From: Escherichia coli 042
Lineage (GTDB): Bacteria; Pseudomonadota; Gammaproteobacteria; Enterobacterales; Enterobacteriaceae
Assembly (NCBI RefSeq): GCF_000027125.1
Contig: NC_017626.1
DNA length: 64,000 nt
Strand: one strand, 5' to 3'
Part shown: piece after piece, positions 1 to 64,000 of the stretch
How the letters are laid out: every line of letters starts with the position of its first letter
Numbering within the stretch: position 1 is the stretch's first letter
The notes under the pieces: model-generated
What the model saw: the letters and a program-made list of their open reading frames with translations, nothing else
What the model was told of the DNA's origin: nothing
The model's database searches: none
Made by a program: the position numbers and the translations under genes

Positions 1-1573
1 GCGCATAGCCGCCCTTCTCCCAACGTTCACTCAACTCGGCAAAGACATCAAAATCATTACGCGCTTCATAACGTGGCGGCACCACTTGCTTCATCGGCAC
101 CAGATGCTGATTACTGTAATCGCCGGTCATGGTGAGATCATTACGCTCAAACGAGGTGGTCGCAGGCAGAACGATATCCGCGTGTTTCGCCGCCGCCGTC
201 CAGAAGCATTCAGAGATCACCACCAGCTCCGGTTTTTGCCAGGCACGGATCAGGCGATTGGTATCCTGATGATGAGTAAAGTTGGCACCGCCCGCCCACC
301 AGATAAAACGAATATCCGGGAAATGTCGGTCCATACCGTTATGTTGATATGCGCCACCCGGGTTTTCCAGTGCTTCAACAATGCGGGCAACAGGGATTTT
401 ATCCACCGCATCGGTGCCGCCAGGCAAGCTGCCCTGCATGGAAGAGAGCACCGCAGCGCGGCGCGTGGGGTTACCACCATTGGCAAAATGGTAAGAAAGT
501 CCAAAACCGCCGCCGGGTGTGCCGATTTGCCCCAACATTGCCGCCAGCGTGACGATCATCCAGTGTTTTTGCTCACCAAACTGTTGGCGCTGCATTCCCC
601 AGCCAGCCATCAGCATGGTAGTATTTTGATGGAAAAGAGCCGCCAGTTCGCGGATTTTCGCTGCGCCAACACCACAAATCTCTGCCGCCCATTCGGCGGT
701 TTTCGCTATTCCGTCGCTCTCGCCCAGCAAATAAGAGGCGAAGACGGCATAACCTGTGGTGCAACGCGCCAGAAACGCTTCGTCGTGCCAACCATTTTCC
801 ACCAGCGTATGGGCGATCCCCAGCATCAGCGCAACATCGGTGCCCATGTGCGGTGCCACCCACTCCATTTTATCGCCAAAGAAATCGACGGTTTCCGATC
901 GCATTGGATCAATGCAGATCAGCTTTTTCCCGCTGTCACGCAGTGCGGAAAAGTAAGAAAGCCCCTGCTCATCGGATGCATTCCACGCAATTTTCAGCGT
1001 ATTGAGTGGGTTAGCACTCCATAGCACCACGACATCGCTATGTTCCAATACCAACGGCCAACTGGTTTGCTGTTGATAAACTTCGCTGCCCCCCACGACA
1101 TACGGCATGATCGCCTGTGCTGCACCGGTCGAATAATCCCCCAGATGCCCGGTATAACCGCCTGCAAGCGCCATATAGCGTTGTAATAATGTCGAGGCCT
1201 TATGCAGCACGCCGTTTGAACGCCAGCCGTAGGAACCAGCAAAAATCGATGCCGGACCATAAGCCTCACGAATGCGTTTATGTTGTTGGTGAATAAGCTC
1301 CAGCGCCTCATCCCAACTCACACGAACAAATGCATCCTGCCCGCGAATGCCTTGCGGGTTTTCCGGTGACGCGAGAAAGCCTTTGCGCACCATTGGAAAT
1401 CGTACCCGCGTATTGCTGTGAACCTGGTCGCGAACCGCGCTCTGCAAGGAGTTTTCCATTCCTGTGACTAACGCGCCACGCGAGCTAAACACGGTTTCGC
1501 CGTCGGTTTCAACCAGCATGGGCCCCCAGTGGGCGGCAGTCAGAACGGAATATCGTGAGGATGAGTTGGCCAA
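1..1573 (-). CDS. bisC: Biotin sulfoxide reductase BisC, N-terminal ~524 codons; gene continues past window start
   Basis: Minus-strand translation reads (L/M)[28 protein letters not shown]..., matching recalled BisC N-terminus. No in-frame ATG before the upstream stop, so the start is probably the TTG at 1571-1573. Not in ORF track because it is incomplete. Confidence 0.85.
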
Positions 1574-1725
1574 ACCGAAGACTCCTGAAAGGTTAGATGT
1601 ATTGAGCAGTTAAATATTACTTACAAATTTCCGAGTATTCCCAGGAATAATCTTCATGTTCACGCGGCATAATCTCCCGCCACGGAACCCGTGGCAAAGA
1701 ATAAAAAGTTTATTAAGGATTAACA

Positions 1726-2385
1726 ATGAAGAAACGTGTTTATCTTATTGCCGCCGTAGTGAGTGGCGCTCTGGCGGTATCTGGCTGCACAACTAACCCT
1801 TACACTGGCGAACGCGAAGCAGGTAAATCTGCTATCGGCGCAGGTCTGGGCTCTCTCGTTGGCGCGGGTATTGGTGCGCTCTCTTCTTCGAAGAAAGATC
1901 GCGGTAAAGGCGCGCTGATTGGCGCAGCAGCGGGTGCAGCTCTGGGCGGCGGCGTTGGTTATTACATGGATGTACAGGAAGCGAAGCTGCGTGACAAAAT
2001 GCGCGGCACTGGTGTTAGCGTAACCCGCAGCGGGGATAACATTATCCTCAATATGCCGAACAATGTGACCTTCGACAGCAGCAGCGCGACCCTGAAACCG
2101 GCGGGCGCTAACACCCTGACCGGCGTGGCAATGGTGCTGAAAGAGTATCCGAAAACGGCGGTTAACGTGATTGGTTATACCGACAGCACGGGTGGTCACG
2201 ACCTGAACATGCGTCTCTCCCAGCAGCGTGCGGATTCCGTTGCCAGCGCGTTGATCACCCAGGGCGTGGACGCCAGCCGCATCCGTACTCAGGGCCTTGG
2301 CCCGGCTAACCCAATCGCCAGCAACAGCACCGCAGAAGGTAAGGCGCAAAACCGCCGTGTAGAAATTACCTTAAGCCCGCTGTAA
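1726..2385 (+). CDS. yiaD: OmpA-family lipoprotein YiaD
   Basis: 219 aa ORF with lipobox (VSGC), Gly-rich linker and OmpA-like C-terminal domain ending NRRVEI; matches recalled YiaD. Confidence 0.93.
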   Translation: MKKRVYLIAAVVSGALAVSGCTTNPYTGEREAGKSAIGAGLGSLVGAGIGALSSSKKDRGKGALIGAAAGAALGGGVGYYMDVQEAKLRDKMRGTGVSVTRSGDNIILNMPNNVTFDSSSATLKPAGANTLTGVAMVLKEYPKTAVNVIGYTDSTGGHDLNMRLSQQRADSVASALITQGVDASRIRTQGLGPANPIASNSTAEGKAQNRRVEITLSPL

Positions 2386-2393
2386 TCCCTTTC

Positions 2394-2434
2394 ATGCCAG
2401 GTGATGCAGAAATCACCTGGCATTCTTCAGTTTT
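2394..2434 (+). terminator. Rho-independent terminator-like hairpin after yiaD
   Basis: Perfect 12-bp inverted repeat atgccaggtgat / atcacctggcat (2394-2423) followed by T-rich tract. Confidence 0.6.
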
Positions 2435-2488
2435 CCTTCATCATATTTCAGGCTAAGGTGATCGCCTTATCAGTGAATGGAGAGAAGC

Positions 2489-3463
2489 ATGAAGCCGTCC
2501 GTTATCCTCTACAAAGCCTTACCTGATGATTTACTGCAACGCCTGCAAGAGCATTTCACCGTTCACCAGGTGGCAAACCTCAGCCCACAAACCATCGAAC
2601 AAAATGCAGCAATTTTTGCCGAAGCTGAAGGTTTACTGGGTTCAAACGAGAATGTTGATGCCGCATTGCTGGGAAAAATGCCGAAACTGCGTGCCACATC
2701 AACGATCTCCGTCGGCTATGACAATTTTGATGTCGATGCGCTTACCGCCCGAAAAATTCTGCTGATGCACACGCCAACCGTATTAACAGAAACCGTCGCC
2801 GATACGCTGATGGCGCTGGTGTTGTCTACCGCTCGTCGGGTTGTGGAGGTAGCAGAACGGGTAAAAGCAGGCGAATGGACCGCGAGCATAGGCCCGGACT
2901 GGTACGGCACTGACGTTCACCATAAAACACTGGGCATTGTCGGGATGGGACGGATCGGCATGGCGCTGGCACAACGTGCGCACTTTGGCTTCAATATGCC
3001 CATCCTCTATAACGCGCGCCGCCACCATAAAGAAGCAGAAGAACGCTTCAACGCCCGCTACTGCGATTTGGATACACTGTTACAAGAGTCAGATTTCGTT
3101 TGCCTGATCCTGCCGTTAACTGATGAGACGTATCATCTATTTGGCGCAGAACAATTCGGCAAAATGAAATCCTCCGCCATTTTCATTAATGCCGGACGTG
3201 GCCCGGTGGTTGATGAAAATGCACTGATTGCTGCATTGCAGAAAGGCGAAATTCACGCCGCCGGGCTGGATGTCTTCGAACAAGAGCCACTGTCTGTAGA
3301 TTCGCCGTTGCTCTCAATGGCCAACGTCGTCGCGGTACCGCATATTGGTTCAGCCACTCATGAGACGCGTTATGGCATGGCTGCCTGTGCCGTGGATAAC
3401 TTGATTGATGCGTTACAAGGAAAGGTTGAGAAGAACTGTGTAAATCCGCACGTCGCGGACTAA
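2489..3463 (+). CDS. ghrB: Glyoxylate/hydroxypyruvate reductase B (2-ketoaldonate reductase)
   Basis: Translation from ATG 2489 ([16 protein letters not shown]...) is 324 aa, D-isomer 2-hydroxyacid dehydrogenase family; track ORF starts 4 codons upstream. Confidence 0.92.
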
Positions 3464-3481
3464 GCCGCGACTGCGTGGAGT

Positions 3482-3510
3482 AAAGCCCGATAATCGCTCG
3501 GGCTTTTACT
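3482..3510. terminator. Bidirectional terminator hairpin between ghrB and yiaF
   Basis: Inverted repeat agcccga...tcgggct followed by TTTT; sits between convergent genes. Confidence 0.55.
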
Positions 3511-3512
3511 CT

Positions 3513-4223
3513 TTATTGGGTTGCAGTAACTGCTGTAGTCCAGGCCTGATTAAACGCCTGATGCTGTGCCGGTAATGGCGCAATCAGTTTGTTATATTCA
3601 CTTGCCTGCTGCGAAGTCGGGAACTGGATGCCATTTGCGACAAAGCTCACCTGAGTACCTTGCTGAGCAATGTAGTCTCCAACCATCACCAGTTGTTGCG
3701 TGAAAGTTTGTGCCGCCGGAATCAACGGTTGCAACGCATCAGCTGGCGTCGTTACCACTTTGGTGAATGCCTGATCGAAGACCGGTTTCAGGTCATCGCT
3801 CTGTTTTAGCGCAGAGTGCGCAGCATCGGCCTGCAACTTCGCATTTTGCAGCTGTTGCGCCAGTACACCCAGAGAACCGTTCATTTCACGCAGTGGGCCG
3901 CTTTGCGTAACGTAATCCTGCGGTACGCGAATTGCGTTAACGCTGTCTACAACCGGGCGCAGACCGGAATCCATCGCCTGATTCACCTGCTGTGAATAAC
4001 CATACAGAATCGCGTAATCAGAGACAAAAGGACCAAATTGTTTTTTCTGATCGGCAGTCAGGGTAGGTAGACGTTCACCGCTACGCATCACTGTATTCTG
4101 CAGGAAGTCGATAAACGCTTTACGCTGATCGCCTTCTTTATCAAAACACCCACTCAGGCTAACTACCATTAATAACGCCGCAAGAGGCGCAAACCAGCGA
4201 GAGCAGGACTTTCCTGTCGCCAT
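3513..4223 (-). CDS. yiaF: Lipoprotein YiaF (DUF3053)
   Basis: Start at MATGKSCSRWFAPLAALLMVVSLSGC (lipobox) with AGGAG SD upstream; 236 aa; track ORF over-extended by 40 codons. Confidence 0.88.
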   Translation of the reverse strand: MATGKSCSRWFAPLAALLMVVSLSGCFDKEGDQRKAFIDFLQNTVMRSGERLPTLTADQKKQFGPFVSDYAILYGYSQQVNQAMDSGLRPVVDSVNAIRVPQDYVTQSGPLREMNGSLGVLAQQLQNAKLQADAAHSALKQSDDLKPVFDQAFTKVVTTPADALQPLIPAAQTFTQQLVMVGDYIAQQGTQVSFVANGIQFPTSQQASEYNKLIAPLPAQHQAFNQAWTTAVTATQ

Positions 4224-4656
4224 TTTCTTACTCCTTTCACCCAAAAAAAGCGCACAACGACACACGCGTGTCTGACGTGACAAGGATAGTCCAGGACAAG
4301 CTTGCAGGATACCCTTTCTACGTAATCTTCCTGGTAAAATCATGGAGAAAATGAAACAAGGTTAATTTGTTGTTTCATTGTTAAAAAATGATAGTGCCGT
4401 TGCTTTTTTTGTTGCCAGAGATTAACGCCTTCTCAGAACGTTAGATTTTCGAAATCTTTACAAACCGGGAGTGGTAAGAGATATATCGGCATTTATCAGA
4501 TCGTTAGGTGGCTATAAGTCACGCTAAATGACTGGCTGAATCGAATCATAGCCAGAGCATGCCCTGACTACACCCCGCTGTGTCTGTTTTTCCCGACTAT
4601 TCTTAATGAGCTTCGATGCAATTCACGATCCCGCAGTGTGATTTGAGGAGTTTTCA

Positions 4657-4947
4657 ATGGAATATAAAGATCCAATGCATGAGCTGTTGAGCAGCCTGGA
4701 ACAGATTGTTTTTAAAGATGAAACGCAGAAAATTACCCTGACGCACAGAACAACGTCCTGTACCGAAATTGAGCAGTTACGAAAAGGGACAGGGTTAAAA
4801 ATCGATGATTTCGCCCGGGTTTTGGGCGTATCAGTCGCCATGGTAAAGGAATGGGAATCCAGACGCGTGAAGCCTTCAAGTGCCGAACTAAAATTGATGC
4901 GTTTGATTCAAGCCAACCCGGCATTAAGTAAGCAGTTGATGGAATAG
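4657..4947 (+). CDS. yiaG: XRE-family HTH transcriptional regulator YiaG
   Basis: 96 aa ORF with HTH_XRE-like segment (LRKGTGLKIDDFARVLGVSVAMVKEWE). Confidence 0.85.
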   Translation: MEYKDPMHELLSSLEQIVFKDETQKITLTHRTTSCTEIEQLRKGTGLKIDDFARVLGVSVAMVKEWESRRVKPSSAELKLMRLIQANPALSKQLME

Positions 4948-5031
4948 ACTTTTATCCACTTTATTGCTGTTTACGGTCCTGATGACAGGACCGTTTTCCA
5001 ACCGATTAATCATAAATATGAAAAATAATTG

Positions 5032-5061
5032 TTGCATCACCCGCCAATGCGTGGCTTAATG
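5032..5061 (+). promoter_or_regulatory. cspA: cspA promoter (-35 TTGCAT / -10 CTTAAT) with AT-rich UP element upstream
   Basis: ttgcatcacccgccaatgcgtggcttaat precedes a ~160 nt leader before the cspA ATG at 5228; matches the recalled cspA promoter architecture. Confidence 0.7.
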
Positions 5062-5227
5062 CACATCAACGGTTTGACGTACAGACCATTAAAGCAGTGT
5101 AGTAAGGCAAGTCCCTTCAAGAGTTATCGTTGATACCCCTCGTAGTGCACATTCCTTTAACGCTTCAAAATCTGTAAAGCACGCCATATCGCCGAAAGGC
5201 ACACTTAATTATTAAAGGTAATACACT

Positions 5228-5440
5228 ATGTCCGGTAAAATGACTGGTATCGTAAAATGGTTCAACGCTGACAAAGGCTTCGGCTTCATCACTCCTGACG
5301 ATGGCTCTAAAGACGTGTTCGTACACTTCTCTGCTATCCAGAACGATGGTTACAAATCTCTGGACGAAGGTCAGAAAGTGTCCTTCACCATCGAAAGCGG
5401 CGCTAAAGGCCCGGCAGCTGGCAACGTAACCAGCCTGTAA
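5228..5440 (+). CDS. cspA: Major cold shock protein CspA
   Basis: 70 aa [38 protein letters not shown]... with RNP1/RNP2 cold-shock domain motifs. Confidence 0.98.
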
Positions 5441-5468
5441 TCTCTGCTTAAAAGCACAGAATCTAAGA

Positions 5469-5497
5469 TCCCTGCCATTTGGCGGGGATTTTTTTAT
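5469..5497 (+). terminator. cspA rho-independent terminator
   Basis: Hairpin ccctgccatttggcgggg followed by a run of 7 T. Confidence 0.7.
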
Positions 5498-5627
5498 TTG
5501 TTTTTCAGGAAATAAATAATCGATCGCGTAATAGAATCTAGTGTTATTTTTGTGAAGAATAAATTTGGGTGCAATGAGAATGCGCAACACCGTAAGAAAG
5601 GCGGGAATAATTTCCCGCCGAAGACGC

Positions 5628-5780
5628 TTACTCTTTCAATTTGCAGGCTAAAAACGCCGCCAGCTCATAACTCTCCTGTTTAATATGCAATTCACACAGT
5701 GAATCTCTTATCATCCAGGTGAAAAATAAAAGCGTGAAACAAATCACTATTAAAGAAAGTAATCTATATTTCTGCGGCAT
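5628..5780 (-). CDS. hokA: Hok-family type I toxin HokA (small membrane peptide)
   Basis: 50 aa MPQKYRLLSLIVICFTLLFFTWMIRDSLCELHIKQESYELAAFLACKLKE; Hok/Gef family. Track ORF extends 20 codons further upstream in frame. Confidence 0.85.
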   Translation of the reverse strand: MPQKYRLLSLIVICFTLLFFTWMIRDSLCELHIKQESYELAAFLACKLKE

Positions 5781-6060
5781 TCCCAGCCCCCTGTGTTGAT
5801 TTCCAACGAGTAAGAGGCTAACCTTATGGTGTCTATGCATAGAGGGGCCTCACTTTGATTTATAGTCAGGTGGGGCTTTTCTCTGTCTGCCTTTCGGTGA
5901 ATACCTGAGACAAACAGTCTCAAGCACCCGCAGCTATTCTAGCTTAATAAGTTCGTTTCTTCTCCTTGATATAATCCTAAAAAAATCTCATAAAATTAAT
6001 ATATGAGACAATCTTTATTCAGCAGAAGATTATTAAAGGTTGCTCTATTATTTAGCGATA

Positions 6061-6090
6061 AAAAAGCCTGCCAGATGGCAGGCTTTTTAA
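6061..6090 (-). terminator. glyQS rho-independent terminator (bidirectional hairpin)
   Basis: aaaaa-gcctgccagatggcaggc-ttttt immediately downstream of the glyS stop; U-tract on both strands. Confidence 0.75.
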
Positions 6091-6101
6091 TAATGGCGTT
6101 A

Positions 6102-8171
6102 TTACTGTAACAGCGAAATATCCGCAACGCGCAGGAACAGTTCGCGCAGTTTCTCCAGCATGGTCAAACGGTTGATACGCAATTCTTTGTCATCAACCAT
6201 GACCATCACTTTATCGAAGAAGGCATCAACCGGTTCACGCAGCTCTGCCAGTTCGACCAGCGCATCCTGGTAACGACCTTCCGCAAAGTACGGCTCCAGC
6301 TTGTCACGTAGCACCACAACCTGCATCGCCAGTTTAATTTCTTCCGGCTCTTTCAGAGTAGAGGCATTCACGCGGTCGCTCAGCACTTCGTCAGATTTCG
6401 CCAGAATGTTAGATACACGCTTGTTCGCCGCCGCCAGTGCTGCAGCTGCATCCAGGGTACGGAAGTGCGATACCGCTTTCATTCGGGCATCGAAATCAGC
6501 CGGACGAGTCGGACGACGCGCCAGTACCGCCTGGATGGTGTCAACAGTGTAACCTTCGTCCTGATACCAGGCGCGGAAGCGACCGAGCATAAAGTCGATA
6601 ACATCATCAACCACGTTGGCATTTGTCAGCTTATCGCCATACAAACGCACCGCTTCTTCGGTCAGGGTTTGCAGGTCAAGATTGAGGTTCTTCTCAACGA
6701 TAATACGCAGCACGCCAAGTGCGGCACGACGCAGCGCAAACGGGTCTTTGTCGCCTTTCGGATGCTGACCGATACCGAAGATACCCGCCAGAGTATCCAT
6801 CTTGTCAGCAATCGCCAGCGCACAGGCTACCGGGTTAGACGGCAGGTCATCACCGGCAAAGCGCGGCTGATACTGCTCGTTCAGCGCCACTGCAACATCT
6901 TCCGCTTCGCCATCGTGACGCGCGTAGTGCATCCCCATAACGCCCTGGGTGTCGGTGAACTCGAAGACCATGTTGGTCATCAGGTCGCACTTGGACAGCA
7001 GGCCCGCACGGGTTGCGTGGTTAACGTCAGCGCCAATCTGTTCAGCAATCCAGCCAGCCAGCGCCTGGATGCGGTCAGTTTTGTCACGCAGTGTGCCAAG
7101 CTGTTGCTGGAACAGCACGGTTTGCAGACGCGGCAGATTATCTTCCAGACGTTTTTTACGGTCGGTGTTGAAGAAGAACTCGGCATCCGCCAGACGTGGA
7201 CGAACGACTTTCTCGTTACCAGAGATAATTTGCTGCGGATCTTTCGATTCGATGTTGGCAACGAAGATAAAGTTCGGCAGCAGTTTGCCGTCGTTCGCAT
7301 ACACCGGGAAGTACTTCTGGTCACCTTTCATGGTGTAAACCAGCGCTTCAGACGGCACCGCGAGGAATTTCTCTTCGAATTTTGCGGTCAGCACAACCGG
7401 CCATTCCACCAGCGAAGCGACTTCTTCCAACAGGCTTTCGCTTAAGTCAGCGTTACCGCCAATCTTACGCGCCGCTTCTTCGGCATCGGCTTTAATCTTC
7501 GCCTTACGTTCTTCGTAATCGGCGATGACTTTCCCGCGCTCACGCAGAATTTCCGGGTATTGATCGGCATTGTCGATAGTGAATTCCGGCTCGCCCATAA
7601 AGCGGTGGCCGCGAATCACGCGATCGGACTGAATGCCCAGAATGGTAGCCGGAATAACTTTGTCGCCCAGCAGCAGGGTCACGGTGTGCACCGGACGCAC
7701 GAAGTGCACGTCGCTTGCACCCCAGCGCATCAGTTTCGGGATCGGCAGTTTCGCCAGCGAAGTCGCAACCATATTCGGCAGCAGTGCTTCGGTGCTTTCG
7801 CCCTTCACGTGGGCGCGATACAGCAGCCATTCACCTTTATCGGTAGTCAGACGCTCAGCCTGGTCAACGGTAATACCGCAACCACGCGCCCAGCCTTCTG
7901 CCGCTTTGCTCGGTTTGCCTTCAGCGTCGAACGCCTGGGCAATCGCCGGGCCGCGTTTTTCGATTTCACGATCCGGTTGCGCTTCCGCCAGGTTAGCTAC
8001 TTTCAGCGCCAGACGACGCGGAGCAGCAAACCATTGAACGGTGCCGTGTGCGAGGCCAGCGTTATCCAGCTCCGCAGTAAAGTTCGCAGCAAAGGACTCA
8101 GCCAGGCTGCGCAGTGCTTTTGGTGGCAGCTCTTCAGTGCCGATTTCCACCAGAAAAGTTTTCTCAGACAT
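6102..8171 (-). CDS. glyS: Glycine--tRNA ligase beta subunit
   Basis: 689 aa [20 protein letters not shown]...; matches recalled GlyS. Confidence 0.97.
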
Positions 8172-8180
8172 AGCCGCCTC

Positions 8181-9092
8181 TTACTTATCTTTGTTGCACA
8201 TCGGGAAGCCGAGGGCTTCACGGGAAGCGTAGTATGCTTCTGCCACTGCTTTGGTCAGGGTGCGAATGCGCAGAATATAGCGCTGACGCTCGGTGACGGA
8301 GATGGCTTTACGCGCATCCAGCAGGTTGAAGCTGTGGGCGGCTTTCAGAATACGTTCGTAGGCTGGCAACGGCAGCGGATTTTCCAGCGCCAGCAGCTGC
8401 TGCGCTTCTTTCTCGTACTGCTCAAAGCAGGTGAACAGGAAGTCCACATCCGCGTATTCGAAGTTGTAAGTGGACTGCTCCACTTCGTTCTGATGGAACA
8501 CGTCGCCGTAGGTGGTTTTACCCAGCGGGCCGTCGCTCCAGACCAGGTCGTAAACGCTGTCTACGCCCTGAATGTACATTGCCAGACGTTCCAGACCGTA
8601 GGTGATCTCGCCGGTAACCGGTTTACACTCCAGACCACCAACCTGCTGGAAGTAAGTGAACTGCGTCACTTCCATGCCGTTCAGCCACACTTCCCAGCCC
8701 AGCCCCCAGGCACCCAGCGTCGGGTTTTCCCAGTTATCTTCCACGAAACGGATGTCGTGGATGGTCGGGTCCATGCCCAGCTCTTTCAGAGAACCAAGGT
8801 ACAGCTCCTGAATATTGTCCGGCGATGGCTTAATGACCACCTGGAACTGATAGTAGTGCTGTAAACGGTTGGGGTTTTCGCCGTAGCGACCATCGGTCGG
8901 GCGACGAGAAGGCTGGACATAAGCAGCCGCCATCGGTTCTGGCCCCAGCGCGCGCAGACAGGTCATTGGGTGAGAGGTTCCCGCGCCGACTTCCATGTCC
9001 AATGGTTGAACAATGGTGCAGCCCTGGCGAGCCCAGTAATCCTGTAAGGTCAGGATCAAGCCCTGGAAGGTCCTGGTATCAAACTTTTGCAT
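8181..9092 (-). CDS. glyQ: Glycine--tRNA ligase alpha subunit
   Basis: 303 aa [25 protein letters not shown]...; lies 9 bp upstream of glyS, operon arrangement. Confidence 0.97.
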
Positions 9093-9186
9093 ATTATTTC
9101 GTGCTGGATACGTGTGGATTTAAAGGAAGGGATCAGTATACCCGCTGGATGGAAGATATACAGTACGAAACGGGAAAAAGCAGGGC

Positions 9187-9495
9187 TTAACGCATGGAAA
9201 GATGCAAAAAATGGCCATCTGCGTCAAAAGAACAGACAAACTGCTCTTTACGGAAGGTATAACCGCGCATTTCGTAGCTCCCCTGGAACTGTTCAAATGC
9301 GGTGACGTCGATTTTTTGCGCACCTGTATTATAGCGTTTTGCCGCCTGATCTTTGCATAGCCCTTCCATATTCAACGAACGCAGAGGATCAACCTTTACC
9401 CGTTGTGCTTTCTGCACGGGTGGCGGTGTAGAACAACCCACTAGCGCCATAAGCACCATAAGCGCCATTGCCGGAAAGAAAGAGTTCATCATCAT
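9187..9495 (-). CDS. ysaB: Small lipoprotein YsaB
   Basis: ~100 aa ORF with signal peptide and lipobox (LVGCS); exact start among the three N-terminal Met codons uncertain. Confidence 0.75.
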   Translation of the reverse strand: MMMNSFFPAMALMVLMALVGCSTPPPVQKAQRVKVDPLRSLNMEGLCKDQAAKRYNTGAQKIDVTAFEQFQGSYEMRGYTFRKEQFVCSFDADGHFLHLSMR

Positions 9496-9669
9496 TAAAT
9501 TACCGTCTGGTTTGCAGGTGAGTCTTATTATTTATATCGGTATAGTGGCTGATATCTTACGAATTTCCTTAAGCCTCTATAAGCTGTAGTGATAAAACTC
9601 AGATTATTCCAGTGCGCCAACCGAATGATTTATCGGTCAGACTTTTTTTAACCAGATACAGAGACACAG

Positions 9670-10665
9670 ATGCAGCCCAAAATTTACTGGATTGATAACC
9701 TGCGAGGGATAGCGTGTTTAATGGTGGTGATGATTCACACCACTACCTGGTATGTGACCAATGCTCATAGTGTTAGCCCCGTCACATGGGATATCGCCAA
9801 TGTTCTGAATTCTGCCTCTCGTGTCAGCGTGCCGCTATTTTTCATGATTTCCGGCTATCTCTTTTTTGGCGAACGCAGCGCCCAGCCGCGCCATTTCTTG
9901 CGTATCGGCTTATGTCTGCTTTTTTATAGCGCAATCGCACTGCTCTACATTGCGCTGTTTACCTCCATCAATATGGAGTTAGCGCTGAAAAACCTGCTGC
10001 AAAAGCCAGTGTTTTACCACTTGTGGTTTTTCTTCGCGATTGCGGTGATTTATCTGGTTTCACCGCTGATTCAGGTGAAGAACGTCGGCGGAAAAATGTT
10101 GCTGGTGCTAATGGTGGTGATTGGCATTATCGCTAACCCAAACACAGTGCCGCAGAAAATTGACGGTTTTGAATGGCTGCCAATTAACTTATATATCAAT
10201 GGCGATACTTTTTACTACATCCTGTATGGCATGTTGGGCCGCGCTATAGGGATGATGGACACACAGCATAAAGCACTGTCGTGGGTGTGCGCCGCACTGT
10301 TTGCGACGGGGGTTTTTATTATCTCTCGCGGGACATTATATGAATTGCAGTGGCGCGGAAATTTTGCCGATACCTGGTATCTTTACTGTGGGCCGATGGT
10401 TTTTATCTGCGCAACCACGCTATTGACTCTGGTTAAAAACACGCTTGATACGCGTACTGTTCGCGGACTTGGCTTAATCTCCCGCCATTCGTTGGGTATA
10501 TACGGATTCCACGCCTTGATTATCCATGCACTGCGCACCCGGGGGATTGAGCTTAAAAACTGGCCAATACTCGATATTATTTGGATCTTTTGCGCGACGT
10601 TGGCAGCGAGTTTGTTACTTTCTATGCTGGTACAACGAATCGACAGAAACAGACTAGTGAGTTAA
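9670..10665 (+). CDS. wecH: Membrane O-acetyltransferase WecH (YiaH), acyltransferase-3 family
   Basis: 331 aa polytopic membrane protein, [23 protein letters not shown]... typical acyltransferase_3 N-terminus. Confidence 0.9.
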
Positions 10666-10667
10666 AT

Positions 10668-10702
10668 AAAAGCCCGGTCACATTGGACTGACCGGGCTTA
10701 TG
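10668..10702. terminator. Hairpin between convergent wecH and yiaA
   Basis: Inverted repeat gcccggtca...tgaccgggc; U-tract on the minus-strand reading. Confidence 0.5.
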
Positions 10703-10706
10703 TGAA

Positions 10707-11147
10707 TTATTCGCTGTATTCTTCCTGGGTAATCAGTGTTTCTTTTGGTGGGTTTATTCCGGCATCACGAATATTCTTCTGCACCGCTACTGCACCAAAC
10801 AAGCTTAAGAAGAAAGCCAGTCCATAAAAACCTTTCTCGCTGAGTAATAACGTCGCATTCCACAGACCTACCATCAGTAACGCAACAGAGATAATAAAGA
10901 CAGTCAGGCAGGTCATATAATAAATGGAGGTGGTCGGTATGCCTTCATACTTGTCCCGAACGGTCTTTTGATAAGACGCCGCAGAAAACAGTCCTAATAC
11001 CAGTACGGCAAAATAATATCCTTTTTCATTTAACTGCATCTCTGCATTCCATAGCCCTAACAGATAGGTAACGATACCACCAACGAGAGCTATCCATGAC
11101 ACAATACTGAATGCCGGAGAATAGGTTGATATTTTGTTGTCCATCAC
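10707..11147 (-). CDS. yiaA: Inner membrane protein YiaA
   Basis: ~145 aa, two repeated YiaAB-type transmembrane halves; start may be the second Met. Confidence 0.85.
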
Positions 11148-11189
11148 AGTATTCCTTTCATTCCTGAATGTGTAAGAGCTTTATGTTGC

Positions 11190-11531
11190 TCATGCCGGGC
11201 GAAACAAACGCATTTGACCAAACAAGCAGACAAAAAAGGCGATAGGGTAGATCACCATTTCATAAGCATTGATAGGTGCGTTTAAAACACCGATAAACAA
11301 GAGACCGATAGTGATTAACGCAACTAACTGGCAGATGTGGGTAAAAAAATCATCCAGTTGCCCGAGTTTTTCTGCGCGAAGATATGCATAGTTGCCAAAA
11401 GTTGCCGTCATTAACACGCCAAGAAAATAGCCTTTTCCACTTAACAATGGGCATGAGATCCATAGCCCAAGCAGATAAACCAGCGCCCCGACAACAAATA
11501 ATATTTTTGCCACAGTCTTTGAGGTTTTCAT
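11190..11531 (-). CDS. yiaB: Inner membrane protein YiaB
   Basis: 113 aa from MKTSKTVAKILFVVGALVYLLGLW; paralogous to yiaA half; track ORF over-extended by 14 codons. Confidence 0.85.
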   Translation of the reverse strand: MKTSKTVAKILFVVGALVYLLGLWISCPLLSGKGYFLGVLMTATFGNYAYLRAEKLGQLDDFFTHICQLVALITIGLLFIGVLNAPINAYEMVIYPIAFFVCLFGQMRLFRPA

Positions 11532-11698
11532 AACGATCTCCATATCTACCAGCGATACATTACGAGTAACCAACGAAAGACAAAACTGAAAAATGCCATT
11601 AACAAATGATTTCAGAATAAATTCATACTAAATATTAATTAATTACTGATATATATAGATGTGAATTATCCCCCACCCGGTCAGGCAGGGGATAACGT

Positions 11699-13153
11699 TT
11701 ACGCCATTAATGGCAGAAGTTGCTGATAGAGGCGACGGAACGTTTCACGTCGTGGCTGATAAGCGGCATAACGCTGCGCATCTGGTAGATGCGACTGTTC
11801 TAACGGCAGTTGCGGCAACAACTCAATGAGCGATTTCTCTGGATTCGCCGCAATCTGCGCCAGCCTTGCTGCGCCCAGAGCTGGCCCCACATCCCCCCCC
11901 GTGCGGTAATCGAGTTGCTGACCGCTGATATCCGCCAGCATCTGACGCCAGTACTCACTACGCGCCCCGCCACCAATCAACGTAACACTTTGCGGTTTAA
12001 TGCCGCAGCCATGCACGACATCCATGCCATCTGCCAGCGCATAACCCACACCTTCCAGCACTGCTCGCGCCAATTCATTGGGGCCATGTTGATGAGTCAA
12101 ACCAAAGAACCCCCCCTTCGCCTGGGGATTATTGTGTGGTGTACGCTCGCCGGAAAGATAAGGCAGAAACCAAACTGGCTCGGCACTTTCATCAGCCTGT
12201 TGAGCAGCCGCGATTAAAGCTGGGACATTGTTCAGGCCCGTTAATTTCGCAGCCCAATCCAGACACGACGCTGCACTCAGCATCACAGACATTAAATGCC
12301 AACGCTGCGGTAGCGCATGGCAAAAGCTGTGTACGGCGCTTTCTGGCTTGCTTAAGAACCCTTCGCTGACAGCAAAATAGACTCCCGACGTCCCCAGCGA
12401 TAACATTGCCTGATTAGCATCAACCATTCCTACACCAACCGCACCAGCTGCATTATCACCACCGCCTGCGACAACTGGCACCGCCGCCATACCCCACGCT
12501 TTCGCAACTTCAGGTAGCAAAGCACCAGTAATTTCGCTGCCTTCGTATAATGCGGGCATCTGGTCACGAGATAAGTGGCAAGCCTGCAGCATGTCGTCAC
12601 TCCAGTCACGCTTTGCGACATCCAGCCACATGGTGCCAGCTGCGTCAGACATATCGCTGGCAAACTCCCCCGTCATACGCAGACGCAAGTAATCTTTCGG
12701 TAACAATACTTTGTCGATTTGACGGAATATCTCCGGCTCATGCCGCTGCACCCATAGCAATTTAGGCGCAGTAAATCCGGGCATCATCAGGTTACCGGTA
12801 ATCACCCGCGATTGCGGAACTCGCGCTTCCAGCAAAGCGCACTCTTGCGCACAGCGCCCGTCGTTCCACAAAATGGCAGGGCGTAATAACCGTTGCTGGG
12901 CATCCAGTAAGGTTGCACCGTGCATCTGGCCGGCAATACCCAATGCTTTAACGTCCTGCAGAGAATGCTGATCGCCCAGGGCTTTCATTGCGCGATCAGT
13001 TGCCTGCCACCACTGTTCCGGGTCTTGTTCCGACCAGAGTGGATGCGGGCGCGAAACGGTCAGCTTTTCCGTTTGCGAAGCAACCACCTCACCCTGCTCG
13101 TTGAGCAAAATAACTTTTACGCCCGAGGTGCCAAGATCTATCCCGATATACAT
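11699..13153 (-). CDS. xylB: Xylulokinase
   Basis: 484 aa MYIGIDLGTSGVKVILLNEQGEVVA...; FGGY carbohydrate kinase. Confidence 0.97.
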   Translation of the reverse strand: MYIGIDLGTSGVKVILLNEQGEVVASQTEKLTVSRPHPLWSEQDPEQWWQATDRAMKALGDQHSLQDVKALGIAGQMHGATLLDAQQRLLRPAILWNDGRCAQECALLEARVPQSRVITGNLMMPGFTAPKLLWVQRHEPEIFRQIDKVLLPKDYLRLRMTGEFASDMSDAAGTMWLDVAKRDWSDDMLQACHLSRDQMPALYEGSEITGALLPEVAKAWGMAAVPVVAGGGDNAAGAVGVGMVDANQAMLSLGTSGVYFAVSEGFLSKPESAVHSFCHALPQRWHLMSVMLSAASCLDWAAKLTGLNNVPALIAAAQQADESAEPVWFLPYLSGERTPHNNPQAKGGFFGLTHQHGPNELARAVLEGVGYALADGMDVVHGCGIKPQSVTLIGGGARSEYWRQMLADISGQQLDYRTGGDVGPALGAARLAQIAANPEKSLIELLPQLPLEQSHLPDAQRYAAYQPRRETFRRLYQQLLPLMA

Positions 13154-13224
13154 ATCGATCGTTCCTTAAAAAAATGCCCGGTATCGCTACCGATAACCGG
13201 GCCAACGGACTGCACAGTTAGCCG

Positions 13225-14547
13225 TTATTTGTCGAACAGATAATGATTTACCAGATTTTCCAGTTGCTCCTGGCGACCACTCTGATGCACCGGAGACAAA
13301 TTGTGTTCCTGAGCATATTTGGCTAAATCTGCCAGTGACATTTGGCCTTTCAGGATTTGCTGGCCTAATTCGCTATTCCAGCCGGAATAACGCTGCGCGA
13401 TGCGTTTATCCAGCTCGCCATCTTCAATCATGCGTGCTGCAATTTTCAGCGCCAACGCCATCGTATCCATCGCGCCGATATGACCGTAAAACAGATCATA
13501 TTTATCAGTACTTTGACGACGTACTTTGGCATCGAAGTTCAGACCGCCGGTGGTGAAACCGCCTGCTTTGAGAATTTCATACATCACCAACGCATTCTCT
13601 TCCACACTGTTCGGGAACTGGTCGGTGTCCCAGCCCAGTTGTGCATCGCCACGGTTAGCGTCGACAGAACCGAACAGGCCAAGCGCAATGGCGGTGGCTA
13701 TTTCATGATGGAAAGAGTGACCTGCCAGCGTCGCGTGGTTAGCTTCAATGTTCAGTTTAATCTCTTTTTCCAGACCAAACTGTTTCAGGAAGCCATACAC
13801 CGTCGCAGCATCGTAATCATATTGATGTTTAGTCGGTTCTTGCGGTTTCGGTTCGATAAGCAACGTACCCTGGAAGCCGATTTTATGTTTATGCTCAACC
13901 ACCATTTGCATAAAGCGGCCCAGCTGTTCACGCTCCTGACGCAAGTCGGTATTTAACAACGTTTCGTAACCTTCACGACCGCCCCACAGGACATAGTTTT
14001 CACCGCCCAATTTATGGGTTGCTTCCATCGCTGTAACAACTTGCGTTGCCGCCCAGCTGAAGACTTCTGGATCTGGGTTCGTCGCCGCACCCGCGCCGTA
14101 GCGAGGGTTTGTAAAGCAGTTAGCGGTTCCCCACAGCAGCTTCACGCCGCTCTCTTCTTGCTTGCCTGCCAGGACATCAACCATTTGCGCAAAATTATTG
14201 ATGTACTCTTTTAACGACGCGCCCTCAGGGGAAACATCCACATCGTGGAAGCAATAAAATGGCACATGTAACTTGTGGAAAAACTCAAATGCGACATCTG
14301 CTTTACGCTTCGCCAACGCCAGTGCCTCACCAGGCTGCTGCCACGGACGATTAAACGCCCCCACACCAAACATGTCCGCCCCGTTCCAGCAGAAGGTGTG
14401 CCAGTAGCAGGCGGCAAAACGCAAGTGCTCTTCCATACGCTTGCCCAACACCAGTTCGTCGGGATTATAGTGATGGAATGCTAACGGGTTAGAGGATTTT
14501 GAGCCTTCATAACGAACGCGATCGAGCTGGTCAAAATAGGCTTGCAT
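13225..14547 (-). CDS. xylA: Xylose isomerase
   Basis: 440 aa from [31 protein letters not shown]; track ORF begins 4 codons upstream. Confidence 0.97.
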
Positions 14548-14912
14548 ATTGAACTCCATAATCAGGTAATGCCGCGGGTGATGGATGATGTCGTAATATT
14601 GGGCACTCCCTTTCAGTTGCTCAATTATGTTATTTCACACTGCTATTGAGATAATTCACAAGTGTGCGCTCGCTCGCAAAATAAAATGGAATGATGAAAC
14701 TGGGTAATTCCTCGAAGAGAAAAATGCAATAAGTACAATTGCGCAACAAAAGTAAGATCTCTGTCATAAATCAAGAAATAAACCAAAAATCGTAATCGAA
14801 AGATAAAAATCTGTAATTGTTTTCCCCTGTTTAGTTGCTAAAAATTGGTTACGTTTATCGCGGTGATTGTTACTTATTAAAGCTGTCCTCTACCTACAGA
14901 AGGCCCTACACC
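14548..14912. promoter_or_regulatory. Divergent xylAB / xylFGH(R) promoter region (expected XylR and CRP sites)
   Basis: 365 bp AT-rich intergenic region between divergent xylA and xylF; individual sites not resolved by eye. Confidence 0.6.
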
Positions 14913-15905
14913 ATGAAAATAAAGAACATTCTACTCACCCTTTGCACCTCACTTCTGCTTACCAACGTTGCGGCACACGCCAAAGAAGTCAAAATAGGTA
15001 TGGCGATTGATGATCTCCGTCTTGAACGCTGGCAAAAAGATCGAGATATTTTTGTGAAAAAGGCAGAATCTCTCGGCGCGAAAGTATTTGTACAGTCTGC
15101 AAATGGCAATGAAGAAACACAAATGTCGCAGATTGAAAACATGATTAACCGGGGCGTCGATGTTCTTGTCATTATTCCGTATAACGGTCAGGTATTAAGT
15201 AACGTTGTAAAAGAAGCCAAACAAGAAGGTATTAAAGTATTAGCTTACGACCGTATGATTAACGATGCGGATATCGATTTTTATATTTCTTTCGATAACG
15301 AAAAAGTCGGTGAACTGCAGGCAAAAGCCCTGGTCGATATTGTTCCGCAAGGTAATTACTTCCTGATGGGCGGCTCGCCGGTAGATAACAACGCCAAGCT
15401 GTTCCGCGCCGGGCAAATGAAAGTGTTAAAACCTTACGTTGATTCCGGAAAAATTAAAGTCGTTGGTGACCAATGGGTTGATGGCTGGTTACCGGAAAAC
15501 GCATTGAAAATTATGGAAAACGCGCTAACCGCCAATAATAACAAAATTGATGCTGTAGTTGCCTCAAACGATGCCACCGCAGGTGGGGCAATTCAGGCAT
15601 TAAGTGCGCAAGGTTTATCAGGGAAAGTAGCAATTTCCGGCCAGGATGCGGATCTCGCAGGTATTAAACGTATTGCTGCCGGTACGCAAACTATGACGGT
15701 GTATAAACCTATTACATTGTTGGCAAATACTGCCGCAGAAATTGCCGTTGAGTTGGGCAATGGTCAGGAACCAAAAGCAGATACCACTCTGAATAATGGT
15801 CTGAAAGATGTTCCCTCCCGCCTGCTGACACCGATCGATGTGAATAAAAACAACATCAAAGAAACGGTAGTTAAAGACGGATTCCACAAAGAGAGCGAGC
15901 TGTAA
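14913..15905 (+). CDS. xylF: D-xylose ABC transporter periplasmic binding protein
   Basis: 330 aa from MKIKNILLTLCTSLLLTNVAAHA (signal peptide); track ORF over-extended by 26 codons. Confidence 0.96.
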   Translation: MKIKNILLTLCTSLLLTNVAAHAKEVKIGMAIDDLRLERWQKDRDIFVKKAESLGAKVFVQSANGNEETQMSQIENMINRGVDVLVIIPYNGQVLSNVVKEAKQEGIKVLAYDRMINDADIDFYISFDNEKVGELQAKALVDIVPQGNYFLMGGSPVDNNAKLFRAGQMKVLKPYVDSGKIKVVGDQWVDGWLPENALKIMENALTANNNKIDAVVASNDATAGGAIQALSAQGLSGKVAISGQDADLAGIKRIAAGTQTMTVYKPITLLANTAAEIAVELGNGQEPKADTTLNNGLKDVPSRLLTPIDVNKNNIKETVVKDGFHKESEL

Positions 15906-15982
15906 GCGTTACGCCCCGGCGAGGAGCGGGGGCGTGATTTCTCTCCATGCCGCGTGAATGAATTGGCTTAGGTGGAGTCGTT

Positions 15983-17524
15983 ATGCCTTATCTACTTGAA
16001 ATGAAGAACATTACCAAAACCTTCGGCAGTGTGAAGGCGATTGATAACGTCAGCTTGCGGTTGAATGCTGGCGAAATCGTCTCACTCTGTGGGGAAAATG
16101 GGTCTGGTAAATCAACGCTGATGAAAGTGCTGTGTGGTATTTATCCCCATGGTTCCTACGAAGGCGAAATTATTTTTGCGGGAGAAGAGATTCAGGCGAG
16201 TCACATCCGCGATACCGAACGCAAAGGTATCGCCATTATTCACCAGGAATTGGCCCTGGTGAAAGAATTGACTGTGCTGGAAAATATCTTCCTGGGTAAC
16301 GAAATAACCCACAATGGCATTATGGATTATGACCTGATGACACTACGCTGTCAGAAGCTGCTCGCACAGGTCAGTTTATCCATTTCACCCGATACCCGCG
16401 TTGGCGATTTAGGGCTTGGGCAACAACAACTGGTTGAAATTGCCAAGGCACTTAATAAACAGGTGCGTTTGTTAATTCTCGATGAACCGACAGCCTCATT
16501 AACTGAGCAGGAAACGTCGGTTTTACTGGATATTATTCGCGATCTACAACAGCACGGTATCGCCTGTATTTATATTTCGCACAAACTCAACGAAGTCAAA
16601 GCGATTTCCGATACGATTTGCGTTATTCGCGACGGTCAGCACATTGGTACGCGTGATGCTGCCGGAATGAGTGAAGACGATATTATCACCATGATGGTCG
16701 GGCGAGAGTTAACCGCGCTTTACCCTAATGAACCACATACCACCGGAGATGAAATATTACGTATTGAACATCTGACGGCATGGCATCCGGTTAATCGTCA
16801 TATTAAACGAGTTAATGATGTCTCGTTTTCCCTGAAACGTGGCGAAATACTGGGTATTGCCGGACTCGTTGGTGCCGGACGTACCGAGACCATTCAGTGC
16901 CTGTTTGGCGTGTGGCCCGGACAATGGGAAGGAAAAATTTATATTGATGGCAAACAGGTAGATATTCGTAACTGTCAGCAAGCCATCGCCCAGGGGATTG
17001 CGATGGTCCCCGAAGACAGAAAGCGCGACGGCATCGTTCCGGTAATGGCGGTTGGTAAAAATATTACCCTCGCCGCACTCAATAAATTTACCGGCGGTAT
17101 TAGCCAGCTTGATGACGCGGCAGAGCAAAAATGTATTCTGGAATCAATCCAGCAACTCAAAGTTAAAACGTCGTCCCCCGACCTTGCTATTGGACGTTTG
17201 AGCGGCGGTAATCAGCAAAAAGCGATCCTCGCTCGCTGCCTGTTACTCAACCCGCGCATTCTCATTCTTGATGAGCCTACCAGGGGTATCGATATTGGCG
17301 CGAAATACGAGATCTACAAATTAATTAACCAACTCGTCCAGCAGGGTATTGCCGTTATTGTCATCTCTTCCGAATTACCTGAAGTGCTCGGCCTTAGCGA
17401 TCGTGTACTGGTGATGCATGAAGGGAAACTAAAAGCCAACCTGATAAATCATAACCTGACTCAGGAGCAGGTGATGGAAGCCGCATTGAGGAGCGAACAT
17501 CATGTCGAAAAGCAATCCGTCTGA
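15983..17524 (+). CDS. xylG: D-xylose ABC transporter ATP-binding protein (duplicated ABC domains)
   Basis: 513 aa with two Walker A motifs ([18 protein letters not shown]) and LSGGNQQK signature. Confidence 0.96.
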
Positions 17525-18683
17525 AGTGAAATTGGCCGTACCGACATCCGGTGGCTTTTCCGGGCTGAAGTCACTGAATTTGCAGGTCTTCGTGATGATT
17601 GCAGCTATCATCGCAATCATGCTGTTCTTTACCTGGACCACCGATGGTGCCTACTTAAGCGCCCGTAACGTCTCCAACCTGTTACGCCAGACAGCGATTA
17701 CCGGCATCCTCGCAGTAGGAATGGTGTTCGTCATAATTTCTGCTGAAATCGACCTTTCCGTCGGCTCAATGATGGGGCTGTTAGGTGGCGTCGCGGCGAT
17801 TTGTGACGTCTGGTTAGGCTGGCCTTTGCCACTGACCATCATTGTAACGCTGGTTCTGGGACTGCTTCTCGGTGCCTGGAACGGATGGTGGGTAGCGTAC
17901 CGCAAAGTCCCTTCATTTATTGTCACCCTCGCGGGCATGTTGGCATTTCGCGGCATACTCATTGGCATCACCAACGGCACGACTGTATCTCCCACCAGCG
18001 CCGCGATGTCACAAATTGGGCAAAGCTATCTACCCGCCAGCACCGGCTTCATCATTGGCGCGCTTGGCTTAATGGCTTTTGTTGGCTGGCAATGGCGCGG
18101 AAGAATGCGCCGTCAGGCTTTGGGTTTGCAGTCTCCGGCCTCTACCGCAGTTGTCGGTCGCCAGTCATTAACGGCGATTATCGTCTTAGGCGCAATCTGG
18201 CTGTTGAACGATTACCGTGGCGTTCCCACTCCCGTTCTGCTGCTGACGTTGCTGTTACTCGGCGGAATGTTTATGGCAACGCGGACGGCATTTGGACGAC
18301 GCATTTATGCCATCGGCGGCAATCTGGAAGCAGCACGTCTCTCCGGGATTAACGTTGAACGCACCAAACTTGCCGTATTCGCTATTAACGGATTAATGGT
18401 CGCTATCGCCGGATTAATCCTCAGTTCTCGACTTGGCGCTGGTTCACCTTCTGCGGGAAATATCGCCGAACTGGACGCAATTGCAGCATGCGTGATTGGC
18501 GGCACCAGTCTGGCAGGCGGCGTCGGGAGCGTGGCTGGAGCGGTAATGGGGGCATTCATCATGGCTTCACTGGATAACGGTATGAGTATGATGGATGTAC
18601 CGACCTTCTGGCAGTATATCGTTAAAGGTGCGATTCTGTTGCTGGCAGTATGGATGGACTCCGCAACCAAACGCCGTTCTTGA
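17502..18683 (+). CDS. xylH: D-xylose ABC transporter permease
   Basis: 393 aa polytopic permease; overlaps xylG end by 23 bp. Confidence 0.95.
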
Positions 18684-18760
18684 TTTTGATAAAAATTTTC
18701 TCAAAGCCGGTAACGTATTACCGGTTTTGAGTTTTTGCATGATTCAGCAGGAAAAGAACC

Positions 18761-19940
18761 ATGTTTACTAAACGTCACCGCATCACATTACTGTTCAATG
18801 CCAATAAAGCCTATGACCGGCAGGTAGTAGAAGGCGTAGGGGAATATTTACAGGCGTCACAATCGGAATGGGATATTTTCATTGAAGAATGATTTCCGCG
18901 CCCGCATTGATAAAATCAAGGACTGGTTGGGAGATGGCGTCATTGCCGACTTCGACGACAAACAGATCGAGCAAGCTCTGGCTGATGTCCACGTCCCTAT
19001 TGTTGGGGTTGGCGGCTCGTATCACCTTGCAGAAAGTTACCCACCCGTTCATTACATTGCCACCGATAACTATGCGCTGGTTGAAAGCGCATTTTTGCAT
19101 TTAAAAGAGAAAGGCGTTAACCGCTTTGCTTTTTATGGTCTTCCGGAATCAAGCGGCAAACGTTGGGCCACTGAACGCGAATATGCATTTCGTCAGCTTG
19201 TCGCCGAAGAAAAGTATCGCGGAGTGGTTTATCAGGGGTTAGAAACCGCGCCAGAGAACTGGCAACACGCGCAAAATCGGCTGGCAGACTGGCTACAAAC
19301 GCTGCCACCGCAAACCGGGATTATTGCCGTTACTGACGCCCGGGCGCGGCATATTCTGCAAGTATGTGAACATCTACACATTCCCGTACCGGAAAAATTA
19401 TGCGTGATTGGCATCGATAACGAAGAACTGACCCGCTATCTGTCGCGTGTCGCCCTTTCTTCGGTCGCTCAGGGCGCACGGCAAATGGGCTATCAGGCGG
19501 CAAAACTGTTGCATCGATTATTAGATAAAGAAGAAATGCCGCTACAGCGGATTTTGGTCCCACCAGTTCGCGTCATTGAACGGCGCTCAACAGATTACCG
19601 CTCGCTGACCGATCCCGCCGTTATTCAGGCCATGCATTACATTCGTAATCACGCCTGTAAAGGGATTAAAGTGGATCAGGTACTGGATGCGGTGGGCATA
19701 TCACGCTCCAATCTTGAGAAGCGTTTTAAAGAAGAGGTGGGTGAAACCATCCATGCCATGATTCATGCCGAGAAGCTGGAGAAAGCGCGCAGTCTGCTGA
19801 TTTCAACCACCTTGTCGATCAATGAGATATCGCAAATGTGCGGTTATCCATCGCTGCAATATTTCTACTCTGTTTTTAAAAAAGCATATGACACGACGCC
19901 AAAAGAGTATCGCGATGTAAATAGCGAGGTCATGTTGTAG
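18761..19940 (+). pseudogene. xylR: xylR (AraC-family xylose activator) interrupted by an apparent +1 frameshift after codon 43
   Basis: ATG 18761 opens MFTKRHRITLLFNANKAYDRQVVEGVGEYLQASQSEWDIFIEE then hits TGA at 18890-18892; the rest of XylR (DFRARIDKIKDWLGDGV... to ML*) continues in another frame from 18891 to 19940. Sequence reads gaagaaTgatttccgc where gaagaagatttccgc would restore the recalled protein. Confidence 0.7.
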
Positions 19941-19989
19941 CGATGATGAGAATTGTCGGCGTCACATCAGGTAACCCAGCACAACCACC

Positions 19990-20040
19990 TGATACGAGCA
20001 AAAGCCTTATCCGACTGACAAGTCGGATAAGGCTCGAGGA
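19990..20040. repeat. REP-like palindromic hairpin downstream of xylR
   Basis: Inverted repeat gccttatccgact / agtcggataaggc. Confidence 0.45.
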
Positions 20041-20047
20041 AATGCAA

Positions 20048-20872
20048 TTACATATGTGCCGCGATTAACCGTTGGTTATCCTGGTACATTGCGAACAGGT
20101 AGTTGTTATAACTCTTCCCTTTGGTCGAGTAGCCCTTCAGCTTGTGAATCATCGCTGTGGCAGTCACTTCCTGATCCGCTTTACGCAGCTGCGCACGCGA
20201 TTTACGGAACGAAGAGTAAGCCGGATGCGTATTCAGGTTAGTGACATAGGCGCTCACCGATTCTTTGACAGAACTAAACTGTGAGTACCCCTTCACTTTA
20301 CCCGGCGCATTAGTACAACGTCCTTTCATGCATTTCATGCCGAACAGATTGTTGTTGTTGCGCGCCAGCTTCGACGTTCCCCAACCGCTTTCTGCTGCAG
20401 CCATCGTCGCTACCATACTGGTGGGGATAATGTCTACGCGTTCAAGCAAGGTATTCCACGGGATTTTTCGCGTATTACCAGACCACTTCACCTTGTAGCG
20501 TTTGGCGATGTCTTTCAGACGCGCACGCTCAGCAGGTGACCATTGGCCCTGATACTGTTTTGAAATCAGCCAGTTACGTTCCGCAGTAATGGCCGCATTT
20601 TGGCTGGTAATGTAAGGCATTACAGTCCGGAGAAACGCCTTTTTCCTTGGTGTTCCGGAAGGGTATTTTCGCAAATCAGGAAGTGAACTACTCTTTGCAC
20701 TATTGCGAGAATACTCTTGTTTACTGCTTACCTGTTTATTACTAGCTTTAGTTAAGTGGGACTTTTGACTCGCTGTTGTTGTGTGCGTCTTCGCTAACAC
20801 CTCACTCGAAAACACCAGAGTGAGTAACATAAGAATCATCGCCCCATATCGTCGTATGGGAGTCAAAATCAT
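20048..20872 (-). CDS. bax: Bax protein (glucosaminidase-like, DUF)
   Basis: 274 aa MILTPIRRYGAMILMLLTLVFSSEVLA...; matches recalled Bax. Confidence 0.88.
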   Translation of the reverse strand: MILTPIRRYGAMILMLLTLVFSSEVLAKTHTTTASQKSHLTKASNKQVSSKQEYSRNSAKSSSLPDLRKYPSGTPRKKAFLRTVMPYITSQNAAITAERNWLISKQYQGQWSPAERARLKDIAKRYKVKWSGNTRKIPWNTLLERVDIIPTSMVATMAAAESGWGTSKLARNNNNLFGMKCMKGRCTNAPGKVKGYSQFSSVKESVSAYVTNLNTHPAYSSFRKSRAQLRKADQEVTATAMIHKLKGYSTKGKSYNNYLFAMYQDNQRLIAAHM

Positions 20873-21100
20873 CAGGTCTCCTGGTCGGATTTAATCATTC
20901 CAACACCTTATATTTTTTACAAATTTGAGAGTTGAATCTCAAATCATATCAAAAATAGCTGTCAAGAGCACCCCAAGGAATAGTCCAAATCTGAAACTAT
21001 GTCACGAGTTAACGATTCAGATTGGCGCTAAATCGCAGAAAATGTGGGGTTTATCGCAAAATTCAGCCGTTTTTTGCGCGCGATCGCTCACCCTTGCTTC

Positions 21101-21130
21101 TCATCCTGTGGACTTAACGCTCAGGGATGA
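21101..21130 (+). promoter_or_regulatory. Candidate MalT boxes upstream of malS
   Basis: GGATGA hexamers at 21125-21130 (forward) and 21101-21106 (reverse complement) ~60-90 bp upstream of malS ATG; malS is a MalT regulon member by established knowledge. Confidence 0.35.
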
Positions 21131-21191
21131 GTTTTGTCTGGCTTATCGCTGGCAAACTGTCTGAAATCGCAGCAATAAGGACTCATCCGCC

Positions 21192-23222
21192 ATGAAACTC
21201 GCCGCCTGTTTTCTGACACTCCTTCCTGGCTTCGCCGTTGCCGCCAGCTGGACTTCTCCGGGGTTTCCCGCCTTTAGCGAACAGGGGACGGGAACATTTG
21301 TCAGCCACGCACAGTTGCCCAAAGGTACGCGTCCACTAACGCTAAATTTTGACCAACAGTGCTGGCAGCCTGCGGATGCGATAAAACTCAATCAGATGCT
21401 TTCCCTGCAACCTTGTAGCAACACGCCACCTCAATGGCGATTGTTCAGGGACGGCGAATATACGCTGCAACTAGACACCCGCTCCGGTACACCAACATTG
21501 ATGATATCCATCCAGAACGCCGTCGAACCGGTAGCAAGCCTGGTCCGTGAATGCCCGAAATGGGATGGATTACCGCTCACACTGGATGTCAGCGCCACTT
21601 TTCCGGAGGGAGCCGCAGTCCGGGATTATTACAGCCAGCAAATTGCGATAGTGAAGAACGGTCAAATAACGTTACAACCCGCTGCCACCAGCAACGGTTT
21701 ACTCCTGCTGGAACGGGCAGAAACTGACACATCCGCCCCTTTCGACTGGCATAACGCCACGGTTTACTTTGTGCTGACAGATCGTTTCGAAAACGGCGAT
21801 CCCAGTAATGACCAGAGTTACGGACGTCATAAAGACGGTATGGCAGAAATTGGCACTTTTCACGGCGGCGATTTACGCGGCCTGACCAACAAATTGGATT
21901 ACCTCCAGCAGCTGGGCGTCAATGCTTTATGGATAAGTGCCCCATTTGAGCAAATTCACGGCTGGGTCGGCGGCGGTACAAAAGGCGATTTCCCGCATTA
22001 TGCCTACCACGGTTATTACACACAGGACTGGACGAATCTTGATGCCAATATGGGCAGTGAAGCCGATCTACGGACACTGGTTGATAGCGCGCATCAGCGC
22101 GGTATTCGTATTCTCTTTGATGTCGTGATGAACCACACCGGCTATGCCACACTGGCGGATATGCAGGAGTATCAGTTTGGCGCGTTATATCTTTCTGGTG
22201 ACGAAGTGAAAAAAACGTTGGGTGAACGCTGGAGCGACTGGAAACCTGCCGCCGGGCAAACCTGGCATAGCTTTAACGATTACATTAATTTCAGCGACAA
22301 AACAGGCTGGGATAAATGGTGGGGAAAAAACTGGATCAGAACCGATATCGGCGATTACGACAATCCTGGATTCGACGATCTCACTATGTCGCTGGCCTTT
22401 TTGCCGGATATCAAAACCGAATCAACGACCGCTTCTGGTCTGCCGGTGTTCTATAAAAACAAAACGGATACCCACGCTAAAGTCATCGACGGCTTTACCC
22501 CTCGCGATTACTTAACCCACTGGTTAAGTCAGTGGGTCCGCGACTATGGGATTGATGGTTTTCGGGTCGACACCGTCAAACATGTTGAGTTGCCCGCCTG
22601 GCAGCAACTGAAAACCGAAGCCAGCGCCGCGCTTCGCGAATGGAAAAAAGCTAACCCCGACAAAGCATTAGATGACAAACCTTTCTGGATGACCGGTGAA
22701 GCCTGGGGCCACGGCGTGATGCAAAGTGACTACTATCGCCACGGCTTCGATGCGATGATCAATTTCGATTATCAGGAGCAGGCGGCTAAAGCAGTCGATT
22801 GTCTGGCGCAGATGGATACGACCTGGCAGCAAATGGCGGAGAAATTGCAGGATTTCAACGTGTTGAGCTACCTCTCGTCGCATGATACCCGCCTGTTCCG
22901 TGAAGGGGGCGACAAAGCAGCAGAGTTATTATTATTAGCGCCAGGCGCGGTACAAATCTTTTATGGTGATGAATCCTCGCGTCCGTTCGGCCCCACCGGT
23001 TCGGATCCGCTGCAAGGTACACGTTCGGATATGAACTGGCAGGATGTTAGCGGTAAATCTGCCGCCAGCGTCGCGCACTGGCAGAAAATCAGCCAGTTCC
23101 GCGCCCGCCATCCCGCAATTGGCGCGGGCAAACAAACGACACTTTCGCTGAAGCAGGGCTACGGCTTTGTTCGTGAGCATGGCGACGATAAAGTGCTGGT
23201 CATCTGGGCTGGGCAACAGTGA
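21192..23222 (+). CDS. malS: Periplasmic alpha-amylase
   Basis: 676 aa with signal peptide MKLAACFLTLLPGFAVAA and GH13 motifs (GIRILFDVVMNHTG; GFRVDTVKH). Confidence 0.96.
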   Translation: MKLAACFLTLLPGFAVAASWTSPGFPAFSEQGTGTFVSHAQLPKGTRPLTLNFDQQCWQPADAIKLNQMLSLQPCSNTPPQWRLFRDGEYTLQLDTRSGTPTLMISIQNAVEPVASLVRECPKWDGLPLTLDVSATFPEGAAVRDYYSQQIAIVKNGQITLQPAATSNGLLLLERAETDTSAPFDWHNATVYFVLTDRFENGDPSNDQSYGRHKDGMAEIGTFHGGDLRGLTNKLDYLQQLGVNALWISAPFEQIHGWVGGGTKGDFPHYAYHGYYTQDWTNLDANMGSEADLRTLVDSAHQRGIRILFDVVMNHTGYATLADMQEYQFGALYLSGDEVKKTLGERWSDWKPAAGQTWHSFNDYINFSDKTGWDKWWGKNWIRTDIGDYDNPGFDDLTMSLAFLPDIKTESTTASGLPVFYKNKTDTHAKVIDGFTPRDYLTHWLSQWVRDYGIDGFRVDTVKHVELPAWQQLKTEASAALREWKKANPDKALDDKPFWMTGEAWGHGVMQSDYYRHGFDAMINFDYQEQAAKAVDCLAQMDTTWQQMAEKLQDFNVLSYLSSHDTRLFREGGDKAAELLLLAPGAVQIFYGDESSRPFGPTGSDPLQGTRSDMNWQDVSGKSAASVAHWQKISQFRARHPAIGAGKQTTLSLKQGYGFVREHGDDKVLVIWAGQQ

Positions 23223-23399
23223 CTTTTCCGGCTTCCCGTTCGTCAGTACCTCGGGAAGCCGCCAACCAGGATAAAATGTCAGCCCTAATCAGCGTTGCAG
23301 GATAAAGCACCGCTCACTCTTCAACAGACCGATTTGCACCCCAGCAAATGTAGCGTTATTGTTACCTTCCTTGCTACAGAGTTCGACAGATATCCCGCT

Positions 23400-24653
23400 A
23401 TGACATTCTCCCTTTTTGGTGACAAATTTACCCGCCACTCCGGCATTACGCTGCTGATGGAAGATCTGAACGACGGTTTACGCACGCCTGGCGCGATTAT
23501 GCTCGGCGGCGGTAATCCGGCGCAGATCCCGGAAATGCAGGACTACTTCCAGACGCTACTGACCGACATGCTGGAAAGTGGCAAAGCGACTGATGCACTG
23601 TGCAATTACGACGGTCCACAGGGGAAAACGGAGCTACTCACACTGCTTGCCGGAATGCTGCGCGAGAAGTTGGGTTGGGATATCGAACCACAGAATATTG
23701 CACTAACAAACGGCAGCCAGAGCGCGTTTTTCTACTTATTTAATCTGTTTGCCGGACGCCGTGCCGATGGTCGGGTCAAAAAAGTGCTGTTCCCGCTGGC
23801 ACCGGAATACATTGGCTACGCTGACGCCGGACTGGAAGAAGATCTGTTTGTCTCTGCGCGTCCGAATATTGAACTGCTGCCGGAAGGCCAGTTTAAATAC
23901 CACGTCGATTTTGAGCATCTGCATATTGGCGAAGAAACCGGGATGATTTGCGTCTCCCGGCCGACGAATCCAACAGGCAATGTGATTACTGACGAAGAGT
24001 TGCTGAAGCTTGACGCGCTGGCGAATCAACATGGCATTCCGCTGGTGATTGATAACGCTTATGGCGTCCCGTTCCCGGGTATCATCTTCAGCGAAGCGCG
24101 CCCGCTGTGGAATCCGAATATCGTACTGTGCATGAGTCTTTCCAAGCTGGGGCTACCTGGCTCCCGCTGCGGCATTATCATCGCCAATGAAAAAATCATC
24201 ACCGCCATCACCAATATGAACGGCATTATCAGCCTGGCACCTGGCGGTATTGGTCCGGCGATGATGTGTGAAATGATTAAGCGTAACGATCTGCTGCGCC
24301 TGTCTGAAACAGTCATCAAACCGTTTTACTACCAGCGTGTTCAGGAAACTATCGCTATCATTCGCCGCTATTTACCGGAAGATCGCTGCCTGATTCATAA
24401 ACCCGAAGGAGCCATTTTCCTCTGGCTATGGTTTAAGGATTTGCCAATTACGACCGAGCAGCTCTACCAGCGCCTGAAAGCACGGGGCGTGCTGATGGTG
24501 CCGGGGCACAACTTCTTCCCAGGGCTGGATAAACCGTGGCCACATACACATCAATGTATGCGCATGAACTACGTGCCGGAGCCGGAGAAAATTGAGGCGG
24601 GTGTGAAGATTCTGGCAGAAGAGATAGAAAGAGCCTGGGCTGAAAGTCACTAA
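23400..24653 (+). CDS. avtA: Valine--pyruvate aminotransferase
   Basis: 417 aa from MTFSLFGDKFTRHSGITLLMEDLNDG; track ORF over-extended by 35 codons. Confidence 0.95.
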   Translation: MTFSLFGDKFTRHSGITLLMEDLNDGLRTPGAIMLGGGNPAQIPEMQDYFQTLLTDMLESGKATDALCNYDGPQGKTELLTLLAGMLREKLGWDIEPQNIALTNGSQSAFFYLFNLFAGRRADGRVKKVLFPLAPEYIGYADAGLEEDLFVSARPNIELLPEGQFKYHVDFEHLHIGEETGMICVSRPTNPTGNVITDEELLKLDALANQHGIPLVIDNAYGVPFPGIIFSEARPLWNPNIVLCMSLSKLGLPGSRCGIIIANEKIITAITNMNGIISLAPGGIGPAMMCEMIKRNDLLRLSETVIKPFYYQRVQETIAIIRRYLPEDRCLIHKPEGAIFLWLWFKDLPITTEQLYQRLKARGVLMVPGHNFFPGLDKPWPHTHQCMRMNYVPEPEKIEAGVKILAEEIERAWAESH

Positions 24654-24658
24654 AAATT

Positions 24659-24772
24659 GCCTGATGCGCTACGCTTATCAGGCCTACATGATTTCTGCAA
24701 TATATTGAATTTGGTAGAATTTGTAGGCCGGATAAGGCGTTTTAGCCGCATCCGGCATAAACAAAGCGCACT
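24659..24772. repeat. REP/BIME cluster
   Basis: gcctgatgcgctacgcttatcaggcctaca and gtaggccggataaggcgtt...gccgcatccggca REP-type palindromes. Confidence 0.75.
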
Positions 24773-24804
24773 ATCCCTGCGTTGAGAAACGCCGGAAAAA
24801 CGTT

Positions 24805-25278
24805 TCAAACAGGCTGCTGCCGTAGCCGATGTCGCTGCACTTTCTCGACATCCATGCACTGCAACGCCTTTGTCGGGCAGGCTTCAACACAGGCCGGTCC
24901 CGTCGCCCGATGCCAGCACAGATCGCACTTAATCGCCCTCGCCTTTTTGCGCGAAGAAACGACCTCCATCGCACCAAACGGGCAAGCCAGCATACAGCTT
25001 TTACAGCCAATGCAACGTGATTGTTCAACGAAAATATGCCCATGTTCGCGGCTTATCGCGTCAACAGGGCAGACATTCGCGCACGGTGCATCTTCACACT
25101 GATGGCAGGCTACTGCCGTGGTCCAGCTGTGGTCTTTAATAACACGAATACGGGAAATAAACTCGTCTGGTGACAACGCAGCGCAATCCTGATTTTCCTG
25201 ATGCGACACTGCGCAAGCCACTTCACAGGTACGGCAACCGATACATTTCGTCGCATCTGCAATAATAAACCGGTTCAT
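24805..25278 (-). CDS. ysaA: 4Fe-4S ferredoxin-type protein YsaA
   Basis: ~157 aa with multiple CxxCxxCxxxCP iron-sulfur motifs; start Met uncertain by 2 codons. Confidence 0.88.
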   Translation of the reverse strand: MNRFIIADATKCIGCRTCEVACAVSHQENQDCAALSPDEFISRIRVIKDHSWTTAVACHQCEDAPCANVCPVDAISREHGHIFVEQSRCIGCKSCMLACPFGAMEVVSSRKKARAIKCDLCWHRATGPACVEACPTKALQCMDVEKVQRHRLRQQPV

Positions 25279-25379
25279 GATCACTCCTTTGCACTAAAAC
25301 AGCAGAGTGCCAGAGAGCGCGTCTCTACTGCTTTGATCCAACGAAGGAAATGTTAAAGTTTTGGCACTTGTCCAAAGGG

Positions 25380-26228
25380 TTATGTGATCGCGCCCTGGTC
25401 GTCCCTGACAGTAAATCCCAGTTCATTAGAAATAGCCTGCGCGGTTTCACGCAGTGGTTTCAGGAGATTTTTCTCCCCCACCTGTTTCAGACGTGATGTC
25501 GAAAGAGAAATCGACACGGCGTACGGCACCCGCCCATGAATATCAAACACCGGAACAGCAATACAGGAGACGCCGAGTTCGTTTTCTTCTCTGTCCATCG
25601 CCGCTCCGCTTTCACGAATGTGCGCCAGTTCGTCGAACATCGCGGGGAGCTCGGTAATGGTATTGCGGGTTAACGGCTGGATCTCATGCTGATGGCTTTC
25701 CCAGTATGACTTCACGTAGTCCGGGTGACCAAACGCCATGTAGATCTTGCCCATTGCGGAACAGTAGAGCGGCATATGCTGGCCTATATAGGCACGGGTT
25801 CGCAGCATCCCGGTTGTGGGTTCCAGCTTATAAATCAAAATAGCGTGATCGTCTTCGCGGCTCGAGAAGTTAATGGTTTCACCAGTGGCGATGTTCAGTG
25901 CCTCAAGATGCGGAGCGGCGATATGAATGATATTCAGCGAAGACAGCGCCTTCTGCCCGACGGCAATAAATTTGGTAGTCAGGCGGTAACTCCCTGCGGC
26001 GGGCGCGGTGGTCACATAGCCGCAGGATTGTAATCCCTGCAATAAGCGATGGACGGTACTCTTATTTAAACCAGCCAGCTCCGAAAGATGCGCCAACGGA
26101 CAACCGTTTGGATAGTTGCTCAAAATCTCAATCAGCATCAACCCGCGAAACAGACTCTGGCTTCCGGCTGGACGCTCTTTTTCCTGCGCCATCTCGTTCT
26201 CTTTTTTTCCCATCACTTCTTTCCCCAT
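25380..26228 (-). CDS. yiaJ: IclR-family transcriptional repressor YiaJ (regulator of yiaK-S operon)
   Basis: 282 aa, N-terminal HTH (LAHLSELAGLNKSTVHRLLQGL) and IclR effector domain; divergent from yiaK. Confidence 0.93.
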   Translation of the reverse strand: MGKEVMGKKENEMAQEKERPAGSQSLFRGLMLIEILSNYPNGCPLAHLSELAGLNKSTVHRLLQGLQSCGYVTTAPAAGSYRLTTKFIAVGQKALSSLNIIHIAAPHLEALNIATGETINFSSREDDHAILIYKLEPTTGMLRTRAYIGQHMPLYCSAMGKIYMAFGHPDYVKSYWESHQHEIQPLTRNTITELPAMFDELAHIRESGAAMDREENELGVSCIAVPVFDIHGRVPYAVSISLSTSRLKQVGEKNLLKPLRETAQAISNELGFTVRDDQGAIT

Positions 26229-26430
26229 TTTGTCGCGTCCTGATGGTAGCGCAAAGTGTGTCGTAGTTCACGATCTCGACAGATAATTTATAACCACTTG
26301 ATTTTTAAGTTTTTTGAAATTCATCAATCAGATTGCTTTGTTAAAAAGCGATCGATATATTTGAAATCAGATTTCGCATATTGAAATTTTATGCCAAAAA
26401 AGCGATCAAAAAAAAACAAGGAAGCCAGGG

Positions 26431-27429
26431 ATGAAAGTGACATTTGAGCAGTTAAAAGCAGCCTTTAATCGAGTCTTAATTTCACGCGGCGTTGACAGCG
26501 AAACGGCTGATGCCTGTGCCGAGATGTTCGCCCGCACCACCGAATCCGGCGTTTATTCTCACGGCGTCAACCGTTTCCCTCGTTTCATTCAACAACTGGA
26601 AAACGGCGATATCATTCCCAATGCCCAACCCAAACGTATAACCAGCCTCGGCGCAATTGAACAGTGGGACGCCCAGCGTTCGATCGGTAACCTGACAGCG
26701 AAAAAGATGATGGATCGCGCCATTGAACTGGCTGCCGATCACGGTATTGGTCTGGTGGCACTACGTAATGCCAACCACTGGATGCGCGGCGGCAGCTACG
26801 GCTGGCAGGCGGCGGAAAAAGGCTATATTGGCATTTGCTGGACCAACTCCATCGCCGTAATGCCGCCGTGGGGCGCAAAAGAGTGTCGTATCGGCACCAA
26901 CCCGCTGATCGTCGCCATTCCTTCTACCCCAATCACCATGGTCGATATGTCGATGTCGATGTTCTCTTACGGCATGTTAGAAGTTAACCGTCTGGCAGGC
27001 CGTCAGCTCCCGGTCGATGGTGGCTTTGATGATGAGGGCAATTTGACCAAAGAACCTGGCGTTATCGAGAAGAATCGCCGCATTTTGCCGATGGGCTACT
27101 GGAAAGGTTCTGGCATGTCGATTGTGCTGGATATGATCGCCACTCTCCTTTCTGACGGCGCATCGGTTGCCGAAGTCACCCAGGACAACAGCGACGAATA
27201 CGGCATTTCACAAATTTTTATTGCCATTGAAGTAGATAAGCTTATCGACGGCCCCACCCGCGATGCCAAGCTGCAACGCATCATGGATTACGTTACTACC
27301 GCTGAACGCGCTGACGAAAACCAGGCCATCCGCTTACCCGGCCACGAATTTACTACCCTGCTGGCCGAAAACCGCCGTAACGGCATCACCGTTGATGACA
27401 GCGTGTGGGCCAAAATCCAGGCGTTATGA
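26431..27429 (+). CDS. yiaK: 2,3-diketo-L-gulonate reductase
   Basis: 332 aa, Ldh_2 family malate/L-lactate dehydrogenase-like; first gene of yiaK-S operon. Confidence 0.93.
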
Positions 27430-27437
27430 GGAGATAA

Positions 27438-27908
<471 letters not shown>

Positions 27909-28025
27909 TCGAATAATCGTCTACGCCAGAACGCCTGGGTAATGTTATTGCTCTAACTATATTAATAATTTAGGTTGCTGCACATGCAACTTGAATTATG
28001 ACAGACATAGCCTCAAGGAATAGCT

Positions 28026-28499
28026 ATGAAAAAAATACTTGAAGCAATACTGGCGATTAATCTCGCCGTACTTTCCTGTATTGTGTTTATAAACATTATT
28101 TTAAGATATGGTTTTCAGACAAGCATTTTATCTGTAGATGAATTGTCACGTTATTTATTTGTCTGGTTAACATTTATTGGCGCGATTGTGGCTTTTATGG
28201 ATAACGCCCACGTTCAGGTCACCTTTCTGGTGGAGAAACTCTCCCCCGCATGGCAGCGACGAGTCGCTCTGGTTACCCATTCCTTAATCTTATTTATTTG
28301 TGGCGCACTGGCCTGGGGCGCAACGCTAAAAACAATTCAGGACTGGAGCGATTATTCACCGATCCTCGGTTTGCCCATCGGCCTGATGTATGCCGCTTGT
28401 CTGCCCACCAGCCTCGTTATCGCATTCTTTGAACTGCGTCATTTATATCAACTCATCACGCGTAGCAATTCTCTAACGTCGCCACCGCAAGGAGCTTAA
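28026..28499 (+). CDS. yiaM: TRAP transporter small permease subunit
   Basis: 157 aa, four predicted TM helices; precedes large permease. Confidence 0.92.
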
Positions 28500-28501
28500 T
28501 C

Positions 28502-29779
28502 ATGGCTGTGCTGATTTTTCTGGGCTGTCTGTTGGGTGGTATTGCTATCGGTTTGCCTATTGCCTGGGCACTGTTGTTGTGCGGAGCGGCGTTAATGTTC
28601 TGGCTGGAGATGTTTGATGTCCAGATCATGGCACAAACGCTGGTGAACGGAGCCGACAGCTTCTCCCTGCTGGCGATCCCGTTCTTTGTGCTGGCGGGTG
28701 AAATCATGAATGCGGGCGGCTTGTCGAAACGCATTGTTGACCTGCCGATGAAACTGGTGGGGCATAAGCCTGGTGGGCTTGGCTACGTCGGCGTGCTGGC
28801 GGCAATGATTATGGCGAGCCTTTCCGGTTCTGCCGTTGCAGATACCGCCGCCGTTGCCGCACTACTGGTGCCGATGATGCGCAGCGCCAACTACCCGGTC
28901 AACCGGGCTGCGGGGCTGATTGCCTCTGGCGGCATTATCGCGCCAATTATTCCCCCTTCCATTCCGTTTATTATCTTCGGCGTTTCCAGCGGATTATCCA
29001 TCAGTAAGCTGTTTATGGCGGGCATTGCCCCAGGCATTATGATGGGCGCAACGCTGATGCTTACCTGGTGGTGGCAGGCCAGTCGTCTTAACTTACCCCG
29101 CCAGCAAAAAGCGACGATGCAGGAAATCTGGCACTCTTTTGTCTCCGGTATCTGGGCGCTGTTTCTTCCGGTCATCATTATTGGGGGTTTTCGCTCCGGT
29201 CTGTTTACCCCTACCGAAGCCGGGGCCGTTGCTGCTTTCTATGCGCTGTTTGTCGCCACAGTTATTTACCGTGAAATGACCTTCGCCACACTTTGGCATG
29301 TGCTCATTGGCGCAGCGAAAACGACCTCAGTGGTGATGTTTCTGGTGGCCTCGGCACAAGTTTCCGCCTGGCTGATCACCATTGCTGAACTGCCGATGAT
29401 GGTTTCTGATTTACTGCAACCGCTGGTCGATTCACCGCGTCTGCTGTTTATCATCATTATGGTGGCTATCCTGATTGTCGGCATGGTCATGGATTTAACG
29501 CCGACGGTATTAATTCTTACCCCGGTATTAATGCCTTTAGTTAAAGAGGCAGGAATCGATCCGATTTATTTCGGTGTCATGTTTATCATTAACTGCTCAA
29601 TCGGCTTAATTACACCGCCTATCGGTAATGTGCTTAACGTTATTTCAGGGGTGGCAAAACTCAAATTCGATGATGCAGTCAGAGGCGTTTTCCCTTACGT
29701 CCTGGTTTTATATTCATTATTAGTCGTATTTGTTTTTATTCCCGATCTCATCATCCTCCCTTTGAAATGGATTAATTAA
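28502..29779 (+). CDS. yiaN: TRAP transporter large permease subunit (DctM family)
   Basis: 425 aa polytopic membrane protein. Confidence 0.92.
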   Translation: MAVLIFLGCLLGGIAIGLPIAWALLLCGAALMFWLEMFDVQIMAQTLVNGADSFSLLAIPFFVLAGEIMNAGGLSKRIVDLPMKLVGHKPGGLGYVGVLAAMIMASLSGSAVADTAAVAALLVPMMRSANYPVNRAAGLIASGGIIAPIIPPSIPFIIFGVSSGLSISKLFMAGIAPGIMMGATLMLTWWWQASRLNLPRQQKATMQEIWHSFVSGIWALFLPVIIIGGFRSGLFTPTEAGAVAAFYALFVATVIYREMTFATLWHVLIGAAKTTSVVMFLVASAQVSAWLITIAELPMMVSDLLQPLVDSPRLLFIIIMVAILIVGMVMDLTPTVLILTPVLMPLVKEAGIDPIYFGVMFIINCSIGLITPPIGNVLNVISGVAKLKFDDAVRGVFPYVLVLYSLLVVFVFIPDLIILPLKWIN

Positions 29780-29791
29780 AAGGAAAATATT

Positions 29792-30778
29792 ATGAAATTA
29801 CGCTCTGTAACCTACGCATTATTCATTGCTGGCCTGACTGCATTCAGCACATCTTCTCTGGCGGCACAATCTTTACGTTTCGGTTATGAAACATCACAAA
29901 CCGACTCGCAACATATTGCGGCGAAAAAATCCAATGAATTATTACAGGAAAAAACCAAAGGCGAACTGAAATTAAAATTGTTTCCGGATAGCACCCTCGG
30001 TAATGCGCAGGCGATGATCAGCGGCGTGCGTGGCGGCACTATTGATATGGAGATGTCTGGCTCTAACAACTTTACGGGGCTCTCGCCCGTCATCAACCTG
30101 CTCGACGTCCCTTTCCTGTTCCGCGATACCGCTCACGCGCATAAAACGCTCGACGGCAAAGTCGGTGATGATCTGAAAGCCTCACTTGAAGGTAAGGGAC
30201 TGAAAGTACTGGCCTACTGGGAAAACGGCTGGCGCGATGTCACCAACTCGCGCGCACCGGTTAAAACCCCCGCCGACCTGAAAGGGCTGAAAATTCGCAC
30301 CAACAATAGCCCGATGAATATCGCCGCATTCAAAGTCTTTGGCGCTAACCCGATCCCGATGCCGTTTGCCGAAGTCTATACCGGGCTGGAAACGCGCACT
30401 ATCGACGCTCAGGAACACCCGATCAACGTCGTCTGGTCAGCAAAATTTTTCGAAGTACAGAAGTACCTTTCTCTGACGCACCACGCCTATTCGCCACTTC
30501 TGGTGGTGATCAACAAAGCGAAGTTTGACGGCTTAACCCCGGAGTTCCAGCAGGCGCTGATCTCATCTGCGCAGGAAGCGGGTAACTACCAGCGCAAACT
30601 GGTTGCCGAAGATCAGCAAAAAATCATCGACGGCATGAAAGAAGCGGGCGTGGAAGTCATCACCGATCTCGACCGCAAAGCCTTTAGCGACGCACTGGGG
30701 AATCAGGTTCGCGACATGTTTGTTAAAGATGTGCCGCAGGGAGCTGATCTGCTGAAAGCCGTGGATGAGGTGCAATAA
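29792..30778 (+). CDS. yiaO: TRAP transporter periplasmic solute-binding protein (DctP family)
   Basis: 328 aa with signal peptide MKLRSVTYALFIAGLTAFSTSSLA. Confidence 0.92.
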   Translation: MKLRSVTYALFIAGLTAFSTSSLAAQSLRFGYETSQTDSQHIAAKKSNELLQEKTKGELKLKLFPDSTLGNAQAMISGVRGGTIDMEMSGSNNFTGLSPVINLLDVPFLFRDTAHAHKTLDGKVGDDLKASLEGKGLKVLAYWENGWRDVTNSRAPVKTPADLKGLKIRTNNSPMNIAAFKVFGANPIPMPFAEVYTGLETRTIDAQEHPINVVWSAKFFEVQKYLSLTHHAYSPLLVVINKAKFDGLTPEFQQALISSAQEAGNYQRKLVAEDQQKIIDGMKEAGVEVITDLDRKAFSDALGNQVRDMFVKDVPQGADLLKAVDEVQ

Positions 30779-30781
30779 ACC

Positions 30782-32278
30782 ATGACGCAATACTGGCTGG
30801 GGTTAGATTGTGGCGGTAGCTGGCTGAAAGCCGGGCTGTATGACCGCGAAGGCCGGGAGGCAGGCGTACAACGCCTGCCGCTGTGCGCATTAAGCCCGCA
30901 GCCAGGCTGGGCAGAGCGCGATATGGCAGAACTGTGGCAATGCTGCATGGCTGTCATTCGCCCCCTGCTTACTCATTCTGGTGTTAGCGGGGAACAAATA
31001 GTCGGTATCGGCATCTCCGCACAGGGAAAGGGCTTGTTTTTGCTGGATAAAAACGACAAGCCGCTCGGTAACGCCATTTTGTCCTCGGATCGCCGGGCGA
31101 TGGAAATCGTTCGTCGCTGGCAGGAAGATGGCATCCCGGAAAAACTCTACCCGCTGACGCGACAAACCTTGTGGACCGGGCATCCGGTGTCGCTGTTACG
31201 CTGGCTGAAAGAGCACGAACCGGAACGCTACGCGCAAATTGGCTGCGTGATGATGACGCACGACTACCTGCGCTGGTGTTTAACCGGCGTCAAAGGTTGC
31301 GAAGAGAGCAATATTTCTGAGTCCAATCTCTACAACATGAGTCTTGGGGAATATGACCCGTGCCTCACCGACTGGCTGGGGATCGCTGAAATCAACCACG
31401 CCCTGCCGCCTGTTGTCGGATCTGCCGAAATCTGCGGGGAGATCACCGCTCAGACAGCCGCACTGACCGGTCTGAAAGCGGGTACGCCCATTGTCGGCGG
31501 CCTGTTTGATGTGGTTTCCACCGCACTCTGTGCCGGGATCGAAGACGAATTTACCCTTAATGCGGTGATGGGCACCTGGGCGGTGACCAGCGGCATAACC
31601 CGTGGTTTACGTGACGGTGAAGCGCATCCGTATGTCTATGGTCGCTACGTTAACGATGGTCAATTTATCGTTCACGAAGCCAGCCCTACCTCTTCCGGCA
31701 ACCTCGAATGGTTTACCGCACAGTGGGGAGAAATCTCGTTTGATGAGATTAACCAGGCCGTTGCCAGCTTGCCGAAGGCCGGGGGCGATCTCTTTTTCCT
31801 GCCGTTCCTGTACGGCAGCAACGCCGGACTCGAGATGACTAGCGGTTTCTACGGGATGCAGGCCATTCACACCCGCGCACACCTGTTGCAGGCCATTTAT
31901 GAAGGCGTAGTGTTCAGCCATATGACCCATCTCAACCGGATGCGCGAACGTTTTACTGATGTGCACACCCTGCGCGTCACTGGCGGCCCGGCGCATTCCG
32001 ATGTCTGGATGCAAATGCTGGCGGACGTCAGCGGGCTGCGTATCGAACTGCCGCAGGTGGAAGAAACCGGCTGCTTTGGTGCGGCACTTGCCGCCCGCGT
32101 CGGCACCGGAGTTTATCGCGATTTCAGCGAAGCCCAACGTGATTTACAGCACCCGGTACGCACCCTGCTGCCGGATATGACCGCCCATCAGCTTTACCAA
32201 CAAAAATACCAACGCTATCAGCATCTCATTGCCGCACTTCAGGGCTTTCACGCCCGCATCAAGGAGCACACATTATGA
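30782..32278 (+). CDS. lyxK: L-xylulose/3-keto-L-gulonate kinase
   Basis: 498 aa FGGY-family kinase MTQYWLGLDCGGSWLKAGLYD... Confidence 0.93.
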   Translation: MTQYWLGLDCGGSWLKAGLYDREGREAGVQRLPLCALSPQPGWAERDMAELWQCCMAVIRPLLTHSGVSGEQIVGIGISAQGKGLFLLDKNDKPLGNAILSSDRRAMEIVRRWQEDGIPEKLYPLTRQTLWTGHPVSLLRWLKEHEPERYAQIGCVMMTHDYLRWCLTGVKGCEESNISESNLYNMSLGEYDPCLTDWLGIAEINHALPPVVGSAEICGEITAQTAALTGLKAGTPIVGGLFDVVSTALCAGIEDEFTLNAVMGTWAVTSGITRGLRDGEAHPYVYGRYVNDGQFIVHEASPTSSGNLEWFTAQWGEISFDEINQAVASLPKAGGDLFFLPFLYGSNAGLEMTSGFYGMQAIHTRAHLLQAIYEGVVFSHMTHLNRMRERFTDVHTLRVTGGPAHSDVWMQMLADVSGLRIELPQVEETGCFGAALAARVGTGVYRDFSEAQRDLQHPVRTLLPDMTAHQLYQQKYQRYQHLIAALQGFHARIKEHTL

Positions 32279-32937
32279 GCCGACCACTTCTGCAACTGGC
32301 CCTCGACCACTCATCACTTGAAGACGCACAGCGCGACGTGATGCTGTTAAAAGACAGCGTCGATATCGTCGAAGCGGGCACCATTCTCTGTTTAAACGAA
32401 GGGCTTGGCGCAGTGAAAGCCTTGCGCGAACAGTGCCCGAACAAAATCATCGTCGCTGACTGGAAGGTCGCCGATGCCGGTGAAACGCTCGCGCAACAGG
32501 CGTTTGGCGCAGGCGCTAACTGGATGACCATCATCTGCGCCGCACCGCTCGCGACGGTAGAAAAAGGTCACACAATGGCGCAACGCTGCGGTGGTGAAAT
32601 CCAGATCGAGCTGTTCGGTAACTGGACGCTGGACGACGCCCGCGACTGGCATCGTATTGGCGTGCGGCAGGCGATTTATCATCGTGGTCGTGATGCACAG
32701 GCCAGCGGGCAACAGTGGGGCGAAGCCGATCTGGCACGCATGAAGGCGCTTTCCGATATCGGCCTTGAGCTTTCCATTACCGGCGGTATTACTCCTGCTG
32801 ATCTGCCACTGTTTAAAGATATTCGCGTGAAAGCGTTTATTGCCGGGCGAGCACTGGCAGGCGCGGCAAATCCGGCACAGGTGGCAGGCGATTTCCATGC
32901 GCAAATCGACGCTATCTGGGGAGGCGCGCGTGCGTAA
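32275..32937 (+). CDS. sgbH: 3-keto-L-gulonate-6-phosphate decarboxylase
   Basis: 220 aa OMP-decarboxylase-like; overlaps lyxK stop by 4 bp. Confidence 0.93.
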
Positions 32938-33790
32938 TCATCCGTTAGGGATTTATGAAAAAGCGCTGGCGAAAGATCTCTCCTGGCCGGAGCGGCTGGT
33001 GCTGGCAAAAAGCTGCGGCTTTGATTTTGTCGAAATGTCGGTGGATGAAACTGACGAGCGTCTGTCACGCCTTGACTGGAGCGCCACACAAAGGACTTCG
33101 CTGGTTGCCGCGATGATCGAAACGGGTGTTGCCATTCCGTCAATGTGCCTGTCCGCACATCGTCGCTTTCCCTTTGGCAGCCGGGACAAGGCGGTGCGCG
33201 AACGGGCGCGGGAAATCATGAGTAAAGCGATTCGCCTGGCGCGCGATCTCGGCATTCGCACCATTCAACTGGCGGGTTATGACGTCTATTACGAAGACCA
33301 CGACGAAGGCACCCAGCAACGTTTTGCTGAAGGGCTGGCGTGGGCGGTCGAACAGGCGGCGGCATCACAAGTAATGCTGGCGGTGGAGATTATGGATACC
33401 GCGTTTATGAACTCCATCAGCAAATGGAAAAAGTGGGACGAGATGCTCGCCTCGCCGTGGTTCACCGTCTACCCGGACGTCGGCAACCTCAGCGCCTGGG
33501 GCAATGATGTTCCCGCCGAACTGAAACTGGGCATTGACCGTATTGCCGCAATCCATCTGAAAGACACCCTGCCAGTCACCGGGCAAAGTCCCGGACAGTT
33601 CCGTGATGTGCCGTTTGGCGAAGGCTGCGTCGATTTCGTTGGCATCTTCAAAACGCTGCATGAACTGAACTATCGCGGTTCTTTCCTGATTGAGATGTGG
33701 ACCGAAAAAGCCAAAGAGCCGGTGCTGGAGATTATTCAGGCGCGGCGCTGGATTGAAGCGCGTATGCAGGAGGCTGGATTTATATGTTAG
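32930..33790 (+). CDS. sgbU: L-xylulose-5-phosphate 3-epimerase
   Basis: 286 aa from GTG 32930 ([23 protein letters not shown]...); overlaps sgbH stop by 8 bp; track ORF over-extended upstream. Confidence 0.9.
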
Positions 33791-34479
33791 AGCAACTGAA
33801 AGCCGACGTGCTGGCGGCAAATCTGGCACTTCCCGCTCACCATCTGGTGACGTTCACCTGGGGCAATGTCAGCGCGGTAGACGAAACGCGGCAATGGATG
33901 GTAATCAAACCTTCCGGCGTCGAGTACGACGTGATGACCGCCGACGATATGGTGGTGGTTGAGATAGCCAGCGGCAAGGTGGTGGAAGGTAGCAAAAAGC
34001 CCTCGTCCGATACGCCAACGCATCTGGCGCTTTACCGTCGCTATGCCGAAATCGGTGGCATTGTGCATAACCACTCGCGCCATGCCACCATCTGGTCACA
34101 GGCCGGGCTGGATCTCCCCGCCTGGGGCACCACGCACGCTGATTATTTCTATGGCGCAATCCCCTGCACGCGACAGATGACCGCAGAGGAGATCAACGGC
34201 GAGTATGAATACCAGACCGGCGAAGTGATCATTGAAACTTTCGAAGAACGCGGCAGGAGTCCGGCGCAAATCCCGGCGGTGCTGGTGCATTCTCACGGCC
34301 CGTTCGCATGGGGTGAAAACGCCGCCGATGCGGTGCATAATGCCGTAGTACTGGAAGAATGCGCCTATATGGGCCTGTTCTCGCGCCAGCTTGCGCCACA
34401 GCTCCCTGCGATGCAAAACGAACTGTTGGATAAGCACTACCTGCGTAAGCATGGGGCCAATGCCTATTACGGGCAGTAA
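33784..34479 (+). CDS. sgbE: L-ribulose-5-phosphate 4-epimerase
   Basis: 231 aa class II aldolase/adducin fold, [30 protein letters not shown]... Confidence 0.93.
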
Positions 34480-34510
34480 TCCCTCACGCCGGGGCTTCAT
34501 TGCCCCGGCA

Positions 34511-35326
34511 CTACGAATTGATATGTTCCTTGCTGTAACGCCGCTTCCACGCTGCTGGCGTTAAACCAGTGTGTTTGCGAAAAATCTGCCGGAAATAGCC
34601 AACGTCATTAAACCCGCACAACGCCGCCACTTCCGTGAGCGATCGCGCTTCGCTAATTAACAGCTTTTCGGCTTCGCGCACTCGCTGGCGATGGATTGCT
34701 TCTGTTAACGTCAGATGAAACACCCGCCGATAGACGCGCCCAAGATAATCGGCATTGCAGTACAGCTCGCGGGCTAAAAGCGCCGTGGAAAGCGGGCGAT
34801 GATATTGCGTGCGGATCAGTTTCTGCGCTTTCCAGGCAAGCGTGGTACCTGCGGCATCGGCCTGTTCATCAAGACGCGCGTCACGGGTGAGTTGCTGCAA
34901 AATCAGCAGCACAATAAACTCCAGCGCCGGAGTGCGCTGATGCTTTTCCTGTTCGCTTAAGAACTGGCGAAACAGGGCCACCAGCGCCTGCGGATCGGCA
35001 ACCTTCGTTTGTTGCGGCACGCTAAGATGAGTGAGCCAGCGCGGGTCGCTATCCGGCGCTTTAACCTCAAAATGCAGCCAGTAAAATTTGAGATCGGCGG
35101 GAAAATCCTCTACCCCAACATGCTGTCGGTTCGGCCAGAGTAATAAACTCTCTCCCGCATCGACCAGAAATATCCGCTCTTCTTCCTGAATCGCTAATCG
35201 ACCTTTTTCGACAAAGATAATTTCCCATGACTCCAGCCGCCTTGCCGGATGCCTCCCTACGCCACGGGAAATAAATAATCCACCATTTTGCACTTTAATC
35301 GGTAACGTCATGGATAATTCGAGCAT
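34511..35326 (-). CDS. AraC-family transcriptional regulator (N-terminal cupin-like sensor, C-terminal double HTH)
   Basis: 271 aa; C-terminal AraC signature region (...DYLGRVYRRVFHLTLTEAIHRQRVREAEKLL...FNDVGYFRQIFRKHTGLTPAAWKRR). Not part of the recalled K-12 gene order between sgbE and yiaT. Confidence 0.85.
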   Translation of the reverse strand: MLELSMTLPIKVQNGGLFISRGVGRHPARRLESWEIIFVEKGRLAIQEEERIFLVDAGESLLLWPNRQHVGVEDFPADLKFYWLHFEVKAPDSDPRWLTHLSVPQQTKVADPQALVALFRQFLSEQEKHQRTPALEFIVLLILQQLTRDARLDEQADAAGTTLAWKAQKLIRTQYHRPLSTALLARELYCNADYLGRVYRRVFHLTLTEAIHRQRVREAEKLLISEARSLTEVAALCGFNDVGYFRQIFRKHTGLTPAAWKRRYSKEHINS

Positions 35327-35348
35327 TGATATGTAATTTCCCGCTTAT

Positions 35349-35402
35349 TCATTAATGATTAAACACATTACCTTTTGATTATTAATCAAAAACATTAATT
35401 TC
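35349..35402. promoter_or_regulatory. Palindromic AT-rich sites in the divergent AraC / transporter promoter region
   Basis: TCATTAATGA (35349-35358) and TTGATTA-T-TAATCAA (35376-35390) palindromes plus further ATTAAT repeats; seen directly. Confidence 0.4.
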
Positions 35403-35551
35403 ACCTGATCCAATTCACACTTTTAAATTCAGGTCGGAATCGTCACCTTTTTTTACTCTTTTCTCGCCTTGTTGATATTCCCGTTCACGGCAGAATTAAT
35501 CATGTCATTGCAATAAAACTAAAAATTGCACCCTATTCACGAGGAATATCT

Positions 35552-36952
35552 ATGACCTCTACACCGATTACTACCGCTGATATCGCTAAAGGTAAAATTG
35601 ACGATGCGTTATCTGTACGGGAAAAAATAGGCTACGGCCTGGGTGACGCAGGCGGCACCGTAATAACTTGCCTGATCATGAACTTTCTCACCTTTTTCTA
35701 CACCGACGTTTTTGGCTTAACTCCGGCGCTGGTCGGCACGCTGTTTATTGCACTGCGCGTGTTTGATGCCATCTCCGACCCGGTGATGGGCGTCATTGCC
35801 GACCGGACGCAAAGTCACTGGGGGCGCTTTCGTCCGTGGCAGTTATGGATTGCCATTCCCATCGGCATTATCGGCATCCTGACGTTCACCGTGCCAGATG
35901 CCAGCATGGGAGTAAAAATCGCCTGGGCGTTCGGCACTTACCTGCTCCTTTCAGTCGGTTATACCGCCATCAACGTGCCGTACTGCGCGCTGATCAACAC
36001 CATGACCACCCGCCACAATGAAGTGATCTCCTGCCAGTCCTGGCGATTCGTTCTCTGCGGTGTAGCGGGATTTCTGGTTTCGGTAGGCTTACCGTGGATG
36101 GTGGATCTCTTCGGTCAGGGTAATGCCGCGCGCGGCTATCAACTGGGCGTCGGCGTGCTGTGCGCCATCGCTGTGGTGATGTTCCTGTGCTGTTTCTTCT
36201 GGGTTCGTGAACGGGTACCACTCTCCACAATGGGGAAATTTACCCTGCGCGAACATCTTGCCGGGCTGCGAAACAACGACCAACTGCTGCTGATGCTGGT
36301 CATGTCTTTCCTGCTGATTAACGTCTTTAATATTCGCGGCGGTGGGTATATGTACTTCATTACCTACGTCTTACAAGGCAGTACGGGCTACACGTCGCTG
36401 TTCTTCACTATGGTCACCTTCGCCTCCATTATCGGCTCGGTGATTGTCAGCCCGTTAACGCGACGTTTCGATACCGTCAAAATTTATTACTACACCAACC
36501 TGCTCCTCGCTTCACTGGCGGTGTTGATGTGGTTCCTGCCCTCCGGCCCGGCTTATCAAACGCTGTGGCTGGCGGTGATCCTCGGTAATGGCGTGATTCT
36601 TGGCTTCACATTGCCACTGCACTTCTCATTGATGGCCTTTGCCGATGACTACGGCGAGTGGAAAACCCGCGTACGTTCTTCCGGCATGAACTTCGCCTTC
36701 AATCTGTTTTTCATCAAACTGGCCTGGGCCTCCAGCGCCGGGATCATCAGCCTGCTGTTTATTTTTGTCGCCTACCAGCCAGGCGTAGAAAACCAGACCG
36801 CCAGTTCGCTTGGCGGGATCGCGGCGATGGAAACATTGCTGCCTGCGCTGTTCCACCTGCTGCTGGCGATGGCGATCCGCTTTTGCAAACTCAATAACCC
36901 TATGATGTCACGCATTGCTAGCGACCTGCGTCAGCGTCATGTACAGCCTTAA
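35552..36952 (+). CDS. GPH-family (glycoside-pentoside-hexuronide) sugar:cation symporter
   Basis: 466 aa, 12-TM MFS-like; N-terminal GYGLGD...G and [18 protein letters not shown] motifs typical of MelB/YicJ/YihO-type GPH transporters. Confidence 0.85.
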
Positions 36953-36962
36953 GGAGCACAAG

Positions 36963-38933
36963 ATGAACATTTCGGAAGTCGATCTGCATAAACTGACGGT
37001 CAGCGATCCGTTCCTCGGTCAGTACCAACAACTGGTCCGCGACGTGGTGATTCCTTATCAGTGGGATGCCTTGAACGATCGTATCCCAGAAGCGGAACCC
37101 AGCCATGCGATTGAAAACTTTCGCATTGCCGCAGGACTGCAAGACGGTGAATTTTACGGGATGGTGTTTCAGGACAGCGACGTCGCCAAATGGCTGGAAG
37201 CGGTAGCCTGGTCGCTGTGCCAGAAGCCGGATGCCGAACTGGAAAAAACCGCTGACGAGGTAATCGAACTGGTCGCTTCCGCCCAGTGCGAAGATGGCTA
37301 TCTCAATACTTACTTTACGGTAAAAGCGCCCGAAGAACGCTGGAGCAATCTGGCGGAGTGTCATGAACTTTACTGCGCCGGTCATCTGATTGAAGCCGGA
37401 GTCGCCTTCTTCCAGGCCACGGGCAAGCGGCGCTTGCTGGAAGTGGTTTGCCGTCTGGCCGATCATATCGACAGCGTATTTGGTCCAGGTGAAAGTAAGT
37501 TACACGGTTATCCTGGTCACCCGGAAATTGAACTGGCACTAATGCGCCTGTATGAAGTGACCGAAGAGCCGCGCTACCTGGCGCTGGCGAACTATTTTGT
37601 CGAACAGCGTGGTGCGCAACCGCACTATTACGACCAGGAATATGAAAAGCGCGGGCAGACCTCGCACTGGCACACCTACGGCCCGGCGTGGATGGTGAAA
37701 GATAAAGCCTACAGCCAGGCGCATTTACCCATCGCACAGCAACAAACCGCCATCGGACATGCAGTACGCTTTGTATATCTGATGACTGGCGTCGCACATC
37801 TGGCGCGTTTAAGTCACGATGAAAGCAAGCGTCAGGATTGCCTGCGGCTGTGGAACAATATGGCCCAGCGTCAGTTATATATTACCGGCGGCATTGGCTC
37901 ACAAAGCAGCGGCGAAGCGTTCAGCAGCGATTACGATCTGCCGAATGACACGGTATACGCCGAAAGCTGTGCTTCCATCGGCCTGATGATGTTCGCCCGG
38001 CGAATGCTGGAAATGGAAGGCGACAGTCAATATGCCGATGTGATGGAGCGCGCACTGTACAACACCGTGCTCGGCGGCATGGCGCTGGATGGCAAACATT
38101 TCTTCTATGTGAATCCGCTGGAAGTGCATCCAAAAACGTTAAAATTCAACCATATCTACGATCACGTTAAGCCGATCCGCCAGCGTTGGTTTGGTTGCGC
38201 TTGTTGTCCGCCAAATATCGCCCGCGTGCTAACCTCGATTGGTCATTATCTCTACACGCCGCGTGAAGATGCGTTGTATATCAACATCTACGCAGGAAAC
38301 AGCATGGAAGTGCCGGTAGAAAATGGCACGCTGCGTCTGCGGGTTAGCGGAAACTATCCGTGGCAGGAGCAGGTGACGATTGCGGTTGAATCGCCCCAGC
38401 CGGTGCGTCATACGCTGGCTTTACGTCTGCCGGACTGGTGCACACAGCCGCAGATCATATTGAATGGGGAAGAGGTCGGGCAGGATATTCGTAAAGGGTA
38501 TTTGCACATTACCCGCGAATGGCAGGAGGGCGATACGCTGAATCTGACTTTGCCGATGCCGGTACGCCGCGTTTACGGTAACCCTCAGGTGCGTCACGTC
38601 GCCGGAAAAGTGGCGATTCAGCGCGGCCCGCTGGTGTATTGCCTGGAACAGGCCGACAACGGCGAGTCACTGCATAACCTGTGGCTGCCCGCCGATGCGC
38701 CATTTACGACATTTGAAGGCAAGGGATTGTTCCGCCATAAGATCTTAATCCAGGCTCCGGGTTACCGGTATGAACAGAGCAATCCAGAGCAGCAACCGCT
38801 GTGGCATTACGACAGCGCGCCAGCCAAACGCCAGCCGCAAACCCTGACCTTTATCCCGTGGTTTAGCTGGGCCAACCGGGGTGAAGGCGAAATGCGGATC
38901 TGGGTGAATGAGGAAAAGCATTGCCATCCGTAG
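36963..38933 (+). CDS. Glycoside hydrolase family 127 (DUF1680) protein, putative beta-L-arabinofuranosidase-like
   Basis: 656 aa from ATG 36963 with AAGGAG SD 7 bp upstream; Cys-rich segment WFGCACCPPNIARV resembles the recalled zinc/cysteine active-site region of HypBA1-type GH127 enzymes. Family assignment from memory. Confidence 0.7.
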   Translation: MNISEVDLHKLTVSDPFLGQYQQLVRDVVIPYQWDALNDRIPEAEPSHAIENFRIAAGLQDGEFYGMVFQDSDVAKWLEAVAWSLCQKPDAELEKTADEVIELVASAQCEDGYLNTYFTVKAPEERWSNLAECHELYCAGHLIEAGVAFFQATGKRRLLEVVCRLADHIDSVFGPGESKLHGYPGHPEIELALMRLYEVTEEPRYLALANYFVEQRGAQPHYYDQEYEKRGQTSHWHTYGPAWMVKDKAYSQAHLPIAQQQTAIGHAVRFVYLMTGVAHLARLSHDESKRQDCLRLWNNMAQRQLYITGGIGSQSSGEAFSSDYDLPNDTVYAESCASIGLMMFARRMLEMEGDSQYADVMERALYNTVLGGMALDGKHFFYVNPLEVHPKTLKFNHIYDHVKPIRQRWFGCACCPPNIARVLTSIGHYLYTPREDALYINIYAGNSMEVPVENGTLRLRVSGNYPWQEQVTIAVESPQPVRHTLALRLPDWCTQPQIILNGEEVGQDIRKGYLHITREWQEGDTLNLTLPMPVRRVYGNPQVRHVAGKVAIQRGPLVYCLEQADNGESLHNLWLPADAPFTTFEGKGLFRHKILIQAPGYRYEQSNPEQQPLWHYDSAPAKRQPQTLTFIPWFSWANRGEGEMRIWVNEEKHCHP

Positions 38934-39050
38934 GTTGGATAAGGCACTCGCGCCGCATCCAACGTAAGGAGCACATTGCCTGATGCGACGCTTAACACGT
39001 CTTATCAGGCATACAAGTCGGTGCGAGAGTGTAGGCCAGCCGCACCGACA
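38934..39050. repeat. REP/BIME palindromic elements
   Basis: cgccgcatcc...tgcctgatgcgacgcttaacacgtcttatcaggcatac... REP-type palindromes between the GH127 gene and yiaT. Confidence 0.65.
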
Positions 39051-39062
39051 TCCACCGGTGAA

Positions 39063-39803
39063 TTAAAAACGCCAGCTCACGCCGGTGACAAAGGTAAAAC
39101 TCTCATTACGATCAATCATCGGGCTGTCGGTAACCTCTTCCGGCAGCTCGCTGTATCCTGCGCTCGCCATCAATACGACGTGCTCTCCTATCGGGTATTT
39201 TGCCGTCAGGCTGACATAGGGCACCCAGGCATCCTGCGCGGAATAACTTGCCAGACCGCTACGACGGGACTCACTCTCTGAAATGCCATAGTAATAGTCA
39301 CTGAAATTCTCGTCATAATAGAGAACGCCCAGCGCAGGTGTCAGCGACAGGCGACCTATCTGCATTTTGTGGAATACCGATAGCTCCCCCACCCAGCCGT
39401 TGCTGTTATCCAGAACGTCCGCAGCCGCAGAGGCTTTCACGGTTCCCCAACGCTCGTGGTGATACCAGGCAACCCCCGCCATAGCCGTACTATCACGCTT
39501 ATCAAGCTGTTGCATGGCATAATCGTCATTATCGGTAGGGTCAAATTCCAGCGGCATCCAGGATGCGGTCAGGCTAAGTTCATTTTTTTCACTTTGCGAC
39601 AGAATAAAACCTAACGTGGTCTGACGAACATAAAAAGTATCACCTTCATAGCTAATCAGCGGAATTGCCTTTGTATTTTCATTATAACCGCGATAAGGCG
39701 ATTCATTATAAGCCGCACCAGCACCAATGGATAATTCAGAAGCAGTTGCGCTTGCCATAAAAGGCAACGCAAATAACGCCACAATATTGCGGTTAATTAA
39801 CAT
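39063..39803 (-). CDS. yiaT: Outer membrane protein YiaT (MipA/OmpV family)
   Basis: 246 aa with signal peptide MLINRNIVALFALPFMASATA and C-terminal aromatic residue (…SWRF). Confidence 0.9.
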   Translation of the reverse strand: MLINRNIVALFALPFMASATASELSIGAGAAYNESPYRGYNENTKAIPLISYEGDTFYVRQTTLGFILSQSEKNELSLTASWMPLEFDPTDNDDYAMQQLDKRDSTAMAGVAWYHHERWGTVKASAAADVLDNSNGWVGELSVFHKMQIGRLSLTPALGVLYYDENFSDYYYGISESESRRSGLASYSAQDAWVPYVSLTAKYPIGEHVVLMASAGYSELPEEVTDSPMIDRNESFTFVTGVSWRF

Positions 39804-39926
39804 GTCCGGTATTCCATTTTAAAATAAGATAAAAAAGAGTCGGCATAGTAATGCTTACAATTTCTCCGGTGCAAGATTCATATTTATATAGTAATATATA
39901 AAATTATATATAATTGGGCTGTTGCG

Positions 39927-40901
39927 ATGACAAAATTACAACTTAAGTACCGGGAGTTAAAAATTATCTCGGTAATCGCTGCCAGTGAAAATATCAGCCA
40001 TGCCGCGACTGTACTTGGCATCGCACAGGCCAACGTCAGCAAATATCTTGCTGATTTTGAATCAAAAGTGGGTTTAAAAGTTTTTGACCGAACCACCCGA
40101 CAACTGATGCTCACACCTTTTGGCACCGCGCTATTACCGTACATCAACGACATGCTGGACAGAAACGAGCAGCTTAATAATTTTATTGCAGATTATAAGC
40201 ATGAGAAACGTGGTCGGGTCACCATCTACGCCCCAACCGGCATAATTACCTATTTATCCAAACATGTAATCGATAAAATTAAAGATATCGGTGATATCAC
40301 CTTATCGCTAAAAACCTGCAATCTTGAGCGTAATGCCTTTTATGAAGGCGTCGAATTTCCTGATGATTGTGATGTTTTAATCAGCTATGCCCCACCAAAA
40401 GATGAATCGCTGGTTGCCAGTTTTATTACCCAATATGCCGTAACCGCTTATGCCAGCCAGCGCTATCTTGAGAAACATCCCATTAGCCGTCCTGACGAAC
40501 TCGAACATCACTCCTGTATTTTGATCGACTCGATGATGATCGACGACGCGAATATCTGGCGCTTCAACGTCGCCGGGAGTAAAGAGGTGCGGGATTATCG
40601 CGTGAAGGGAAATGACGTTTGCGACAACACGCAATCGGCGCTGGAGCTGGCACGAAATCACCTGGGGATTGTGTTTGCGCCAGACAAAAGTGTGCAGAGC
40701 GATCTGCAAGACGGCACGCTGGTGCCCTGCTTTCAGCAACCCTATGAATGGTGGCTGGATCTGGTGGCTATCTTCCGTAAACGGGAATACCAGCCCTGGC
40801 GGGTCCAGTATGTGCTGGATGAAATGCTGCGTGAAATTCGCCACCAGCTTGCTCAGTCGCAGCAACTGCGGCCTGAACAAGCGGCGGAAAGCGAAGATTA
40901 A
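39927..40901 (+). CDS. yiaU: LysR-family transcriptional regulator YiaU
   Basis: 324 aa, N-terminal LysR HTH (…[23 protein letters not shown]…). Confidence 0.9.
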
Positions 40902-42034
40902 TGATCGAGATAAAGGTAATGCACCCAACTGGTCATGCGTAACAGCACTTTGCGCATCACCGAGACATGGCTGAAATGATCAGAGTAAACCGCCACCTGG
41001 GCGTAAATACCGTCTGGTAAAGCGCTCAAATCAGTGTGCTCATCCAGTTCAATGGTCGCGATAACGCCATCTGAACCCGGCGCTGTGTTTAACGTCTGTA
41101 AGGTGCCGGTCGACTGATAAGCTCCGCCGGGAACGGCTGGACTAATGGCTGCCAGCTTACCGCTGAATACCTTACCTGGCAGAGCATTAAACACCACTTC
41201 CGCATCGTCGCCAGGAGCCAGTCGCAGCAAGGAGTTCTGACGGAACTGCGCCACGATTTGTCGTTTCTGATCGGGTATAAACACCATCACCGGACGTAGC
41301 GGCAGCGACGCGGCATAGGTACCCGGACGAATCAGGACCTGAGTCACATAACCATCGCTCGGCGCACGCACTATCGTCTGCTCAAGGTTATATTTTGCTT
41401 CCGCGAGCTGCGCTTTCAGGCTGGCGATTTGAGAATGTTCACCCAACACCAGGCTATCCAGCTGGCTCTGGATCTGTTTTTGTTCCGCTGCCGATGACTT
41501 TACGGAGGCTTCCTGCGCCAGATAATTTTGCCGCGCCACATCGATATCGCGTTCTGAAAACGGGTTTACTTTCGCCTGGCTGCCGCGTGCGTAACGCTGA
41601 TACTCTTTAGCGAATTTATCCCGCGTGGCCTTTGCCTGCTGAGTATTCGCCACCATCTCATCTAACTCTGCGCCCAACGCCCGCTGTTTATGTTCTGCGG
41701 TAACGATATCCGCCATCAGCCGATCCACCCGCGCCTGATAACGCGTCGGGTCCAGTCGAAATAGCACTTCACCTTTTTTAATCAGCGTATTTTTCTTATC
41801 CGTCACTTCAATCACCACACCAGTCACCTGTGGGACAACAGGAATAGAAATAACCGCTTTTTGCGCTTTAAAGGTATACGGATGGTTATAGTTCATTAAC
41901 AGAATTAGACCGCTGACAATAAATATTCCACCCAGGGCCGCTGTGGGAATGGTCCATTTATTTACGGGAATTTTGAAGATCTTAAACATTGCCCATGCAA
42001 AAGCCACATAGGTCAAAATAATCAGTAAATCCAT
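40898..42034 (-). CDS. yiaV: HlyD-family membrane fusion-like protein YiaV
   Basis: 378 aa, N-terminal TM helix, coiled-coil, barrel-sandwich hybrid; overlaps yiaU stop by 4 bp (convergent). Confidence 0.9.
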
Positions 42035-42039
42035 AAGTA

Positions 42040-42363
42040 TTACTCGGCAGAAGAGGATTTGATGTCGGCGAGCTGTTTCTCCAGCCCGGCAATGCGCTGT
42101 TGCAGTTGCATAACGGATGAATCATGGCTTTGCATTCCCCATCCCCGCTCCGGGCGGTAAAGCGTGGCCCAAATCCACAAAAACGGCCAGATAACATGTA
42201 ACGTAAAAAGACTCACCCAACCAGCAACATGAATGGCGTCGGCATGAGGATGATTACGTTTTTTAGCAATCAGGTAGGGAATATCATGTAAAATAATAAT
42301 CCCATAAAATATCACCAGAAATACAAAAATAAGCACTCCCAGCGCAAAATAGTCCAGGAACAT
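42040..42363 (-). CDS. yiaW: Small inner membrane protein YiaW (DUF3302)
   Basis: 107 aa from [30 protein letters not shown]; track ORF over-extended by 10 codons. Confidence 0.88.
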
Positions 42364-42476
42364 ATTTCCCTCAAAGAATATAAAAAAGAACAATTAACGC
42401 ATATTATGAAATGCCATGATGCAGTGCAATTTCCTTATTTATATAACGACATATTGTTTTTTATATACTTTCTGAA

Positions 42477-42689
42477 GTGTGCTGCGTGGCTTTTCAACAG
42501 GTCGAGGTTTATCATATTGAAATAATGGAACTATTGACCAAGCTAATGAATAACTCCAGTAAAACATCCACAGTACAGATAAAGCGTATTAAACCTTCAA
42601 TTATCTACCGTTTATTGCTGATTGGCCTCGGAACGCCAATGGTGATTTACGGCCTGGTTTGCCCGCTCACCATCGAAACGCGAGATTAA
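42477..42689 (+). CDS. Candidate small membrane protein (hypothetical; coding status uncertain)
   Basis: 70-codon ORF (or 54 from internal MELLTK...) with one hydrophobic helix (RLLLIGLGTPMVIYGLVCPL); weak RBS; divergent from yiaW. Confidence 0.2.
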   Translation: MCCVAFQQVEVYHIEIMELLTKLMNNSSKTSTVQIKRIKPSIIYRLLLIGLGTPMVIYGLVCPLTIETRD

Positions 42690-42779
42690 ACTCCTGGCAA
42701 AACACGCCCCAGAAACGCACTTCTGTTGGCGTAGTCTGGGTTATTGCGCACGTAGGTTTAAAACGTAAATTGTAACAAC

Positions 42780-42885
42780 GTGCGCTTTGTTTATGCCGGA
42801 TGCGGCGTGTACGCCTTATCCGGCCTACGGTCAGGTCCCCGTAGGCATGATAAGACGAGTAAGCGTCGCATCAGGCAATGAATAC
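42780..42885. repeat. REP/BIME cluster downstream of aldB
   Basis: gccggatgcggcgtgtacgccttatccggcctacg and cgtaggcatgataagacgagtaagcgtcgcatcaggca palindromes. Confidence 0.7.
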
Positions 42886-42907
42886 CCAATGCGACCAGCT
42901 TCTTATA

Positions 42908-44446
42908 TCAGAACAGCCCCAACGGTTTATCCGAGTAGCTCACCAGCAAGCACTTGGTTTGCTGGTAATGCTCAAGCATCATTTTGTGGGTTTCGCGGCC
43001 AATGCCTGATTGTTTGTAGCCACCAAACGCCGCATGTGCCGGGTAAGCGTGATAACAGTTGGTCCACACGCGCCCGGCCTGAATGCCGCGCCCCATCTTA
43101 TAGGCCAGATTACCGTTGCGGCTCCAGACACCCGCGCCCAGGCCATATTGCGTGTCGTTCGCCAGCTCCAGCGCTTCTTCCATCGTTTTGAAGGTGGTCA
43201 CCGCCAGCACCGGGCCAAAAATCTCCTCCTGGAACACGCGCATATTATTCTGACCAAACAGAATCGTCGGTTCGAGGTAGTAGCCGTCTTTCAGTTCGCC
43301 TTCCAGCAGCTTGCGCCGCCCGCCGGTGAGCACATCTGCGCCCTCTTTTTTACCAATATCAATGTAGTTGAGGATGGTTTCCAGTTGCCCGTGCGAAACC
43401 TGCGCGCCCATTTGCGTCACGCTGTCGAGTGGGTTACCGCTACGAATGCTTTCGACACGGCGGATGGCGCGTTCCATAAAGCGTTCGTAGATAGACTCCT
43501 GCACTAAAGCACGGCTTGGACAAGTGCAAACTTCGCCCTGGTTAAAGGCAAACAGTGCAAAGCCTTCCAGCGCTTTATCGAAAAAGGCATCTTCTTCATC
43601 CATCACATCAGCAAAGAAGATATTTGGGGATTTGCCGCCCAGCTCCAGCGTCACCGGAATAATGTTTTGCGTGGCGTACTGCATAATTTGTTGGCCCACT
43701 TCCGTTGAGCCGGTAAACGCCACTTTGGCGATGCGTTTCGAGGTCGCCAGATATTCGCCAATTTCCCCACCAGCGCCGTTAACCACGTTCACCACGCCCG
43801 GCGGCAGTAAATCACCGACGATTTCCATTAGCAGCAGTACAGAAAGCGGGGTAAGACGTGCGGGTTTCAGCACCACACAGTTGCCCGCCGCCAGCGCGGG
43901 AGCCATTTTCCAGCTCGCCATCAGCAGCGGGAAGTTCCACGGAATAATCTGCCCCACCACGCCTAACGGTTCGTGGAAGTGATAAGCCACAGTTTCGCTA
44001 TCCACTTCACTAATACCGCCTTCCTGCGCCCGAATACACGAGGCAAAATAGCGAAAATGGTCAATTGCCAGCGGCACATCAGCAGCACTGGTTTCGCGAA
44101 TGGGTTTGCCGTTATCCCAGGTTTCAGCGGTCGCTAACAGTTCGAGGTTCTGCTCCATCCGATCGGCAATCTTAAACAGAATCGCCGCGCGATCCTGCAC
44201 CGAGGTATGCGCCCATTTATCTTTCGCTTTATGCGCGGCATCCAGCGCCAGATCGATGTCTCGTTTGCCCGAAGACGCCACTTCGCACAGTAGCTGCCCG
44301 GTCACCGGCGTCAGGTTCTGGTAATAGTCGCCATCGGCAGGGGCTACCCATTCGCCGCCGATAAAGTTGTCGTAGCGGGCTTTTAACTTAAGAGGAAAAC
44401 CATACTCGCCGGGCTGAACACGTGCTGAAGGGGGATTGTTGGTCAT
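42908..44446 (-). CDS. aldB: Aldehyde dehydrogenase B
   Basis: 512 aa from [17 protein letters not shown] with AGGAG SD; ALDH family; track ORF over-extended by 30 codons. Confidence 0.96.
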
Positions 44447-44553
44447 GATCGTCTCCTTGCGGTGTGAGGTATAACAAGGGTAGACGTGACTGGCGAAATC
44501 TTCGCCAGTCGGTAACAGCTTTACGACGGCTATCACGAATTTACGGGCAAGGA

Positions 44554-45849
44554 CTACAGCGGGTAATGTGCGACGTACACGGCTTGCTGGTCATTAATTT
44601 TCTTCTCTTGCGCAAACCCTTCTTTAACAATCGTCCGTAAATCAGCTCGAGCCGTATTATCAGAGACGCCCAGGCTCGCGCTAATTTCAGCAACTGTGTA
44701 CTCTTTCCCCGGATTGGCGAGCATCACATTCAGGAGCGTTACCTGGCGAGGATTCAAGCGTTTAAGCACGCCAGAGCTAAACAGCACACTATCGAATTTT
44801 GCGCTTCGTTGCATAATTTCATCAATATGCTGCTGCCAGTTTTGCAAAGCACGTTTAATGACACCCGCCTGATAATCAAGGAAATAAGTCAGATCCATAC
44901 CATCTGATTCAGTGTACTGGCAGCTGGCGGCATATTTGACCGGTGCAGCATGAAGCAAACGGCTGATGGAAATATATTTAAAGACATCGTAGCCCGATTT
45001 CAGCATATACCAGTAAAACAGTGCCCGACTGGTGCGCCCGTTGCCATCGCGAAATGGATGTTCATGGGCCAGCATAAAATGCAGAATGCAGGCACGGATT
45101 AACGGGTGAATATACCCTTCATGGCTGTTTAACCACTGGCAAACTTTTTCCAGCCGTTCCAGCAACAATGCCGCAGCGGGCGGTTGGTGCACAATATTGC
45201 CGTCATAGTCGGCGATCACAACATCATCTGTTTCACGAAATTCTCCCGGACGATATTTCGCGTCATTGATTCCACCCATACCAATGGCATGTAACTGGCG
45301 AATAAGCGCAGTCGTCAGCGGTTCTGCGAGTAAGTGCGGAATTTCCGCCATCAGCCGGGCATTTCCCGCAATCATATGCTCGTCTTCAGTGCGTGGCGAC
45401 CGCCCTGTTTCCAGCATTTTTCTCGCCACCAGCGTTGTAGTATTCGCACCTTCCAGCTGGGAGCTGGTGATCGGCTCTTCCAGGCGTAACTGGCTTAACT
45501 CGGCTCCGGCCCCGCGTAACCGTTCAGTCTGATCTTTCAGCGCCAGCGCGGTAGCACGTTTGTCGACAAGCTCGCACGCTTCTGCAATCACCGGGGTAAT
45601 GTTGAATCCGGCCTGTTCACCCGCTTCATTGCAATAATTAATTCGTTGGATCGCCGCGTTGCGCGCCAGACGGGTAAGCGTCCACGCCACATCGACGTTT
45701 TCTCCTTTTTTGATGCGGTACTGCAACTCATCAAAAGGTAGATAACGTCCTTTTTCATCGGTAACCCGGTTAAAGCGCAGGTGGGCCTGGAGTTCCTCAC
45801 CCGATAAGTGTGATAAAGGAATAAGTCCGGGAGGTGATTTGATAGCCAT
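44554..45849 (-). CDS. Fic-family protein (class II, internal inhibitory helix) with C-terminal wHTH-like domain
   Basis: 431 aa; canonical Fic active-site motif [12 protein letters not shown]; upstream inhibitory-type motif SSQLEG ([S/T]xxxE[G/N]); C-terminal segment [39 protein letters not shown] resembles a winged HTH. Not in the recalled K-12 aldB-yiaY gene order. Confidence 0.85.
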
Positions 45850-45854
45850 GTGCT

Positions 45855-45935
45855 TATCTCAAAAAAGCGCAATATTGAGATAGTGTATAGCAGGAAAGAG
45901 AAACTATCTCAAAAATCGCAAATTTTGAGATAGTT
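45855..45935. promoter_or_regulatory. Two palindromic operator-like sites upstream of the Fic gene
   Basis: TATCTCAA-N12-TTGAGATA (45855-45882) and perfect 13-bp arms AACTATCTCAAAA-N8-TTTTGAGATAGTT (45902-45935), immediately upstream of the Fic start codon. Confidence 0.5.
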
Positions 45936-45940
45936 TAAAA

Positions 45941-45965
45941 AATGGCTGACAATTAGACAGCCATT
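45941..45965 (-). terminator. yiaY rho-independent terminator
   Basis: Minus-strand reading gives hairpin atggctg-tctaattgt-cagccat followed by TTTTTT. Confidence 0.65.
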
Positions 45966-45978
45966 GTGGGAATGATGA

Positions 45979-47130
45979 TTACATCGCCGCGCGATAAATC
46001 GCCATAATTTCTTCGTGAGTTGCCTGGATCGGGTTAGTAAAGCCGCAGGCATCTTTCAGGGCATTGGTTGCCAGCACTGGAATATCTTCTTCTTTCACGT
46101 TCAGGTCACGCAGGCCTGCCGGGATATTCACTTTCTTCGCCAGTTCACGGATGGCATTGATGCACGCTTCTGCGCCTTCCGCGTCATTTTTGCCTGTCAC
46201 GTTAACGCCCATGGCAGCAGCACAGTCACGCAGACGCGCAGCAGCGACTTTGCTGTTGAACACCTGAACGTGTGGCAGCAGAACGGCGTTACATACACCG
46301 TGCGGCAGATTGTAGAAACCGCCCAGCTGGTGCGCCATCGCATGAACATAACCCAGAGAAGCGTTGTTGAATGCCATGCCAGCGAGGAACTGGGCATAAG
46401 CCATTGCTTCACGCGCTTTAGCATTGCTGCCATCTTCAACGGCTAACGGCAGATTTTCGGCAATCATGGTCACCGCTTTCAGTGCGCAAGCGTCAGTGAT
46501 CGGCGTGGCGGCAATAGAAACATACGCTTCGATAGCGTGCGTTAAGGCATCCATACCCGTTGCGGCGGTCAGTGACTTCGGCATACCGACCATCAGAGAT
46601 GAGTCATTGACAGAAAGCAACGGAGTTACATGTTTATCAACAATCGCCATTTTGATATGACGCGCTTCGTCAGTGATGATGCAGAAACGGGTCATTTCAG
46701 AGGCCGTACCCGCCGTGGTATTGATGGCGATCATCGGCAGCTGCGGTTTTGCAGAGCGGTCAACGCCTTCGTAATCGCGAATATCGCCACCATTGGCTGC
46801 CACCAGCGCAATACCTTTTGCGCAGTCGTGTGGAGAACCACCGCCTAAGGAAATCACGCTATCGCAATTATTTTCTTTAAGTAATTTCAAACCTGCAGCG
46901 ACGTTTTCCGTGGTGGGGTTAGGTTGGGTGCCATCATAAATAACGCTAAAAATATTGCGTTCTTCCAGTGCTTTTTGCACATCACCCGCCATACCCAATT
47001 TCGTTAACATATTGTCAGTGACAATTAAGGTACGGGTAAATCCATAATCTGCCATCATATTCATTGCATCATTCAATGAATCAGCACCAATAACATTCAC
47101 GGAAGGAATAAAAAAGGTTGAAGCTGCCAT
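45979..47130 (-). CDS. yiaY: Iron-containing alcohol dehydrogenase YiaY
   Basis: 383 aa [19 protein letters not shown]...; Fe-ADH family. Confidence 0.93.
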
Positions 47131-47227
47131 AACACACTCCTGAAAGTGTAAAAAAGGGCGGGCAGCTTACTGAGGATTTTCATTCAAAAATATGATCAGT
47201 ATTATTGATTATCAAAATTAATCTAAT

Positions 47228-47267
47228 AAAAAGCACATTGTATTCATTAAACAATGTGCTTTTTTTA
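47228..47267 (-). terminator. selAB operon rho-independent terminator (bidirectional hairpin)
   Basis: Perfect 10-bp stem agcacattgt / acaatgtgct with 9-nt loop, flanked by A-run and T-run. Confidence 0.7.
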
Positions 47268-47319
47268 AATTCATAAGAATTTTGTATTAATTTATTTTAA
47301 AACTTAATTAATCATTTCC

Positions 47320-49164
47320 TTATTTTTCCGGAAATAATAATGCGTCGCGCAATAAATGATCATTTCCACGACGACGCGTAAAGCCAATGCGGTCAAAATA
47401 TTCCAGAATTTGAATTGCCAGTTTTCGACCAACACCTAAGCGATCGCGGAAATCCGCCGCGCAGGTTGAACCACACTCCTGATCGAGATCGCGGATCATA
47501 TTGGCAAACTCGACAATCCGATCGTTACGGTAATAACGATCTTTAACGATCGCGGTAATAATTCCTTGCTGCGCCGCCTGGCGTAGCGTCAGGCGCATTG
47601 CCTGCTCGTCGGTTCCCGTCTCTTTTGCCAGATCACGCACCCACCACGGCTCGTCACCAAACAGCGGCTCTGCTTTTTGCCAGATGGCCTGCTGCTCTTC
47701 GCTGAAGCCCGCTTTATGATCCGGCAGATGCAGCCAACCGTGATGACTGAGGATGTCGCCGCTTTCGCGCATCTTTTCAATCAGCAACAGTACCAGCGCT
47801 TCATCTTCCATTGGCAACGCCATACGTCGCAGACGTTCGCGCCCAGGACCAGGTTCATCGCGATGTTGCTCATGATAAGTCGCTAATGTGTCGAGAATTT
47901 TCCGCTGCCAGCGGGCGGCAACCGGCGCATTCAACAAGCTATAACCAGCCTGAATATAGCCAGGCTGTTGCAATAGTTCGCGCATCCCTTCGCCGTTGAG
48001 CTGCCGTGCCCAGGCGAAATCGGCAAGGTTAACCGCGCCGCGTTCCAGATGAACAGATAACGCATCGGCATCGCTCTGCGCTCGTGCAAGAGACGCCAGC
48101 CATTGCAGATATTCCGGCTTACGCTTACCGCGACGCGGCGGGTTAAGCATTACCACACGCGCCCCCGCCAGCGTGTTGCGGGCCGAGATATCGCGCAACA
48201 CTAAGCGATCGTTATCCGCCAGCCACAGCGGCGTGTCGAACACCAGCTCGGCAAGGCTATCTTCCAGCAGCGAAACGCGTCCCGTAACGTGGCTGGCGGC
48301 GTGGTGAATATGCAGCGGCTGCCACTGGGTCAGCGGCGTATGGGTTTGAAGCTCGACAATCACCCGCGTGAACGGCTCTGGCGGCACATCGGCAAGCAGC
48401 CAGTCGCCACGGTTAATCTGCTCTTTTTCCGCATCACCCGCGATGTTAAGCGCGATACGCTGCCCGGCATGGGCGGTTTCTGTTGGCTGGTTTTGTGCAT
48501 GCAGCGCACGCACGCGCATCGGTTTATTTACACCAGTCAGCCATAGTGAATCGCCTACCTTCACTTCCCCGCTTAACGCCGTACCGGTGACGACCAGCCC
48601 GGCACCTTTTACGGTAAATGCACGGTCGATCGCGAGGCGGAAACTATGTTGGCTGGCGTGTTCACGTTCTGGTAACTGAAGCAAATGCTCGCGCAGGGCA
48701 TCAATTCCCCGACCTTCGGTTGCTGCGGTGATAAACAGTTTTGCCTCAGCAAAACCGTATTCCCGCAGCACCTCCTTTACCTGGCGTTCAACCTCATCAA
48801 CACGCGCTTCGTCCACGCGATCGGCTTTGGTCAGCGCCACTGTCAGCATCGGGTTACCGGTCAGCTGCAAAATCGCCAGATGCTCACGGGTCTGTGCCAT
48901 CACGCCGTCATCGCACGCCACCACCAACAGCGCGTGATCGATACCACCAACGCCAGCCAGCATGTTGGAAAGAAACTTTTCATGACCGGGTACGTCGATA
49001 AAACCAGGCACACGGCCATCCGGCTGCGGCCAGTAGGCATAGCCGAGATCGATGGTCATGCCGCGCTTTTTTTCTTCCGGCAGACGGTCGGCATTTACGC
49101 CAGTAATCGCCTGCAATAAGGTTGTTTTGCCGTGGTCAACGTGTCCGGCAGTCGCAATAATCAT
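47320..49164 (-). CDS. selB: Selenocysteine-specific elongation factor
   Basis: 614 aa, N-terminal GTPase motifs ([18 protein letters not shown]) and C-terminal wHTH SECIS-binding region. Confidence 0.96.
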
Positions 49165-50552
49165 TTCAACAACATCTCCAAAAACCGTTGCTCATCTTCA
49201 AGGCAGCGTAAATCCAGCCACAATCGTCCGTCATAAATACGACCAATCACCGGCACTGGCAATTCACGCCAGCGGGCGGCTAATGACTCAAGGTGGCTAC
49301 CGCGTCCATCATGGGGTGTAAACGTTAATGCGGCGCTCGGCAGGCGATCAACCGGCAGCGAACCACTGCCAATCTGCGAAAGACATGGCATAACCTGTAC
49401 CGCAAACTCCGCGCCGTAATGTGCGGCAAGGGGAGCCTGTAAACGTTGTGCCTGGATTTGAATGACCTCTGCGCTGCGGGTAAGCAGGCGCAGGGTCGGT
49501 AATTTTTCACTCAGAGCTTCAGGGTGTAAATAAAGACGCAACGTGGCTTCCAGCGCCGCGAGGGTCATTTTATCCGCGCGTAATGCACGCTTCAGCGGGT
49601 GGCTTTGCAGGCGGGCGATCATCTCTTTTTTACCAACGATAATCCCTGCCTGCGGCCCGCCTAACAACTTGTCGCCGGAGAAACTCACCAGACTGACGCC
49701 CGCCGCAATCAACTCCTGCGGCATTGGCTCTTTCGGCAAACCGTACTGGCTAAGATCGACCAGCGAGCCACTGCCTAAATCAGTCACCACGGGAATATCC
49801 AGTTCTTTGCCGAGCGCCACCAGTTCCGCTTCATCTATCGCTTTGGTGAATCCCTGAATGCTGTAGTTACTGGTATGTACTTTCATCAACAGTGCGGTAT
49901 TTTCATTCACCGCCTGACGATAATCATTCGCGTGCGTGCGGTTGGTGGTCCCTACTTCGTGTAGGGTGCAGCCTGCCTGACGCATGACATCAGGAATACG
50001 AAACGCGCCGCCAATCTCCACCAGTTCGCCGCGAGAAACCACCACCTCTTTCCCGCTAGCAGTGGCCGCCAACATCAATAACACCGCCGCCGCATTGTTA
50101 TTAACGATACAGGCATCTTCCGCCCCCGTAATACGGCACAGCAGCTGCGCCAGCGCCCGATCGCGATGTCCGCGTCCGGCGTCGTCCAGATCGTACTCGA
50201 GGGTCACTGGCGAACGCATAGCCTGCGCAACGGCTTCCACCGCGGCTTCTGCCTGTAAAGCTCGCCCAAGATTGGTATGCAGCACGGTTCCCGTCAGGTT
50301 GATCACCGGACGCAGCGCACTCTGCGCCTCCTTCGTCAGTCGGGCATCGACTTCTTGCGCCCAGTTTTCACACCATGCGGGCAGCGTCTGGCTGTCACGA
50401 ATCACTTCTCGCGCTTCGTCAAGCATCTGACGCAGCAATTCCACCACGCGGGTGTGACCATAAGTATCACGCAAAGAAAGGAAGGAGCTATCGCGCAATA
50501 AGCGATCAATAGCCGGAAGTTGACTATAGAGGGAACGCGTTTCGGTTGTCAT
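49161..50552 (-). CDS. selA: L-seryl-tRNA(Sec) selenium transferase
   Basis: 463 aa [21 protein letters not shown]...; overlaps selB start by 4 bp. Confidence 0.96.
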
Positions 50553-50649
50553 AGGAAACCTGGCTGATCAAGGCCCTCTCACACGGAGAAGGGCGTTTAA
50601 CATAACCACGGATTGTAACGTGAGATGGGTCAGGAGGACATATCGCGCA

Positions 50650-51258
50650 TCAAGCCTTTGGCGGTTCGGTGCGAGCAAAACTTTCGCGGCTAAACAGGTT
50701 TTCGACCAGTTTGACTAAGTGTGGGCGGTCGACACACCAGCCTGGCGCAACGCGGCGGAAATTGAGATATCCGACGGCACAGGCAATGGCGATAGTCGCC
50801 AGATTGACCGTATCGGTTTTGAGCGTGCCATCGACCAGATATCCTTCCAGCACATCCAGACTGCGGTTGATTTTCTCCCGCTGGCGTAACAATTCATCTT
50901 CAGACTGCTGCGCCGCCGGACGCGCCTGTTCACGCACCGATACCAGCCCGGCATCCATAATGCCATCCGCCAGCGCCTCAATTTTGCGCACCCGCAACGA
51001 CTCCAGCGGATCGCGCGGCAACATCGCCGGAGCGACATTCATTAATTCAATATATTCAGCGATGATCGGCGAATCAAACCAACATTCGCCCTCTTCGGTC
51101 ACCAGCACCGGCACTTTCCCTAACGGGTTAAATTGCGCCACGCCGTTGTCCGCGTTATAGGGCAGTTCATTAATAAATTCGAAAGTTATGCCCTTTTCTA
51201 ACAACAGAATAGAAAGTTTGCGTACAAACGGGCTGGTGTAGCTACCGACGAGTTTCAT
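50650..51258 (-). CDS. yibF: Glutathione S-transferase-like protein YibF
   Basis: 202 aa [28 protein letters not shown]... GST N-terminal thioredoxin fold. Confidence 0.92.
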
Positions 51259-51328
51259 GCCGAGTCCTTTGTGCGAGGAAAAATATCAGTATGGCTCAGG
51301 CTCACGCAAAACACAGGTGATATAAGTC

Positions 51329-52465
51329 TCAATGATCCAAATAAAGATAATGCATCCAACTGGTCATTCTTAGCAGCACCTTCCGCATCACCGAAACATG
51401 GCTGAAATGGTCGGAGTAAACTGCCACCTGGGCGTAAATGCCGTCGGGTAAGGCATCGATATCATCGTTAGGGTCCAGTTCAATGGTTCCCAGCACACCG
51501 TCCGTGCCGGGCACGACCGTTAATGATTGCAATACCCCCTGCGCCTGATAAGAACCGCCTGGCACGACAGGTAAAATACTGGTCAGTTTGCCGTGGAACA
51601 CCTGCCCAGGTAGCGCGTTAAACACCACTTCCGCATCATCGCCGGGTTTCAGACGTAACAGCGAGTTTTGCCGAAATTGGGCGACAATTTGCCGTTTTTG
51701 CTCGGGGATGAAAACCATCACCGGACGCAACGGCAAGGCAGCTGCGTATGTACCTGGGCGGATCAGTACCTGAGTAACGTAGCCATTGCTCGGCGCGCGA
51801 ATGACAGTCTGCTCAAGGTTATATTTTGCTTCAGTAAGTTGCGCTCTTAAGCTCACAATCTGCGACTGCTCGCCGTTAACCATACTGTCGAGCTGGCTCT
51901 GGATCTGCGCCTGCTCCGCCACCGAGCCTTTCACCAGCGCATCCTGCGCGAGGAAATTTTGCCGCGCATCGTCGATGTCACGTTCCGAGAACGGATTCAC
52001 CGCCGCCTGGCTGCCTTTCAGGTAACGTTGATAATTTTTAAACAGACGGTCGCGCTCCGCTGAAACCTGGGTGGTGTTGGCCTGCGCTTCAGTGAGCTGC
52101 GCGCGCAGCGTCTTTATATTATGCGTCGCCGTCATCAGGTCAGCCTGAAGTCTGTCAACTCGCGCCTGGTAACGGACCGGGTCGAGTTTAAAAAGCACCT
52201 CGCCCTTTTGAATAAGCTGATTATTTTTGTCAGTGACTTCAGTAACAATTCCCGTCACCTGTGGCGTGATGGGGATCGCTATCACTGCCTTTTGCGCGGT
52301 AAAAGTGTAAGGGTGATTGTAGTTCATCAACAAAATCAAACCACTCACCAGAAACACGCCTCCCAGCGCCGCCGTCGCCAGCGTCCACTGATTTACCGGA
52401 ATGCGGAAGATTTTAAAGACCGCCCACGCCAGCGCCACGTAAGTTAAAACGATCAATAGATCCAT
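51329..52465 (-). CDS. yibH: HlyD-family membrane fusion-like protein YibH (paralogue of YiaV)
   Basis: 378 aa; by eye roughly three quarters identical to the YiaV ORF at 40898-42034, identical termini (MDLLI... / ...HYLYLDH). Confidence 0.9.
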
Positions 52466-52467
52466 AA

Positions 52468-52830
52468 TTAGATCTCCGGGAACGTGGAATAGTCAGTCTT
52501 TTTCTCGGCGGCGAGTTGATGCTCCAGCCGGGAAATTCGGTCAGAAAGTGCGGCGATTTCCGGGTCAGTCGCTTTCTCCTGCGACGTAACATGTGACTGC
52601 ATACCCCAGCCACGCTCCGGTTGATAGAGCGTCGCCCAGATCCACAGAAACGGCCAGATAACATGCAGAGTAAACAGGCTCACCCAGCCCGCCGTATGAA
52701 TAGCGTCGGCATGGGGATGGTTGCGCTTTTTGGCAATCAGATAAGGGATGTCATGTATCGCGATGATTCCATAAAAAATCACCAGAAAGACGAAGATCAG
52801 CACTCCCAACGCGAAATAGTTTAGAAACAT
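52468..52830 (-). CDS. yibI: Small inner membrane protein YibI (DUF3302; paralogue of YiaW)
   Basis: 120 aa [30 protein letters not shown]...; 2-bp gap to yibH. Confidence 0.9.
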
Positions 52831-53046
52831 ATCTGCCTCGGATTCACGTTTATCGGTGTTGTTTTTTGGCTGGCAGCCAGAAGGGAGTCAGGCTGATATT
52901 TTGACAATAATCCGGGTTCGCGATTCTCGCCATAACACCAAAGAATAATTTTAAGAGGTGATGAGTTGCTTAGTTACATAACGATTTCATGACGAAGGCA
53001 TAACATGCTGTAGATCACATCAGGTGAACGCCGTAAGAAAATATCT

Positions 53047-53223
53047 TGTGATTCAGATCACAAAGATTCAACAAACCATCAAAACAAAAATGTGACATCA
53101 CTCACATTTAAATGCCATTTTTAGCGAAAATCGCCGCCTTGTTGCTTTTTTACACAATAGTTTTGTGATGAGCATCACGTCAATTACCTCTCTACCCCCT
53201 ATATTTATGTGACTGATATCACA
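53047..53223 (+). promoter_or_regulatory. Array of four CRP-consensus palindromes in the mtlA promoter region
   Basis: TGTGA-N6-TCACA matches at 53047-53062 (tgtgattcagatcaca), 53091-53106 (tgtgacatcactcaca), 53208-53223 (tgtgactgatatcaca) and near-match 53164-53179 (tgtgatgagcatcacg). Confidence 0.7.
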
Positions 53224-53366
53224 CAAAAGGCCGTCGACTGGACAGTTAACCGATTCAGTGCCAGATTTCGCAGTATCTACAAGGTCCGGCTACCTCTGCC
53301 GCCACATTAACAAAAAACCTCGGGCTTCCAGCCTGCGCGACAGCAAACATAAGAAGGGGTGTTTTT

Positions 53367-64000: not shown

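Follow-up and report, generated by a model that had tools for sequence, protein, structure and literature searches.

Layout of the bisC start region

The 5' end of bisC, the gene for biotin sulfoxide reductase, lies close to the beginning of the window, by which we mean the whole 64,000-nucleotide stretch of Escherichia coli 042 DNA (contig NC_017626.1) that was analyzed. The gene is read on the minus strand, and an intergenic region of 152 bp separates it from its divergent neighbor, yiaD. The features that matter here, with the basis for each in brackets, are the following:

1..1570, minus strand: bisC codons 2 to 524 of 777, the gene leaving the window at its low end (translation; TIGR00509 match)
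1457..1459, minus strand: ATG codon 39, the superseded start of the original 739-aa MG1655 entry (AAB18528.1)
1517..1519, minus strand: ATG codon 19, a rival start giving a 759-aa form in some automatic annotations (sequence look-up)
1571..1573, minus strand: TTG initiation codon of bisC (RefSeq CDS start, orthologue codon, and parsimony counts)
1582..1587, minus strand: Shine-Dalgarno sequence CAGGAG (core AGGAG, 1586-1582), with an 8-nt spacer to the TTG (sequence; conserved in orthologues)
1610..1612, minus strand: in-frame TAA that closes the bisC frame upstream (sequence; the nearest stop in orthologues lies 4 to 73 codons upstream)
1669..1697, minus strand: candidate sigma-70 promoter of bisC, TTGCCA, 17 nt, GATTAT (consensus scan)
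1726..2385, plus strand: yiaD, encoding an OmpA-family lipoprotein, the divergent upstream neighbor of bisC (annotation and sequence)

When the minus strand is read and translated in the bisC frame, the TAA at 1612-1610 is in frame and upstream of the TTG, and 12 sense codons lie between the two (CTG CTC AAT ACA TCT AAC CTT TCA GGA GTC TTC GGT). There is no ATG, GTG, or TTG among them. The TTG at 1573-1571 is followed by GCC AAC TCA TCC TCA CGA TAT TCC GTT, which encodes ANSSSRYSV, and the nearest in-frame ATGs in the 3' direction are codon 19 (1519-1517) and codon 39 (1459-1457). From the in-frame stop to the conserved domain there is thus a single ATG/GTG/TTG candidate, the TTG itself. An earlier, sequence-only reading had put the stop at 1610-1612 and the start at 1571-1573, and both positions are exact, base for base. 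It had also stated that no in-frame ATG occurs from the upstream stop to the conserved N terminus, which is borne out by the 12 codons.

The N terminus of BisC and its database versions

How is this start treated in the reference genomes? RefSeq begins the bisC CDS at the TTG in K-12 MG1655 (NC_000913.3, b3551, NP_418007.3), in K-12 BW25113, and in strain 18KM2445, the closest strain at 99.8% identity. Window position 1573, the first base of the TTG, corresponds to position 3716394 in MG1655. In all three the CDS is 2,334 nt and 777 aa long, and the local sequence is the same except for one synonymous CAT/CAC difference. An exact-sequence look-up identifies the 777-aa, TTG-initiated K-12 protein as the Swiss-Prot/UniRef entry BISC_ECOLI. 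A 501-nt query spanning the start matches 5,420 of the 5,426 complete E. coli genomes, where the features are always named bisC and yiaD. The reference annotation had been singled out beforehand as the place where a start at an ATG missing from this DNA might appear; the reference uses no such ATG. The TTG start of bisC is therefore already known.

Two shorter proteins are also in circulation, so that three N-terminal versions of BisC, of 777, 759, and 739 aa, stand side by side in public databases. By exact-sequence look-up, the 759-aa form, which begins at ATG19, is found on 516 contigs, K-12 DH10B among them. The 739-aa form, which begins at ATG39, is AAB18528.1, the original MG1655 entry. 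The TTG start is the current curated view, in place of the earlier ATG-based call. Because the databases still carry the 759-aa and 739-aa versions, the start has the standing of a curated inference. The literature search for BisC N-terminal peptide, Edman, or initiation-site ribosome-profiling data found none, and bisC is not mentioned in the supplements of an N-terminomics paper and an in-vitro initiation-profiling paper.

Could one of the ATGs be the true start, with the TTG being only a leucine codon of the leader? ATG19 has several points in its favor: ATG is the commonest start codon, the codon is used by the annotations just mentioned, and a GGGGG run stands just upstream of it. Against it, the run ends 3 nt before the ATG, too close for good Shine-Dalgarno spacing, and the protein family extends further upstream. 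Position 1 of TIGR00509 (bisC_fam) aligns to BisC residue 13, both in the window fragment and in the full-length K-12 protein, and PF18364 (Molybdopterin_N) spans residues 12 to 52. The family profiles thus begin at residue 12 or 13, upstream of the first in-frame ATG, and a start at codon 19 or 39 would truncate the conserved N-terminal domain. The loss would be greater for ATG39, which would delete most of Molybdopterin_N along with 26 positions of the bisC_fam profile. That start was once deposited with the 739-aa entry AAB18528.1, but the annotation has since been revised (NP_418007.3).

That the gene belongs to this family of MGD-containing S/N-oxide reductases is clear from the scores. 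The window fragment (524 of 777 aa) matches TIGR00509 over residues 13 to 520 with 754 bits, and the full-length K-12 protein scores 1,094 bits, above the cutoff of 1,017.55. RefSeq, too, names the locus bisC, and the protein has the cytoplasmic, signal-less form: only 14 residues precede the HWG motif, and there is no match to PF10518, the model searched for a twin-arginine signal.

The relatives of BisC help to explain where its N terminus falls. The periplasmic DMSO and TMAO reductases DorA, TorA, and TorZ/MtsZ share its fold and family, and BisC residues 6 to 10 line up with the start of the mature proteins. In the TorA profiles, residues 6 to 8 of BisC align to model positions 41 to 43, just after the Tat signal. 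In the mature chain of Rhodobacter DMSO reductase (1eu1), residue 8 aligns with BisC residue 10, and the residues upstream of ATG19 align to ordered N-terminal residues of this mature enzyme, a further point against ATG19. A PDB search returned no structure of BisC, the TMAO and DMSO reductases being the nearest solved relatives. The difference is that the periplasmic enzymes carry a twin-arginine signal upstream (visible in the relatives P0031 to P0064), whereas BisC starts directly at the mature domain. On these alignments, BisC amounts to the mature catalytic domain and has no signal peptide, its N terminus lying where the mature periplasmic enzymes begin.

There is a practical side to this. 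Part of the N-terminal domain is missing from the 759-aa and 739-aa forms, and expression constructs for BisC should therefore begin at the TTG. Hundreds of public records keep the shortened 759-aa protein.

The start codon across the Enterobacteriaceae

For comparison, 80 orthologous loci were collected in one scan of species-representative genomes of the Enterobacteriaceae, at 82 to 98% identity over the first 258 residues. Together with the window they make 81 sequences from more than 25 genera, including Escherichia, Citrobacter, Salmonella, Klebsiella, Enterobacter, Kosakonia, Kluyvera, Raoultella, Lelliottia, Leclercia, Phytobacter, Trabulsiella, and Franconibacter. The homologous start codon is TTG in 76 of the 81, GTG in 4 (Leclercia, twice, Silvania, and Pseudenterobacter), TTA in 1, and ATG in none. 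The sequence CAGGAG(C), 7 to 8 nt before the start, is conserved in nearly all 80 orthologous loci. The site in E. coli thus combines the features of a Shine-Dalgarno-led UUG start, namely a sole start codon, a purine-rich Shine-Dalgarno sequence 5 to 10 nt upstream, and conservation in orthologues.

Within E. coli the region varies little. From -30 to +33, 4,162 of 5,426 complete genomes carry the 63 nt of the window unchanged, and 1,242 more have one to three differences. The single TTA comes from the draft genome of E. coli SCPM-O-B-8794 (L004:1501-1503), in which the rest of the bisC open reading frame is intact; the exact 63-mer with TTA has no match among the 5,426 complete genomes. It is either a private loss of the start codon or a sequencing or assembly error. 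Two other loci in the sample have in-frame stops within bisC, at codon 480 in Citrobacter koseri NCTC10786 (L028) and at codon 314 in Kosakonia oryziphila (L065), which may be pseudogenes or sequencing errors in species representatives. Wider sampling by a protein word search returned mostly truncated entries and, outside the Enterobacteriaceae, mostly paralogues with Tat signals rather than orthologues. Two additional loci were informative: a metagenome orthologue of 72% identity, with GTG preceded by GGAG, and a Mannheimia relative of 50% identity, which has ATG. Both fit loosely with the retention of TTG.

Where does coding-type conservation begin? The 81 sequences were anchored on the invariant HWG. 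The codons for T-A-A-H-W-G-P are all upstream of ATG19. Their first two positions do not vary, and the third has an entropy of 0.6 to 1.9 bits, except in the Trp codon, which is without a synonym and invariant. Averaged over 20 codons around HWG, entropy is 0.28, 0.10, and 1.36 bits at positions 1, 2, and 3, respectively. In the 12 codons before the TTG the three values are 1.62, 1.73, and 1.56 bits, and periodicity is absent. Periodicity that is present downstream and absent upstream indicates that the frame is translated in all of the species and begins at the TTG.

This pattern bears on all of the rival starts. The codons for residues 10 to 18 (VLTAAHWGP), which a start at ATG19 would leave untranslated, are conserved in coding fashion, and the aligned codon is ATG in only 61 of the 81 sequences, being ATT, GTT, GTC, ATC, ATA, CTT, or CTG in the others. 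Given also the profiles, we consider it very improbable that the 759-aa protein is the product, although low-level internal initiation at ATG19 is possible, given the GGGGG run. Coding-type conservation likewise reaches well upstream of ATG39, and initiation there is hardly credible.

A third alternative is a near-cognate codon further upstream, such as the CTG at 1609-1607, right after the stop, which would add a 12-residue extension. The frame is open from 1609, and CUG can initiate in E. coli at 1 to 2% of the efficiency of AUG (bioRxiv 10.1101/063800). However, no Shine-Dalgarno sequence precedes this CTG, and the in-frame peptide upstream of the TTG is neither conserved nor periodic in its codons. 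As listed above, the distance to the nearest in-frame stop differs among orthologues, and in some species the stop lies 4 to 7 codons before the TTG, directly 5' of the Shine-Dalgarno sequence, so that no other start is available there. We regard an upstream start as a most remote prospect. The RefSeq CDS boundary in three genomes, the comparative data, and the family profiles all back the TTG at 1571-1573 as the start of bisC, as the sequence-only reading had suggested. Chance occurrence is not at issue, since the case is one of a gene-start assignment that matches that boundary.

Is the TTG itself conserved, or merely the presence of some start codon? Parsimony changes were counted per site on a neighbor-joining tree of the 81 sequences, and 15 four-fold degenerate sites, all in invariant codons close to the bisC start, served as the neutral comparison. 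These sites show 7 to 30 changes each, with a mean of 20.3. The three bases of the start codon show 2, 0, and 1, and both of the first-base changes are T to G. Were the first base free to be A, G, or T alike, it should have changed about a dozen times. With two changes against about a dozen expected, the identity of the codon, beyond the presence of some start codon, seems to be under purifying selection, and the TTG of bisC itself appears to be its target.

Upstream elements, initiation, and a weak start codon

What else lies between yiaD and bisC? The two genes retain their divergent order in 68 of the 80 orthologous loci. Transcript levels of bisC increase 2- to 9-fold under H2O2 or HOCl (PMC12096835). 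At the candidate bisC promoter, the block tttgccac...gtggcggttgattatgacg is conserved across genera. Inside the promoter spacer, at 1695-1679, is a 7-bp inverted repeat, GCCACGG-GTT-CCGTGGC, whose arms covary in Klebsiella (GTCAC/GTGAC), and the adjoining block TTGATTATGAC is conserved across genera as well. Read in the plus-strand direction, the same block gives CATAAT and could instead be the -10 element of yiaD, whose mRNA would then have a stem-loop at its 5' end.

Closer to bisC is a palindrome, ATTCCTGGGAAT, at 1637-1648, which sits in a block (GAAAATTCC..GG.A....TC...A.TTTGTAA) conserved at the nucleotide level across genera; it may be a binding site for a regulator. An upstream open reading frame of 15 codons, MKIIPGNTRKFVSNI (ATG at about 1657, ending at the TAA at 1612-1610), runs over the palindrome and was rejected as a coding element. 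Its ATG is not conserved (Klebsiella has ACG), it has no Shine-Dalgarno sequence at a usable distance, and its similarity between genera is at the nucleotide level. Positions 1300 to 1900 of the window and seven orthologous loci were scanned against Rfam, and neither a riboswitch (Moco RNA included) nor a leader family was detected.

A different kind of element is seen in most genera other than Escherichia and Salmonella, in which the bisC leader contains a short hairpin. Its stem varies in sequence between genera while the pairing is kept (ACGGC/GCCGU, GCGAUG/CAUCGC, GACAGCG/CGCUGUC, GGCAGU/ACUGCC, and GCGGCGA/UCGCCGC). It is located at about -55 to -15 nt from the start (e.g., L051:1445-1490, L070:1445-1490, L031:1450-1490, and L064:1455-1490), and the order after it is an invariant ACCTGCA directly adjoining, then 8 to 14 nt, CAGGAG, and TTG. 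A folding energy of -5 kcal/mol or below is reached by 50 of 64 distinct 36-nt upstream segments, and the mean z score is -2.0. The hairpin stays with bisC even where the neighboring gene is not yiaD; it is absent from the window, having been lost in Escherichia and Salmonella. It matches no Rfam family, and RNAalifold on a MAFFT alignment of the leaders returned no consensus structure, a null result that reflects variable stems that do not align in register. The hairpin was documented one sequence at a time. Together with ACCTGCA it may form a leader element of the bisC mRNA.

How, then, would translation of bisC begin? Taking the annotation and the comparative data together, we are highly confident that translation of the gene begins at the UUG at 1573-1571, through ordinary initiation led by the Shine-Dalgarno sequence, and we infer that ribosomes initiate there in vivo. 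The 30S subunit would bind CAGGAG at 1587-1582, which would put the UUG, 8 nt further on, in the P site. The initiator fMet-tRNA would read the UUG, so that the protein begins with Met. Methionine aminopeptidase, by its known specificity, is expected to cleave off an initiator Met that is followed by Ala. In BisC, where Ala comes next, the Met is probably removed, which would give a mature N terminus of ANSSSRYSV on the product, a 777-aa cytoplasmic molybdoenzyme. In E. coli nothing points to RNA structure hiding the start, since the 80 nt from -40 to +40 are no more stably folded than shuffled sequence (z = 0.70).

Such a start is not exceptional. About 3% of E. coli genes begin with UUG, which has 10 to 100% of the efficiency of AUG in reporters (bioRxiv 10.1101/063800). 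Like the canonical UUG-initiated genes of E. coli, bisC has an in-frame UUG 8 nt after a strong Shine-Dalgarno sequence, read by the initiator tRNA and annotated in RefSeq and UniProt. There is no difference in kind between them, and bisC stands out only for the stability of its codon across genera. The AUU starts of infC and pcnB are a more distant comparison. They resemble bisC in having a non-AUG start to limit or regulate translation, but AUU is noncanonical, works at about 1 to 2% of AUG, and in infC serves autoregulation by IF3, whereas the UUG of bisC belongs to the canonical class. With UUG as its codon, bisC falls outside the infC type of regulatory, noncanonical starts, and no pointer to an autoregulatory loop was seen at the locus.

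A closer parallel is the GTG start of marR, which is conserved across the Enterobacteriaceae and experimentally favored over both ATG and TTG (PMC12012556). In marR as in bisC, a start weaker than ATG is kept family-wide with very few switches. The two differ in that marR encodes an autoregulating repressor for which the fitness effects of codon swaps have been measured, while bisC encodes an enzyme.

Why would a gene keep a weak start codon behind a strong ribosome-binding site? We tentatively suggest, at somewhat less than an even chance, that the weak TTG and the invariant, strong Shine-Dalgarno sequence are maintained together by selection in the Enterobacteriaceae. The combination might provide a set-point for the low abundance of BisC, which consumes Moco, or might make its synthesis sensitive to IF3 and initiator tRNA, in the manner of the marR GTG. 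In the first case, the weak codon would limit synthesis of a low-abundance, cofactor-consuming enzyme.

Overall, the TTG start of bisC is of little import in itself, as it is already curated and UUG is one of the three standard start codons of bacteria. The evidence for its conservation by selection across the family is the only mildly new point about the bisC start. With it, bisC joins a short list of candidate genes whose weak start codon appears to have been selected.

Follow-up and report, generated by a model that had tools for sequence, protein, structure and literature searches.

The segment between yiaG and cspA in Escherichia coli 042 raises two questions: whether a promoter with hexamers as poor as those found there, followed by a long leader, can be identified as the cspA control region, and how such a region could couple CspA output to temperature. 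It was analyzed here within a 64,000-nt stretch of contig NC_017626.1 (the window), to which all coordinates refer unless a locus is named.

The original prediction had recognized a cspA promoter and leader from the letters of the sequence and had named alignment to the characterized cspA untranslated region (UTR) as its test beforehand. No divergence was found in that alignment. Positions 4948-5227, covering promoter and leader, were 100% identical to E. coli K-12 MG1655 (NC_000913.3), and over a 553-nt comparison the sole differences from K-12 were two synonymous changes (GAC/GAT and GGC/GGT), both in the CDS and thus outside the control region. In the K-12 record the gene is annotated as cspA (b3556) and lies in the same yiaF-yiaG-cspA-hokA context as in the window, the flanking genes yiaF, yiaG, hokA, and glyS being those of the K-12 cspA locus. 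Downstream, K-12 differs by an IS150 inside the hokA/mokA locus that is absent from the window, which leaves the control region unaffected. The Rfam family RF01766 (cspA thermoregulator) matched 5068-5495 (+) across model positions 1 to 428 of 428 with a score of 498 bits (E value, 7.7e-142; gathering score, 78 bits), and the match was recovered again when the whole window was scanned with Rfam. By its score over the full model the segment is a member of RF01766, and it holds the leader, CDS, and terminator of a CspA-family gene. The region was found in 5,422 of 5,426 complete E. coli genomes, and in 5,402 of these 5,422 the leader with the first codons (5069-5260) was at least 99% identical. 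No result obtained in this analysis contradicted the cspA identification; its weak points concern mechanism. We put the probability at about 97% that the region is the canonical cspA promoter and long leader, in which poor hexamers are accompanied by an UP element and a TGn motif and the leader takes part in two temperature-dependent folds. The features of the region and its neighbors are as follows.

4657-4947 (+): yiaG CDS, the upstream neighbor of cspA
4973-4997 (+; hairpin at 4973-4994): hairpin and T-run read from the sequence, with a 9-bp stem ACGGTCCTG/CAGGACCGT and the loop ATGA
5007-5031 (+): A/T-rich UP element, about -62 to -38, abutting the -35 hexamer; 88% A/T versus 49% for the window
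5032-5037 (+): -35 hexamer TTGCAT, identical to K-12, 17 bp from the -10 hexamer
5052-5060 (+): extended -10, with TG at 5052-5053, one base, and CTTAAT at 5055-5060; placed by motif location and conservation
5068-5227 (+): cspA 5′ untranslated leader, 159 to 160 nt; placed by the Rfam model start and K-12 identity
5071-5087 (+): cold-box stem-loop GGUUUG-ACGUA-CAGACC, 6 bp; helix 1 of the Rfam consensus
5075-5085 (+; +7 to +17): cold box TGACGTACAGA, placed by motif location
5191-5203 (+): upstream box GCCGAAAGGCACA, 12 nt upstream of the Shine-Dalgarno sequence; positions 5191-5200 form a small GCC/GGC hairpin
5215-5218 (+): Shine-Dalgarno sequence AAGG, 9 nt before the ATG
5228-5440 (+): cspA CDS, a 213-nt open reading frame (ORF) of 70 amino acids and a stop codon, ending in NVTSL; the protein is identical to K-12 CspA
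5240-5253 (+): downstream box ATGACTGGTATCGT, within the cspA CDS
5465-5495 (+; 5465-5492 in the scan): intrinsic terminator of cspA, a 12-pair stem and T-run; found by the terminator scan and as the last RF01766 helix
6102-8171: glyS, following the hokA locus

Most of what had been described from the letters was therefore located as described: the TTGCAT/CTTAAT pair, the A/T-rich block ahead of it, a leader of about 160 nt before the ATG at 5228, and the cold-box element within that leader. The TG of the extended -10 was absent from the earlier description, and of the interval given there for the leader and its upstream element (4995-5227) the right edge stands, while the left edge falls on the T-tail of the 4973-4994 hairpin and off the promoter. 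That hairpin is probably the intrinsic terminator of yiaG and would form the left bound of the cspA control region, as suggested by its stem and T-run; its GGCCG/GACCG-TTT motif was kept in the orthologues described below, and it was missed by the terminator scan because the T-run is short. The cspA control region in this genome is already known and shows no sequence difference from the K-12 reference. As it is among the best-studied bacterial control regions and is present here in canonical form, it carries little weight as a discovery; it anchors the window at yiaG-cspA-hokA-glyS and serves as a positive control, in that a real promoter and leader were recognizable from raw sequence. The cspA control region is also the basis of commercial cold-shock expression vectors.

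In every listed RefSeq genome other than K-12 (H1 to H17), the cspA CDS was labeled [quoted passage not shown] This name conflicts with the K-12 cspA annotation and looks like an automated naming error, given that the protein is identical to K-12 CspA and lies at the cspA locus. Three further ORFs overlapping the region were rejected as genes. One of 34 amino acids (5029-5133, +) begins upstream of the transcription start, and two that are antisense to cspA, of 37 amino acids (5089-5202, -) and 141 amino acids (5165-5590, -), were without support.

The core hexamers themselves are poor. They matched the consensus at three of six (-35) and four of six (-10) positions, and 2,404 hexamer pairs at least as good were counted on the two strands of the window; alone, they are weak, common, and not above chance. 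A consensus promoter scan of the window did not call the cspA promoter, as its -10 hexamer lacks an A at position 2, and this miss is a limit of the scan and no evidence against the promoter. The A/T-rich block is wider than the listed element, spanning 5004-5033, and 5007-5031 was one of 17 such blocks in the 64 kb. When the hexamers and the TGn motif were required together with a block having 22 or more A/T among 25 positions, only two places were found on both strands (128 kb), one of them cspA. The features of the characterized cspA promoter were all present, namely, identity to K-12, an A/T block abutting the -35 hexamer, and a TG one base before the -10 hexamer. What is decisive for the identification of the promoter is the combination of K-12 identity, the full-length Rfam match, and motif conservation across genera.

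Within the UP element, AAAATA at 5022-5027 (-47 to -42) formed an invariant core in 24 sequences from five genera, with variable surroundings. The position of this A-tract is presumably where the proximal alpha-CTD subsite (Estrem et al.) would be expected. The cspA promoter resembles UP promoters of the rrnB P1 type in its A/T block abutting the -35 hexamer and its conserved A-tract at about -47 to -42, but its core hexamers are much weaker and it relies in addition on an extended -10 of the TGn type. Phadtare and Severinov reportedly described the importance of this motif for promoter function in 2005. The role of the UP element in transcription is taken here from the literature: the title of Mitta et al. 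(1997), as cited in PMC6386945 and PMC4956666, states that the AT-rich UP element is required for cspA transcription. FIS and H-NS footprints have been found on the cspA promoter, where FIS, H-NS, and ppGpp act at 37°C (PMC4877382).

The RF01766 model begins at 5068, 8 nt past the -10 hexamer, which gives a leader of 159 to 160 nt, and published lengths of the cspA UTR are 159 nt (PMC6719143) and 160 nt (PMC6386945). A rough check is offered by an HpaII fragment that has been used as the cspA promoter from -145 to +165 (PMC4877382). Its ends fit two CCGG sites in the window: the one downstream, at 5232, places +1 at 5068-5069, and the one upstream, at 4918, disagrees by about 5 nt. We infer a start at 5068 or 5069. 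The leader has the features of the cold-box class of csp leaders, being long, with a cold box near its 5′ end and a downstream box past the start codon. The upstream box is said to act as a translation enhancer, as reported by Yamanaka et al. in 1999.

Orthologues were sought by scanning a single genome from each species (298 Gb) with a gapped pattern of 21 bases, a cold box and an upstream box 90 to 120 nt apart, which returned 25 loci. Of these, 23 were cspA orthologues from Escherichia, Citrobacter, Salmonella, Intestinirhabdus, and Enterobacter. The other two, L008:1158-1277 and L028:1052-1173, came from metagenome-assembled genomes labeled Clostridia and Erysipelotrichaceae and were set aside as chance matches, since neither had a csp gene or other similarity; they illustrate how often such patterns give false positives in 298 Gb. 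One orthologue, truncated at the edge of its locus, was excluded from the identity ranges and from the full-length alignment, leaving 22 complete sequences. Because the search pattern demanded an exact match to the cold box and the upstream box, the invariance of both among these sequences is circular, and the exact pattern also biased the set toward close relatives; conservation outside the two boxes is not circular.

Leader length in the 22 complete orthologues was 158 to 164 nt. Leader identity to the window ranged from 80 to 100% and was at least 90% in all but Enterobacter sp. kpr-6, and CDS identity ranged from 93 to 100%. The 80 bp upstream of the start were 62 to 95% identical, falling to 62 to 76% outside Escherichia. 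In the window and all 23 orthologues, AAAATA, TTGC, TG, and TTAAT were invariant and at fixed spacing, with variation in the spacer and the distal upstream DNA. The AT following TTGC was kept in the 24 sequences apart from Enterobacter sp. kpr-6, for which the aligner placed a one-base gap in the other rows. Also invariant among the orthologues was AAAGGTAAT at the Shine-Dalgarno sequence, and the cspA terminator, which forms the 3′ end of the 428-nt transcript, was conserved. All six pairs of the cold-box helix were invariant in 22 distinct sequences, although the partners in the 3′ arm lie inside the search pattern and are hence fixed by it. The middle of the leader (∼5090-5190) was at least 90% conserved among Escherichia, Citrobacter, and Salmonella, far above the neighboring intergenic DNA and near the level of the CDS. 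Conservation of this degree would allow for a further function, such as a stable 5′-UTR-derived regulatory RNA or a factor-binding platform, but we consider this very improbable, and no positive pointer to an extra function of ∼5090-5190 was found.

BLAST searches with the leader against E. coli genomes did not return the paralogous csp leaders among the matches listed. The regions of the cold-inducible K-12 paralogues cspG, cspB, and cspI were fetched by their coordinates and aligned with the window region. All three share with cspA the A-rich block before TTGC, with AAA-TAA kept and TTGC invariant in the four genes, as well as an extended -10 of the TGCGTTAAT type and an invariant AAAATGACTGGT in the downstream box. 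The cold box (GGTTTGA..ACAGA) is common to cspA, cspB, and cspG and was largely absent from cspI in the alignment; likewise, cspB and cspG carry the upstream box GCCGAAAGGC as in cspA, whereas cspI has GCCCAAGGGC. The central 100 nt of the leaders were poorly alignable, and the mean column identity of 68% derives mostly from the boxes. The csp leaders are long, at 145 to 160 nt, in the source that defines the cold-box class (PMC6719143). Those of cspB, cspG, and cspI have been described as RNA thermometers in which the ribosome-binding site becomes free at 10°C, switching between a long stem-loop and a register-shifted short one, an architecture that differs from that of cspA (PMC13271884).

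The second question, how the region could respond to temperature, turns on RNA structure. The original prediction had assigned the role of RNA thermosensor to the cspA 5′ UTR. The thermosensor itself stands on the literature, and the assignment to the UTR alone does not: the whole mRNA, including the proximal coding region, is involved. In the Rfam consensus, the leader segment 5093-5137 is paired with codons in 5259-5296, and 5141-5160 pair with 5212-5230, covering the Shine-Dalgarno sequence and the AUG, with the Shine-Dalgarno sequence itself pairing with 5154-5157. Pairing between leader and codons means that the structured unit is the mRNA and not just the UTR. Chimera experiments have shown that the proximal coding region is needed along with the UTR (PMC6386945).

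Folding at 10 versus 37°C, which had been proposed as a check, gave a split result. For the first 189 nt, ViennaRNA predicted two alternative optimal folds with a crossover near 28°C, and the Shine-Dalgarno sequence had a mean unpaired probability of 0.31 at 10°C versus 0.03 at 37°C, so that the low-temperature fold of this fragment is predicted to be the more open one. For the full mRNA, the optima at 10 and 37°C differed in long-range pairing and were less than 2 kcal/mol apart over the range of 5 to 45°C, a gap small enough that an ensemble of the two folds would be expected. An open ribosome-binding site was absent from the ViennaRNA predictions for the full-length mRNA, in which the Shine-Dalgarno sequence and AUG were paired at every temperature tested; simple thermodynamic prediction thus does not reproduce the open cold form derived from probing. 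These predictions would fit an RNA poised between two folds and are not counted as proof. The leader with 30 further nucleotides showed no extra stability over shuffled sequence (z = -0.18). Among the 22 distinct orthologues, 94.1% of cells were paired versus 93.9% after shuffling, and no compensatory double change was found in the helices that involve the leader; the orthologues are too close for this covariation test of the Rfam structure to be informative.

The two folds and their effects on translation and stability are drawn from published work. The cspA mRNA was named a thermosensor by Giuliodori (2010, as cited in PMC9947658, PMC6386945, and PMC4956666). In cspA mRNA made in the cold, a large loop holds the Shine-Dalgarno sequence and weak helices hold the start region, both being partly occluded at 37°C (PMC9947658). 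Whatever the temperature, fragments of 137 and 187 nt take the fold of the cold form, suggesting a co-transcriptional intermediate that becomes trapped (PMC9947658). In cells at 37°C both folds coexist, with the translatable one at about 58%, and after cold shock only the translatable fold is left (PMC13271884). The coexistence of both folds in vivo at 37°C implies a shift in an ensemble and no on/off switch, and induction cannot be explained entirely by temperature sensing in the RNA, since most of the mRNA at 37°C is already in the translatable fold.

Taken with the sequence features, this work suggests a mechanism in which a σ70 promoter with poor hexamers would be made strong by the UP element and the TGn extended -10. 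The UP element would be contacted by the alpha subunits of RNA polymerase, and transcription would proceed from 5068/5069. The mRNA would then take two alternative folds involving the leader and the first part of the coding region. One, with a fairly open ribosome-binding site, would be favored in RNA synthesized in the cold and would resemble the co-transcriptional intermediate; the other, in which the Shine-Dalgarno sequence and AUG are partly buried, would be favored at 37°C. On a drop in temperature the population would move to the translatable and more nuclease-resistant fold, the 5′ cold-box hairpin would help mRNA stability, and CspA output would go up. Like the ROSE and fourU thermometers, cspA mRNA changes structure around the ribosome-binding site with temperature and without a protein. 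In ROSE and fourU elements, however, a short hairpin occludes the Shine-Dalgarno sequence and melts open on warming, the opposite polarity to cspA, which picks between two long-range folds of which the translatable one is favored in the cold. Neither a ROSE nor a fourU thermometer was among the 12 Rfam matches at an E value of ≤1 in 4000-6500.

Other explanations can be offered for the promoter and for cold induction. That the hexamers and A/T block are a chance resemblance, with the real start elsewhere, would fit the three-of-six and four-of-six hexamer matches, the failure of the consensus scan, and the 2,404 equal pairs in the window. It is almost certainly wrong: the sequence matches at every base the K-12 promoter, which has been mapped by experiment, and AAAATA, TTGC, TG, and TTAAT form invariant islands at fixed spacing across five genera that are shared with cspB, cspG, and cspI. 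The Rfam transcript model, moreover, begins 8 nt downstream of the -10 hexamer, and the HpaII fragment ends fit +1 at 5068-5069, apart from the offset of about 5 nt at the upstream site. For the leader, cold induction could act mainly through mRNA decay, with fast nucleolysis at 37°C that is slowed in the cold, where the cold box would protect the transcript. The reported half-life of cspA mRNA is 12 s at 37°C versus more than 20 min after cold shock, a stabilization that contributes heavily to induction (PMC4956666), and the title of Xia et al. (2002), as cited in PMC1636342, has the cold-box stem-loop stabilizing the mRNA at low temperature. The 5071-5087 hairpin is invariant in all orthologues, part of it being fixed by the search pattern, and a translatable fold that is already the majority at 37°C in vivo (PMC13271884) also points this way. 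Against decay as the main route, the cold form is reported to be better translated as well as less degradable (PMC4956666), and its binding to 30S subunits in purified systems is better by a factor of about 2.5 (PMC9947658), an effect that cannot come from decay. We hold decay as the chief cause to be a serious candidate that falls a little short of even odds, and it complements the thermosensor model rather than excluding it.

The leader might instead be chiefly a feedback target, with CspA and other Csp proteins binding the cold-box region and other sites and tuning transcription elongation or translation of their own mRNA. CspA footprints have been found on its own mRNA, including site 1 (nucleotides 12 to 36), which adjoins the cold box; CspA helps ribosomes along the 37°C form of that mRNA and raises its translation about 2.5-fold at 15°C (PMC9947658); and the cold box is common to the coregulated cspB and cspG. 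The cold form, however, is bound extensively by CspA without a change in its translation (PMC9947658), and the temperature-dependent structure is present in protein-free RNA (PMC9947658 and PMC13271884). Feedback as the leader's chief role is possible, but we lean against it; it is an added layer and no replacement for the reading of the leader as part of an mRNA with two temperature-dependent folds. Translation control, mRNA stabilization, and Csp feedback all act via the leader.

Several other features were observed in the window. Downstream of cspA, a hokA/mokA/sokA type I toxin-antitoxin locus (5628-5929, -) is apparently intact; the HokA sequence forms the end of a 70-amino-acid ORF (5628-5840, -), and the Rfam family sok matched 5778-5929 (-) with 120 bits (gathering score, 59). 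The window is without the IS150 that interrupts the K-12 hokA locus, where mokA is a pseudogene. A conserved 23-codon ORF at 5579-5650 (+) corresponds to K-12 ysaE; hokA, encoded on the other strand, shares its 3′ end with this ORF. A subthreshold match to the enterobacterial small RNA (sRNA) STnc370 (48.3 versus 54 bits) was obtained at 6028-6094 (+), in the interval from the hokA locus to the end of glyS. The matched segment covers a GC-rich hairpin that has A- and T-runs on its flanks and probably represents a bidirectional terminator rather than an sRNA gene. Farther along, 24680-24722 (-) gave a marginal match to the Rfam sRNA family ES036 (CssrF), at 38.9 bits (gathering score, 37.6; E value, 3e-4). 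A/T blocks of at least 22/25 were also located at ∼39810-39918, 47198-47318, and 57582-59420, and the block at ∼39907 (+) also has promoter-like hexamers with a TGn motif. These other blocks may represent further strong promoters or horizontally acquired AT-rich DNA.

Follow-up and report, generated by a model that had tools for sequence, protein, structure and literature searches.

A frameshifting one-base insertion in xylR recurs on different Escherichia coli backgrounds and points to a probable mutational hotspot

Both xyl operons have been described as requiring XylR for their activation (Song & Park 1997, cited in PMC12795559). The genes of this regulon are damaged in Shigella: S. flexneri 6 carries an xylH frameshift in PG-1 and an xylR truncation in PG-2, while S. 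sonnei carries a deletion of xylFGH-xylR (PMC8767353, PMC12795559). In E. coli, mutational hotspots are known to arise by template switching at quasi-palindromes, and the characterised hotspots of this kind have repeats of ~18 bp (PMC7202029). Here, we analysed a stretch of 64,000 nucleotides of E. coli DNA (the window), in which xylR is interrupted by one extra T. Overall, we consider it probable that this is a real, heritable, loss-of-function insertion that has been regained repeatedly at a site-specific mutational hotspot.

The xylR lesion and the rest of the xyl locus

The window was aligned base by base with Ecol_316 (NZ_CP018957), whose xylR (1179 bp) is the closest intact copy, and the sole difference within the gene was a gap opposite 18890 (Table 1). 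The original prediction had placed a frame break at codon 43/44, with the frame from ATG 18761 ending at TGA 18890-18892 and the remainder continuing from 18891, and had counted one base too many relative to the intact protein. The ORF listing and translations agreed with the former, and the proposed comparison with a reference xylR, which lacks the T, confirmed the latter. The local sequence reads ...CATTGAAGAA-T-GATTTCCGC..., where T is 18890; since the bases beside it are A and G, the insertion position is unambiguous and, as had been noted, not homopolymeric. The two xylR pieces of the window matched residues 1-43 and 44-392 of Ecol_316 XylR exactly. Among 5426 complete RefSeq E. coli genomes there was no 100% xylR match, and the best matches spanned 1179 of the window's 1180 bases. 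The extra T also makes an ATG at 18889-18891, which heads a putative out-of-frame ORF of 71 codons (18889-19104, + strand); the wild type has no start codon there.

Table 1. Coordinates of xyl-locus features in the window
Feature	Position	Strand	Remark
xylB	11699-13153	-	open, annotated length
xylA	13225-14547	-	open, annotated length
xylB + xylA, XylR-dependent catabolic operon	11699-14547	-	both intact
xylF	14913-15905	+	open, annotated length
xylG	15983-17524	+	open, annotated length
xylH	17502-18683	+	open, annotated length
xylF, xylG, xylH, XylR-dependent ABC transporter operon	14913-18683	+	all intact
xylR	18761-19940	+	1180 bp instead of 1179, one extra T
5' xylR ORF, MFTKRH...WDIFIEE-stop	18761-18892	+	43 codons + TGA; from ORF listing and translation
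Perfect 5-bp inverted repeat, TCATT-GAAG-AATGA	18879-18892		present only with the T; from sequence
352-aa ORF, TTG start 18882, MKNDFRAR...	18882-19940	+	gene-caller version of the 3' part of xylR
Inserted T, xylR c.129_130insT	18890	+	between codon 43 (GAA) and codon 44 (GAT); from alignment to intact xylR
TGA made by the extra T	18890-18892	+	directly after codon 43
Rest of xylR, codons 44-392 + stop, DFRARIDK...SEVML-stop	18891-19940	+	349 aa + stop, displaced to next frame

With the T removed, the protein was identical to the annotated XylR of Ecol_316 and matched PDB 4FE4/4FE7, 'Xylose operon regulatory protein', over residues 1-392 (E 7e-266), giving full-length identity to the characterised E. 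coli XylR with its AraC-type DNA-binding domain and LacI/GalR-type sugar-binding domain. Its identity rests on this PDB match and the RefSeq annotation because a search with NCBIfam profiles returned AraC-family domain matches and no XylR-specific model above cut-off. The genomic context, downstream of xylFGH and with divergent xylAB, is likewise that of xylR. In the window, the two domains do not lie in one uninterrupted frame, a TGA standing after codon 43, and the gene as encoded is, judged from its sequence, an xylR pseudogene rather than a functional member.

The 43-aa product matched PF22177, and its residues 1-43 fall within the N-terminal PBP1_XylR domain. With a stop after 43 of 392 residues, the main frame would contain neither the remaining part of the sugar-binding domain nor the AraC-type DNA-binding domain. 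As both xyl operons depend on XylR for activation, poor xylose induction is predicted, and little or no induction of xylAB and xylFGH would be expected in the window strain. These two operons are themselves intact, as originally predicted, all five frames being open.

Over 12.9 kb (9761 to ~22710), the window differed from Ecol_316 by 5 SNPs and the T. From ~22711 onwards, covering the 3' part of malS, avtA and beyond, the two diverged sharply, with ~130 differences in the next 6 kb, and for window 20000-44000 the best complete genome was just 98.9% identical. The sequence suggests that ~22711 is a recombination boundary and that the chromosome is a mosaic with few close counterparts among complete genomes. 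Elsewhere, yiaA (10707-11147, - strand) is an open 146-codon ORF in the window, whereas the annotation of Ecol_316 gives its copy (L001 947-1384) as a pseudogene interrupted by an internal stop, probably due to a C/T SNP at window 11049. In the xylR-bax interval, KTE51-type haplotypes (L009, L002-L004) have an 89-bp insertion (…GCCTTATCCGACCTAC…) at window 19977/19978 that the window and Ecol_316 lack; from its sequence, it looks like a REP element with a presence/absence polymorphism.

Carriers and haplotype backgrounds

Three metagenome scaffolds of the window's own clone, independently assembled (L005, L020 and L021), carried the same T with 0 SNPs over 7.9 kb. Over 21 kb, L020 differed from the window by 1 SNP, with indels absent, and L021 showed 6 changes. 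With the T at its centre, a 40-bp query can seed only in T-bearing genomes. It found the same T in 3 of the 5426 complete RefSeq E. coli genomes, namely N10, N25 and 23CRST038 (NZ_CM165902, NZ_CM165897 and NZ_AP045810), in all of which PGAP labels xylR 'frameshifted'; it was absent from the other 5423. In a collection of 15 billion proteins, the exact 43-aa product was on record from 320 contigs, some of them possibly wild-type partials at contig ends. The 352-aa product was on record from 165 contigs as an Asp variant (P0016) and from 71 contigs as the window's His variant (P0017). Carrier contigs were counted from this frameshift-specific ORF (165 + 71), and the resulting figure of at least 236 is a safe lower bound because its MKND... 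start requires the T. Among JGI metagenome contigs, the mutant 30-mer gave 0 matches and the wild-type 29-mer at least 80 loci, a denominator too small or uncertain for an allele at ~0.05%.

The original prediction had offered a real mutation and a base-calling error as alternatives. An artefact of sequencing, base-calling or assembly in the window would be in keeping with single-base indels being the commonest assembly error, and with the extra, error-like homopolymer indels of a close relative from the NCTC collection (L010). However, the T lies outside any homopolymer, the public T-bearing contigs come from different technologies, samples, platforms and pipelines and carry the identical base, the T is passed on within lineages but missing from near-identical twins, and L020 has a single SNP and zero indels against the window over 21 kb. 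These points make an artefact very improbable. A base-calling error is effectively excluded by the independent assemblies with the identical T, and a real mutation is supported by the clone-mate assemblies, the three 'frameshifted' RefSeq genomes and the hundreds of public contigs. L010 (LR134238.1, an NCTC genome and clone-mate of the window) has two further homopolymer indels at window-equivalent 19694 and 21069, GGG>GG inside xylR, which splits the gene again, and T6>T7 upstream of malS; unlike the +T, these look like long-read assembly errors.

Recurrence was measured by haplotype backgrounds, since raw contig counts are inflated by clonal expansion and by contig-end partial proteins. Comparison of ~70 carrier contigs over the 7.9-kb xylF-malS region revealed at least nine carrier haplotypes in E. 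coli and Shigella, 17-180 SNPs apart, with the identical T in each. The same T thus recurs on different backgrounds. Some carriers were Shigella or Shigella-sized genomes, and neighbouring genes, xylAB and xylFGH included, were intact in every carrier examined. N10, N25, 23CRST038 and KTE51 formed one T-carrying lineage made up of isolates from different laboratories and countries, and in this KTE51-type lineage the T has been inherited across a cerebrospinal fluid isolate, an Ecuador faeces isolate and a metagenome.

The carriers showed three flanking-marker combinations at 18712 and 18929 and fell into three local haplogroups, with just 215-346 bp around the T in common between them. Between haplogroups, identity ran for 177-308 bp on the left side of the T and for 38-74 bp on its right side, compared with 386-3167 bp within groups, and the interval 18582-18928 held just one variable site among carriers. 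The strict minimum is three origins, or one origin with crossovers within tens of bases.

All seven haplotypes searched (7/7) had many intact twins among complete genomes (7899/7900 bases, ~100% identity), which, apart from the T, had no more than one or two SNPs relative to the carriers across 7.9 kb. The twins were Ecol_316 for the window haplotype, Combat2C1 and F11 for L008, 50579417 and YDC107 for L011, 2016C-3878 and CREC-544 for L017, EcE.CRE.COL for L009/KTE51, D7 for L016 and 13TMH22 for L006. Since these twins differ essentially by the T alone, the T was gained recently, within each clone. The nine gains could each be a separate mutation, or some could be mutations and others short-tract imports that brought no markers along. 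We infer independent mutation rather than import, because donors are rare (~0.05% of complete genomes) and because, if selection acted for loss of xylR, null alleles of every kind should be favoured, whereas early frameshifts other than +T are hardly ever found.

Origin of the recurrent insertion

As a baseline, the predicted products of other early xylR frameshifts were looked up in the same protein collection. Against at least 236 contigs for +T at 18890, there were 6 contigs on record (7 examined) for +G in the G4 run, and for the T4 run 1 contig with an added T and 2 contigs with a T lost. No contig was on record for an extra A in the A4 run, for +A, +C or +G at the 18890 junction, or for -A at 18881. 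Six of the seven +G contigs came from assemblies with every neighbouring gene shredded, which indicates uncorrected long-read error and leaves one credible +G case; the nearby homopolymer frameshifts had at most one or two credible occurrences each. Whether contigs or independent backgrounds are counted, +T at this non-repeat site is far more frequent than frameshifts at the classic slippage sites. The identical change was present in nine or more backgrounds and three or more local haplogroups, as expected of a hotspot, and 18890 is on balance probably a mutational hotspot. A phase-variable locus based on a simple-sequence repeat was considered and rejected, as there is no run at the T and the nearby homopolymers are almost without natural frameshift alleles.

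The assemblies L027-L032 (GCA_019430985 to GCA_019431125, and GCA_009741655), in which all xyl-region genes are broken into short ORFs, held nearly all of the +G records, and such error-riddled assemblies would contaminate any pseudogene survey. Many public contigs end in the first 29-50 codons of wild-type xylR (29, 30, 32-36, 41, 44, 48 and 50 aa, each on at most 171 contigs). Assemblies may break often in these codons, and such breaks could arise from strain-mixture bubbles or nearby repeats.

The wild-type sequence around the site, TCATT-GAAG-AA-GA, is a quasi-palindrome with one unpaired A, and the T raises its complementarity to a perfect repeat (Table 1). A replication template switch at this small quasi-palindrome would 'correct' it to TCATT-GAAG-AATGA, and this is the sole mechanism found that predicts both the exact base and the position, which suggests a role for it. 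The repeat does not exceed chance, however: a stem of 5 bp or more would result from 6.6% of all single-base insertions in xylR (p about 0.07), and the hairpin (-2.1 kcal/mol) is no better than shuffles (z about 1.1), in contrast to the ~18 bp of known cases. The reciprocal quasi-palindrome product (-A at 18881) was not found in the protein collection. In Salmonella, the arm is broken (TTATTGAGGAA|GA) and the equivalent product is absent from the collection despite very many genomes, a natural control that is mildly supportive; in Citrobacter, the arm is intact and no +T allele occurred among few genomes. GC skew places the xylR coding strand on the lagging strand, but strand bias does not settle the mechanism because the leading or lagging assignment of +T depends on whether the switch is intra- or intermolecular. 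Overall, template switching is a tentative explanation for the hotspot, possible but less probable than the hotspot itself.

Other templates were tried and rejected. A search of the window for an ectopic template of the mutant sequence returned only the site itself and one chance match with 3 mismatches. The larger quasi-palindrome GGATATTTTC/GAAGATTTCC, based on wild-type folding, would template substitutions rather than +T. The direct repeat GAATG 21 bp upstream carries no weight, as such 5-mers are expected by chance.

Recurrence could also reflect one or a few origins followed by spread of the T through short-tract homologous recombination, perhaps aided by selection for silencing of the xylose regulon. 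The single variable site among carriers in 18582-18928 would allow this, as would traceless tracts of up to ~215-350 bp between haplogroups and up to 0.4-3 kb within them; haplogroup II and III carriers share 386-3167 bp around the T, and some of the nine gains could be undetectable imports. Convergent loss of xylose utilisation in Shigella (PMC8767353, PMC12795559), together with the Shigella or Shigella-sized carriers, would fit a role for selection. Nevertheless, donors are rare (3 of 5426 complete genomes). If loss were selected, new mutations at any position in xylR would be expected in far greater numbers than imports of a single uncommon allele, whereas other early frameshifts are nearly absent and only 18 of the 5426 genomes lack a single-piece match covering at least 80% of xylR. 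Furthermore, no hitch-hiking SNP relative to the intact twin was present in 7 of 7 backgrounds tested, and import into at least three haplogroups would still require crossovers as close as 38-74 bp on one side. Spread by recombination is therefore rather unlikely. Under the preferred reading of repeated mutation, +T would be gained at the tips of unrelated E. coli/Shigella lineages, and the loss-of-function allele would be weakly deleterious or near-neutral.

A different possibility is that the allele is not null and so escapes purifying selection, either by reinitiation at TTG 18882, yielding XylR without residues 1-41, or by reassembly of the 43-aa and 352-aa products. The TTG lies 8 nt upstream of the new TGA in the correct frame, making it a candidate start for termination-reinitiation, +T persists in clades while other nearby frameshifts are almost never seen, and xylAB and xylFGH are intact in all carriers examined. 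Yet with residues 1-43 inside the N-terminal PBP1_XylR domain, the truncated protein would be unlikely to fold, a TTG with a mere GGA-type Shine-Dalgarno predicts little reinitiation, and recent gains would leave the operons intact just as well. Tolerance alone would also leave repeated origin at a non-repeat site unexplained, and a functional split gene appears quite improbable. The UGA stop exactly at the frame junction might instead call to mind a prfB-like programmed +1 ribosomal frameshift that restores full-length XylR. By the prfB rules (general knowledge and PMC12421855), however, GAA in the P site cannot re-pair with AAU in the +1 frame, and there is no Shine-Dalgarno-like stimulator 3 nt upstream. 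GAA-UGA-U, present in 3 of 5426 genomes, thus has neither the slippery codon, the stimulator nor the conservation of the prfB type; the arrangement is absent from 99.9% of E. coli, from Salmonella and from Citrobacter, so it is not a conserved recoding site, and we give programmed frameshifting almost no credence. A bolder version of the hotspot reading holds that the site is a sequence-intrinsic non-repeat hotspot, with a rate above that of 4-nt homopolymer slippage by one to two orders of magnitude, acting as a recurrent and conceivably reversible off-switch of the xylose regulon, or else that termination-reinitiation lets the split gene supply a regulator, functional or altered, and so accounts for the persistence of the allele in clades. 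We regard this version as unlikely.

Significance and comparison with known systems

The +T lesion is already present in public genomes, where it is annotated 'frameshifted', and a literature search found no description of a recurrent xylR +T site. Its recurrence is a new example of a pseudogenising mutational hotspot, with an unusually clean population signal. An identical non-repeat insertion across E. coli phylogroups offers an unusually clean natural example of site-specific mutational bias, and xylR +T provides a directly testable case for the role of tiny quasi-palindromes, or of another process, in wild pseudogene formation. The window genome, predicted to be xylose-uninducible despite complete xyl structural genes, matters for metabolic inference from gene presence, and shared frameshifts call for caution as markers of common descent.

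The nearest counterparts are the xylR pseudogenes of N10, N25 and 23CRST038, which have the same T at the same position in the same 1180-bp gene. They differ from the window in their xylR/xylH haplotype, xylR itself having 15 SNPs and residue 77 being Asp where the window has His, and belong to the KTE51-type lineage rather than the window's clone. Another natural inactivation of xylR was found in E. coli strain 2-1 (NZ_CP097198, L026 4319-5626), where IS1203 (IS3 family) interrupts the gene at about codon 106 while the +T site is wild type. This insertion, on the haplotype of carrier L006, differs in position and mechanism and was seen once; a link between IS activity and the +T site was rejected, as the IS1203 position is unrelated.

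Like the pseudogenisation of the xyl regulon in Shigella, +T points to losses of xylose regulation or uptake that occurred repeatedly and independently within the E. coli/Shigella complex. The Shigella lesions vary by lineage, comprising frameshifts, truncations and a 22-kb deletion, whereas +T is one identical insertion that recurs and is also found in commensal and extra-intestinal E. coli with intact xyl structural genes. With the quasi-palindrome hotspots (the Ripley 1982 model, E. coli thyA, and lacZ QP5/QP6), +T shares a non-repeat frameshift that perfects an imperfect inverted repeat, and a Ripley-type model predicts both the base and the position of the xylR insertion. Compared with those characterised cases, the xylR arms are 5 bp rather than ~18 bp, priming homology would be only about 2 nt, the hairpin is statistically ordinary and the reciprocal product was not seen.

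Follow-up and report, generated by a model that had tools for sequence, protein, structure and literature searches.

Two hexamers stand in front of malS, the E. coli gene for a periplasmic amylase, and both match the core of the sequence that MalT recognizes. Do they belong to a MalT-dependent promoter, or are they there for some other reason? A MalT box is asymmetric, 5'-GGGGA(T/G)GAGG-3', with the core GGA(T/G)GA. This established consensus agrees with the boxes that we found in malPp, malEp, malKp, and malZp. An earlier note had pointed to the hexamers TCATCC at 21101-21106 (GGATGA on the − strand) and GGATGA at 21125-21130 (+ strand), about 60-90 bp before the malS start, and had read them as MalT boxes. 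Direct reading and a pattern search agree on both, and we measured them at 62-67 and 86-91 bp upstream of the ATG. We are highly confident that they are the cores of two of three MalT-binding boxes in a MalT-dependent malS promoter.

The window, i.e., the whole stretch of 64,000 nucleotides analyzed here, is a segment of the E. coli chromosome with the gene order xylH–xylR–bax(−)–malS(+)–avtA. The malS open reading frame runs from 21192 to 23222 (676 amino acids) and bears the same name in the annotation of identical E. coli genomes. The promoter region, ...GATCGCTCACCCTTGCTTCTCATCCTGTGGACTTAACGCTCAGGGATGAGTTTTGTCTGGCTTATCGCTGGCAAACTGTCTGAAATCGCAGCAATAAGGACTCATCCGCCATG..., aligns without gaps to that of MG1655, in which the malS start is at 3737497. 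A stretch of 428 bp around the hexamers matches many E. coli chromosomes with 100% identity, and 5423 of 5426 complete genomes contain it.

By sequence statistics alone, the hexamer pair is not significantly beyond chance. The window holds 32 copies of GGATGA, where 29.1±5.3 would be expected, and 59 copies of the 10-mer GGGGAKGAGG with at most 2 mismatches, where 65.5 would be expected; neither is enriched. A pair of GGAKGA cores in (−)/(+) orientation, 10-30 bp apart, is found once where 0.16 would be expected, and at least one such pair arises in 14% of Markov-1 simulations. The same holds for a triple within 90 bp, completed by a further core at 21183-21188 (one in the window against 0.09 expected; 9% of simulations). 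The pattern GGAKGA-N22-CAMACT has a single match in the window where 0.01 would be expected, a figure that must be read in light of the post hoc choice of pattern. Since the hexamer counts are not significant, the case for the boxes rests on their position, their architecture, and their conservation.

MalT-dependent promoters have a proximal box that is centered at about −37.5/−38.5, takes the place of the −35 element, and carries its core on the non-template strand, with two more boxes in direct repeat (10-bp boxes, 3 bp between them) upstream of it. malPp is the prototype of such a three-site promoter. The following boxes are found upstream of malS:

21123-21132, + strand: MalT box site 1 (proximal), AGGGATGAGT, core GGATGA at 21125-21130; 8/10 matches to GGGGAKGAGG
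21099-21108, − strand: MalT box site 2, CAGGATGAGA, core TCATCC (as read on the + strand) at 21101-21106; 7/10 matches
21086-21095, − strand: MalT box site 3 (distal), AAGGGTGAGC, core TCACCC (as read on the + strand) at 21088-21093; 6/10 matches

Sites 1 and 2 carry exact consensus cores, 24 bp apart in E. coli. Sites 2 and 3 form a direct repeat on one strand, with cores beginning at 21088 and 21101 and the 13-bp period of the two-box repeat. Site 3 is degenerate in E. coli: its core is GGGTGA, in which G replaces the A of GGAKGA, and for this reason it was invisible to the earlier note. That note read the hexamers correctly but missed site 3, the resulting 1+2 architecture, the −10 element, and a third exact GGATGA at 21183-21188. 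What it called paired hexamers are indeed both box cores, though not a self-contained pair, being sites 1 and 2 of three.

The remaining elements of the region are as follows:

21040-21061, no strand assigned: CRP-like site aaaTGTGGggtttaTCGCAaaa, centered at 21050.5, about −114.5 from the predicted start
21150-21158, + strand: putative extended −10, TGg-CAAACT (TGGCAAACT), hexamer at 21153-21158
21164-21166, + strand: predicted malS start in a conserved A-run 7 nt past the −10 hexamer, with 21165 as +1
21177-21181, + strand: malS Shine-Dalgarno sequence AAGGA, of which AGGA is conserved in the alignment
21183-21188, − strand: third exact GGATGA, in the decamer GCGGATGAGT (21181-21190; 8/10 matches), between the Shine-Dalgarno sequence and the ATG
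21192-21194, + strand: malS ATG, conserved in the alignment

The site 1 core begins 28 bp upstream of the −10 hexamer CAAACT. With the start at 21165, the predicted malS leader is 27 nt long, and the box centers would lie at about −37.5 (site 1), −61.5 (site 2), and −74.5 (site 3), which would put site 1 in the usual place of a −35 hexamer. This numbering is predicted, since the −10 is itself assigned from sequence; our literature search found no experimentally mapped malS start, footprint, or ChIP data. A start near 21165 fully agrees with the positions of the hexamers. A consensus scan of 20800-21300 found no sigma-70 −35/−10 pair, which fits an activator-dependent promoter, and a terminator scan was likewise empty. 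AGTTTT stands 17 bp upstream of CAAACT; the promoter appears to lack a functional −35 hexamer and would be silent without its activator.

Farther upstream, the CRP-like site contains TGTGG-N6-TCGCA at 21043-21058, which matches the TGTGA-N6-TCACA half-sites at 8 of 10 positions. The block AAAATGTG…TATCGCA is kept in Escherichia, Citrobacter, Salmonella, Enterobacter, and Kosakonia and is weaker in Klebsiella, and the only E. coli SNP within the site, at 21050, falls in the N6 spacer. malS was among the known CRP targets recovered by genomic SELEX, in a text that carries no site coordinates (PMC3105977).

How well is this arrangement kept? MalS relatives with 75-93% protein identity were taken from 80 species-representative Enterobacteriaceae genomes, giving 81 promoters in all, and 22 upstream regions from 22 genera were aligned with MAFFT without anchoring. 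In the unanchored alignment, the boxes and the −10 stand out as islands of identity amid diverged spacers: ATCRCTCAYCC, TCMTCC, GGAKGAGT, TGGCAMACTG, the A-run at 21163-21166, the Shine-Dalgarno sequence, and the ATG. The most conserved promoter block is CTCAYCC, which is site 3. In 81/81 promoters the site 1 core precedes the −10 hexamer by 28 bp, a count to which the anchored profiles contribute, since site 1 and the −10 owe some of their conservation to the anchoring; the unanchored alignment gives the same columns, and by chance the anchoring rule would be matched about 0.02 times per locus.

The pattern of change within the cores follows the MalT consensus. Position 4 of the site 1 core is T in 48 species and G in 33, with no other base. 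In site 2, the third base of the core (+ strand) is A in 29 and C in 52, i.e., T/G on the box strand, and the core T, C, C, and C are invariant or nearly so. The sole variable core position in sites 1 and 2 is thus the exact T/G degeneracy of the MalT consensus. Site 3 is always 13 bp upstream of site 2, and its base 21091 is C in 50 species, T in 22, and G in 9. In the 22 species with T, site 3 has the canonical core TCATCC, of which TCACCC in E. coli is a degenerate form. The MalT-box reading of both hexamers is borne out by a malPp-like spacing that is kept in the 81 species.

The putative −10 hexamer is also well preserved, position by position: C in 80/81, A in 81/81, A or C, A in 79/81, C in 70/81, and T in 81/81, with the preceding T and G of the extended −10 in 63/81 and 73/81. 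At 21164-21166, A is found in 76-80 of the 81 species. Box columns have an information content of 1.3-2.0 bits, compared with 0.04-0.5 bits in spacer columns. Within E. coli, SNPs at 21050, 21081, 21117, 21138, and 21189 (eight strains) all fall outside the boxes and the −10. A search for the best decamer gave registers shifted by 3 bp in some GGAGG-rich sequences, and sites 2 and 3 were therefore scored jointly; there is no strong alternative register in E. coli malS, and ties occur only in Enterobacter-type sequences. Across the Enterobacteriaceae, the elements of the malS promoter are under purifying selection.

Sites 1 and 2 are separated by one of three distances: 40 species have 23 bp, 32 have 24 bp, and nine have 14 bp. 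These nine 14-bp loci belong to Kluyvera, Trabulsiella, and Pseudocitrobacter (L036, L038, L043, L053, L055, L058, L062, L073, and L079), and their equivalent of the spacer 21107-21124 lacks about 10 bp. The loss amounts to one helical turn, which leaves sites 1 and 2 on the same face of the DNA. The 14-bp spacing is a natural variant of the MalT three-site module.

The third exact GGATGA, at +19..+24 of the predicted transcript, differs from the other two. It is found in Escherichia only, inside 3 nt that other genera lack, and two genomes of the Escherichia clade (L012 and L018) already carry a mutated copy. We set it aside as a functional activation box on account of this restriction and of the mutations in sister clades. 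For the same reasons we treat it as probably a chance match that lies outside the activation module. It is a long shot that the 21181-21190 box (GCGGATGAGT) binds MalT and damps malS, or acts in RNA, and that the 14/23/24-bp quantization reflects the geometry of the MalT multimer; if true, the quantization would say something new about how that multimer is arranged on DNA.

One genome stands apart. In E. coli NCCP 13906, homology to the malS promoter ends just after the predicted start (21167/21168) and is followed by TGAACCGCCCCGGAAATCCTGGAGACTAAACTCCC..., which looks like the end of an IS3-family insertion sequence. No feature is annotated at the break. Such an insertion would uncouple malS from its MalT promoter in this strain.

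Altogether, these observations suggest how the malS promoter would work, along the lines established for MalT promoters. MalT, activated by maltotriose and ATP, would multimerize and cooperatively occupy the three malS sites. Site 1 (21123-21132) would take the place of the −35, about 37.5 bp before the start, while sites 2 and 3 (21099-21108 and 21086-21095), in the opposite orientation to site 1, would be occupied as a direct repeat 13 bp apart. Bound MalT would then recruit sigma-70 RNA polymerase to the extended −10 TGgCAAACT (21150-21158), which lacks a usable −35, and malS transcription would begin near 21165. From its site, another 50 bp or so upstream, CRP probably contributes catabolite control. 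The sequences, their spacing, and the malPp-like layout are read directly from the DNA; from these we infer where transcription starts, that MalT occupies its boxes, and what CRP does.

Schneider, Freundlieb, Tapio & Boos reportedly described MalT boxes upstream of malS in 1992, and the published malS promoter (malSp in RegulonDB/EcoCyc) is not known to differ from the one seen here. The earlier note also placed malS in the MalT regulon, and the literature agrees: malS is counted in the mal regulon under the control of MalT and CRP (PMC4451989), and the title of Schneider et al. 1992 calls it "MalT-dependent" (J Biol Chem 267:5148). It is co-induced with malPQ and malZ (PMC9472385). MalT is described as multimerizing upon inducer binding and then binding MalT boxes cooperatively (PMC4381067; PMC10427625). 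Given this literature on malS as a member of the MalT/CRP regulon, the element is the known malS promoter, an ordinary MalT-activated promoter.

The bax side of the spacer has features of its own. On the − strand at 20872-20898, the bax leader contains an 8-codon upstream open reading frame, ATG ATT AAA TCC GAC CAG GAG ACC TGA, whose stop overlaps the bax start codon (TGATG; TAATG in other genera). Of 75 Enterobacteriaceae loci, 68 retain both its ATG and the overlap of stop and start. Its final five codons (TCCGACCAGGAGACC, including the bax Shine-Dalgarno sequence) are near-invariant in nucleotides, and codons 2-3 are free to vary. This frame could encode a coupled leader peptide or act as an RNA/Shine-Dalgarno element. 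The bax-proximal spacer, 20900-21005, holds blocks that are better conserved than the malS promoter:

20921-20941: palindrome TTTGAGA-N6-TCTCAAA, conserved block
20946-20956: TATCAAAAATA, conserved block
20979-21005: AATAGTCC..TCTGAAACTATGTCAC, conserved block

Shimada 2014 listed "constitutive" promoters bound by RpoD holoenzyme, TTCACA-17-TCAAAT and TTGATA-18-TCAAAT, in the bax–malS spacer (PMC3946193). On the + strand, TTTACA(20913)-17-TCAAAT(20941) would give malS a leader of about 245 nt, which brings to mind the "malS-5'UTR" RNA of S. Typhi.

Could the boxes then serve a different transcript, with only the proximal box and the −10 acting on malS, and the boxes at 21086-21108, or the whole block, acting on the divergent bax gene or on a long malS leader begun at a constitutive promoter upstream? 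RNA polymerase holoenzyme does bind the bax–malS spacer, with promoters proposed both ways (PMC3946193), a long "malS-5'UTR" RNA is reported for S. Typhi, and conservation is even higher in the half of the spacer next to bax. However, the boxes lie about 215-260 bp from the bax ATG, yet their distances from the malS −10 are canonical for MalT; a proximal site preceded by a 13-bp direct repeat is the malPp layout, and the proposed constitutive promoter elements, at 20913-20951, are outside the boxes. We consider this division of labor very improbable, though the rest of the spacer may serve bax or a long leader initiated upstream.

A second possibility is that CTCATCC-N18-GGATGAG acts as a single inverted repeat, either the operator of a dimeric regulator other than MalT or a DNA/RNA hairpin. 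In E. coli the arms are perfect over 7 bp, but among the 70 species with canonical cores, 30 have non-complementary arms (TCCTCC/GGATGA in 22; TCATCC/GGAGGA in 8). The T/G states of the two arms vary independently, and this lack of covariation leads us to reject a hairpin or palindromic operator. The distance between the arms has three values (14, 23, and 24 bp), and the left arm is locked at 13 bp to the directly repeated third box. In addition, the repeat lies upstream of the putative start and would thus be absent from the short transcript, and a search of 20700-21400 gave no Rfam match, which also counts against a hairpin. This explanation is extremely unlikely. So too, with next to no probability, is the view that the hexamers are chance copies of a common 6-mer with no regulatory role: the unenriched GGATGA count, the frequency of simulated pairs, and the accidental look of the third copy at 21183-21188 agree with it, but in 81 species both cores are invariant save for the permitted T/G amid spacers that are saturated with change, their distances to the −10 and to the third box copy malPp, and E. 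coli SNPs avoid both cores.

The reading of the hexamers as sites 1 and 2 of a three-box MalT promoter gives the full malS control module with coordinates: three MalT boxes, an extended −10, a predicted start, and a CRP-like site. The spacings in 81 species amount to a phylogenetic footprint of a classic activator-dependent promoter, and our understanding of the maltose regulon is unchanged. The case also indicates that genuine activator boxes can be recognized from a bare reading of the sequence.

How does malS compare with the other MalT promoters? We scanned the MG1655 upstream regions of malP, malE/malK, and malZ with the rule used for malS. malPp (CTTGCTCATCCCCGCAACTCCTCCCTGCC...CGCAGGATGAGGAAGGTCAACATCGAGCCTGGCAAACTAGCGATAACG) has the − strand boxes GGGGATGAGC and AGGGAGGAGT, 13 bp apart, and the + strand box CAGGATGAGG 23 bp downstream of that pair; the CAGGATGAGG core begins 28 bp before TGGCAAACT. 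malPp and malS thus share the order and orientation of the boxes, the 13-bp repeat, and the 28-bp spacing from core to −10; the extended −10 TGGCAAACT is identical in the two, and both are without a −35 consensus. Applied to malPp, the rule that transcription starts 7 nt after the hexamer places the sites at −37.5, −60.5, and −73.5, the values in the Raibaud and Richet literature. The two promoters differ in the distance from site 1 to site 2, which is 24 bp in Escherichia, Citrobacter, and Salmonella malS and 23 bp in malPp, although 40 of the 81 malS orthologues share the malPp spacing. They also differ in the distal box, which is degenerate in E. coli malS (GGGTGA core), unlike that of malPp. 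In malS, a CRP-like site precedes the boxes by about 50 bp; the comparison with malPp covers the region from the boxes to the −10.

malEp and malKp, divergent promoters under a nucleoprotein complex of MalT and CRP, share a 271-bp control region with more boxes, registers that overlap with a 3-bp offset, and several CRP sites, as known from Richet and Raibaud. In our scan of malE–malK, such overlapping registers offset by 3 bp were seen in, e.g., GGGGAGGAGG, GAGGAGGCGG, CGGGAGGATG, and GAGGATGAGA. Upstream of malZ we saw a GGGGAGGAGG/GAGGAGGACG pair, with a proximal box that appears degenerate (GATGATGAGT). The supplement of one study maps the malE start at −44 relative to the ATG, a single nucleotide away from the malEp start already known (PMC2760140). 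This mapped start puts the malEp core center about 38-39 bp upstream, which fits the 7-nt rule within 1-2 nt. As in malS, a proximal + strand core, here GGAGGA, precedes the −10-like hexamer of malEp and malKp by 28 bp (xAxAxT; GAAACT and CATAGT), and further MalT boxes lie upstream; the control region of these two promoters includes CRP sites. In contrast to the more elaborate malEp/malKp region, malS is a simple three-box module with a single CRP-like site.

Follow-up and report, generated by a model that had tools for sequence, protein, structure and literature searches.

REP pairs at four sites in a 64-kb stretch of the Escherichia coli 042 chromosome: their types, their variation between strains and their relation to gene-content junctions

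The REP sequences, or palindromic units, of Escherichia coli and the BIMEs into which they are combined have been described over several decades (Stern 1984; Gilson 1991; Bachellier 1994-1999, summarised in PMC3333891). As defined in the text of that source (Ton-Hoang 2012, PMC3333891), a REP is an imperfect palindrome of 30-40 nt with GTAG at its 5' end and belongs to type y, z1 or z2. BIME-1 is described there as a z1 and a y unit joined by a conserved long L linker, which often holds an IHF site, and occurring in single copy, and BIME-2 as a z2 and a y unit with short linkers, arranged in tandem in a copy number that varies between strains. The same account presents the TnpA-REP protein, which binds single-stranded REP bearing GTAG, cuts iREPs and linkers at C|T and can recombine BIMEs in vitro, and it places a RAYT gene in K-12. 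The roles ascribed to REPs involve IHF, Pol I, gyrase, mRNA stability and termination (PMC3479197), with gyrase assigned to the y units of BIME-2 (PMC6379681).

Here, we describe four REP sites in a stretch of 64,000 nt from E. coli 042, referred to as the window, and compare them with the corresponding loci of other E. coli genomes. We consider the identity and type of the repeat units, then their variation in number, and lastly the extent to which differences in gene content between strains coincide with them.

Gene setting, identity and anatomy of the repeats

The order of genes in the window, taken from the annotation of NZ_AP022298.1 and of K-12 MG1655, begins with yiaG, cspA/hokA, glySQ, xylBA-FGHR, bax, malS and avtA, continues with ysaA, yiaJ-sgbE, genes for an AraC regulator, an MFS transporter and a GH127 hydrolase, yiaT, yiaU, yiaV, yiaW and aldB, and ends with a Fic gene, yiaY, selBA, yibF, yibHI, mtlADR, yibT, yibL, a DUF3251 gene and a gene for a YadA-like adhesin. 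Several features of this stretch are recorded for their own sake. At 5068-5929, Rfam recognises the cspA thermoregulator with 498 bits and, at the hokA locus, the sok antitoxin RNA with 120 bits. The yiaV-yiaW (40900-42372) and yibH-yibI (51331-52839) genes form paralogous pairs, each of an HlyD-family and a DUF3302 gene, which lie 10.4 kb apart in direct orientation and share 73-78% DNA identity, and in NZ_AP022298.1, otherwise the closest genome, yibF carries an ISVsa5 (IS4-like) insertion that the window is without (L015 11407-13353 against window 50650-51258), which sets the window apart as a close relative of that assembly. After yibL, 58671-64000 holds the DUF3251 gene and the YadA-like trimeric autotransporter adhesin, which has internal repeats at a spacing of 207-312 nt; the compared K-12 stretch has no match past window position 58111.

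All four clusters are extragenic, at the 3' ends of genes or between cistrons. Cluster 1 lies between the convergent avtA and ysaA, its z1 unit beginning 5 nt past the avtA stop codon, and cluster 2 between the convergent GH127 gene and yiaT, where the GH127 stop codon TAG (38931-38933) sits inside the GTAG of the y unit. Cluster 3 is found downstream of aldB, a minus-strand gene, and about 400 nt upstream of yiaW, with its z2 unit 31 nt past the aldB stop codon, and cluster 4 is intercistronic, between mtlA and mtlD within the mtlADR operon. The preliminary description of this region had set the clusters at operon and insertion boundaries; an operon boundary is correct for three of the four (avtA/ysaA, GH127/yiaT and 3' of aldB) and incorrect for mtlA/mtlD. 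As a separate observation, the GTAG that ends GH127 is GGAG in SWHEFF_69, where the ORF extends as far as a TAA within the REP, in GGATAAGG (L011 7631-7643); the stop codon is supplied by the repeat in the alleles of both the window and SWHEFF_69.

A scan of the whole window with a 14-nt REP core, GTAGGCCKGATAAG, gave five exact matches, seven with at most one mismatch and eight with at most two, for which 40 dinucleotide-preserving shuffles gave means of 0.025, 0.025 and 0.575, respectively. All eight matches fall inside the four clusters, each of which has one unit per orientation. An nhmmer profile made from the eight units recovered just those eight, with E-values from 4e-11 to 5.5e-8, and revealed no further REP elsewhere in the window; the next best match (E = 0.29) is a perfect-palindrome hairpin between xylR and bax at 19989-20015. 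The units are 29-37 nt long, and the imperfect hairpin formed by each (z -2.6 to -4.9) contains an interior mismatch or bulge and leaves GTAG/CTAC unpaired at its foot. GTAG and the full core occur together in six of the eight, the exceptions being the z2 unit of cluster 2, which has GTAT, and the y unit of the same cluster, which reads GTAGGTTGG.

Sequence is shared between the loci as well, at 82-100% identity over 33-61 nt (repeats D10, D13, I1, I2 and I8). Among the matches listed, REP-containing queries have a median of at least 20-38 matching places per E. coli genome, and REP-free queries from the same region have one. Of 5426 complete E. coli genomes, 5425 are matched by a 601-nt query around cluster 1, which is 100% identical to NZ_AP022298.1; REP sequences are multi-copy in the same number of genomes. 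Chance palindromes were ruled out by the shuffles together with the profile scan. Nothing speaks against the identification, and we regard it as practically certain that all four sites belong, as ordinary members, to the REP (palindromic unit) family of E. coli, each BIME being an oppositely oriented REP pair. The REP-type palindromes proposed earlier at these four ranges are confirmed by both the consensus scan, which had been suggested as a check, and their multi-copy nature, and the list of four is complete for the window as judged by the profile. The feature table of K-12 (NC_000913.3) returned no repeat_region features.

The y and z labels used here were derived from the definitions given in the text of PMC3333891. 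Judged by their sequence, clusters 1 and 4 are BIME-1, composed of z1(i), an L linker of 35 or 36 nt and y, and over the element they are 82-100% identical to each other (D10, D13). Cluster 1 opens with a z1 unit at 24659-24687 on the minus strand (an iREP on the plus strand; exact core, E 5.5e-8, hairpin z -4.06), of which the z1 unit of cluster 4 is an identical copy (D13, 100%). The 35-nt L linker follows at 24688-24722 and contains a putative IHF site at 24698-24710 (minus strand), ATTCAATATATTG, with one mismatch to the consensus WATCAANNNNTTR, as well as a match to the Rfam model ES036. The element then closes with a plus-strand y unit at 24723-24756, recognised by core, profile and hairpin, and a 15-nt tail motif, ATAAACAAAGCGCAC, at 24757-24771, which is common to cluster 3; y unit and tail (24723-24771) are 92% complementary over 49 nt to 42780-42828 (inverted repeat I1). 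Cluster 4 repeats this plan, with the z1 unit at 55321-55349 on the minus strand (an iREP on the plus strand), recognised by core, profile and hairpin in addition to D13, a 36-nt L linker at 55350-55385 holding a weaker IHF-like match, ATTCAACAAACTG, with two mismatches, and a plus-strand y unit at 55386-55419 (core, E 4.1e-11, z -3.76), on which naRNA4 gives a half-match of 41.3 bits.

Clusters 2 and 3 are, on the same grounds, best called BIME-2-like or atypical, being single y+z2 pairs. In cluster 2, a degenerate y unit at 38930-38963 (plus strand; core with two mismatches, E 2e-8, z -3.38) is followed after a 14-nt linker by a z2 unit at 38978-39014 (minus strand, iREP on plus; core, E 2.9e-9, z -4.91). 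Just beyond it, at 39017-39049, lies a hairpin, GTCGGTGCG...CGCACCGAC (z -3.61), whose loop contains a truncated REP head, GTAGGCC, at 39031-39037. Cluster 3 has the reverse arrangement, y(i) then z2: the tail motif (42780-42794) and y unit (42795-42828, an iREP on plus) form a minus-strand feature at 42780-42828 (core, repeats I1 and I2, E 6.9e-11, z -3.28), separated by 12 nt from a plus-strand z2 unit at 42841-42876 (core, E 1.1e-8, z -2.56). No tandem BIME-2 multiples were found at either cluster, single pairs being present in all sampled alleles; tandem y/z2 growth, to four and eight REPs, is seen only at mtlA/mtlD and in other strains.

Two other readings of such hairpins have to be considered at this point. 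If they were gene-specific Rho-independent terminators or attenuators, alike by chance, their place at the 3' ends of genes, their stable stems and the AATTTTT that follows the minus-strand z1 unit of cluster 1 would be accounted for. However, no compact stem is followed by a T-run, and a simple scan called none of the REP or BoxC hairpins terminator-like, so that a terminator role is unsupported by the sequence. The identity of 82-100% over 33-61 nt across loci, the tens of copies in each genome and the dispensability of whole units in many strains also argue against this reading, which is extremely improbable and, as the sole explanation, is refuted by copy number. It is also very unlikely that the elements are small-RNA genes rather than passive repeats. 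Such genes are suggested by the match to ES036 (RF02751) at 24680-24722 on the minus strand, which at 38.9 bits exceeds the gathering score of 37.6, by the partial naRNA4 matches on the y units and by the published report, in PMC4550694, of transcription from about 80% of REPs and of a role for REP325 RNA in organising the nucleoid. Yet the ES036 model, 43 nt long, is in effect a BIME-1 L linker plus a REP head, and its match restates BIME-1; the corresponding linker of cluster 4 scores a sub-threshold 18.6 bits; the naRNA4 matches are half-length and, at 31-41 bits, lie below the gathering score of 59.5; a scan of all clusters found no adjoining promoter-like sites; and the entire BIME of cluster 1 is missing in some of the sampled genomes, 3 of 20 evenly spaced rows.

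Variation in repeat number and the BoxC-like element

Once identified as REP/BIME elements, the repeats prove to be hot spots of small-scale polymorphism, BIMEs varying in presence or copy number at avtA/ysaA, mtlA/mtlD and xylR/bax. The view that REP regions vary between strains is thereby upheld, since BIMEs are absent from some strains and one locus holds 0, 2, 4 or 8 REPs. At avtA/ysaA, the BIME-1 is precisely absent in ECOD1-type genomes, these being the 3 of 20 evenly spaced rows mentioned above. The xylR/bax spacer is a fifth BIME site, which is empty in this strain: the K-12 pair, made of a y-type REP and a degenerate second unit (L003 1192-1305) and found in 1698 of 5426 genomes, is absent at window 19975-20000, where a segment of about 113 bp in K-12 corresponds to one of about 25 bp, a net difference of 88 bp. 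The mtlA/mtlD locus has no REP in KY174, two in the window and in K-12, four in FDAARGOS_1303 and eight in MSB2_1A, the added units being tandem y/z2 repeats, and about 20% of genomes cover the mtlA-mtlD spacer of the window over less than 80% of its length.

This spacer holds a second kind of repeat. Of the range 55285-55460 that had been given as REP, the pair at 55321-55419 is indeed REP, and the flanking segments 55287-55314 and 55424-55479 are BoxC/TMECO-like hairpins, the right one of which extends past 55460. The left segment is a GC-rich, non-REP hairpin, CCCACCTCTCC-ACAT-GGAGAAGGTGGGG (z -4.02), that forms a partial direct repeat with the first hairpin in the right segment, a BoxC/PIT/TMECO-like element of the form CCCCTCTCC-ACAT-GGAGAGGG-TTT-GGGTGAGGG-AAAAG-CCTCACCCC-AG-CCCTCTC (z -3.51), which is kept in five of five aligned mtlA-mtlD alleles, including the REP-less one. 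The published BoxC/TMECO consensus is CCCTCNCCC-N3-6-GGGNGAGGG-N3-GGGNGAGGG (Holder 2015, PMC4666352), and, taking it as given there, 55424-55456 fits if the first two blocks are 8 nt long with a 4-nt loop, and has two mismatches against strict 9-nt blocks.

We also observed that a CCCTCTCC-N4-GGAGAGGG hairpin occurs as a direct repeat on the two sides of the mtlA-mtlD BIME-1, its right-hand copy lying in the BoxC/TMECO-like 56-mer, and that the REP-less allele of KY174 has a single copy of this hairpin. The BIME-1 might be an insertion that duplicated the hairpin; alternatively, the REP-less allele may have arisen by deletion between the repeats.

Gene-content junctions and the sgbE-aldB interval

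Comparison of the window with K-12 by blastn and by reading of the junctions gave five differences, of which the empty xylR/bax site has been described. A further one is the absence from K-12 of 34614-38636, a 4-kb deletion with both ends inside genes. Its remnants are annotated in K-12 as the pseudogenes ysaC and ysaD (L003 15813-16109), and K-12 is therefore the deleted, derived state for the AraC-MFS-GH127 block (34511-38933), which occurs in 2311 of 5426 E. coli genomes (about 43%); for this reason, calling accessory insertions by comparison with K-12 is misleading here. Blastn and junction reading found no REP at the ends of this deletion, and none was ever seen at the left border of the block (34479-34511). 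A second K-12 deletion, of 205 bp, lies between 9-bp direct repeats, CCAGCCGCA (38831-38839 and 39036-39044), and takes out the 3' end of GH127 together with both REPs of cluster 2; the right-hand copy of the 9-mer, in the hairpin at 39017-39049, overlaps the truncated REP head.

The two remaining differences lie away from REPs. The Fic gene (44559-45927) is placed between aldB and yiaY, on the other side of aldB from cluster 3 and 1.65 kb from it, with no REP at either junction. A Fic-spanning query has a median of one place per genome and finds full coverage in 1572 of 5426 genomes; those sampled from the remainder have an empty aldB-yiaY site. Likewise, at 51295-51328 the window is without the 8.2-kb K-12 element rhsA-yibA-yibJ-yibG, yibH coming directly after yibF, and no REP lies near this junction. 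Just upstream of Fic, there are in addition two partly palindromic direct repeats of 33 nt (TATCTCAAAAA...TTGAGATAG), at 45855-45887 and 45905-45937, which may be operator sites.

Two of the clusters had been taken in the preliminary description to border accessory insertions. This does not hold for Fic, cluster 3 being at the far end of aldB, and for the AraC-MFS-GH127 block it is true only trivially, in that the final gene of the block has a REP pair after it.

At least seven structural alleles make the interval from sgbE to aldB a mosaic hot spot; the approximate shares given here were estimated from evenly spaced rows of match rankings. About 45% of genomes have the K-12 type and about 17% the window type; an O157 type without yiaK-sgbE and a REP-free B2 type, in which sgbE and aldB are joined by 46 bp, each account for about 8%. 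The other three are an R2 type, which lacks yiaTUVW and runs GH127, y, iREP, a 35-nt L-like linker, z2 and aldB; a SWHEFF_69 type, running GH127, y, z2(i), hicBA, a restriction gene and aldB; and a DETEC-S586 type, with GH127, a partial z2, hicBA and aldB. A yiaW-REP-aldB junction like that of the window is present in 3784 of 5426 genomes.

Within this interval, the variable yiaTUVW module has cluster 2 on one side and cluster 3 on the other. In alleles without it, homology to the window ends on the left at 38916, 14 nt before the y unit, or at 39016 or 39024, 2-10 nt past the z2 iREP. On the right, it ends at 42841, the first base of the cluster 3 z2 REP, in the R2 type, and at 42659, in a hicB remnant away from any REP, in the hicAB type. 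The middle iREP of R2 has the left flank of cluster 2 and the body of cluster 3, and switches from one to the other within TGCC (CATTGCC|GGATGCGG). Its linker measures 35 nt, against 12 nt in five of five sampled yiaTUVW alleles. The insertion point of yiaTUVW in the window is outside the REP, 10-11 nt past the z2 iREP, in a run, AAGTCGGTGC, that SWHEFF_69 has as well. Of the sequences around the module, we note further that the yiaW-aldB spacer preserves 34 nt from the 3' end of a hicB antitoxin gene as a remnant at 42657-42690, and that other strains have an intact hicAB where the window has yiaTUVW, in some cases together with a gene for a restriction endonuclease.

It is possible, though we consider it doubtful, that the REP clusters served as recombination substrates behind the accessory-gene differences of the window, either by exchange between REPs or by REP-targeted integration. 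The arrangement around yiaTUVW is suggestive, with iREPs of the same orientation on its two sides (z2 at 38978-39014 and y at 42795-42828), with the passage in R2 from the flank of cluster 2 to the body of cluster 3 within four bases and with breaks in other alleles at 38916, 39016 and 39024, positions that lie 14, 2 and 10 nt away from the closest REP unit. The 205-bp K-12 deletion also has its right end in a truncated REP head, and REPs have been described as IS targets and variable loci (PMC1525189; PMC3333891). On the other hand, that small deletion is accounted for by its 9-bp direct repeat, and REP-free junctions are found at the 4-kb K-12 deletion, Fic, rhsA, the 46-bp sgbE-aldB joint of the B2 type, the loss of yiaK-sgbE in the O157 type and the adhesin block. 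A direct REP x REP deletion from a yiaTUVW allele was considered as the origin of R2 and is unsupported, given the 35-nt, L-type linker in R2 and the 12-nt linker in all five alleles sampled, and the point at which yiaTUVW was inserted is outside the REP. Repeats and indel breakpoints may, moreover, merely share the sole tolerant space, the intergenic DNA at 3' ends, and the events in this interval are few and non-independent.

The R2 switch thus looks like a REP-associated exchange, a resemblance weakened by the linker, the hicB remnant and the insertion point outside the REP, and these three observations therefore point to a history of several steps. A more specific version, in which yiaTUVW and perhaps the hicAB/restriction-gene cassettes are exchanged by RAYT single-strand cleavage and joining with BIMEs as cassette borders, has a slim chance of being correct. 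What hints at it is that the R2 switch is limited to the four bases TGCC, the position of the 'iREP-I' site TGCC|TGAT, a sequence that z-type iREPs carry and at which cleavage by TnpA-REP in vitro is reported, in the account of PMC3333891. Returning to the window as a whole, most differences in gene content have junctions free of REPs. The comparison of junctions across strains therefore divides the earlier expectation: most gene-content junctions are without REP, while in alleles lacking yiaTUVW the joints coincide with REP units or lie no more than 15 nt from them. The sgbE-aldB interval could be used as a test bed for REP-associated rearrangement.

Likely roles and comparison with known repeat systems

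Family membership, structure, location and polymorphism are observed directly here, and functional roles are taken from the literature. From it, the REPs would be non-coding, non-autonomous repeats that are transcribed within the 3' or intercistronic RNA of neighbouring genes, where their hairpins would slow exonucleolytic decay from the 3' end and could modulate termination or translation. Reportedly, from work by Liang, Rudd and Deutscher in 2015, translation of a gene is lowered, through ribosome stalling, by a REP lying no more than 15 nt from its stop codon, an effect which would apply to avtA and GH127. As DNA, the L linker would bind IHF and the y units of BIME-2 would bind DNA gyrase, and the spread and reshuffling of the units are thought to be due to TnpA-REP/RAYT encoded elsewhere in the genome.

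The closest described systems can now be set against the four sites. The BoxC/PIT/TMECO repeats, which form intrastrand triplexes, resemble 55424-55456 in sequence, in intergenic position and in a locus that varies between strains, the match being near and not strict (PMC4666352); mtlA is absent from the main text of that paper, whose Table 1 gives 23 K-12 loci. REPIN/RAYT systems (Nunvar 2010, PMC2817692; Bertels & Rainey 2011, PMC3116915; Ton-Hoang 2012) are alike in having inverted pairs that behave as sharp-edged units of presence or absence, as at avtA/ysaA, and in the tandem amplification seen at mtlA/mtlD in MSB2_1A. There is no RAYT gene within the window, and no target-site signature was found.

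RIP/RIB elements are said to be BIME-1 that bind IHF, as described in 1993 by Oppenheim and by Boccard and Prentki. They and the ES036 model resemble cluster 1, whose linker carries AAATTCAATATATTGCA, with one mismatch to the IHF consensus and hence a candidate site on sequence grounds; the linker between GH127 and aldB in R2 has the same core, AAATTCAATATATTGCA, and that of cluster 4 is more divergent (two mismatches, 18.6 bits).

The K-12 copies at these loci are already contained in the reference genome, and the sites accordingly have little value as a discovery; their use lies in caution and in annotation, in which the four would be labelled BIME-1 or BIME-2-like and mtlA-mtlD would be given a BoxC-like element as well. 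Everything described here fits the known biology of REPs and BIMEs, whose types, IHF linkers, variation in number and place in genome plasticity have been known for decades. With the E. coli REP/BIME family the four sites share the GTAG and the imperfect palindrome of 30-40 nt, the inverted pairing, the extragenic 3' location, the high copy number and the variation in number between strains. There is no essential difference from that family, the peculiarities of this region being that clusters 2 and 3 are single pairs, that one y unit is degenerate and that a truncated head follows cluster 2.

Follow-up and report, generated by a model that had tools for sequence, protein, structure and literature searches.

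The genes lyxK, sgbH, sgbU and sgbE of Escherichia coli 042 follow one another so closely that each overlaps the next, and this raises two questions: where does sgbU begin, and do the overlaps reflect coupled translation of the enzymes? Both were addressed in a window of 64,000 nucleotides (contig NC_017626.1), to which all positions refer. An earlier note, made from the letters alone, had read overlaps of 4, 8 and 7 bp, placed the sgbU start at GTG 32930 and proposed translational coupling. Taken as a whole, we read the block as the distal half of the known yiaKLMNO-lyxK-sgbHUE operon, with standard gene boundaries, an sgbU start at GTG 32930 and partly coupled translation, a reading to which we assign a probability of roughly 0.85.

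Gene boundaries and operon context

On the plus strand, lyxK (L-xylulokinase; open reading frame list and translation) extends from 30782 to 32278, with an ATG start, a TGA stop and 498 aa. It is followed on the same strand by sgbH (32275 to 32937, ATG to TAA, 220 aa; RefSeq CDS), sgbU (L-ribulose/L-xylulose-5-phosphate 3-epimerase; 32930 to 33790, GTG to TAG, 286 aa) and sgbE (L-ribulose-5-phosphate 4-epimerase; 33784 to 34479, ATG to TAA, 231 aa). Recomputed from the sequence, the plus-strand overlaps are the 4 bp ATGA between lyxK and sgbH (32275 to 32278), the 8 bp GTGCGTAA between sgbH and sgbU (32930 to 32937) and the 7 bp ATGTTAG between sgbU and sgbE (33784 to 33790), and the three lengths given in the earlier note proved correct to the base. 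RefSeq/PGAP annotates the four CDS with identical relative coordinates in strain NRZ14408, which is 100% identical to the window over 32200 to 33850, and the same boundaries are found in three further E. coli alleles of 92-96% identity, four strains in total. For K-12, distances of +3, -4, -8 and -7 have been published (Suppl. Table S2 of PMC10666635). The operon is well known, and these boundaries and overlaps are its standard annotation, tabulated before; in that sense they are ordinary.

Profile searches gave FGGY-kinase matches for the lyxK product and full-length matches for SgbH (NCBIfam NF009831, 447.6 bits against a cut-off of 294; profile 1-220 on residues 1-220) and for SgbE (NF009002, 507.5 bits against 386; profile 1-231 on residues 1-231), the latter also matching TIGR00760 (440.7 bits against 389.1). 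The window contains yiaN, yiaO and lyxK reading frames that match the operon, and the RefSeq annotation of NRZ14408 gives the order yiaK-L-M-N-O-lyxK-sgbH-sgbU-sgbE with a divergent yiaJ. NRZ14408 is approximately 98.5% identical to the window between 24771 and 38916; the whole window aligns with it in blocks only, with rearrangements. The gene order is also that of the YiaJ/PlaR-repressed K-12 operon yiaKLMNO-lyxK-sgbHUE (b3575-b3583), where SgbH, SgbU and SgbE likewise have 220, 286 and 231 aa and sgbU shares the GTG start. The operon status of yiaK-S goes back to Ibanez et al. 2000, as cited in PMC6958661. The allele in the window is nevertheless divergent, with around 96% nucleotide identity to K-12, and only 4 of the 4,856 genomes that match reach 99% identity or more. 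Past the end of sgbE, the window has an intact AraC-family regulator, an MFS transporter and a GH127 glycosidase, which in K-12 are reduced to pseudogene remnants.

Between 30500 and 34800, the counts of promoter-like and terminator-like sites were at or below shuffle expectation, which argues for no internal punctuation in this stretch. An Rfam scan of 24000 to 36000 gave no match in the block, its sole match being the ES036 sRNA at 24680 to 24722. In the space between sgbE and the convergent AraC-family gene, the sequence has a GC-rich inverted repeat, GCCGGGGC-TTCATT-GCCCCGGC (34488 to 34509, no strand assigned), which is possibly the end of the operon transcript; the terminator scan gave no call there, because the repeat has no T run.

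The start codon of sgbU

The mechanical open reading frame of sgbU runs from TTG 32840 to 33790 and encodes 316 aa. The claims that it over-extends the gene by 30 codons and that the start is GTG 32930 are both borne out, the latter by annotation, profile alignment, Shine-Dalgarno (SD) strength, polymorphism pattern and cross-species conservation. The product is a full-length member of the SgbU/UlaE family (L-ribulose-5-phosphate 3-epimerase), with scores far over the cut-offs: TIGR00542 gives 520.7 bits against 272.15, with profile positions 1-279 on residues 32-316 of the 316-aa frame, and NF009689 gives 507.1 bits against 200, with positions 2-285 on residues 32-315. As position 2 of NF009689 falls on residue 32, position 1 corresponds to the GTG codon. 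The alignment with the UlaE structure chain 3CQH begins at residue 33 of the extended frame, and the GTG start puts the N-terminus a few residues ahead of the conserved PLGIYEKAL motif, without a long leader. Regarding ribosome binding, the SD duplex energy is -11.3 kcal/mol at GTG 32930, -5.9 kcal/mol at ATG 32897 and -0.1 kcal/mol at TTG 32840.

For comparison with other species we used 57 loci with LyxK and SgbH homologues upstream of an sgbU homologue; these come from related species, so they are not independent events. Starts were assigned by extending each tblastn alignment to the closest start codon in frame, rather than from independent annotation, and the resulting picks were ATG in 54 loci and GTG in three, nearly all at the homologous position, a few of them (for instance Hafnia L019) being probably mis-assigned. 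Outside Escherichia, the codon at the position homologous to the GTG is ATG.

No other start codon lies between the upstream in-frame stop and TTG 32840, which opens the longest frame. However, this TTG has no SD, residues 1-30 of the 316-aa frame have no profile coverage, and the homologous -30 position carries a start in only eight of the 57 loci. The 90 nt between TTG and GTG (32840 to 32929, plus strand) are an open stretch in the sgbU frame, lying inside sgbH, which evolves like sgbH coding sequence and is not sgbU coding sequence. Across four alleles, 11 of its 16 variable sites are sgbH third codon positions, and 15 of the 16 lie in codons with an amino-acid change if read in the sgbU frame; past the GTG, sgbU third positions account for 71 of the 85 variable sites. 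Among the 57 species, the upstream open length in the sgbU frame ranges from 1 to 137 codons, and a collection of 15 billion proteins contained no exact copy of the 316-aa protein. The comparative data effectively refute the TTG start, whose probability is negligible.

The second candidate is an in-frame ATG 11 codons before the GTG (32897 to 32899, plus strand), a rival start in some older annotations. It would give a protein of 297 aa, as in the original CFT073 annotation, or both the 297-aa and the 286-aa forms could be made. ATG is the better start codon, this one is kept in all four E. coli alleles compared, a weak SD-like AGG precedes it, and 297-aa database entries exist (CFT073 AAN82841.1 and WP_001232358.1). 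On the other hand, a homologous ATG occurs in only 10 of the 57 species loci. In the same-frame group it is present exactly where a histidine of SgbH is encoded by CAT (10 of 20) and absent where the codon is CAC (10 of 20), which points to ATG 32897 being a by-product of the CAT codon in sgbH. The 11 additional residues are not conserved and are changed by every polymorphism found there, the curated profiles and the solved UlaE structure begin at, or just past, the GTG position, and in eight of the 57 species loci an in-frame stop lies at most 8 codons upstream of the homologous start. The GTG form is also the current RefSeq choice, the exact 286-aa protein being found on 722 contigs against two for the 297-aa form. 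Initiation at ATG 32897, alone or beside the GTG, is highly improbable.

The comparative sequence evidence strongly supports translation of sgbU from GTG 32930. The 297-aa and 316-aa forms are artefacts of choosing an upstream start within sgbH, and the 286 aa of the current RefSeq entry are right. Past this annotation hygiene, the confirmation of the RefSeq start matters little.

Junction conservation and possible translational coupling

The three downstream starts have SD sites inside the preceding gene, all on the plus strand. For sgbH, AAGGAG (32261 to 32266) lies in the last lyxK codons, 8 nt before the ATG; its duplex with the 16S 3' end has an energy of -7.7 kcal/mol, in the top 1.7% of window positions, and the motif is found in 44 of 55 species loci with the 8-nt spacing fixed. 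The sgbU site, GGGGAGG (32918 to 32924), lies 5 nt upstream of the GTG and is supplied by the codons for Trp-Gly-Gly in the SgbH tail. At -11.3 kcal/mol it is the strongest among the candidate sgbU starts and in the top 0.1% of window positions, and its GGGGA(G) core is kept in 52 of the 57 loci. For sgbE, AGGAGG (33768 to 33773) lies in the last sgbU codons, 10 nt before the ATG (-10.3 kcal/mol, top 0.3%); of 46 species loci, 37 have AAGGAGG and 40 have GGAG at a fixed distance from the ATG.

The junctions themselves are also conserved. Of 55 sgb-type loci in other species, 44 share the 4-bp lyxK/sgbH overlap, and sgbU and sgbE overlap in all 46 species loci, by 7 bp in 44 of them. The sgbH/sgbU junction lies within -5 to +8 in 56 of the 57 species loci: 20 have the 8-bp overlap (Escherichia, Klebsiella, Citrobacter, Raoultella, Salmonella diarizonae, Yokenella and others), and the remaining ones are at -2, +1 or +4. 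Across genera the sgbU start codon and SD have stayed fixed, with a variable SgbH tail of 1-4 residues ending at varying stops (-2, +1 or +4 nt). In the Escherichia/Klebsiella/Citrobacter group, the spacer between TGGGGA and the start is one base shorter, 7 nt instead of 8, so that sgbH ends at a TAA within codons 2-3 of sgbU and overlaps it by 8 nt (+8 in the junction series). Whole codons separate the stops at -2, +1 and +4, and the series is a tidy example of overlap drift with a fixed start and SD. Judged from these sequences, the exact sgbH/sgbU geometry is not itself selected.

Two more specific ideas were considered. The invariant ATGTTAG of the sgbU/sgbE junction could have been kept to preserve the sgbU stop, an idea that is weakened because the identical ATGTTAGAA opens araD, which does not overlap; the TTA-GAR codons that are the source of the sgbU TAG stop are present there too. 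A designed coupling hairpin at the sgbU SD and start was rejected. By prediction, this region is largely paired (P unpaired 0.16), but the 120-nt folds at the four starts do not exceed dinucleotide shuffles in stability (z = -0.98, +0.62, -0.33 and +0.74), so that the pairing is no evidence for such a hairpin.

Together, the tight junctions and the internal SD motifs conserved across genera fit translational coupling, which is plausible for this block. Each downstream start (sgbH, sgbU and sgbE) lies 4-8 nt before the stop of the preceding gene, with a strong SD in that gene's last codons. In the proposed mechanism, a ribosome ending the upstream gene could be held by the nearby SD and re-initiate on the adjoining start, melting local mRNA structure. 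Re-initiation at the adjoining starts would partly couple the output of SgbH, SgbU and SgbE, three consecutive pathway enzymes, and we infer, with moderate confidence, that termination-reinitiation of this kind is the likeliest mode of translation. Some SD-driven de novo initiation probably occurs besides. The overlaps of 4, 8 and 7 nt fall inside the class of -8 to +6 that PMC10666635 defines. Reinitiation efficiency was reported to drop by 80-100% at 38 nt (PMC10666635), and termination-reinitiation was found in four of five tested E. coli pairs with overlaps of this size (PMC6728339). Our literature search found no paper combining sgbU with ribosome profiling.

Alternatively, the overlaps could have arisen neutrally, as the operon was compacted and stop codons drifted, with sgbH, sgbU and sgbE each initiated de novo at its own strong SD and not depending to any meaningful degree on translation of the preceding gene. 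All three SD sites are in the top 2% of window positions, which makes coupling-independent initiation possible, and the sgbH stop wanders between -2, +1, +4 and +8 across genera around a fixed sgbU SD and start. The TTA-GAR codons of the non-overlapping araD, the +9 nt gap of the ulaD-ulaE junction and the lack of a known complex among the three products point the same way, as does the fifth tested E. coli pair, bioB-bioF, which overlaps and yet is uncoupled (PMC6728339). However, the junctions are never far apart (56 of 57 for sgbH/sgbU within -5 to +8, and 46 of 46 overlapping for sgbU/sgbE), coupling was found in most of the overlapping pairs tested and falls off steeply with distance, and the arrangement, in which a strong SD and a start codon lie close to a terminating ribosome, is the textbook setting for reinitiation. 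We regard fully independent initiation as a real possibility, short of an even chance.

Among genes for heteromeric complex subunits, overlaps are enriched (PMC10666635), and the tight junctions might reflect a co-translationally assembled SgbH-SgbU-SgbE complex that channels phosphorylated keto-sugar intermediates; in a smaller variant, the Escherichia GTG and longer SD would down-tune SgbU. The three proteins are listed as 'CMPLX not', with no known heteromeric complex (Suppl. Table S2 of PMC10666635), and we consider these readings very unlikely. If coupling by termination-reinitiation holds, the block would be one more enzyme-only (non-complex) operon among the known cases.

Comparison with known overlapping genes

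The closest comparison is with ulaD-ulaE-ulaF of the L-ascorbate (ula) operon, which are paralogous and encode the same three enzyme families in the order of sgbH-sgbU-sgbE. UlaE, whose structure has been solved (3CQH), is approximately 60% identical to SgbU and starts with ATG, whereas SgbU here starts with GTG. In K-12, ulaD and ulaE are separated by 9 nt and ulaE and ulaF overlap by 1 nt, whereas the corresponding sgb junctions overlap by 8 and 7 nt; these ula distances (+9 and -1) are the published values, the automatic picker having taken a TTG over the adjoining ATG in many ula-type loci, with a 12-nt gap. The 9-nt gap implies that these three enzymes can do without an overlap. The complex and down-tuning readings found no specific support, and the ula paralogues manage with that gap.

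Regarding other K-12 genes, 707 of 2,987 co-directional pairs (24%) are spaced at -8 to +6 nt, with overlaps of -4, -1 and -8 occurring more often than any other configuration (PMC10666635). The mur/fts cluster has a run of junctions of -4, -7, -1, -4 and -8. The overlaps of murF-mraY (-7), murC-ddlB (-8) and kefF-kefC (-8) equal those of the sgb junctions in length, although the genes are unrelated, and such overlaps in ordinary operons indicate that 7 and 8 nt are routine. The lyxK-sgbHUE junctions are real and conserved, but their pattern is not unusual.

As models for coupling, the pairs hyfH-hyfI, ydbH-ynbE, menD-menH and astD-astB (Huber et al. 2019, 2023) resemble the sgb genes in being co-directional, with a short overlap and an SD that lies within the upstream gene. 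In the 2023 work, distance dependence was measured for three pairs, which natively overlap by 1 nt and whose coupling was measured, whereas the sgb overlaps are of 4, 8 and 7 nt and known from sequence. The menD-menH pair, like the sgb block, encodes consecutive enzymes of one pathway.

Gene identities, boundaries and the sgbU start

The sequence between positions 30600 and 34700 was read, its ORFs were listed and all boundaries were recomputed by script. The plus strand carries lyxK (30782-32278; ATG start, TGA stop, 498 aa), sgbH (32275-32937; ATG, TAA, 220 aa), sgbU (32930-33790; GTG, TAG, 286 aa) and sgbE (33784-34479; ATG, TAA, 231 aa). Consecutive genes overlap by 4 bp (ATGA, 32275-32278), 8 bp (GTGCGTAA, 32930-32937) and 7 bp (ATGTTAG, 33784-33790), exactly the lengths reported in an earlier note. 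Its remark that the sgbU ORF is over-extended by 30 codons also holds: the longest mechanical ORF opens at TTG 32840, 5' of the GTG, and has 316 aa. SgbU is an L-ribulose-5-phosphate 3-epimerase (NCBIfam TIGR00542, 520.7 bits against a curated cut-off of 272) and SgbE an L-ribulose-5-phosphate 4-epimerase (NF009002, 507.5 bits against 386). RefSeq labels the genes lyxK, ulaD (sgbH), sgbU and araD (sgbE), with CDS boundaries equal to the window coordinates in one strain that is identical here and in three alleles at 92-96% identity. Because yiaK-L-M-N-O and the divergent yiaJ lie 5' of lyxK, these names and boundaries identify the block as the distal portion of an operon already known, yiaKLMNO-lyxK-sgbHUE, that is under YiaJ/PlaR repression (PMC6958661).

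Six independent lines of evidence (profile, Shine-Dalgarno (SD) sequence, polymorphism, cross-species comparison, rival ATG and database counts) agree that sgbU starts at GTG 32930. The earlier note had chosen this codon, as do the current RefSeq, the K-12 annotation and a published table. Positions 2-285 of the 286 in profile NF009689 align to residues 32-315 of the 316-aa ORF, which puts profile position 1 on the GTG codon; the TIGR00542 alignment begins at residue 32 and that of the solved UlaE structure 3CQH at residue 33. The SD GGGGAGG, 5 nt before the GTG, forms a duplex of -11.3 kcal/mol with the 16S rRNA 3' end, a strength reached by just 0.1% of the window positions sampled. TTG 32840 gives -0.1 and ATG 32897, also in frame, gives -5.9. 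Among four alleles, 16 sites vary within the 90-nt extension: 11 occupy third positions in the sgbH frame, hence second positions in the sgbU frame, and 15 fall in codons that would encode a different residue if SgbU were extended. In sgbU proper, starting with the GTG, third positions account for 71 of the 85 variable sites.

Scanning a single genome for each species with a degenerate pattern gave 120 motif-bearing loci, 57 with LyxK and SgbH homologues directly upstream (sgb-type loci). In almost all 57, the sgbU start chosen by an automatic picker falls at the homologous position; the codon chosen is ATG in 54 and GTG in three (E. coli, E. albertii and a Hafnia assignment that is doubtful). 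The possible upstream extension of the frame ranges from 1 to 137 codons, and eight loci have an in-frame stop at most 8 codons upstream of the start. Contig counts are 722 for the exact 286-aa SgbU, two for the 297-aa form and zero for the 316-aa form. That 297-aa form, opening at ATG 32897-32899, is the only serious rival, and it still stands in public databases beside the 286-aa form (original CFT073 annotation AAN82841.1; WP_001232358.1). However, across the 20 loci whose frame relation is that of the window, this ATG occurs only, and always, where a conserved SgbH His is encoded by CAT (10 loci), and is missing with CAC (10 loci), so it is a synonymous accident of sgbH; moreover, the 11 additional residues are not conserved. 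The 297-aa variant was rejected.

Among sgb-type loci, the doubtful Hafnia case aside, a GTG sgbU start was seen only in Escherichia (E. coli and E. albertii), other genera having ATG. Both Escherichia loci (window 32918-32932; comparison loci L006 and L020) carry the SD in its longest version, GGGGAGG. The two features probably reflect a single evolutionary event, and their pairing is thus anecdotal.

Strain variation and neighbouring genes

By megablast, the 32200-33850 block is present in 4,856 of 5,426 complete E. coli genomes and without a match in 570, some with deletions. The window allele is rare, with 4 of the 4,856 matching genomes at least 99% identical; K-12 derivatives are about 96% identical. 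NZ_CP074815 matches the first 358 nt only, ending shortly inside sgbH, where a gene of the MipA/OmpV family, to which yiaT belongs, adjoins. Strain NRZ14408 (NZ_CP158426.1) is 100% identical to the window over the sgb block and about 98.5% elsewhere, without collinearity: window blocks 38917-42847 and 44560-45900 have no match, and the arrangement of the RHS/IS region differs. This difference suggests recombination around the locus. The NRZ14408 alignment also omits a 431-aa Fic/DOC-domain ORF (44554-45849, minus strand; Pfam PF02661, E = 3e-19) between aldB and yiaY.

The region downstream of sgbE (34511-38933) appears to be a variable spot. It holds an intact AraC-family regulator (34511-35326, minus strand), an MFS_2 sugar transporter (35552-36952, plus) and a GH127 beta-L-arabinofuranosidase-like gene (about 36915-38933, plus). 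The K-12 derivative ET12567 has only pseudogene fragments in their place, and in strain PA45B aldB lies directly 3' of sgbE. Where sgbE converges with the AraC-family gene, the DNA between them contains an inverted repeat rich in GC, GCCGGGGC-TTCATT-GCCCCGGC (34488-34509), which may be a bidirectional transcript end; lacking a T run, it was not called by the terminator scan. A match to the sRNA family ES036 (CssrF) at 24680-24722 (minus strand) scores 38.9 bits, just above the Rfam gathering score of 37.6.

Gene junctions and translational coupling

Across sgb-type loci (overlaps positive, gaps negative, in nt), the ATGA overlap of lyxK/sgbH is found in 44 of 55 and the 7-bp sgbU/sgbE overlap, ATGTTAG or ATGCTAG, in 44 of 46. 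The sgbH/sgbU junction is +8 in 20 loci, -2 in 15, +1 in 13 and +4 in six. The +8 group comprises Escherichia, Klebsiella, Citrobacter, Raoultella, Salmonella diarizonae, Yokenella and one locus each of Tolumonas and Affinibrenneria; most -2 loci come from Enterobacter and Lelliottia. Fixed here are the sgbU start, a TGGGGA(G) motif supplied by Trp-Gly codons in the conserved IWG tail of SgbH, and the near-constant spacing between start and motif, while the sgbH stop varies in position behind a variable tail of 1-4 residues. States -2, +1 and +4 differ by whole codons. The TGGGGA-to-start spacer is 7 nt in the +8 group and 8 nt otherwise; the 7-nt spacer shifts the frame relation, and sgbH therefore extends to a TAA inside sgbU codons 2-3 (CGT AAY). 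The SD motifs of sgbH (AAGGAG) and sgbE (AAGGAGG) are also conserved at fixed spacing: GGAG precedes the sgbH ATG by 8 nt in 44 of 55 loci, and the sgbE ATG by 7 nt in 40 of 46. The sgbE 5' end, ATGTTAGAA (33784-33792), is the same as that of K-12 araD (locus L127, 5880-5889, minus strand), whose upstream neighbour araA ends 284 nt away. Since it is common to sgbE and the non-overlapping araD, we infer that the TTA-GAR supplying the TAG stop of sgbU is ancestral to the AraD family and no device evolved for overlap.

The SDs of the downstream genes are strong, conserved and embedded in the preceding genes. No promoter-like or terminator-like site inside the block scored above chance, and no junction window folded better than shuffled sequence. 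Independent SD-driven initiation of sgbH, sgbU and sgbE, with the overlaps a product of neutral drift, is the chief alternative to coupling and seems possible rather than probable; it is favoured by SD strength, by an sgbH stop that shifts position, by the gap at ulaD-ulaE and by the bioB-bioF precedent of overlap without coupling. Termination-reinitiation, for its part, has been demonstrated for four of five overlapping E. coli pairs, dropping by 80-100% with the stop relocated to a distance of 38 nt, and with an SD contribution in four of the five (PMC6728339; PMC10666635). At least partial coupling of sgbH, sgbU and sgbE to the preceding gene by this route would be a reasonable reading and the likeliest one, to which we give a probability of about 0.6.

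The junction pattern is unremarkable and had already been described for this known operon. The small additions made here are the rejection of the 297-aa variant, the description of the sgbH/sgbU overlap-length shift among genera, and the GTG at the sgbU start, peculiar to Escherichia together with the longest SD. In the published K-12 distances, where overlaps are negative and gaps positive (the reverse of our cross-species convention), the three values that occur most often between co-directional genes are -4, -1 and -8, and 707 of 2,987 such pairs (24%) fall in the -8 to +6 class (PMC10666635). Its Supplementary Table S2 lists yiaO-lyxK at +3, lyxK-sgbH at -4, sgbH-sgbU at -8 and sgbU-sgbE at -7, all marked as non-complex-forming. 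Other K-12 operons have similar runs (murF-mraY -7, murC-ddlB -8; Supplementary Table S2, PMC10666635). In the paralogous ula operon, ulaD-ulaE is at +9 and ulaE-ulaF at -1.

Follow-up and report, generated by a model that had tools for sequence, protein, structure and literature searches.

In several operons of Escherichia coli K-12 (yicJI, yagGH, uidAB and melAB) a GPH symporter and a cytoplasmic glycosidase are encoded together. Ara127N from Geobacillus stearothermophilus T6 (4QJY/4QK0), the closest solved relative of the GH127 enzyme described here, is said to be the product of the final gene in a large cluster for L-arabinan utilisation with ABC transporters and was reportedly assigned mainly by homology to HypBA1. 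The GH127 enzyme of Bifidobacterium longum cleaves beta-Ara2 inside the cell, after its import (PMC7263609). The active site of HypBA1 has been described as a Cys417 nucleophile, a Glu322 acid/base and a Cys3-Glu zinc site that includes Glu338, Cys340 and Cys418 (PMC8106489). A search of the literature found no data on enzymology, transport, growth or expression for any enterobacterial member.

We analyzed a 64-kb window (the whole stretch of DNA under study, 64,000 nucleotides) from E. coli 042. The ORF list of the window contained three intact ORFs where the original prediction had placed them, an AraC/XylS-family transcription regulator gene on the minus strand (34511-35326, 271 aa) that is divergent to a two-gene operon on the plus strand encoding a GPH-family symporter (35552-36952, 466 aa) and a GH127 glycoside hydrolase (36963-38933, 656 aa). 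The gene content, orientation and families (AraC, GPH and GH127/DUF1680) that had been proposed were supported. The E-values of the family matches ranged from 1e-19 to 1e-236 and chance was therefore ruled out for the features of the module. All three genes were already annotated in RefSeq, where the regulator is entered as an AraC family transcriptional regulator. The module is an ordinary unit in which a regulator is combined with an importer of sugar and an enzyme that cleaves plant sugars, and the enzyme, transporter and regulator families as well as the operon logic are all textbook. It shares the symporter family and the intracellular glycosidase logic of the four K-12 operons but the partner enzyme belongs to GH127 and not to GH31, GH43, GH2 or GH4. 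We consider it fairly probable that the module is a native catabolic unit under the control of its regulator and CRP, which imports a glycoside and cleaves it with a cytoplasmic GH127 enzyme, likely by removal of beta-L-arabinofuranose.

The ORF finder placed the start of the GH127 gene at TTG 36915. We preferred ATG 36963 because it is preceded by an AAGGAG Shine-Dalgarno sequence, is the RefSeq start and fits the alignment to solved structures, which starts at residue 11. The gap between the symporter and GH127 genes is 10 nt and the Shine-Dalgarno sequence overlaps the symporter stop codon, so translation of the GH127 gene is probably coupled to that of the symporter gene. The protein matched the catalytic (alpha/alpha)6 domain PF07944 (7e-113), the middle domain PF20736 (2.6e-23) and the C-terminal domain PF20737 (1.3e-25), together covering residues 12-649, and by these sequence matches the GH127 assignment is solid. 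The closest structure was 4QJY of Geobacillus (E=2e-236, ~55% identity over 630 residues) and the CACC motif and Glu residues of Ara127N were conserved, followed by HypBA1 3WKW (E=1e-152, about 40% identity by eye), 6EX6 (E=4e-116) and 5MQO (E=7e-94). The module enzyme shares with HypBA1 the family, the three-domain architecture and the catalytic Cys/Glu/zinc site. Alignment to 3WKW predicted E318 as the acid/base, C414, within the WFGCACCPPN segment (residues 409-418), as the nucleophile, E334, C336 and C415 as zinc ligands and C412 as a further conserved cysteine, and the aligned HypBA1 residues Glu322, Glu338, Cys340, Cys415, Cys417 and Cys418 were all conserved. The nucleophile and Cys3-Glu zinc site were invariant in 82 of 82 orthologues; this count took in these five positions, and the conservation of E318 was read from the alignments to solved structures. 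With a dN/dS of 0.03-0.075 the enzyme is under strong purifying selection. A sequence scan detected neither a signal peptide nor a hydrophobic membrane segment in the GH127 protein and the substrate must therefore be imported. The enzyme is predicted to be cytoplasmic.

The symporter scored above the cut-off of the TIGR00792 gph model (330.7 vs 231.35 bits), matched Pfam MFS_2 (7.8e-73) and had ~10 hydrophobic segments in a crude hydropathy scan, which places this polytopic protein in the GPH cation symporter family (TC 2.A.2). Among the named models it scored best to the YagG and YicJ types, indicating a YagG/YicJ-like subgroup. We rejected it as an equivalog of a named K-12 GPH transporter as it missed every model cut-off: YagG (355 vs 610 bits), PRK11462 of the YicJ type (322 vs 836 bits), MelB (207 vs 456 bits) and UidB (191 vs 528 bits). 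By these scores the symporter is a distinct orthologous group and is predicted to be an importer of a glycoside. The regulator combines an N-terminal cupin-type ligand domain (AraC_binding, 1.5e-8) with a C-terminal double helix-turn-helix (HTH_18, 4e-19; HTH_AraC, 5e-8), as in the AraC/XylS class. Its best NCBIfam match was AraC at 61.2 bits as compared to a cut-off of 208, and we rejected it as an AraC orthologue.

The original prediction of an uptake and hydrolysis module with beta-L-arabinofuranosides as the leading candidate was supported by the similarity of the enzyme to GH127 and by the adjacent symporter. In the proposed pathway a small glycoside would enter the cell through the GPH cation symporter, and the GH127 cysteine glycosidase would most likely remove a non-reducing beta-L-arabinofuranose in the cytoplasm. 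Fragments of plant hydroxyproline-rich glycoproteins, either Araf-beta1,2-Araf or Araf-beta-hydroxyproline, are the candidate substrates, and the L-arabinose freed by the enzyme would be fed into the araBAD pathway. As E. coli secretes no enzyme for such cleavage, it would rely on fragments freed by plants or other gut bacteria. HypBA1, like the module enzyme with its predicted location, is intracellular and acts after import (PMC7263609, PMC8106489). However, the B. longum cluster has an ABC importer together with secreted GH121 and GH43 enzymes, whereas the module has a single GPH symporter, an AraC-family regulator and no secreted enzyme. GH121, GH43 and the beta-Ara2 ABC importer were absent and the neighbours were sgbE and yiaT. 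By analogy, the module would resemble only the last, intracellular step of the B. longum system. The gene content, families and catalytic residues are directly supported by the data; the substrate, the inducer and the coupling ion we infer.

The same layout of uptake and hydrolysis could instead act on a substrate other than a beta-L-arabinofuranoside, such as a branched sugar of the aceric acid type, a furanoside of another kind or a glycoside of a plant secondary metabolite. More than one specificity is known in GH127, a counterpoint to the arabinofuranoside reading. A variety of glycosides is carried by YagG/YicJ-type members of the GPH family, and the only NCBIfam match of the enzyme was to an aceric acid hydrolase. 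However, this match reached 452 bits, far below the cut-off of 950, and covered residues 252-649 only, and the beta-L-arabinofuranosidases matched much better, with 790 bits for 4QJY and 513 bits for HypBA1 as compared to 319 bits for 5MQO. Carrageenan 3,6-anhydro-D-galactosidases also belong to GH127 (PMC5698469) but carrageenan is an implausible substrate for gut or plant-associated Enterobacteriaceae. Similarity thus favours beta-L-arabinofuranosidase activity (EC 3.2.1.185) over aceric acid hydrolase activity and we regard a different substrate as unlikely, though worth keeping in view.

Control of the operon was assessed from the divergent region between the regulator and symporter genes (35327-35551, 32% GC), using an alignment of 32 orthologous intergenic regions. 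Some blocks of this region do not vary between genera of Enterobacteriaceae. A consensus scan of the region found no strong promoter, which fits activator dependence. A weak sigma-70 promoter was predicted on the plus strand at 35469-35496, with a -35 element TTGTTG (35469-35474), a 16-nt spacer and a -10 element CAGAAT (35491-35496), placing the predicted transcription start of the operon near 35503, and its columns CTTGT and GCAnAAT were conserved in the alignment. Upstream, on the same strand, lies the box AGGTCGGAATCGTCACCTTTTT(T/A)TACT (35431-35458, ~-72 to -45), which was invariant or nearly so at most positions in 32 species in which the regulator is only 60-85% identical. This box is a candidate binding site of the AraC-family regulator. 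A CRP-like site was predicted at 35401-35422, centered at 35411.5 (~-91.5 from the predicted start), with an invariant right half TCACA and central GATC and 14 of 22 matches to the CRP consensus. With the conserved activator box and the CRP-like site upstream of it, the predicted weak promoter is probably activated by the regulator together with cAMP-CRP. The ligand-responsive regulator would thus activate the operon from which its own gene diverges. A palindrome TTGATTATTAATCAA at 35375-35389, conserved in most but not all genera, may serve as an operator or belong to the promoter of the regulator gene.

At the araBAD promoter the AraC sites I1-I2 lie at about -72 to -35 and CRP binds at about -93.5. 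The positions of the box, the -35 region and the CRP-like site of the module mirror this layout. The regulator, however, is only distantly homologous to AraC (61 bits), the sites and start of the module are predictions, and, unlike in araBAD, no looping operator was identified in the control region. The promoter blocks themselves are directly supported by the alignment, and from them we infer the assignment of the regulator to the box, the dependence on CRP and the transcription start.

Both ends of the module carry structured elements, and the REP elements and hairpin reported in the original prediction were confirmed by folding and by recurrence of the REP core. At the proximal end a GC-rich hairpin with an 8-bp stem, GCCGGGGC-N6-GCCCCGGC (34488-34509), separates the stop codon of sgbE (34477-34479) from that of the convergent regulator gene (34511-34513). 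The 61-nt stretch 34470-34530 folded with -24.4 kcal/mol (z=-3.3), no T-tract follows the hairpin on either strand, and the hairpin is retained in K-12; it is probably a shared transcript-end structure. At the distal end a cluster of three REP hairpins (38934-39050, z=-5.0) lies where the GH127 and yiaT genes converge. The middle one of the three is an exact REP core with a second occurrence at 42862, and 38933-39011 scored 58.7 bits against the REP-derived Rfam family naRNA4, just below the gathering score of 59.5. These are intergenic imperfect palindromes that are repeated elsewhere in the genome, as expected for REP/BIME elements.

The intact module is absent from K-12, as had been predicted, but sgbE and yiaT are not directly joined there. 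Between them lie a 104-nt remnant from the 3' end of the regulator gene (ysaC) and a decayed 190-nt internal fragment of the GH127 gene (ysaD), both annotated as pseudogenes. The genotype of a K-12 strain shows the order yiaS-ysaC...ysaD-yiaT, with yiaS being sgbE (PMC12361893). Thus ysaC and ysaD are non-functional remnants of the end genes of the module, whereas the window carries the intact ancestral genes. Relative to the window, K-12 has a 4021-bp deletion that begins within the regulator gene and extends to codon 558 of GH127 (34615-38635), with no useful microhomology at the junction, and a 210-bp deletion (38826-39035) with its junction within CCAGCC microhomology, which removed the 3' end of the GH127 gene along with two REP hairpins out of three. 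The K-12 GH127 fragment differs at 18-20 of 190 nt as compared to 5 between intact alleles, indicating decay under relaxed constraint. Of 5426 complete E. coli genomes, 2313 (~43%) carry the intact module and 2461 (~45%) carry the K-12 scar at 98-100% identity. K-12 and ~45% of E. coli genomes lost the module via one old pair of deletions.

The module has also been lost repeatedly by different deletions. The GH127 gene is frameshifted in at least one strain, Ec394-330266, and the unit is therefore dispensable. These losses and the frameshift would suit a decaying relic without current function in E. coli, but all three ORFs are intact in the window, dN/dS is ~0.07 within E. coli, the catalytic residues and promoter blocks are invariant and the identical protein occurs on at least 1000 recorded contigs, and we consider a relic very improbable.

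The deletion scars and the ancestral synteny, both directly supported, reverse the direction of the event, as the original prediction had the module inserted between sgbE and yiaT. The trio of regulator, symporter and GH127 genes lies after sgbE in Citrobacter, Enterobacter, Lelliottia, Huaxiibacter, Pseudocitrobacter and Salmonella diarizonae, and yiaT is found downstream of it in all of these except at the Salmonella locus. It is kept as a unit in ~70 species, and many genera place it after sgbE with yiaT downstream. The GC content of the module (53-55%) is similar to that of the neighbouring sgb genes, no integrase, transposase or other mobility gene was found among the window ORFs in this segment, and a repeat scan detected no att-like or flanking direct repeats. 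Because other genera share the locus, the GC content is native, mobility genes are absent and K-12 holds remnants, the strain difference is explained by deletion in the K-12 lineage. Horizontal acquisition by some E. coli is the least credible explanation and we take it as refuted, as the presence of the module in only ~43% of genomes, the REP elements and hairpin at its edges and a Bradyrhizobium GH127 protein of 72% identity (indicating that the gene is able to move between lineages) are set against a location that is occupied in several other genera, native-like composition, the lack of mobility genes and att-like repeats, a chromosomal, never plasmid-borne location that is single-copy in all complete E. 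coli genomes but one, and internal fragments of both end genes in K-12, which an empty site could not hold. Features expected of a genomic island, namely att repeats or genes for mobility, a foreign base composition, an unoccupied site in relatives and a clean junction in strains without the module, were not found. The module is native to E. coli and its relatives and vertically inherited in Enterobacteriaceae, not an island.

The event that separates these strains is thus a loss in K-12 and no gain in 042. A conserved catabolic operon present in ~43% of E. coli and most Enterobacteriaceae genera remains uncharacterised, apparently due to the reference strain having only scars of it (ysaC and ysaD). 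Should the predicted substrate prove correct, the operon would add plant-glycoprotein L-arabinose as an extra source in the gut and plant ecology of E. coli and may form a cross-feeding link with bifidobacteria. More tentatively, and at less than even odds in our judgement, the symporter may be the first GPH beta-L-arabinofuranoside:cation transporter, in an operon with which about half of E. coli and most Enterobacteriaceae would scavenge beta-Ara2 or Araf-hydroxyproline fragments of extensin. These fragments would be freed by other microbes (e.g. by Bifidobacterium GH121) or by plants. An association of GH127 with invasive IBD isolates has been reported (PMC11879602), and such scavenging, if true, might underlie it and would represent a nutrient niche that was overlooked because K-12 lost the genes.

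The original prediction had read the trio of genes lying between sgbE and yiaT as an insertion and K-12 as passing straight from sgbE to yiaT. Alignment of the K-12 junction to the window did not bear out such a direct junction, as the K-12 site holds gene remnants. K-12 keeps 34511-34614, the final 104 nt of the regulator gene, then resumes at 38636-38825 (GH127 codons 558-621) and once more at 39036, within the third REP hairpin. Two deletions separate these segments, one of 4021 bp (34615-38635) and one of 210 bp (38826-39035) with its junction in a CCAGCC microhomology. Both remnants are pseudogenes in RefSeq and yiaS-ysaC...ysaD-yiaT is the gene order in a K-12 strain genotype (PMC12361893), therefore the remnants are the known pseudogenes ysaC and ysaD. 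Compared with intact alleles, the GH127 fragment of K-12 carries 18-20 differences over 190 positions, half of them at codon positions 1 or 2, while the intact alleles show only 5 differences among themselves over the same positions. This is decay under relaxed constraint and points to an old loss.

The regulator, symporter and GH127 genes are kept together in about 70 Enterobacteriaceae species. The trio immediately follows sgbE in Citrobacter, Enterobacter, Lelliottia, Huaxiibacter, Pseudocitrobacter and Salmonella enterica subsp. diarizonae, with yiaT (and yiaU) downstream as in the window. The Salmonella locus is the exception, its 10-kb stretch giving no recorded match to yiaT. At three loci from three species (L022, L046 and L061) yiaT is found about 1-2 kb farther downstream. 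The module has 53-55% GC, close to the value of the adjacent sgb genes, and no mobility genes or flanking direct repeats were found in the module segment. Without these features or an odd base composition a genomic island was ruled out. Insertion between sgbE and yiaT is refuted by the trio occupying the same place in other genera and by the remnants in K-12. Together, the remnants, the shared position across genera, the native-like GC and the lack of mobility features show that a module in this place is the ancestral condition and that strains without it are derived.

The trio was also found at other sites in Pantoea, Kluyvera, Buttiauxella and Enterobacillus, where its neighbours are unrelated housekeeping genes that offer no clue to the substrate. 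Farther afield, several Bradyrhizobium species (L074-L079 and L082) have a GH127 gene whose product shares 71-73% identity with that of E. coli. This gene stands without symporter and regulator and adjoins an S9 (oligopeptidase B-like) peptidase ORF. It may represent transfer between bacterial classes, and the peptidase neighbour hints at glycopeptide use, too weakly to be relied on. One locus titled Chryseobacterium sp. 18061 (L028) carries the enterobacterial trio and has about 94% DNA identity to L025, a locus of the same project that is labelled Citrobacter; this assembly is probably mislabelled or contaminated.

Within E. coli the module interior was present in 2313 of 5426 complete genomes (42.6%), always chromosomal and in single copy except in one genome. 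The K-12-type double-deletion scar was found, at 98-100% identity, in 2461 of the 5426 (45.4%), and the remainder have other locus states. Carriers include BL21(DE3), O157:H7 and ST131. O157:H7 (L003 2868-3825, Z1626) keeps the module and has lost the entire yiaK-S (lyxK/sgb) operon, so that a 141-nt remnant of yiaJ (IclR-family) abuts the regulator gene. Strain NRZ14408 (L085 8700-9312) keeps the module with a hicAB toxin-antitoxin pair replacing yiaTUVW, A32 (L086 5180-5227) runs from sgbE directly to aldB with both module and yiaTUVW absent, and in Ec394-330266 (L087 5664-7814) GH127 is frameshifted and yiaTUVW gone. The sgbE-yiaT neighbourhood is a deletion hotspot. An identical GH127 protein sequence was recorded on at least 1000 contigs. 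The source strain seems to be part of a less-sampled E. coli lineage, because its GH127 allele (36963-38933) is at dS of about 0.14-0.15 from the BL21 (L002) and O157 (L003) alleles and only 2 of 5288 genomes have a match of at least 99% to the 5-kb region. We also observed a 431-aa ORF (44554-45849, minus strand) between aldB and yiaY, two genes that are adjacent in K-12. The closest complete genome (L084) lists this ORF as a Fic family protein, and it may be a further accessory gene of the window.

The ORF list contained all three predicted genes at the expected positions: the regulator (271 aa, 34511-35326, minus strand), the symporter (466 aa, 35552-36952, plus strand) and the GH127 enzyme (656 aa, 36963-38933, plus strand). 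The mechanical list starts the GH127 ORF earlier, at TTG 36915; ATG 36963 is the better start because AAGGAG precedes it, overlapping the TAA stop of the symporter gene, because RefSeq uses the same start and because similarity to solved structures starts at residue 11. The predicted boundary elements were likewise borne out. The proximal hairpin has an 8-bp GC stem (34488-34509) and lies between the stop codons of two convergent genes, sgbE and the regulator gene, and the distal spacer (38934-39050) folds as three REP hairpins (z = -5.0 versus shuffles), the middle one holding an exact REP core. This core, GCCTGATGCGACGCT, is repeated exactly at 42862-42876 and with two mismatches at 25196-25210. 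Scanning 33500-40200 with Rfam gave nothing beyond noise and a match of 38933-39011 to the REP-derived naRNA4 (58.7 bits, slightly below the gathering score of 59.5).

Homology searches upheld the predicted GH127/DUF1680 assignment through Pfam domains and solved GH127 structures. All three Pfam GH127 domains are present, PF07944 (7e-113), PF20736 and PF20737, and the protein matched the Geobacillus stearothermophilus structure 4QJY (E = 2e-236, about 55% identity over 630 residues) and Bifidobacterium longum HypBA1 (3WKW, E = 1e-152). HypBA1 uses Cys417 as nucleophile and Glu322 as acid/base, and binds zinc through three Cys and one Glu (PMC8106489). Alignment places the equivalents of its catalytic and zinc residues at E318, E334, C336, C412, C414 and C415, and the predicted Cys-rich WFGCACCPPN segment was confirmed at residues 409-418. 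The five positions other than E318 were invariant in 82/82 collected orthologues; conservation of E318 was taken from the alignments to 4QJY and 3WKW only. With dN/dS of 0.03-0.075 the gene is under strong purifying selection. No hydrophobic segment was seen in the GH127 protein, therefore it is cytoplasmic.

The symporter scored above the curated GPH model (TIGR00792, 330.7 bits versus a cut-off of 231), was assigned to MFS_2 by Pfam and is similar to YagG and YicJ-type transporters, yet under both cut-offs. The regulator combines an AraC-type cupin ligand domain with an AraC/XylS double helix-turn-helix and was ruled out as AraC itself (61 bits versus a cut-off of 208). PADLOC had no match for any of the three proteins, ruling out a defence system. 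All components come from well-known families and the genes are routinely annotated, in RefSeq as "AraC family transcriptional regulator", "MFS transporter" and "glycoside hydrolase family 127 protein". The operon follows a classical logic in which an AraC-type activator controls a GPH symporter and a cytoplasmic glycosidase. Pangenome work already lists GH127 of E. coli as a variable CAZy family, reportedly near-universal in some clades and at 30-67% prevalence in others (bioRxiv 10.1101/2021.10.19.464957), and it is also reported among the genes co-segregating with invasiveness of IBD isolates (PMC11879602). Our literature search on the enterobacterial GH127 operon turned up no work on enzymology, transport, regulation or growth for any member, and for enterobacterial GH127 gave only pangenome/CAZy counts (PMC11879602, bioRxiv 10.1101/2021.10.19.464957, PMC4561680).

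For the control region a consensus scan gave no promoter, which fits one dependent on an activator. The same scan gave 13 terminator-like sites (5.3 +/- 2.6 expected). Nearly all of these fall within genes, and none is where it could terminate transcription of the operon or of the regulator gene. Phylogenetic footprinting was used in its place, aligning the divergent intergenic region (35327-35551, 32% GC) across 32 species. Four blocks were invariant amid otherwise free-drifting sequence: GATC-N4-TCACA-N-TTT within 35401-35422, AGGTCGGAATCGTCACCTTTTT(T/A)TACT at 35431-35458, CCTTGTTG, which includes TTGTTG (35469-35474), and GCAnAAT, which includes CAGAAT (35491-35496). TTGTTG and CAGAAT, with a 16-nt spacer, form a predicted weak sigma-70 promoter that would place the transcription start near 35503. 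The block at 35401-35422 is a putative CRP-like site centred near -91.5 from this start, with 14/22 matches to the CRP consensus and a perfect right half, and the long invariant box (35431-35458) spans about -72 to -45. This predicted layout matches that of the araBAD promoter, where CRP binds near -93.5 and the AraC sites I1-I2 span -72 to -35. A palindrome, TTGATTATTAATCAA (35375-35389), was also conserved in most Enterobacteriaceae genera, the exceptions being Buttiauxella, Atlantibacter and Mangrovibacter.

We propose that the regulator would sense a sugar ligand and, with cAMP-CRP, turn the operon on, that the symporter would bring in a small glycoside and that the cytoplasmic GH127 enzyme would split it. 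What this analysis adds is a correction of the evolutionary account and a predicted layout of the promoter, and we are highly confident in the architecture and evolutionary history of the module as read here. The substrate class is held with moderate confidence to be a beta-L-arabinofuranoside. The protein is much nearer to the beta-L-arabinofuranosidases (790 and 513 bits) than to the rest of the GH127 specificities (319 bits to 5MQO), and fell far under the cut-off of the aceric-acid hydrolase equivalog, which was ruled out. In B. longum an intracellular GH127 cleaves imported Araf-beta1,2-Araf, released from plant hydroxyproline-rich glycoproteins by secreted enzymes (PMC7263609). These scores and this precedent suggest that the substrate is most likely a small beta-L-arabinofuranoside, which would yield L-arabinose for the araBAD pathway. 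Unlike B. longum, E. coli is without the secreted GH121 and GH43 partners, and so would rely on fragments freed by plants or other microbes.

Follow-up and report, generated by a model that had tools for sequence, protein, structure and literature searches.

What do the ATTAAT-type palindromes and repeats that crowd the gap between an AraC-family regulator gene and a divergently oriented sugar-transporter gene of Escherichia coli 042 do? They lie in a stretch of 64,000 nucleotides of contig NC_017626.1 (RefSeq assembly GCF_000027125.1), called the window below, and the first-pass annotation had proposed them as binding sites for the adjacent AraC-family protein or for a global regulator. To answer the question, we consider in turn the genes that flank the gap, the chance statistics of the motifs, the conservation of the gap among orthologs, and the promoters and regulator sites that this conservation suggests.

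The gap was described as 225 bp long between the AraC-family gene and the GPH transporter gene, and it is exactly so (35327–35551; 32 per cent GC). Together with a GH127 glycoside hydrolase gene, on which the RefSeq annotation of E. coli agrees, the two genes form a cassette (Table 1). The regulator matches the Pfam families HTH_18 (2e-19), HTH_AraC and AraC_binding, that is, it combines a double helix-turn-helix with a sugar-binding (cupin) domain, which places it in the AraC family, and it also matches solved AraC-family DNA-binding domains. Among the NCBIfam models AraC itself comes nearest, but the score of 61 bits falls short of the cutoff of 208, and the protein is therefore not an AraC equivalog or ortholog; the NCBIfam model search returned no named regulator that is orthologous to it. 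A likely ligand of the regulator would be a beta-L-arabinofuranoside or its product.

In E. coli, the cassette is flanked by the yiaK-S operon (with sgbE, annotated as araD) on one side and by yiaT on the other, and is carried by 2312–2321 of 5426 complete genomes (about 43 per cent), O157:H7 included. In K-12 (strain RV308, locus L002, 3112–3405), only a 33-residue C-terminal piece of the regulator and a 63-residue internal piece of GH127 are left between sgbE and yiaT, which shows that the K-12 lineage lost the cassette by deletion. O157:H7 instead lacks the neighboring yiaK–sgbE operon and keeps a remnant of an IclR-family regulator gene. A survey of species-representative genomes found regulator orthologs in 80, at 58–93 per cent identity, and the half of the protein that binds DNA is highly conserved across genera; the divergent three-gene cassette is kept in about 78 species, in nearly all of which the gap measures 215–261 bp. 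A literature search found no paper on this locus, and because K-12 lacks the cassette, no regulon database covers it; the cassette is widespread and uncharacterised. The value of the present work is a testable map of the control region, with targets for mutation and footprinting and with bases that can be dispensed with. Should these genes indeed serve to take up and cleave plant beta-L-arabinofuranosides, the regulator would offer a ready-made sensor for those sugars.

Table 1. Features of the cassette and of its control region in the window, with conservation among the aligned gaps (mean majority fraction; the interval scored is given in brackets where it differs from the feature).
Feature	Position	Strand	Mean majority fraction	Remark
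AraC-family regulator gene, 271 aa	34511–35326	−		Open reading frame; AraC-type ligand-binding domain and two helix-turn-helix motifs
Candidate ribosome-binding site of the regulator, GCGGGAA	35339–35344	−		Putative; conserved TTCCCGC island about 11 nt upstream of the start codon
TCATTAATGA palindrome	35349–35358		0.47 (35346–35372)	Unconserved; within the predicted 5' untranslated region of the regulator
19-bp palindrome TTTTGATTA-T-TAATCAAAA	35373–35391			P = 0.006 in shuffles; symmetry not kept
Core TGATTATTAA, proposed −10 region of the regulator	35376–35385	−	0.84	Putative function; AATAAT on the minus strand runs from 35383 to 35378
CATTAAT	35393–35399		0.44 (35392–35403)	Unconserved; inside a fixed-length neutral spacer
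Distal element (C/G)GATC-N4-TCACA-N-TTT	35404–35423		0.83 (35406–35423)	Candidate; half CRP-like (centre 35411.5) or upstream regulator site
45-bp block CAGGTCGGAATCGTCAyCTTTTTATACTTTTCCCTTCCCTTGTTG	35430–35474	+	0.90	Proposed binding region of the regulator; runs into the −35
Proposed −35 of the transporter, TTGTTG	35469–35474	+		CTTGTTG identical in 67/77 orthologs
Spacer	35475–35489		0.51	
Proposed −10 of the transporter, CAGAAT (CAAAAT in some species)	35491–35496	+	0.83 (GCAGAAT to GT, 35490–35505)	GCAGAAT or GCAAAAT in 71/77 orthologs
Fourth ATTAAT copy	35495–35500	+		Overlaps the end of the proposed −10 and the discriminator; inside GCAGAATwAAT (35490–35500)
Invariant GT	35504–35505	+		2.4 and 1.7 bits; at or next to the predicted transporter start (about 35503–35504)
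Ribosome-binding site of the transporter, GAGGA	35541–35545	+		Conserved CGAGGAGT 6–8 nt before the ATG
GPH-family (MFS_2) sugar:cation symporter gene	35552–36952	+		Open reading frame; TIGR00792 at 331 bits against a cutoff of 231
GH127 glycoside hydrolase gene (beta-L-arabinofuranosidase family)	36963–38933	+		Three of three GH127 Pfam domains

The strings themselves are as described, apart from one coordinate. TCATTAATGA is present at 35349–35358 as a perfect 10-bp palindrome, and CATTAAT and AATTAAT occur at 35393–35399 and 35494–35500; the second string, TTGATTATTAATCAA, is also present but lies one base to the left of the position first given, at 35375–35389, and extends to a perfect palindrome of 19 bp, whose arm of nine reaches P = 0.006 in shuffled sequences. 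ATTAAT occurs four times in the gap against 0.38 expected (none of 5000 dinucleotide-preserving shuffles reaches four), but this hexamer was chosen post hoc, and the probability that any hexamer reaches four copies in the shuffles is 0.12. Three copies are found in each of three other AT-rich 225-bp stretches of the window. The gap further holds ATTAATCA twice (at 35381 and 35495) and an imperfect direct repeat of 23 nt, TTCATTAATGATTAAACACATTA and TTGATTATTAATCAAAAACATTA (35348–35370 and 35375–35397; 78 per cent identity, spacing 27, P of about 0.003–0.015), and its first part, 35327–35403, has 22 per cent GC against 51 per cent for the window. The direct repeat is specific to E. coli; counted by hand, E. 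whittamii matches at only 13 of 22 positions. Since the gap has not grown longer, the repeat did not arise as a simple duplication of the insertion type. The motif pattern is thus real and mildly non-random in E. coli, and as a pattern it is unconserved.

How little of it is shared emerges from an alignment of the window with 77 orthologous gaps from other Enterobacterales (78 sequences in all). As a neutral yardstick we used the four-fold degenerate codon sites of the flanking genes, at which the mean majority fraction is 0.60; at codon positions 1 and 2 of the same genes it is 0.86–0.94. Neither TCATTAATGA, in which E. whittamii already differs, nor CATTAAT is identical in a single one of the 77 orthologs, and only two conserved blocks bear ATTAAT, in two different contexts: the core TGATTATT(AA) and the GCAGAATwAAT that holds the fourth copy. 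At the fourth-copy site, ATTAAT itself is found in 17/77 and ATAAAT in 26/77, A35498 being well conserved. The strongest conservation begins only at the right edge of 35349–35402, from 35407 onward. On this comparison, the two ATTAAT copies in the 35349–35358 region and at 35393–35399 are unconserved, lineage-specific AT-rich filler.

These results bear directly on whether the palindromes and repeats (35349–35402 and 35492–35504) are what the adjacent AraC-family regulator recognizes. Direct repeats are common among the sites of AraC-family proteins, and the reading would account for a motif frequency above that of shuffles in E. coli, for the 23-nt direct repeats 27 bp apart and for the doubled ATTAATCA. 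However, for two of the four copies there is no conserved counterpart in any of the 77 orthologs, and they lie at or below the neutral level, although the DNA-binding region of the protein is conserved across genera, and the direct repeat is absent even from E. whittamii. A far better conserved block of 45 bp sits just upstream of, and touches, the proposed −35 of the transporter, which is the usual position of an AraC-type activator. We therefore consider it very unlikely that the ATTAAT strings are the regulator's sites.

A milder proposal, compatible with the explanation that we prefer below, is that the AT-rich, TpA-rich stretch 35327–35403 is bound by nucleoid proteins of the H-NS, Fis or IHF type, or is curved, and silences or modulates the cassette. 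Its GC content relative to the window, the variable presence of the cassette in E. coli, the mildly non-random repeats and the invariance of the stretch in six divergent E. coli alleles would all fit. Yet these alleles are too similar to one another for invariance to imply selection, and all orthologous gaps are AT-rich (33–47 per cent GC) without these motifs, as generic promoter DNA is. The proposal is therefore doubtful.

The one conserved element within the palindromic stretch is asymmetric. The 19-bp palindrome is identical in 2/77 orthologs and the 15-bp TTGATTATTAATCAA in 9/77, and TGATTATT in 62/77. A perfect palindrome (7/7 arm positions) is found in 10 of the 73 sequences scored, the window included; arm symmetry averages 4.5 of 7 positions, three of which follow automatically from the conserved core, and of the 66 sequences that bear the motif, 16 keep the G35377/C35387 pair. 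Read on the minus strand, the core resembles a −10 element of the regulator gene. In the 66 motif-bearing sequences, −12 is A in 63, −11 A, −10 T and −9 A are universal, and −8 is A in 64, positions −7 to −5 being fixed by the way in which these sequences were selected. Species that deviate from the core retain a −10-like hexamer in place (GATAAT in Mixta, GATATT in Trabulsiella). Minus-strand −14 T, −6 C and −5 A are conserved as well, which is more than a simple −10 would require and would suit a protein site too. Twelve of the 78 sequences, from distant genera, are without TGATTATT. Most of these gaps have AGTGTAGA exactly 32 nt upstream of the regulator start codon (TTG in several); it is shared by L049, L064, L067, L068, L070–L072 and L080 (Buttiauxella, Cedecea, Atlantibacter and one C. 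freundii strain), which suggests that the regulator promoter may have been relocated in this clade.

Could the core TGATTATTAA, with or without its palindromic extension, be a protein operator rather than a −10, serving either autoregulation, as at araO1, or a second, dimeric regulator that overlaps the promoter of the regulator gene? Conservation over 11 bp (minus strand TTAATAATCAA), including −14, −6 and −5, is wider than a −10 hexamer, the phasing to the main block is a strict 56 bp, A35388, which mirrors T35376, is retained in 59/66, and the perfect 19-bp palindrome (P = 0.006) is found in Escherichia and C. amalonaticus. Nevertheless, only 16/66 sequences retain the symmetric counterpart of the invariant G35377; selection therefore does not maintain a site of two-fold symmetry. 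The species with deviant cores retain exactly the bases that are critical in a −10. By comparison and by inspection, no clear resemblance was seen between the core, in either orientation, and the 45-bp block. The palindrome of E. coli does contain the arms TTGAT and ATCAA (35375–35389), as in the FNR operator TTGAT-N4-ATCAA, but the spacer is of 5 nt and thus wrong for FNR, and the right arm is unconserved across orthologs; we rejected FNR. An operator at the core is accordingly possible, though we think it unlikely. The palindromic look of 35373–35391 is, as far as the alignment can tell, an elaboration of the Escherichia/Citrobacter lineage around a conserved asymmetric core, with no detectable selection on symmetry.

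Beyond the right edge of the motif stretch lies the distal element, in which GATC is found in 76/77 and TCACA in 77/77 orthologous gaps, the TCACA half and its TT flank being invariant. CRP recognizes a 22-bp site with the core TGTGA-N6-TCACA and may be centred at −41.5 or at −61.5, −71.5, −82.5 or −92.5. The distal element matches the CRP core with two mismatches, which is at chance level (34 such sites in the window against 25 expected). Its left half is CCTGA in E. coli (3/5 of TGTGA) and mostly CCCGA or CTCGA elsewhere; left-half position 6 is C or G in 72/78 sequences and T in 3/78, position 5 is G in 5/78, and no drift toward TGTGA in the left half was seen across the 78 sequences. The position of the element is close to what CRP would need, with its centre about −40.5 from the predicted start of the regulator and about −91.5 from that of the transporter, at most 1 bp off the allowed positions. 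GATC is invariant beyond the requirements of CRP, and we make the assignment to CRP only weakly; from its sequence, the element could be bound by CRP through its one consensus half or, equally, be a further site of the regulator.

Two other places in the window deserve mention. Between 53047 and 53223, four sites near-perfectly match the CRP consensus (TGTGATTCAGATCACA, TGTGACATCACTCACA, TGTGATGAGCATCACG and TGTGACTGATATCACA) upstream of a 637-aa open reading frame on the plus strand (53367–55280), whose size and map position would fit mtlA; the mtlA promoter carries multiple CRP sites. On the minus strand, at 60760–61938, a 392-aa open reading frame contains repeats with a period of 234 bp (GCAGGGAATCGTCA at 61419, 61653 and 61887), which suggests that its product may be a repeat-domain protein.

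The longest conserved element is the 45-bp block. AraC/XylS-type sites typically comprise two half-sites of roughly 17–21 bp, direct or inverted, set some two helical turns apart, the proximal one overlapping the −35. Its top internal conserved repeat is weak, with copies 21 bp apart (35441/35462); after column shuffling, P = 0.048 for offsets of 20–22 and 0.42 for any offset, so that, once the T/C-rich composition is controlled, tandem AraC-type half-sites are not significantly indicated in the block. Inspection revealed no open reading frame or leader peptide across it, and a search of the gap against Rfam at a permissive E-value gave a single match at chance level (E = 4.6; 13 bits against a gathering threshold of 50). 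A regulon search for further copies of the block motif in the window and in the ortholog loci found one place only, internal to the GH127 coding sequence and on the opposite strand: copies of AGGTCGGAATCG with one or two mismatches, AGATCGTAATCG in the window (37928, minus strand) and AGGTCGTAATCG in the orthologs (L007, L009, L018, L036, L038, L061 and L064, at about 1360–1390). This is probably a coincidence of coding conservation. For Fur, ArcA, IHF, NarL and Cra, an informal comparison with their known sites gave no convincing fit.

Between 35200 and 35700, consensus scans detected no terminator and no sigma-70 promoter at threshold (9/12 consensus matches). A weight-matrix scan of the 78 sequences, with a matrix of our own built from hexamer frequencies, gave TTGTTG-16-CAGAAT as the most recurrent plus-strand call (41/78 sequences), with a weak score, and listed the minus-strand AATAAT among the top three in 19/78 sequences, again as weak candidates. 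The absence of any promoter at the consensus threshold is as expected if the promoters depend on activators.

Other promoter calls were considered as well. An alternative candidate combines a −35 TTCACA with a −10 at 35438. The sequence TATACT (35452–35457), present in most genera, was rejected as the transporter's −10: it is TTTACT in E. coli, C. amalonaticus, C. sedlakii and S. diarizonae, which thus lack the essential A, and it would also leave the upstream elements at non-standard positions. The lack of conservation at 35424–35429 ruled out a −10 at about 35424 for a minus-strand promoter, and a misfit in spacing, seen on inspection, ruled out a sigma-54 promoter (GG-N10-GC) at 35489. In the predicted 5' leader of the transporter, many genera have a GC-rich hairpin, CCCGC-N4-7-GCGGG, followed by a T/A-rich run, at a place that corresponds to the window after 35523 (Klebsiella, Raoultella, the Citrobacter freundii group, Pantoea and Kosakonia; for example L044, L048, L053, L056, L063 and L069); E. 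coli is without it. The hairpin could be an attenuator or a stabiliser.

The distances between the elements are rigid. The distance from TGATTATT to GGTCGG is 56 bp in 60 species (measured to GGTCGGAAT, in 60 of the 62 in which the core aligns), from TCACA to GGTCGG 17 bp in 73, from GGTCGG to CCTTGTTG 35 bp in 70, and from CCTTGTTG to GCAGAAT 23 bp in 66. At the ends of the gap, TGATTATT lies 49 ± 1 nt from the start codon of the regulator, whereas between 57 and 99 nt separate GCAGAAT from the ATG of the transporter. The functional part, some 130 bp of rigidly spaced elements (35376–35506), is common to most Enterobacteriaceae and some Erwiniaceae, and fixed spacing across drifting sequence is the signature of promoter hexamers and activator sites that face RNA polymerase.

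We favor, with a probability of roughly 55 per cent, the reading that the gap is a compact divergent promoter region with two weak, activator-dependent promoters, each promoter, start and binding assignment being a prediction from conservation and spacing. On the minus strand, TGATTATT(AA) would supply the −10 of the regulator (AATAAT), with a start at about 35369–35371 and a leader of some 45 nt. An activator-type site would be formed by the distal element, at about −41 from this start and about −92 from that of the transporter. The 45-bp block would be the main site of the AraC-family protein, at about −73 to −29, abutting the weak −35 TTGTTG, which a neutral 16-nt spacer would separate from the weak −10 CAGAAT and a transporter start at about 35503–35504. 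The high conservation of the regulator's DNA-binding half is in keeping with an invariant site. Of the ATTAAT copies, one would then fall in the regulator's leader, one in the spacer between its −10 and the activator site, one over its −10, and one over the −10 and discriminator of the transporter. The earlier proposal of a site for the AraC protein or a global regulator thus holds insofar as the gap is a divergent control region with strongly conserved cis-elements, but the ATTAAT motifs do not act as recurring copies of one recognition sequence; the most promising positions for the regulator's site (35430–35474) and for that of a global regulator (35404–35423) lie almost wholly outside the interval 35349–35402 to which attention had been drawn.

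A more elaborate possibility starts from the same conservation. Because GATC is invariant in 76/77 and the left flank avoids the CRP consensus, the near-invariant 35404–35506 could be a Dam-methylation-sensitive or otherwise unusual multi-site operator for a sensor of beta-L-arabinofuranosides, joined in Escherichia by a 19-bp operator over the regulator's −10 for a second dimeric regulator. We regard this as highly improbable.

Published expression data bear on the two promoters. In O157:H7 Sakai, where the gap lies at about 4,488,850–4,489,075, the regulator corresponds to ECs4457, and ECs4458, as the next gene, to the transporter; ECs4458 is annotated as a putative permease (PMC2241611 supplement). 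In a time course in glucose minimal medium, ECs4458 rose from 4.6 h to 5 h (FDR p = 0.001) and ECs4457 fell over the same step (p = 0.006; PMC2241611 supplement). In our reading, the culture leaves exponential growth at this step. Relief of catabolite repression fits the rise of ECs4458, and the fall of ECs4457 argues against activation of the regulator's promoter by CRP. In EDL933, Z5000 ('putative regulatory protein') was reported to depend 48-fold on RpoS in LB cultures at early stationary phase (PMC2907692). Z5000 is probably ECs4457 and hence this regulator, to judge from its gene number, the identical wording of its annotation and its non-O-island status.

Among known systems, the closest likeness is to araC–araBAD. 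Here too a regulator gene diverges from the sugar operon that it presumably controls, a conserved block of about 40–45 bp lies upstream of, and runs into, a weak −35, and a TCACA element is found about 92 bp upstream of the predicted start, where araBAD has its CRP site at −93.5. The predicted divergent starts are about 132 bp apart, and those of ara about 150 bp. Unlike in ara, the regulator is no AraC ortholog and the distal element is without a CRP-like left half. AraC recognizes half-sites of the form TAGC-N7-TCCATA; none is found in the gap, nor does so short a gap hold a distal O2-like site.

The mel system offers a second likeness, as MelB is a GPH transporter like that of the cassette. 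CRP acts at the melR promoter as a class II activator from a site at −41.5, and the centre of the distal element is predicted at about −40.5 to −41.5 relative to the regulator start. In contrast to melR–melAB and rhaSR–rhaBAD, the site here is only half CRP-like and no MelR- or RhaS-like site sequences were recognized; moreover, the regulator mRNA falls between 4.6 h and 5 h in glucose minimal medium, against the prediction of CRP activation. The predicted positions of the distal element resemble those of CRP at araBAD or rhaBAD and at melR, and the 45-bp block, at about −73 to −29, would occupy the place of activators of the AraC, RhaS and MelR type. The proposed layout of this control region, an ordinary member of the AraC-type class of sugar promoters, parallels that of araBAD and rhaBAD.
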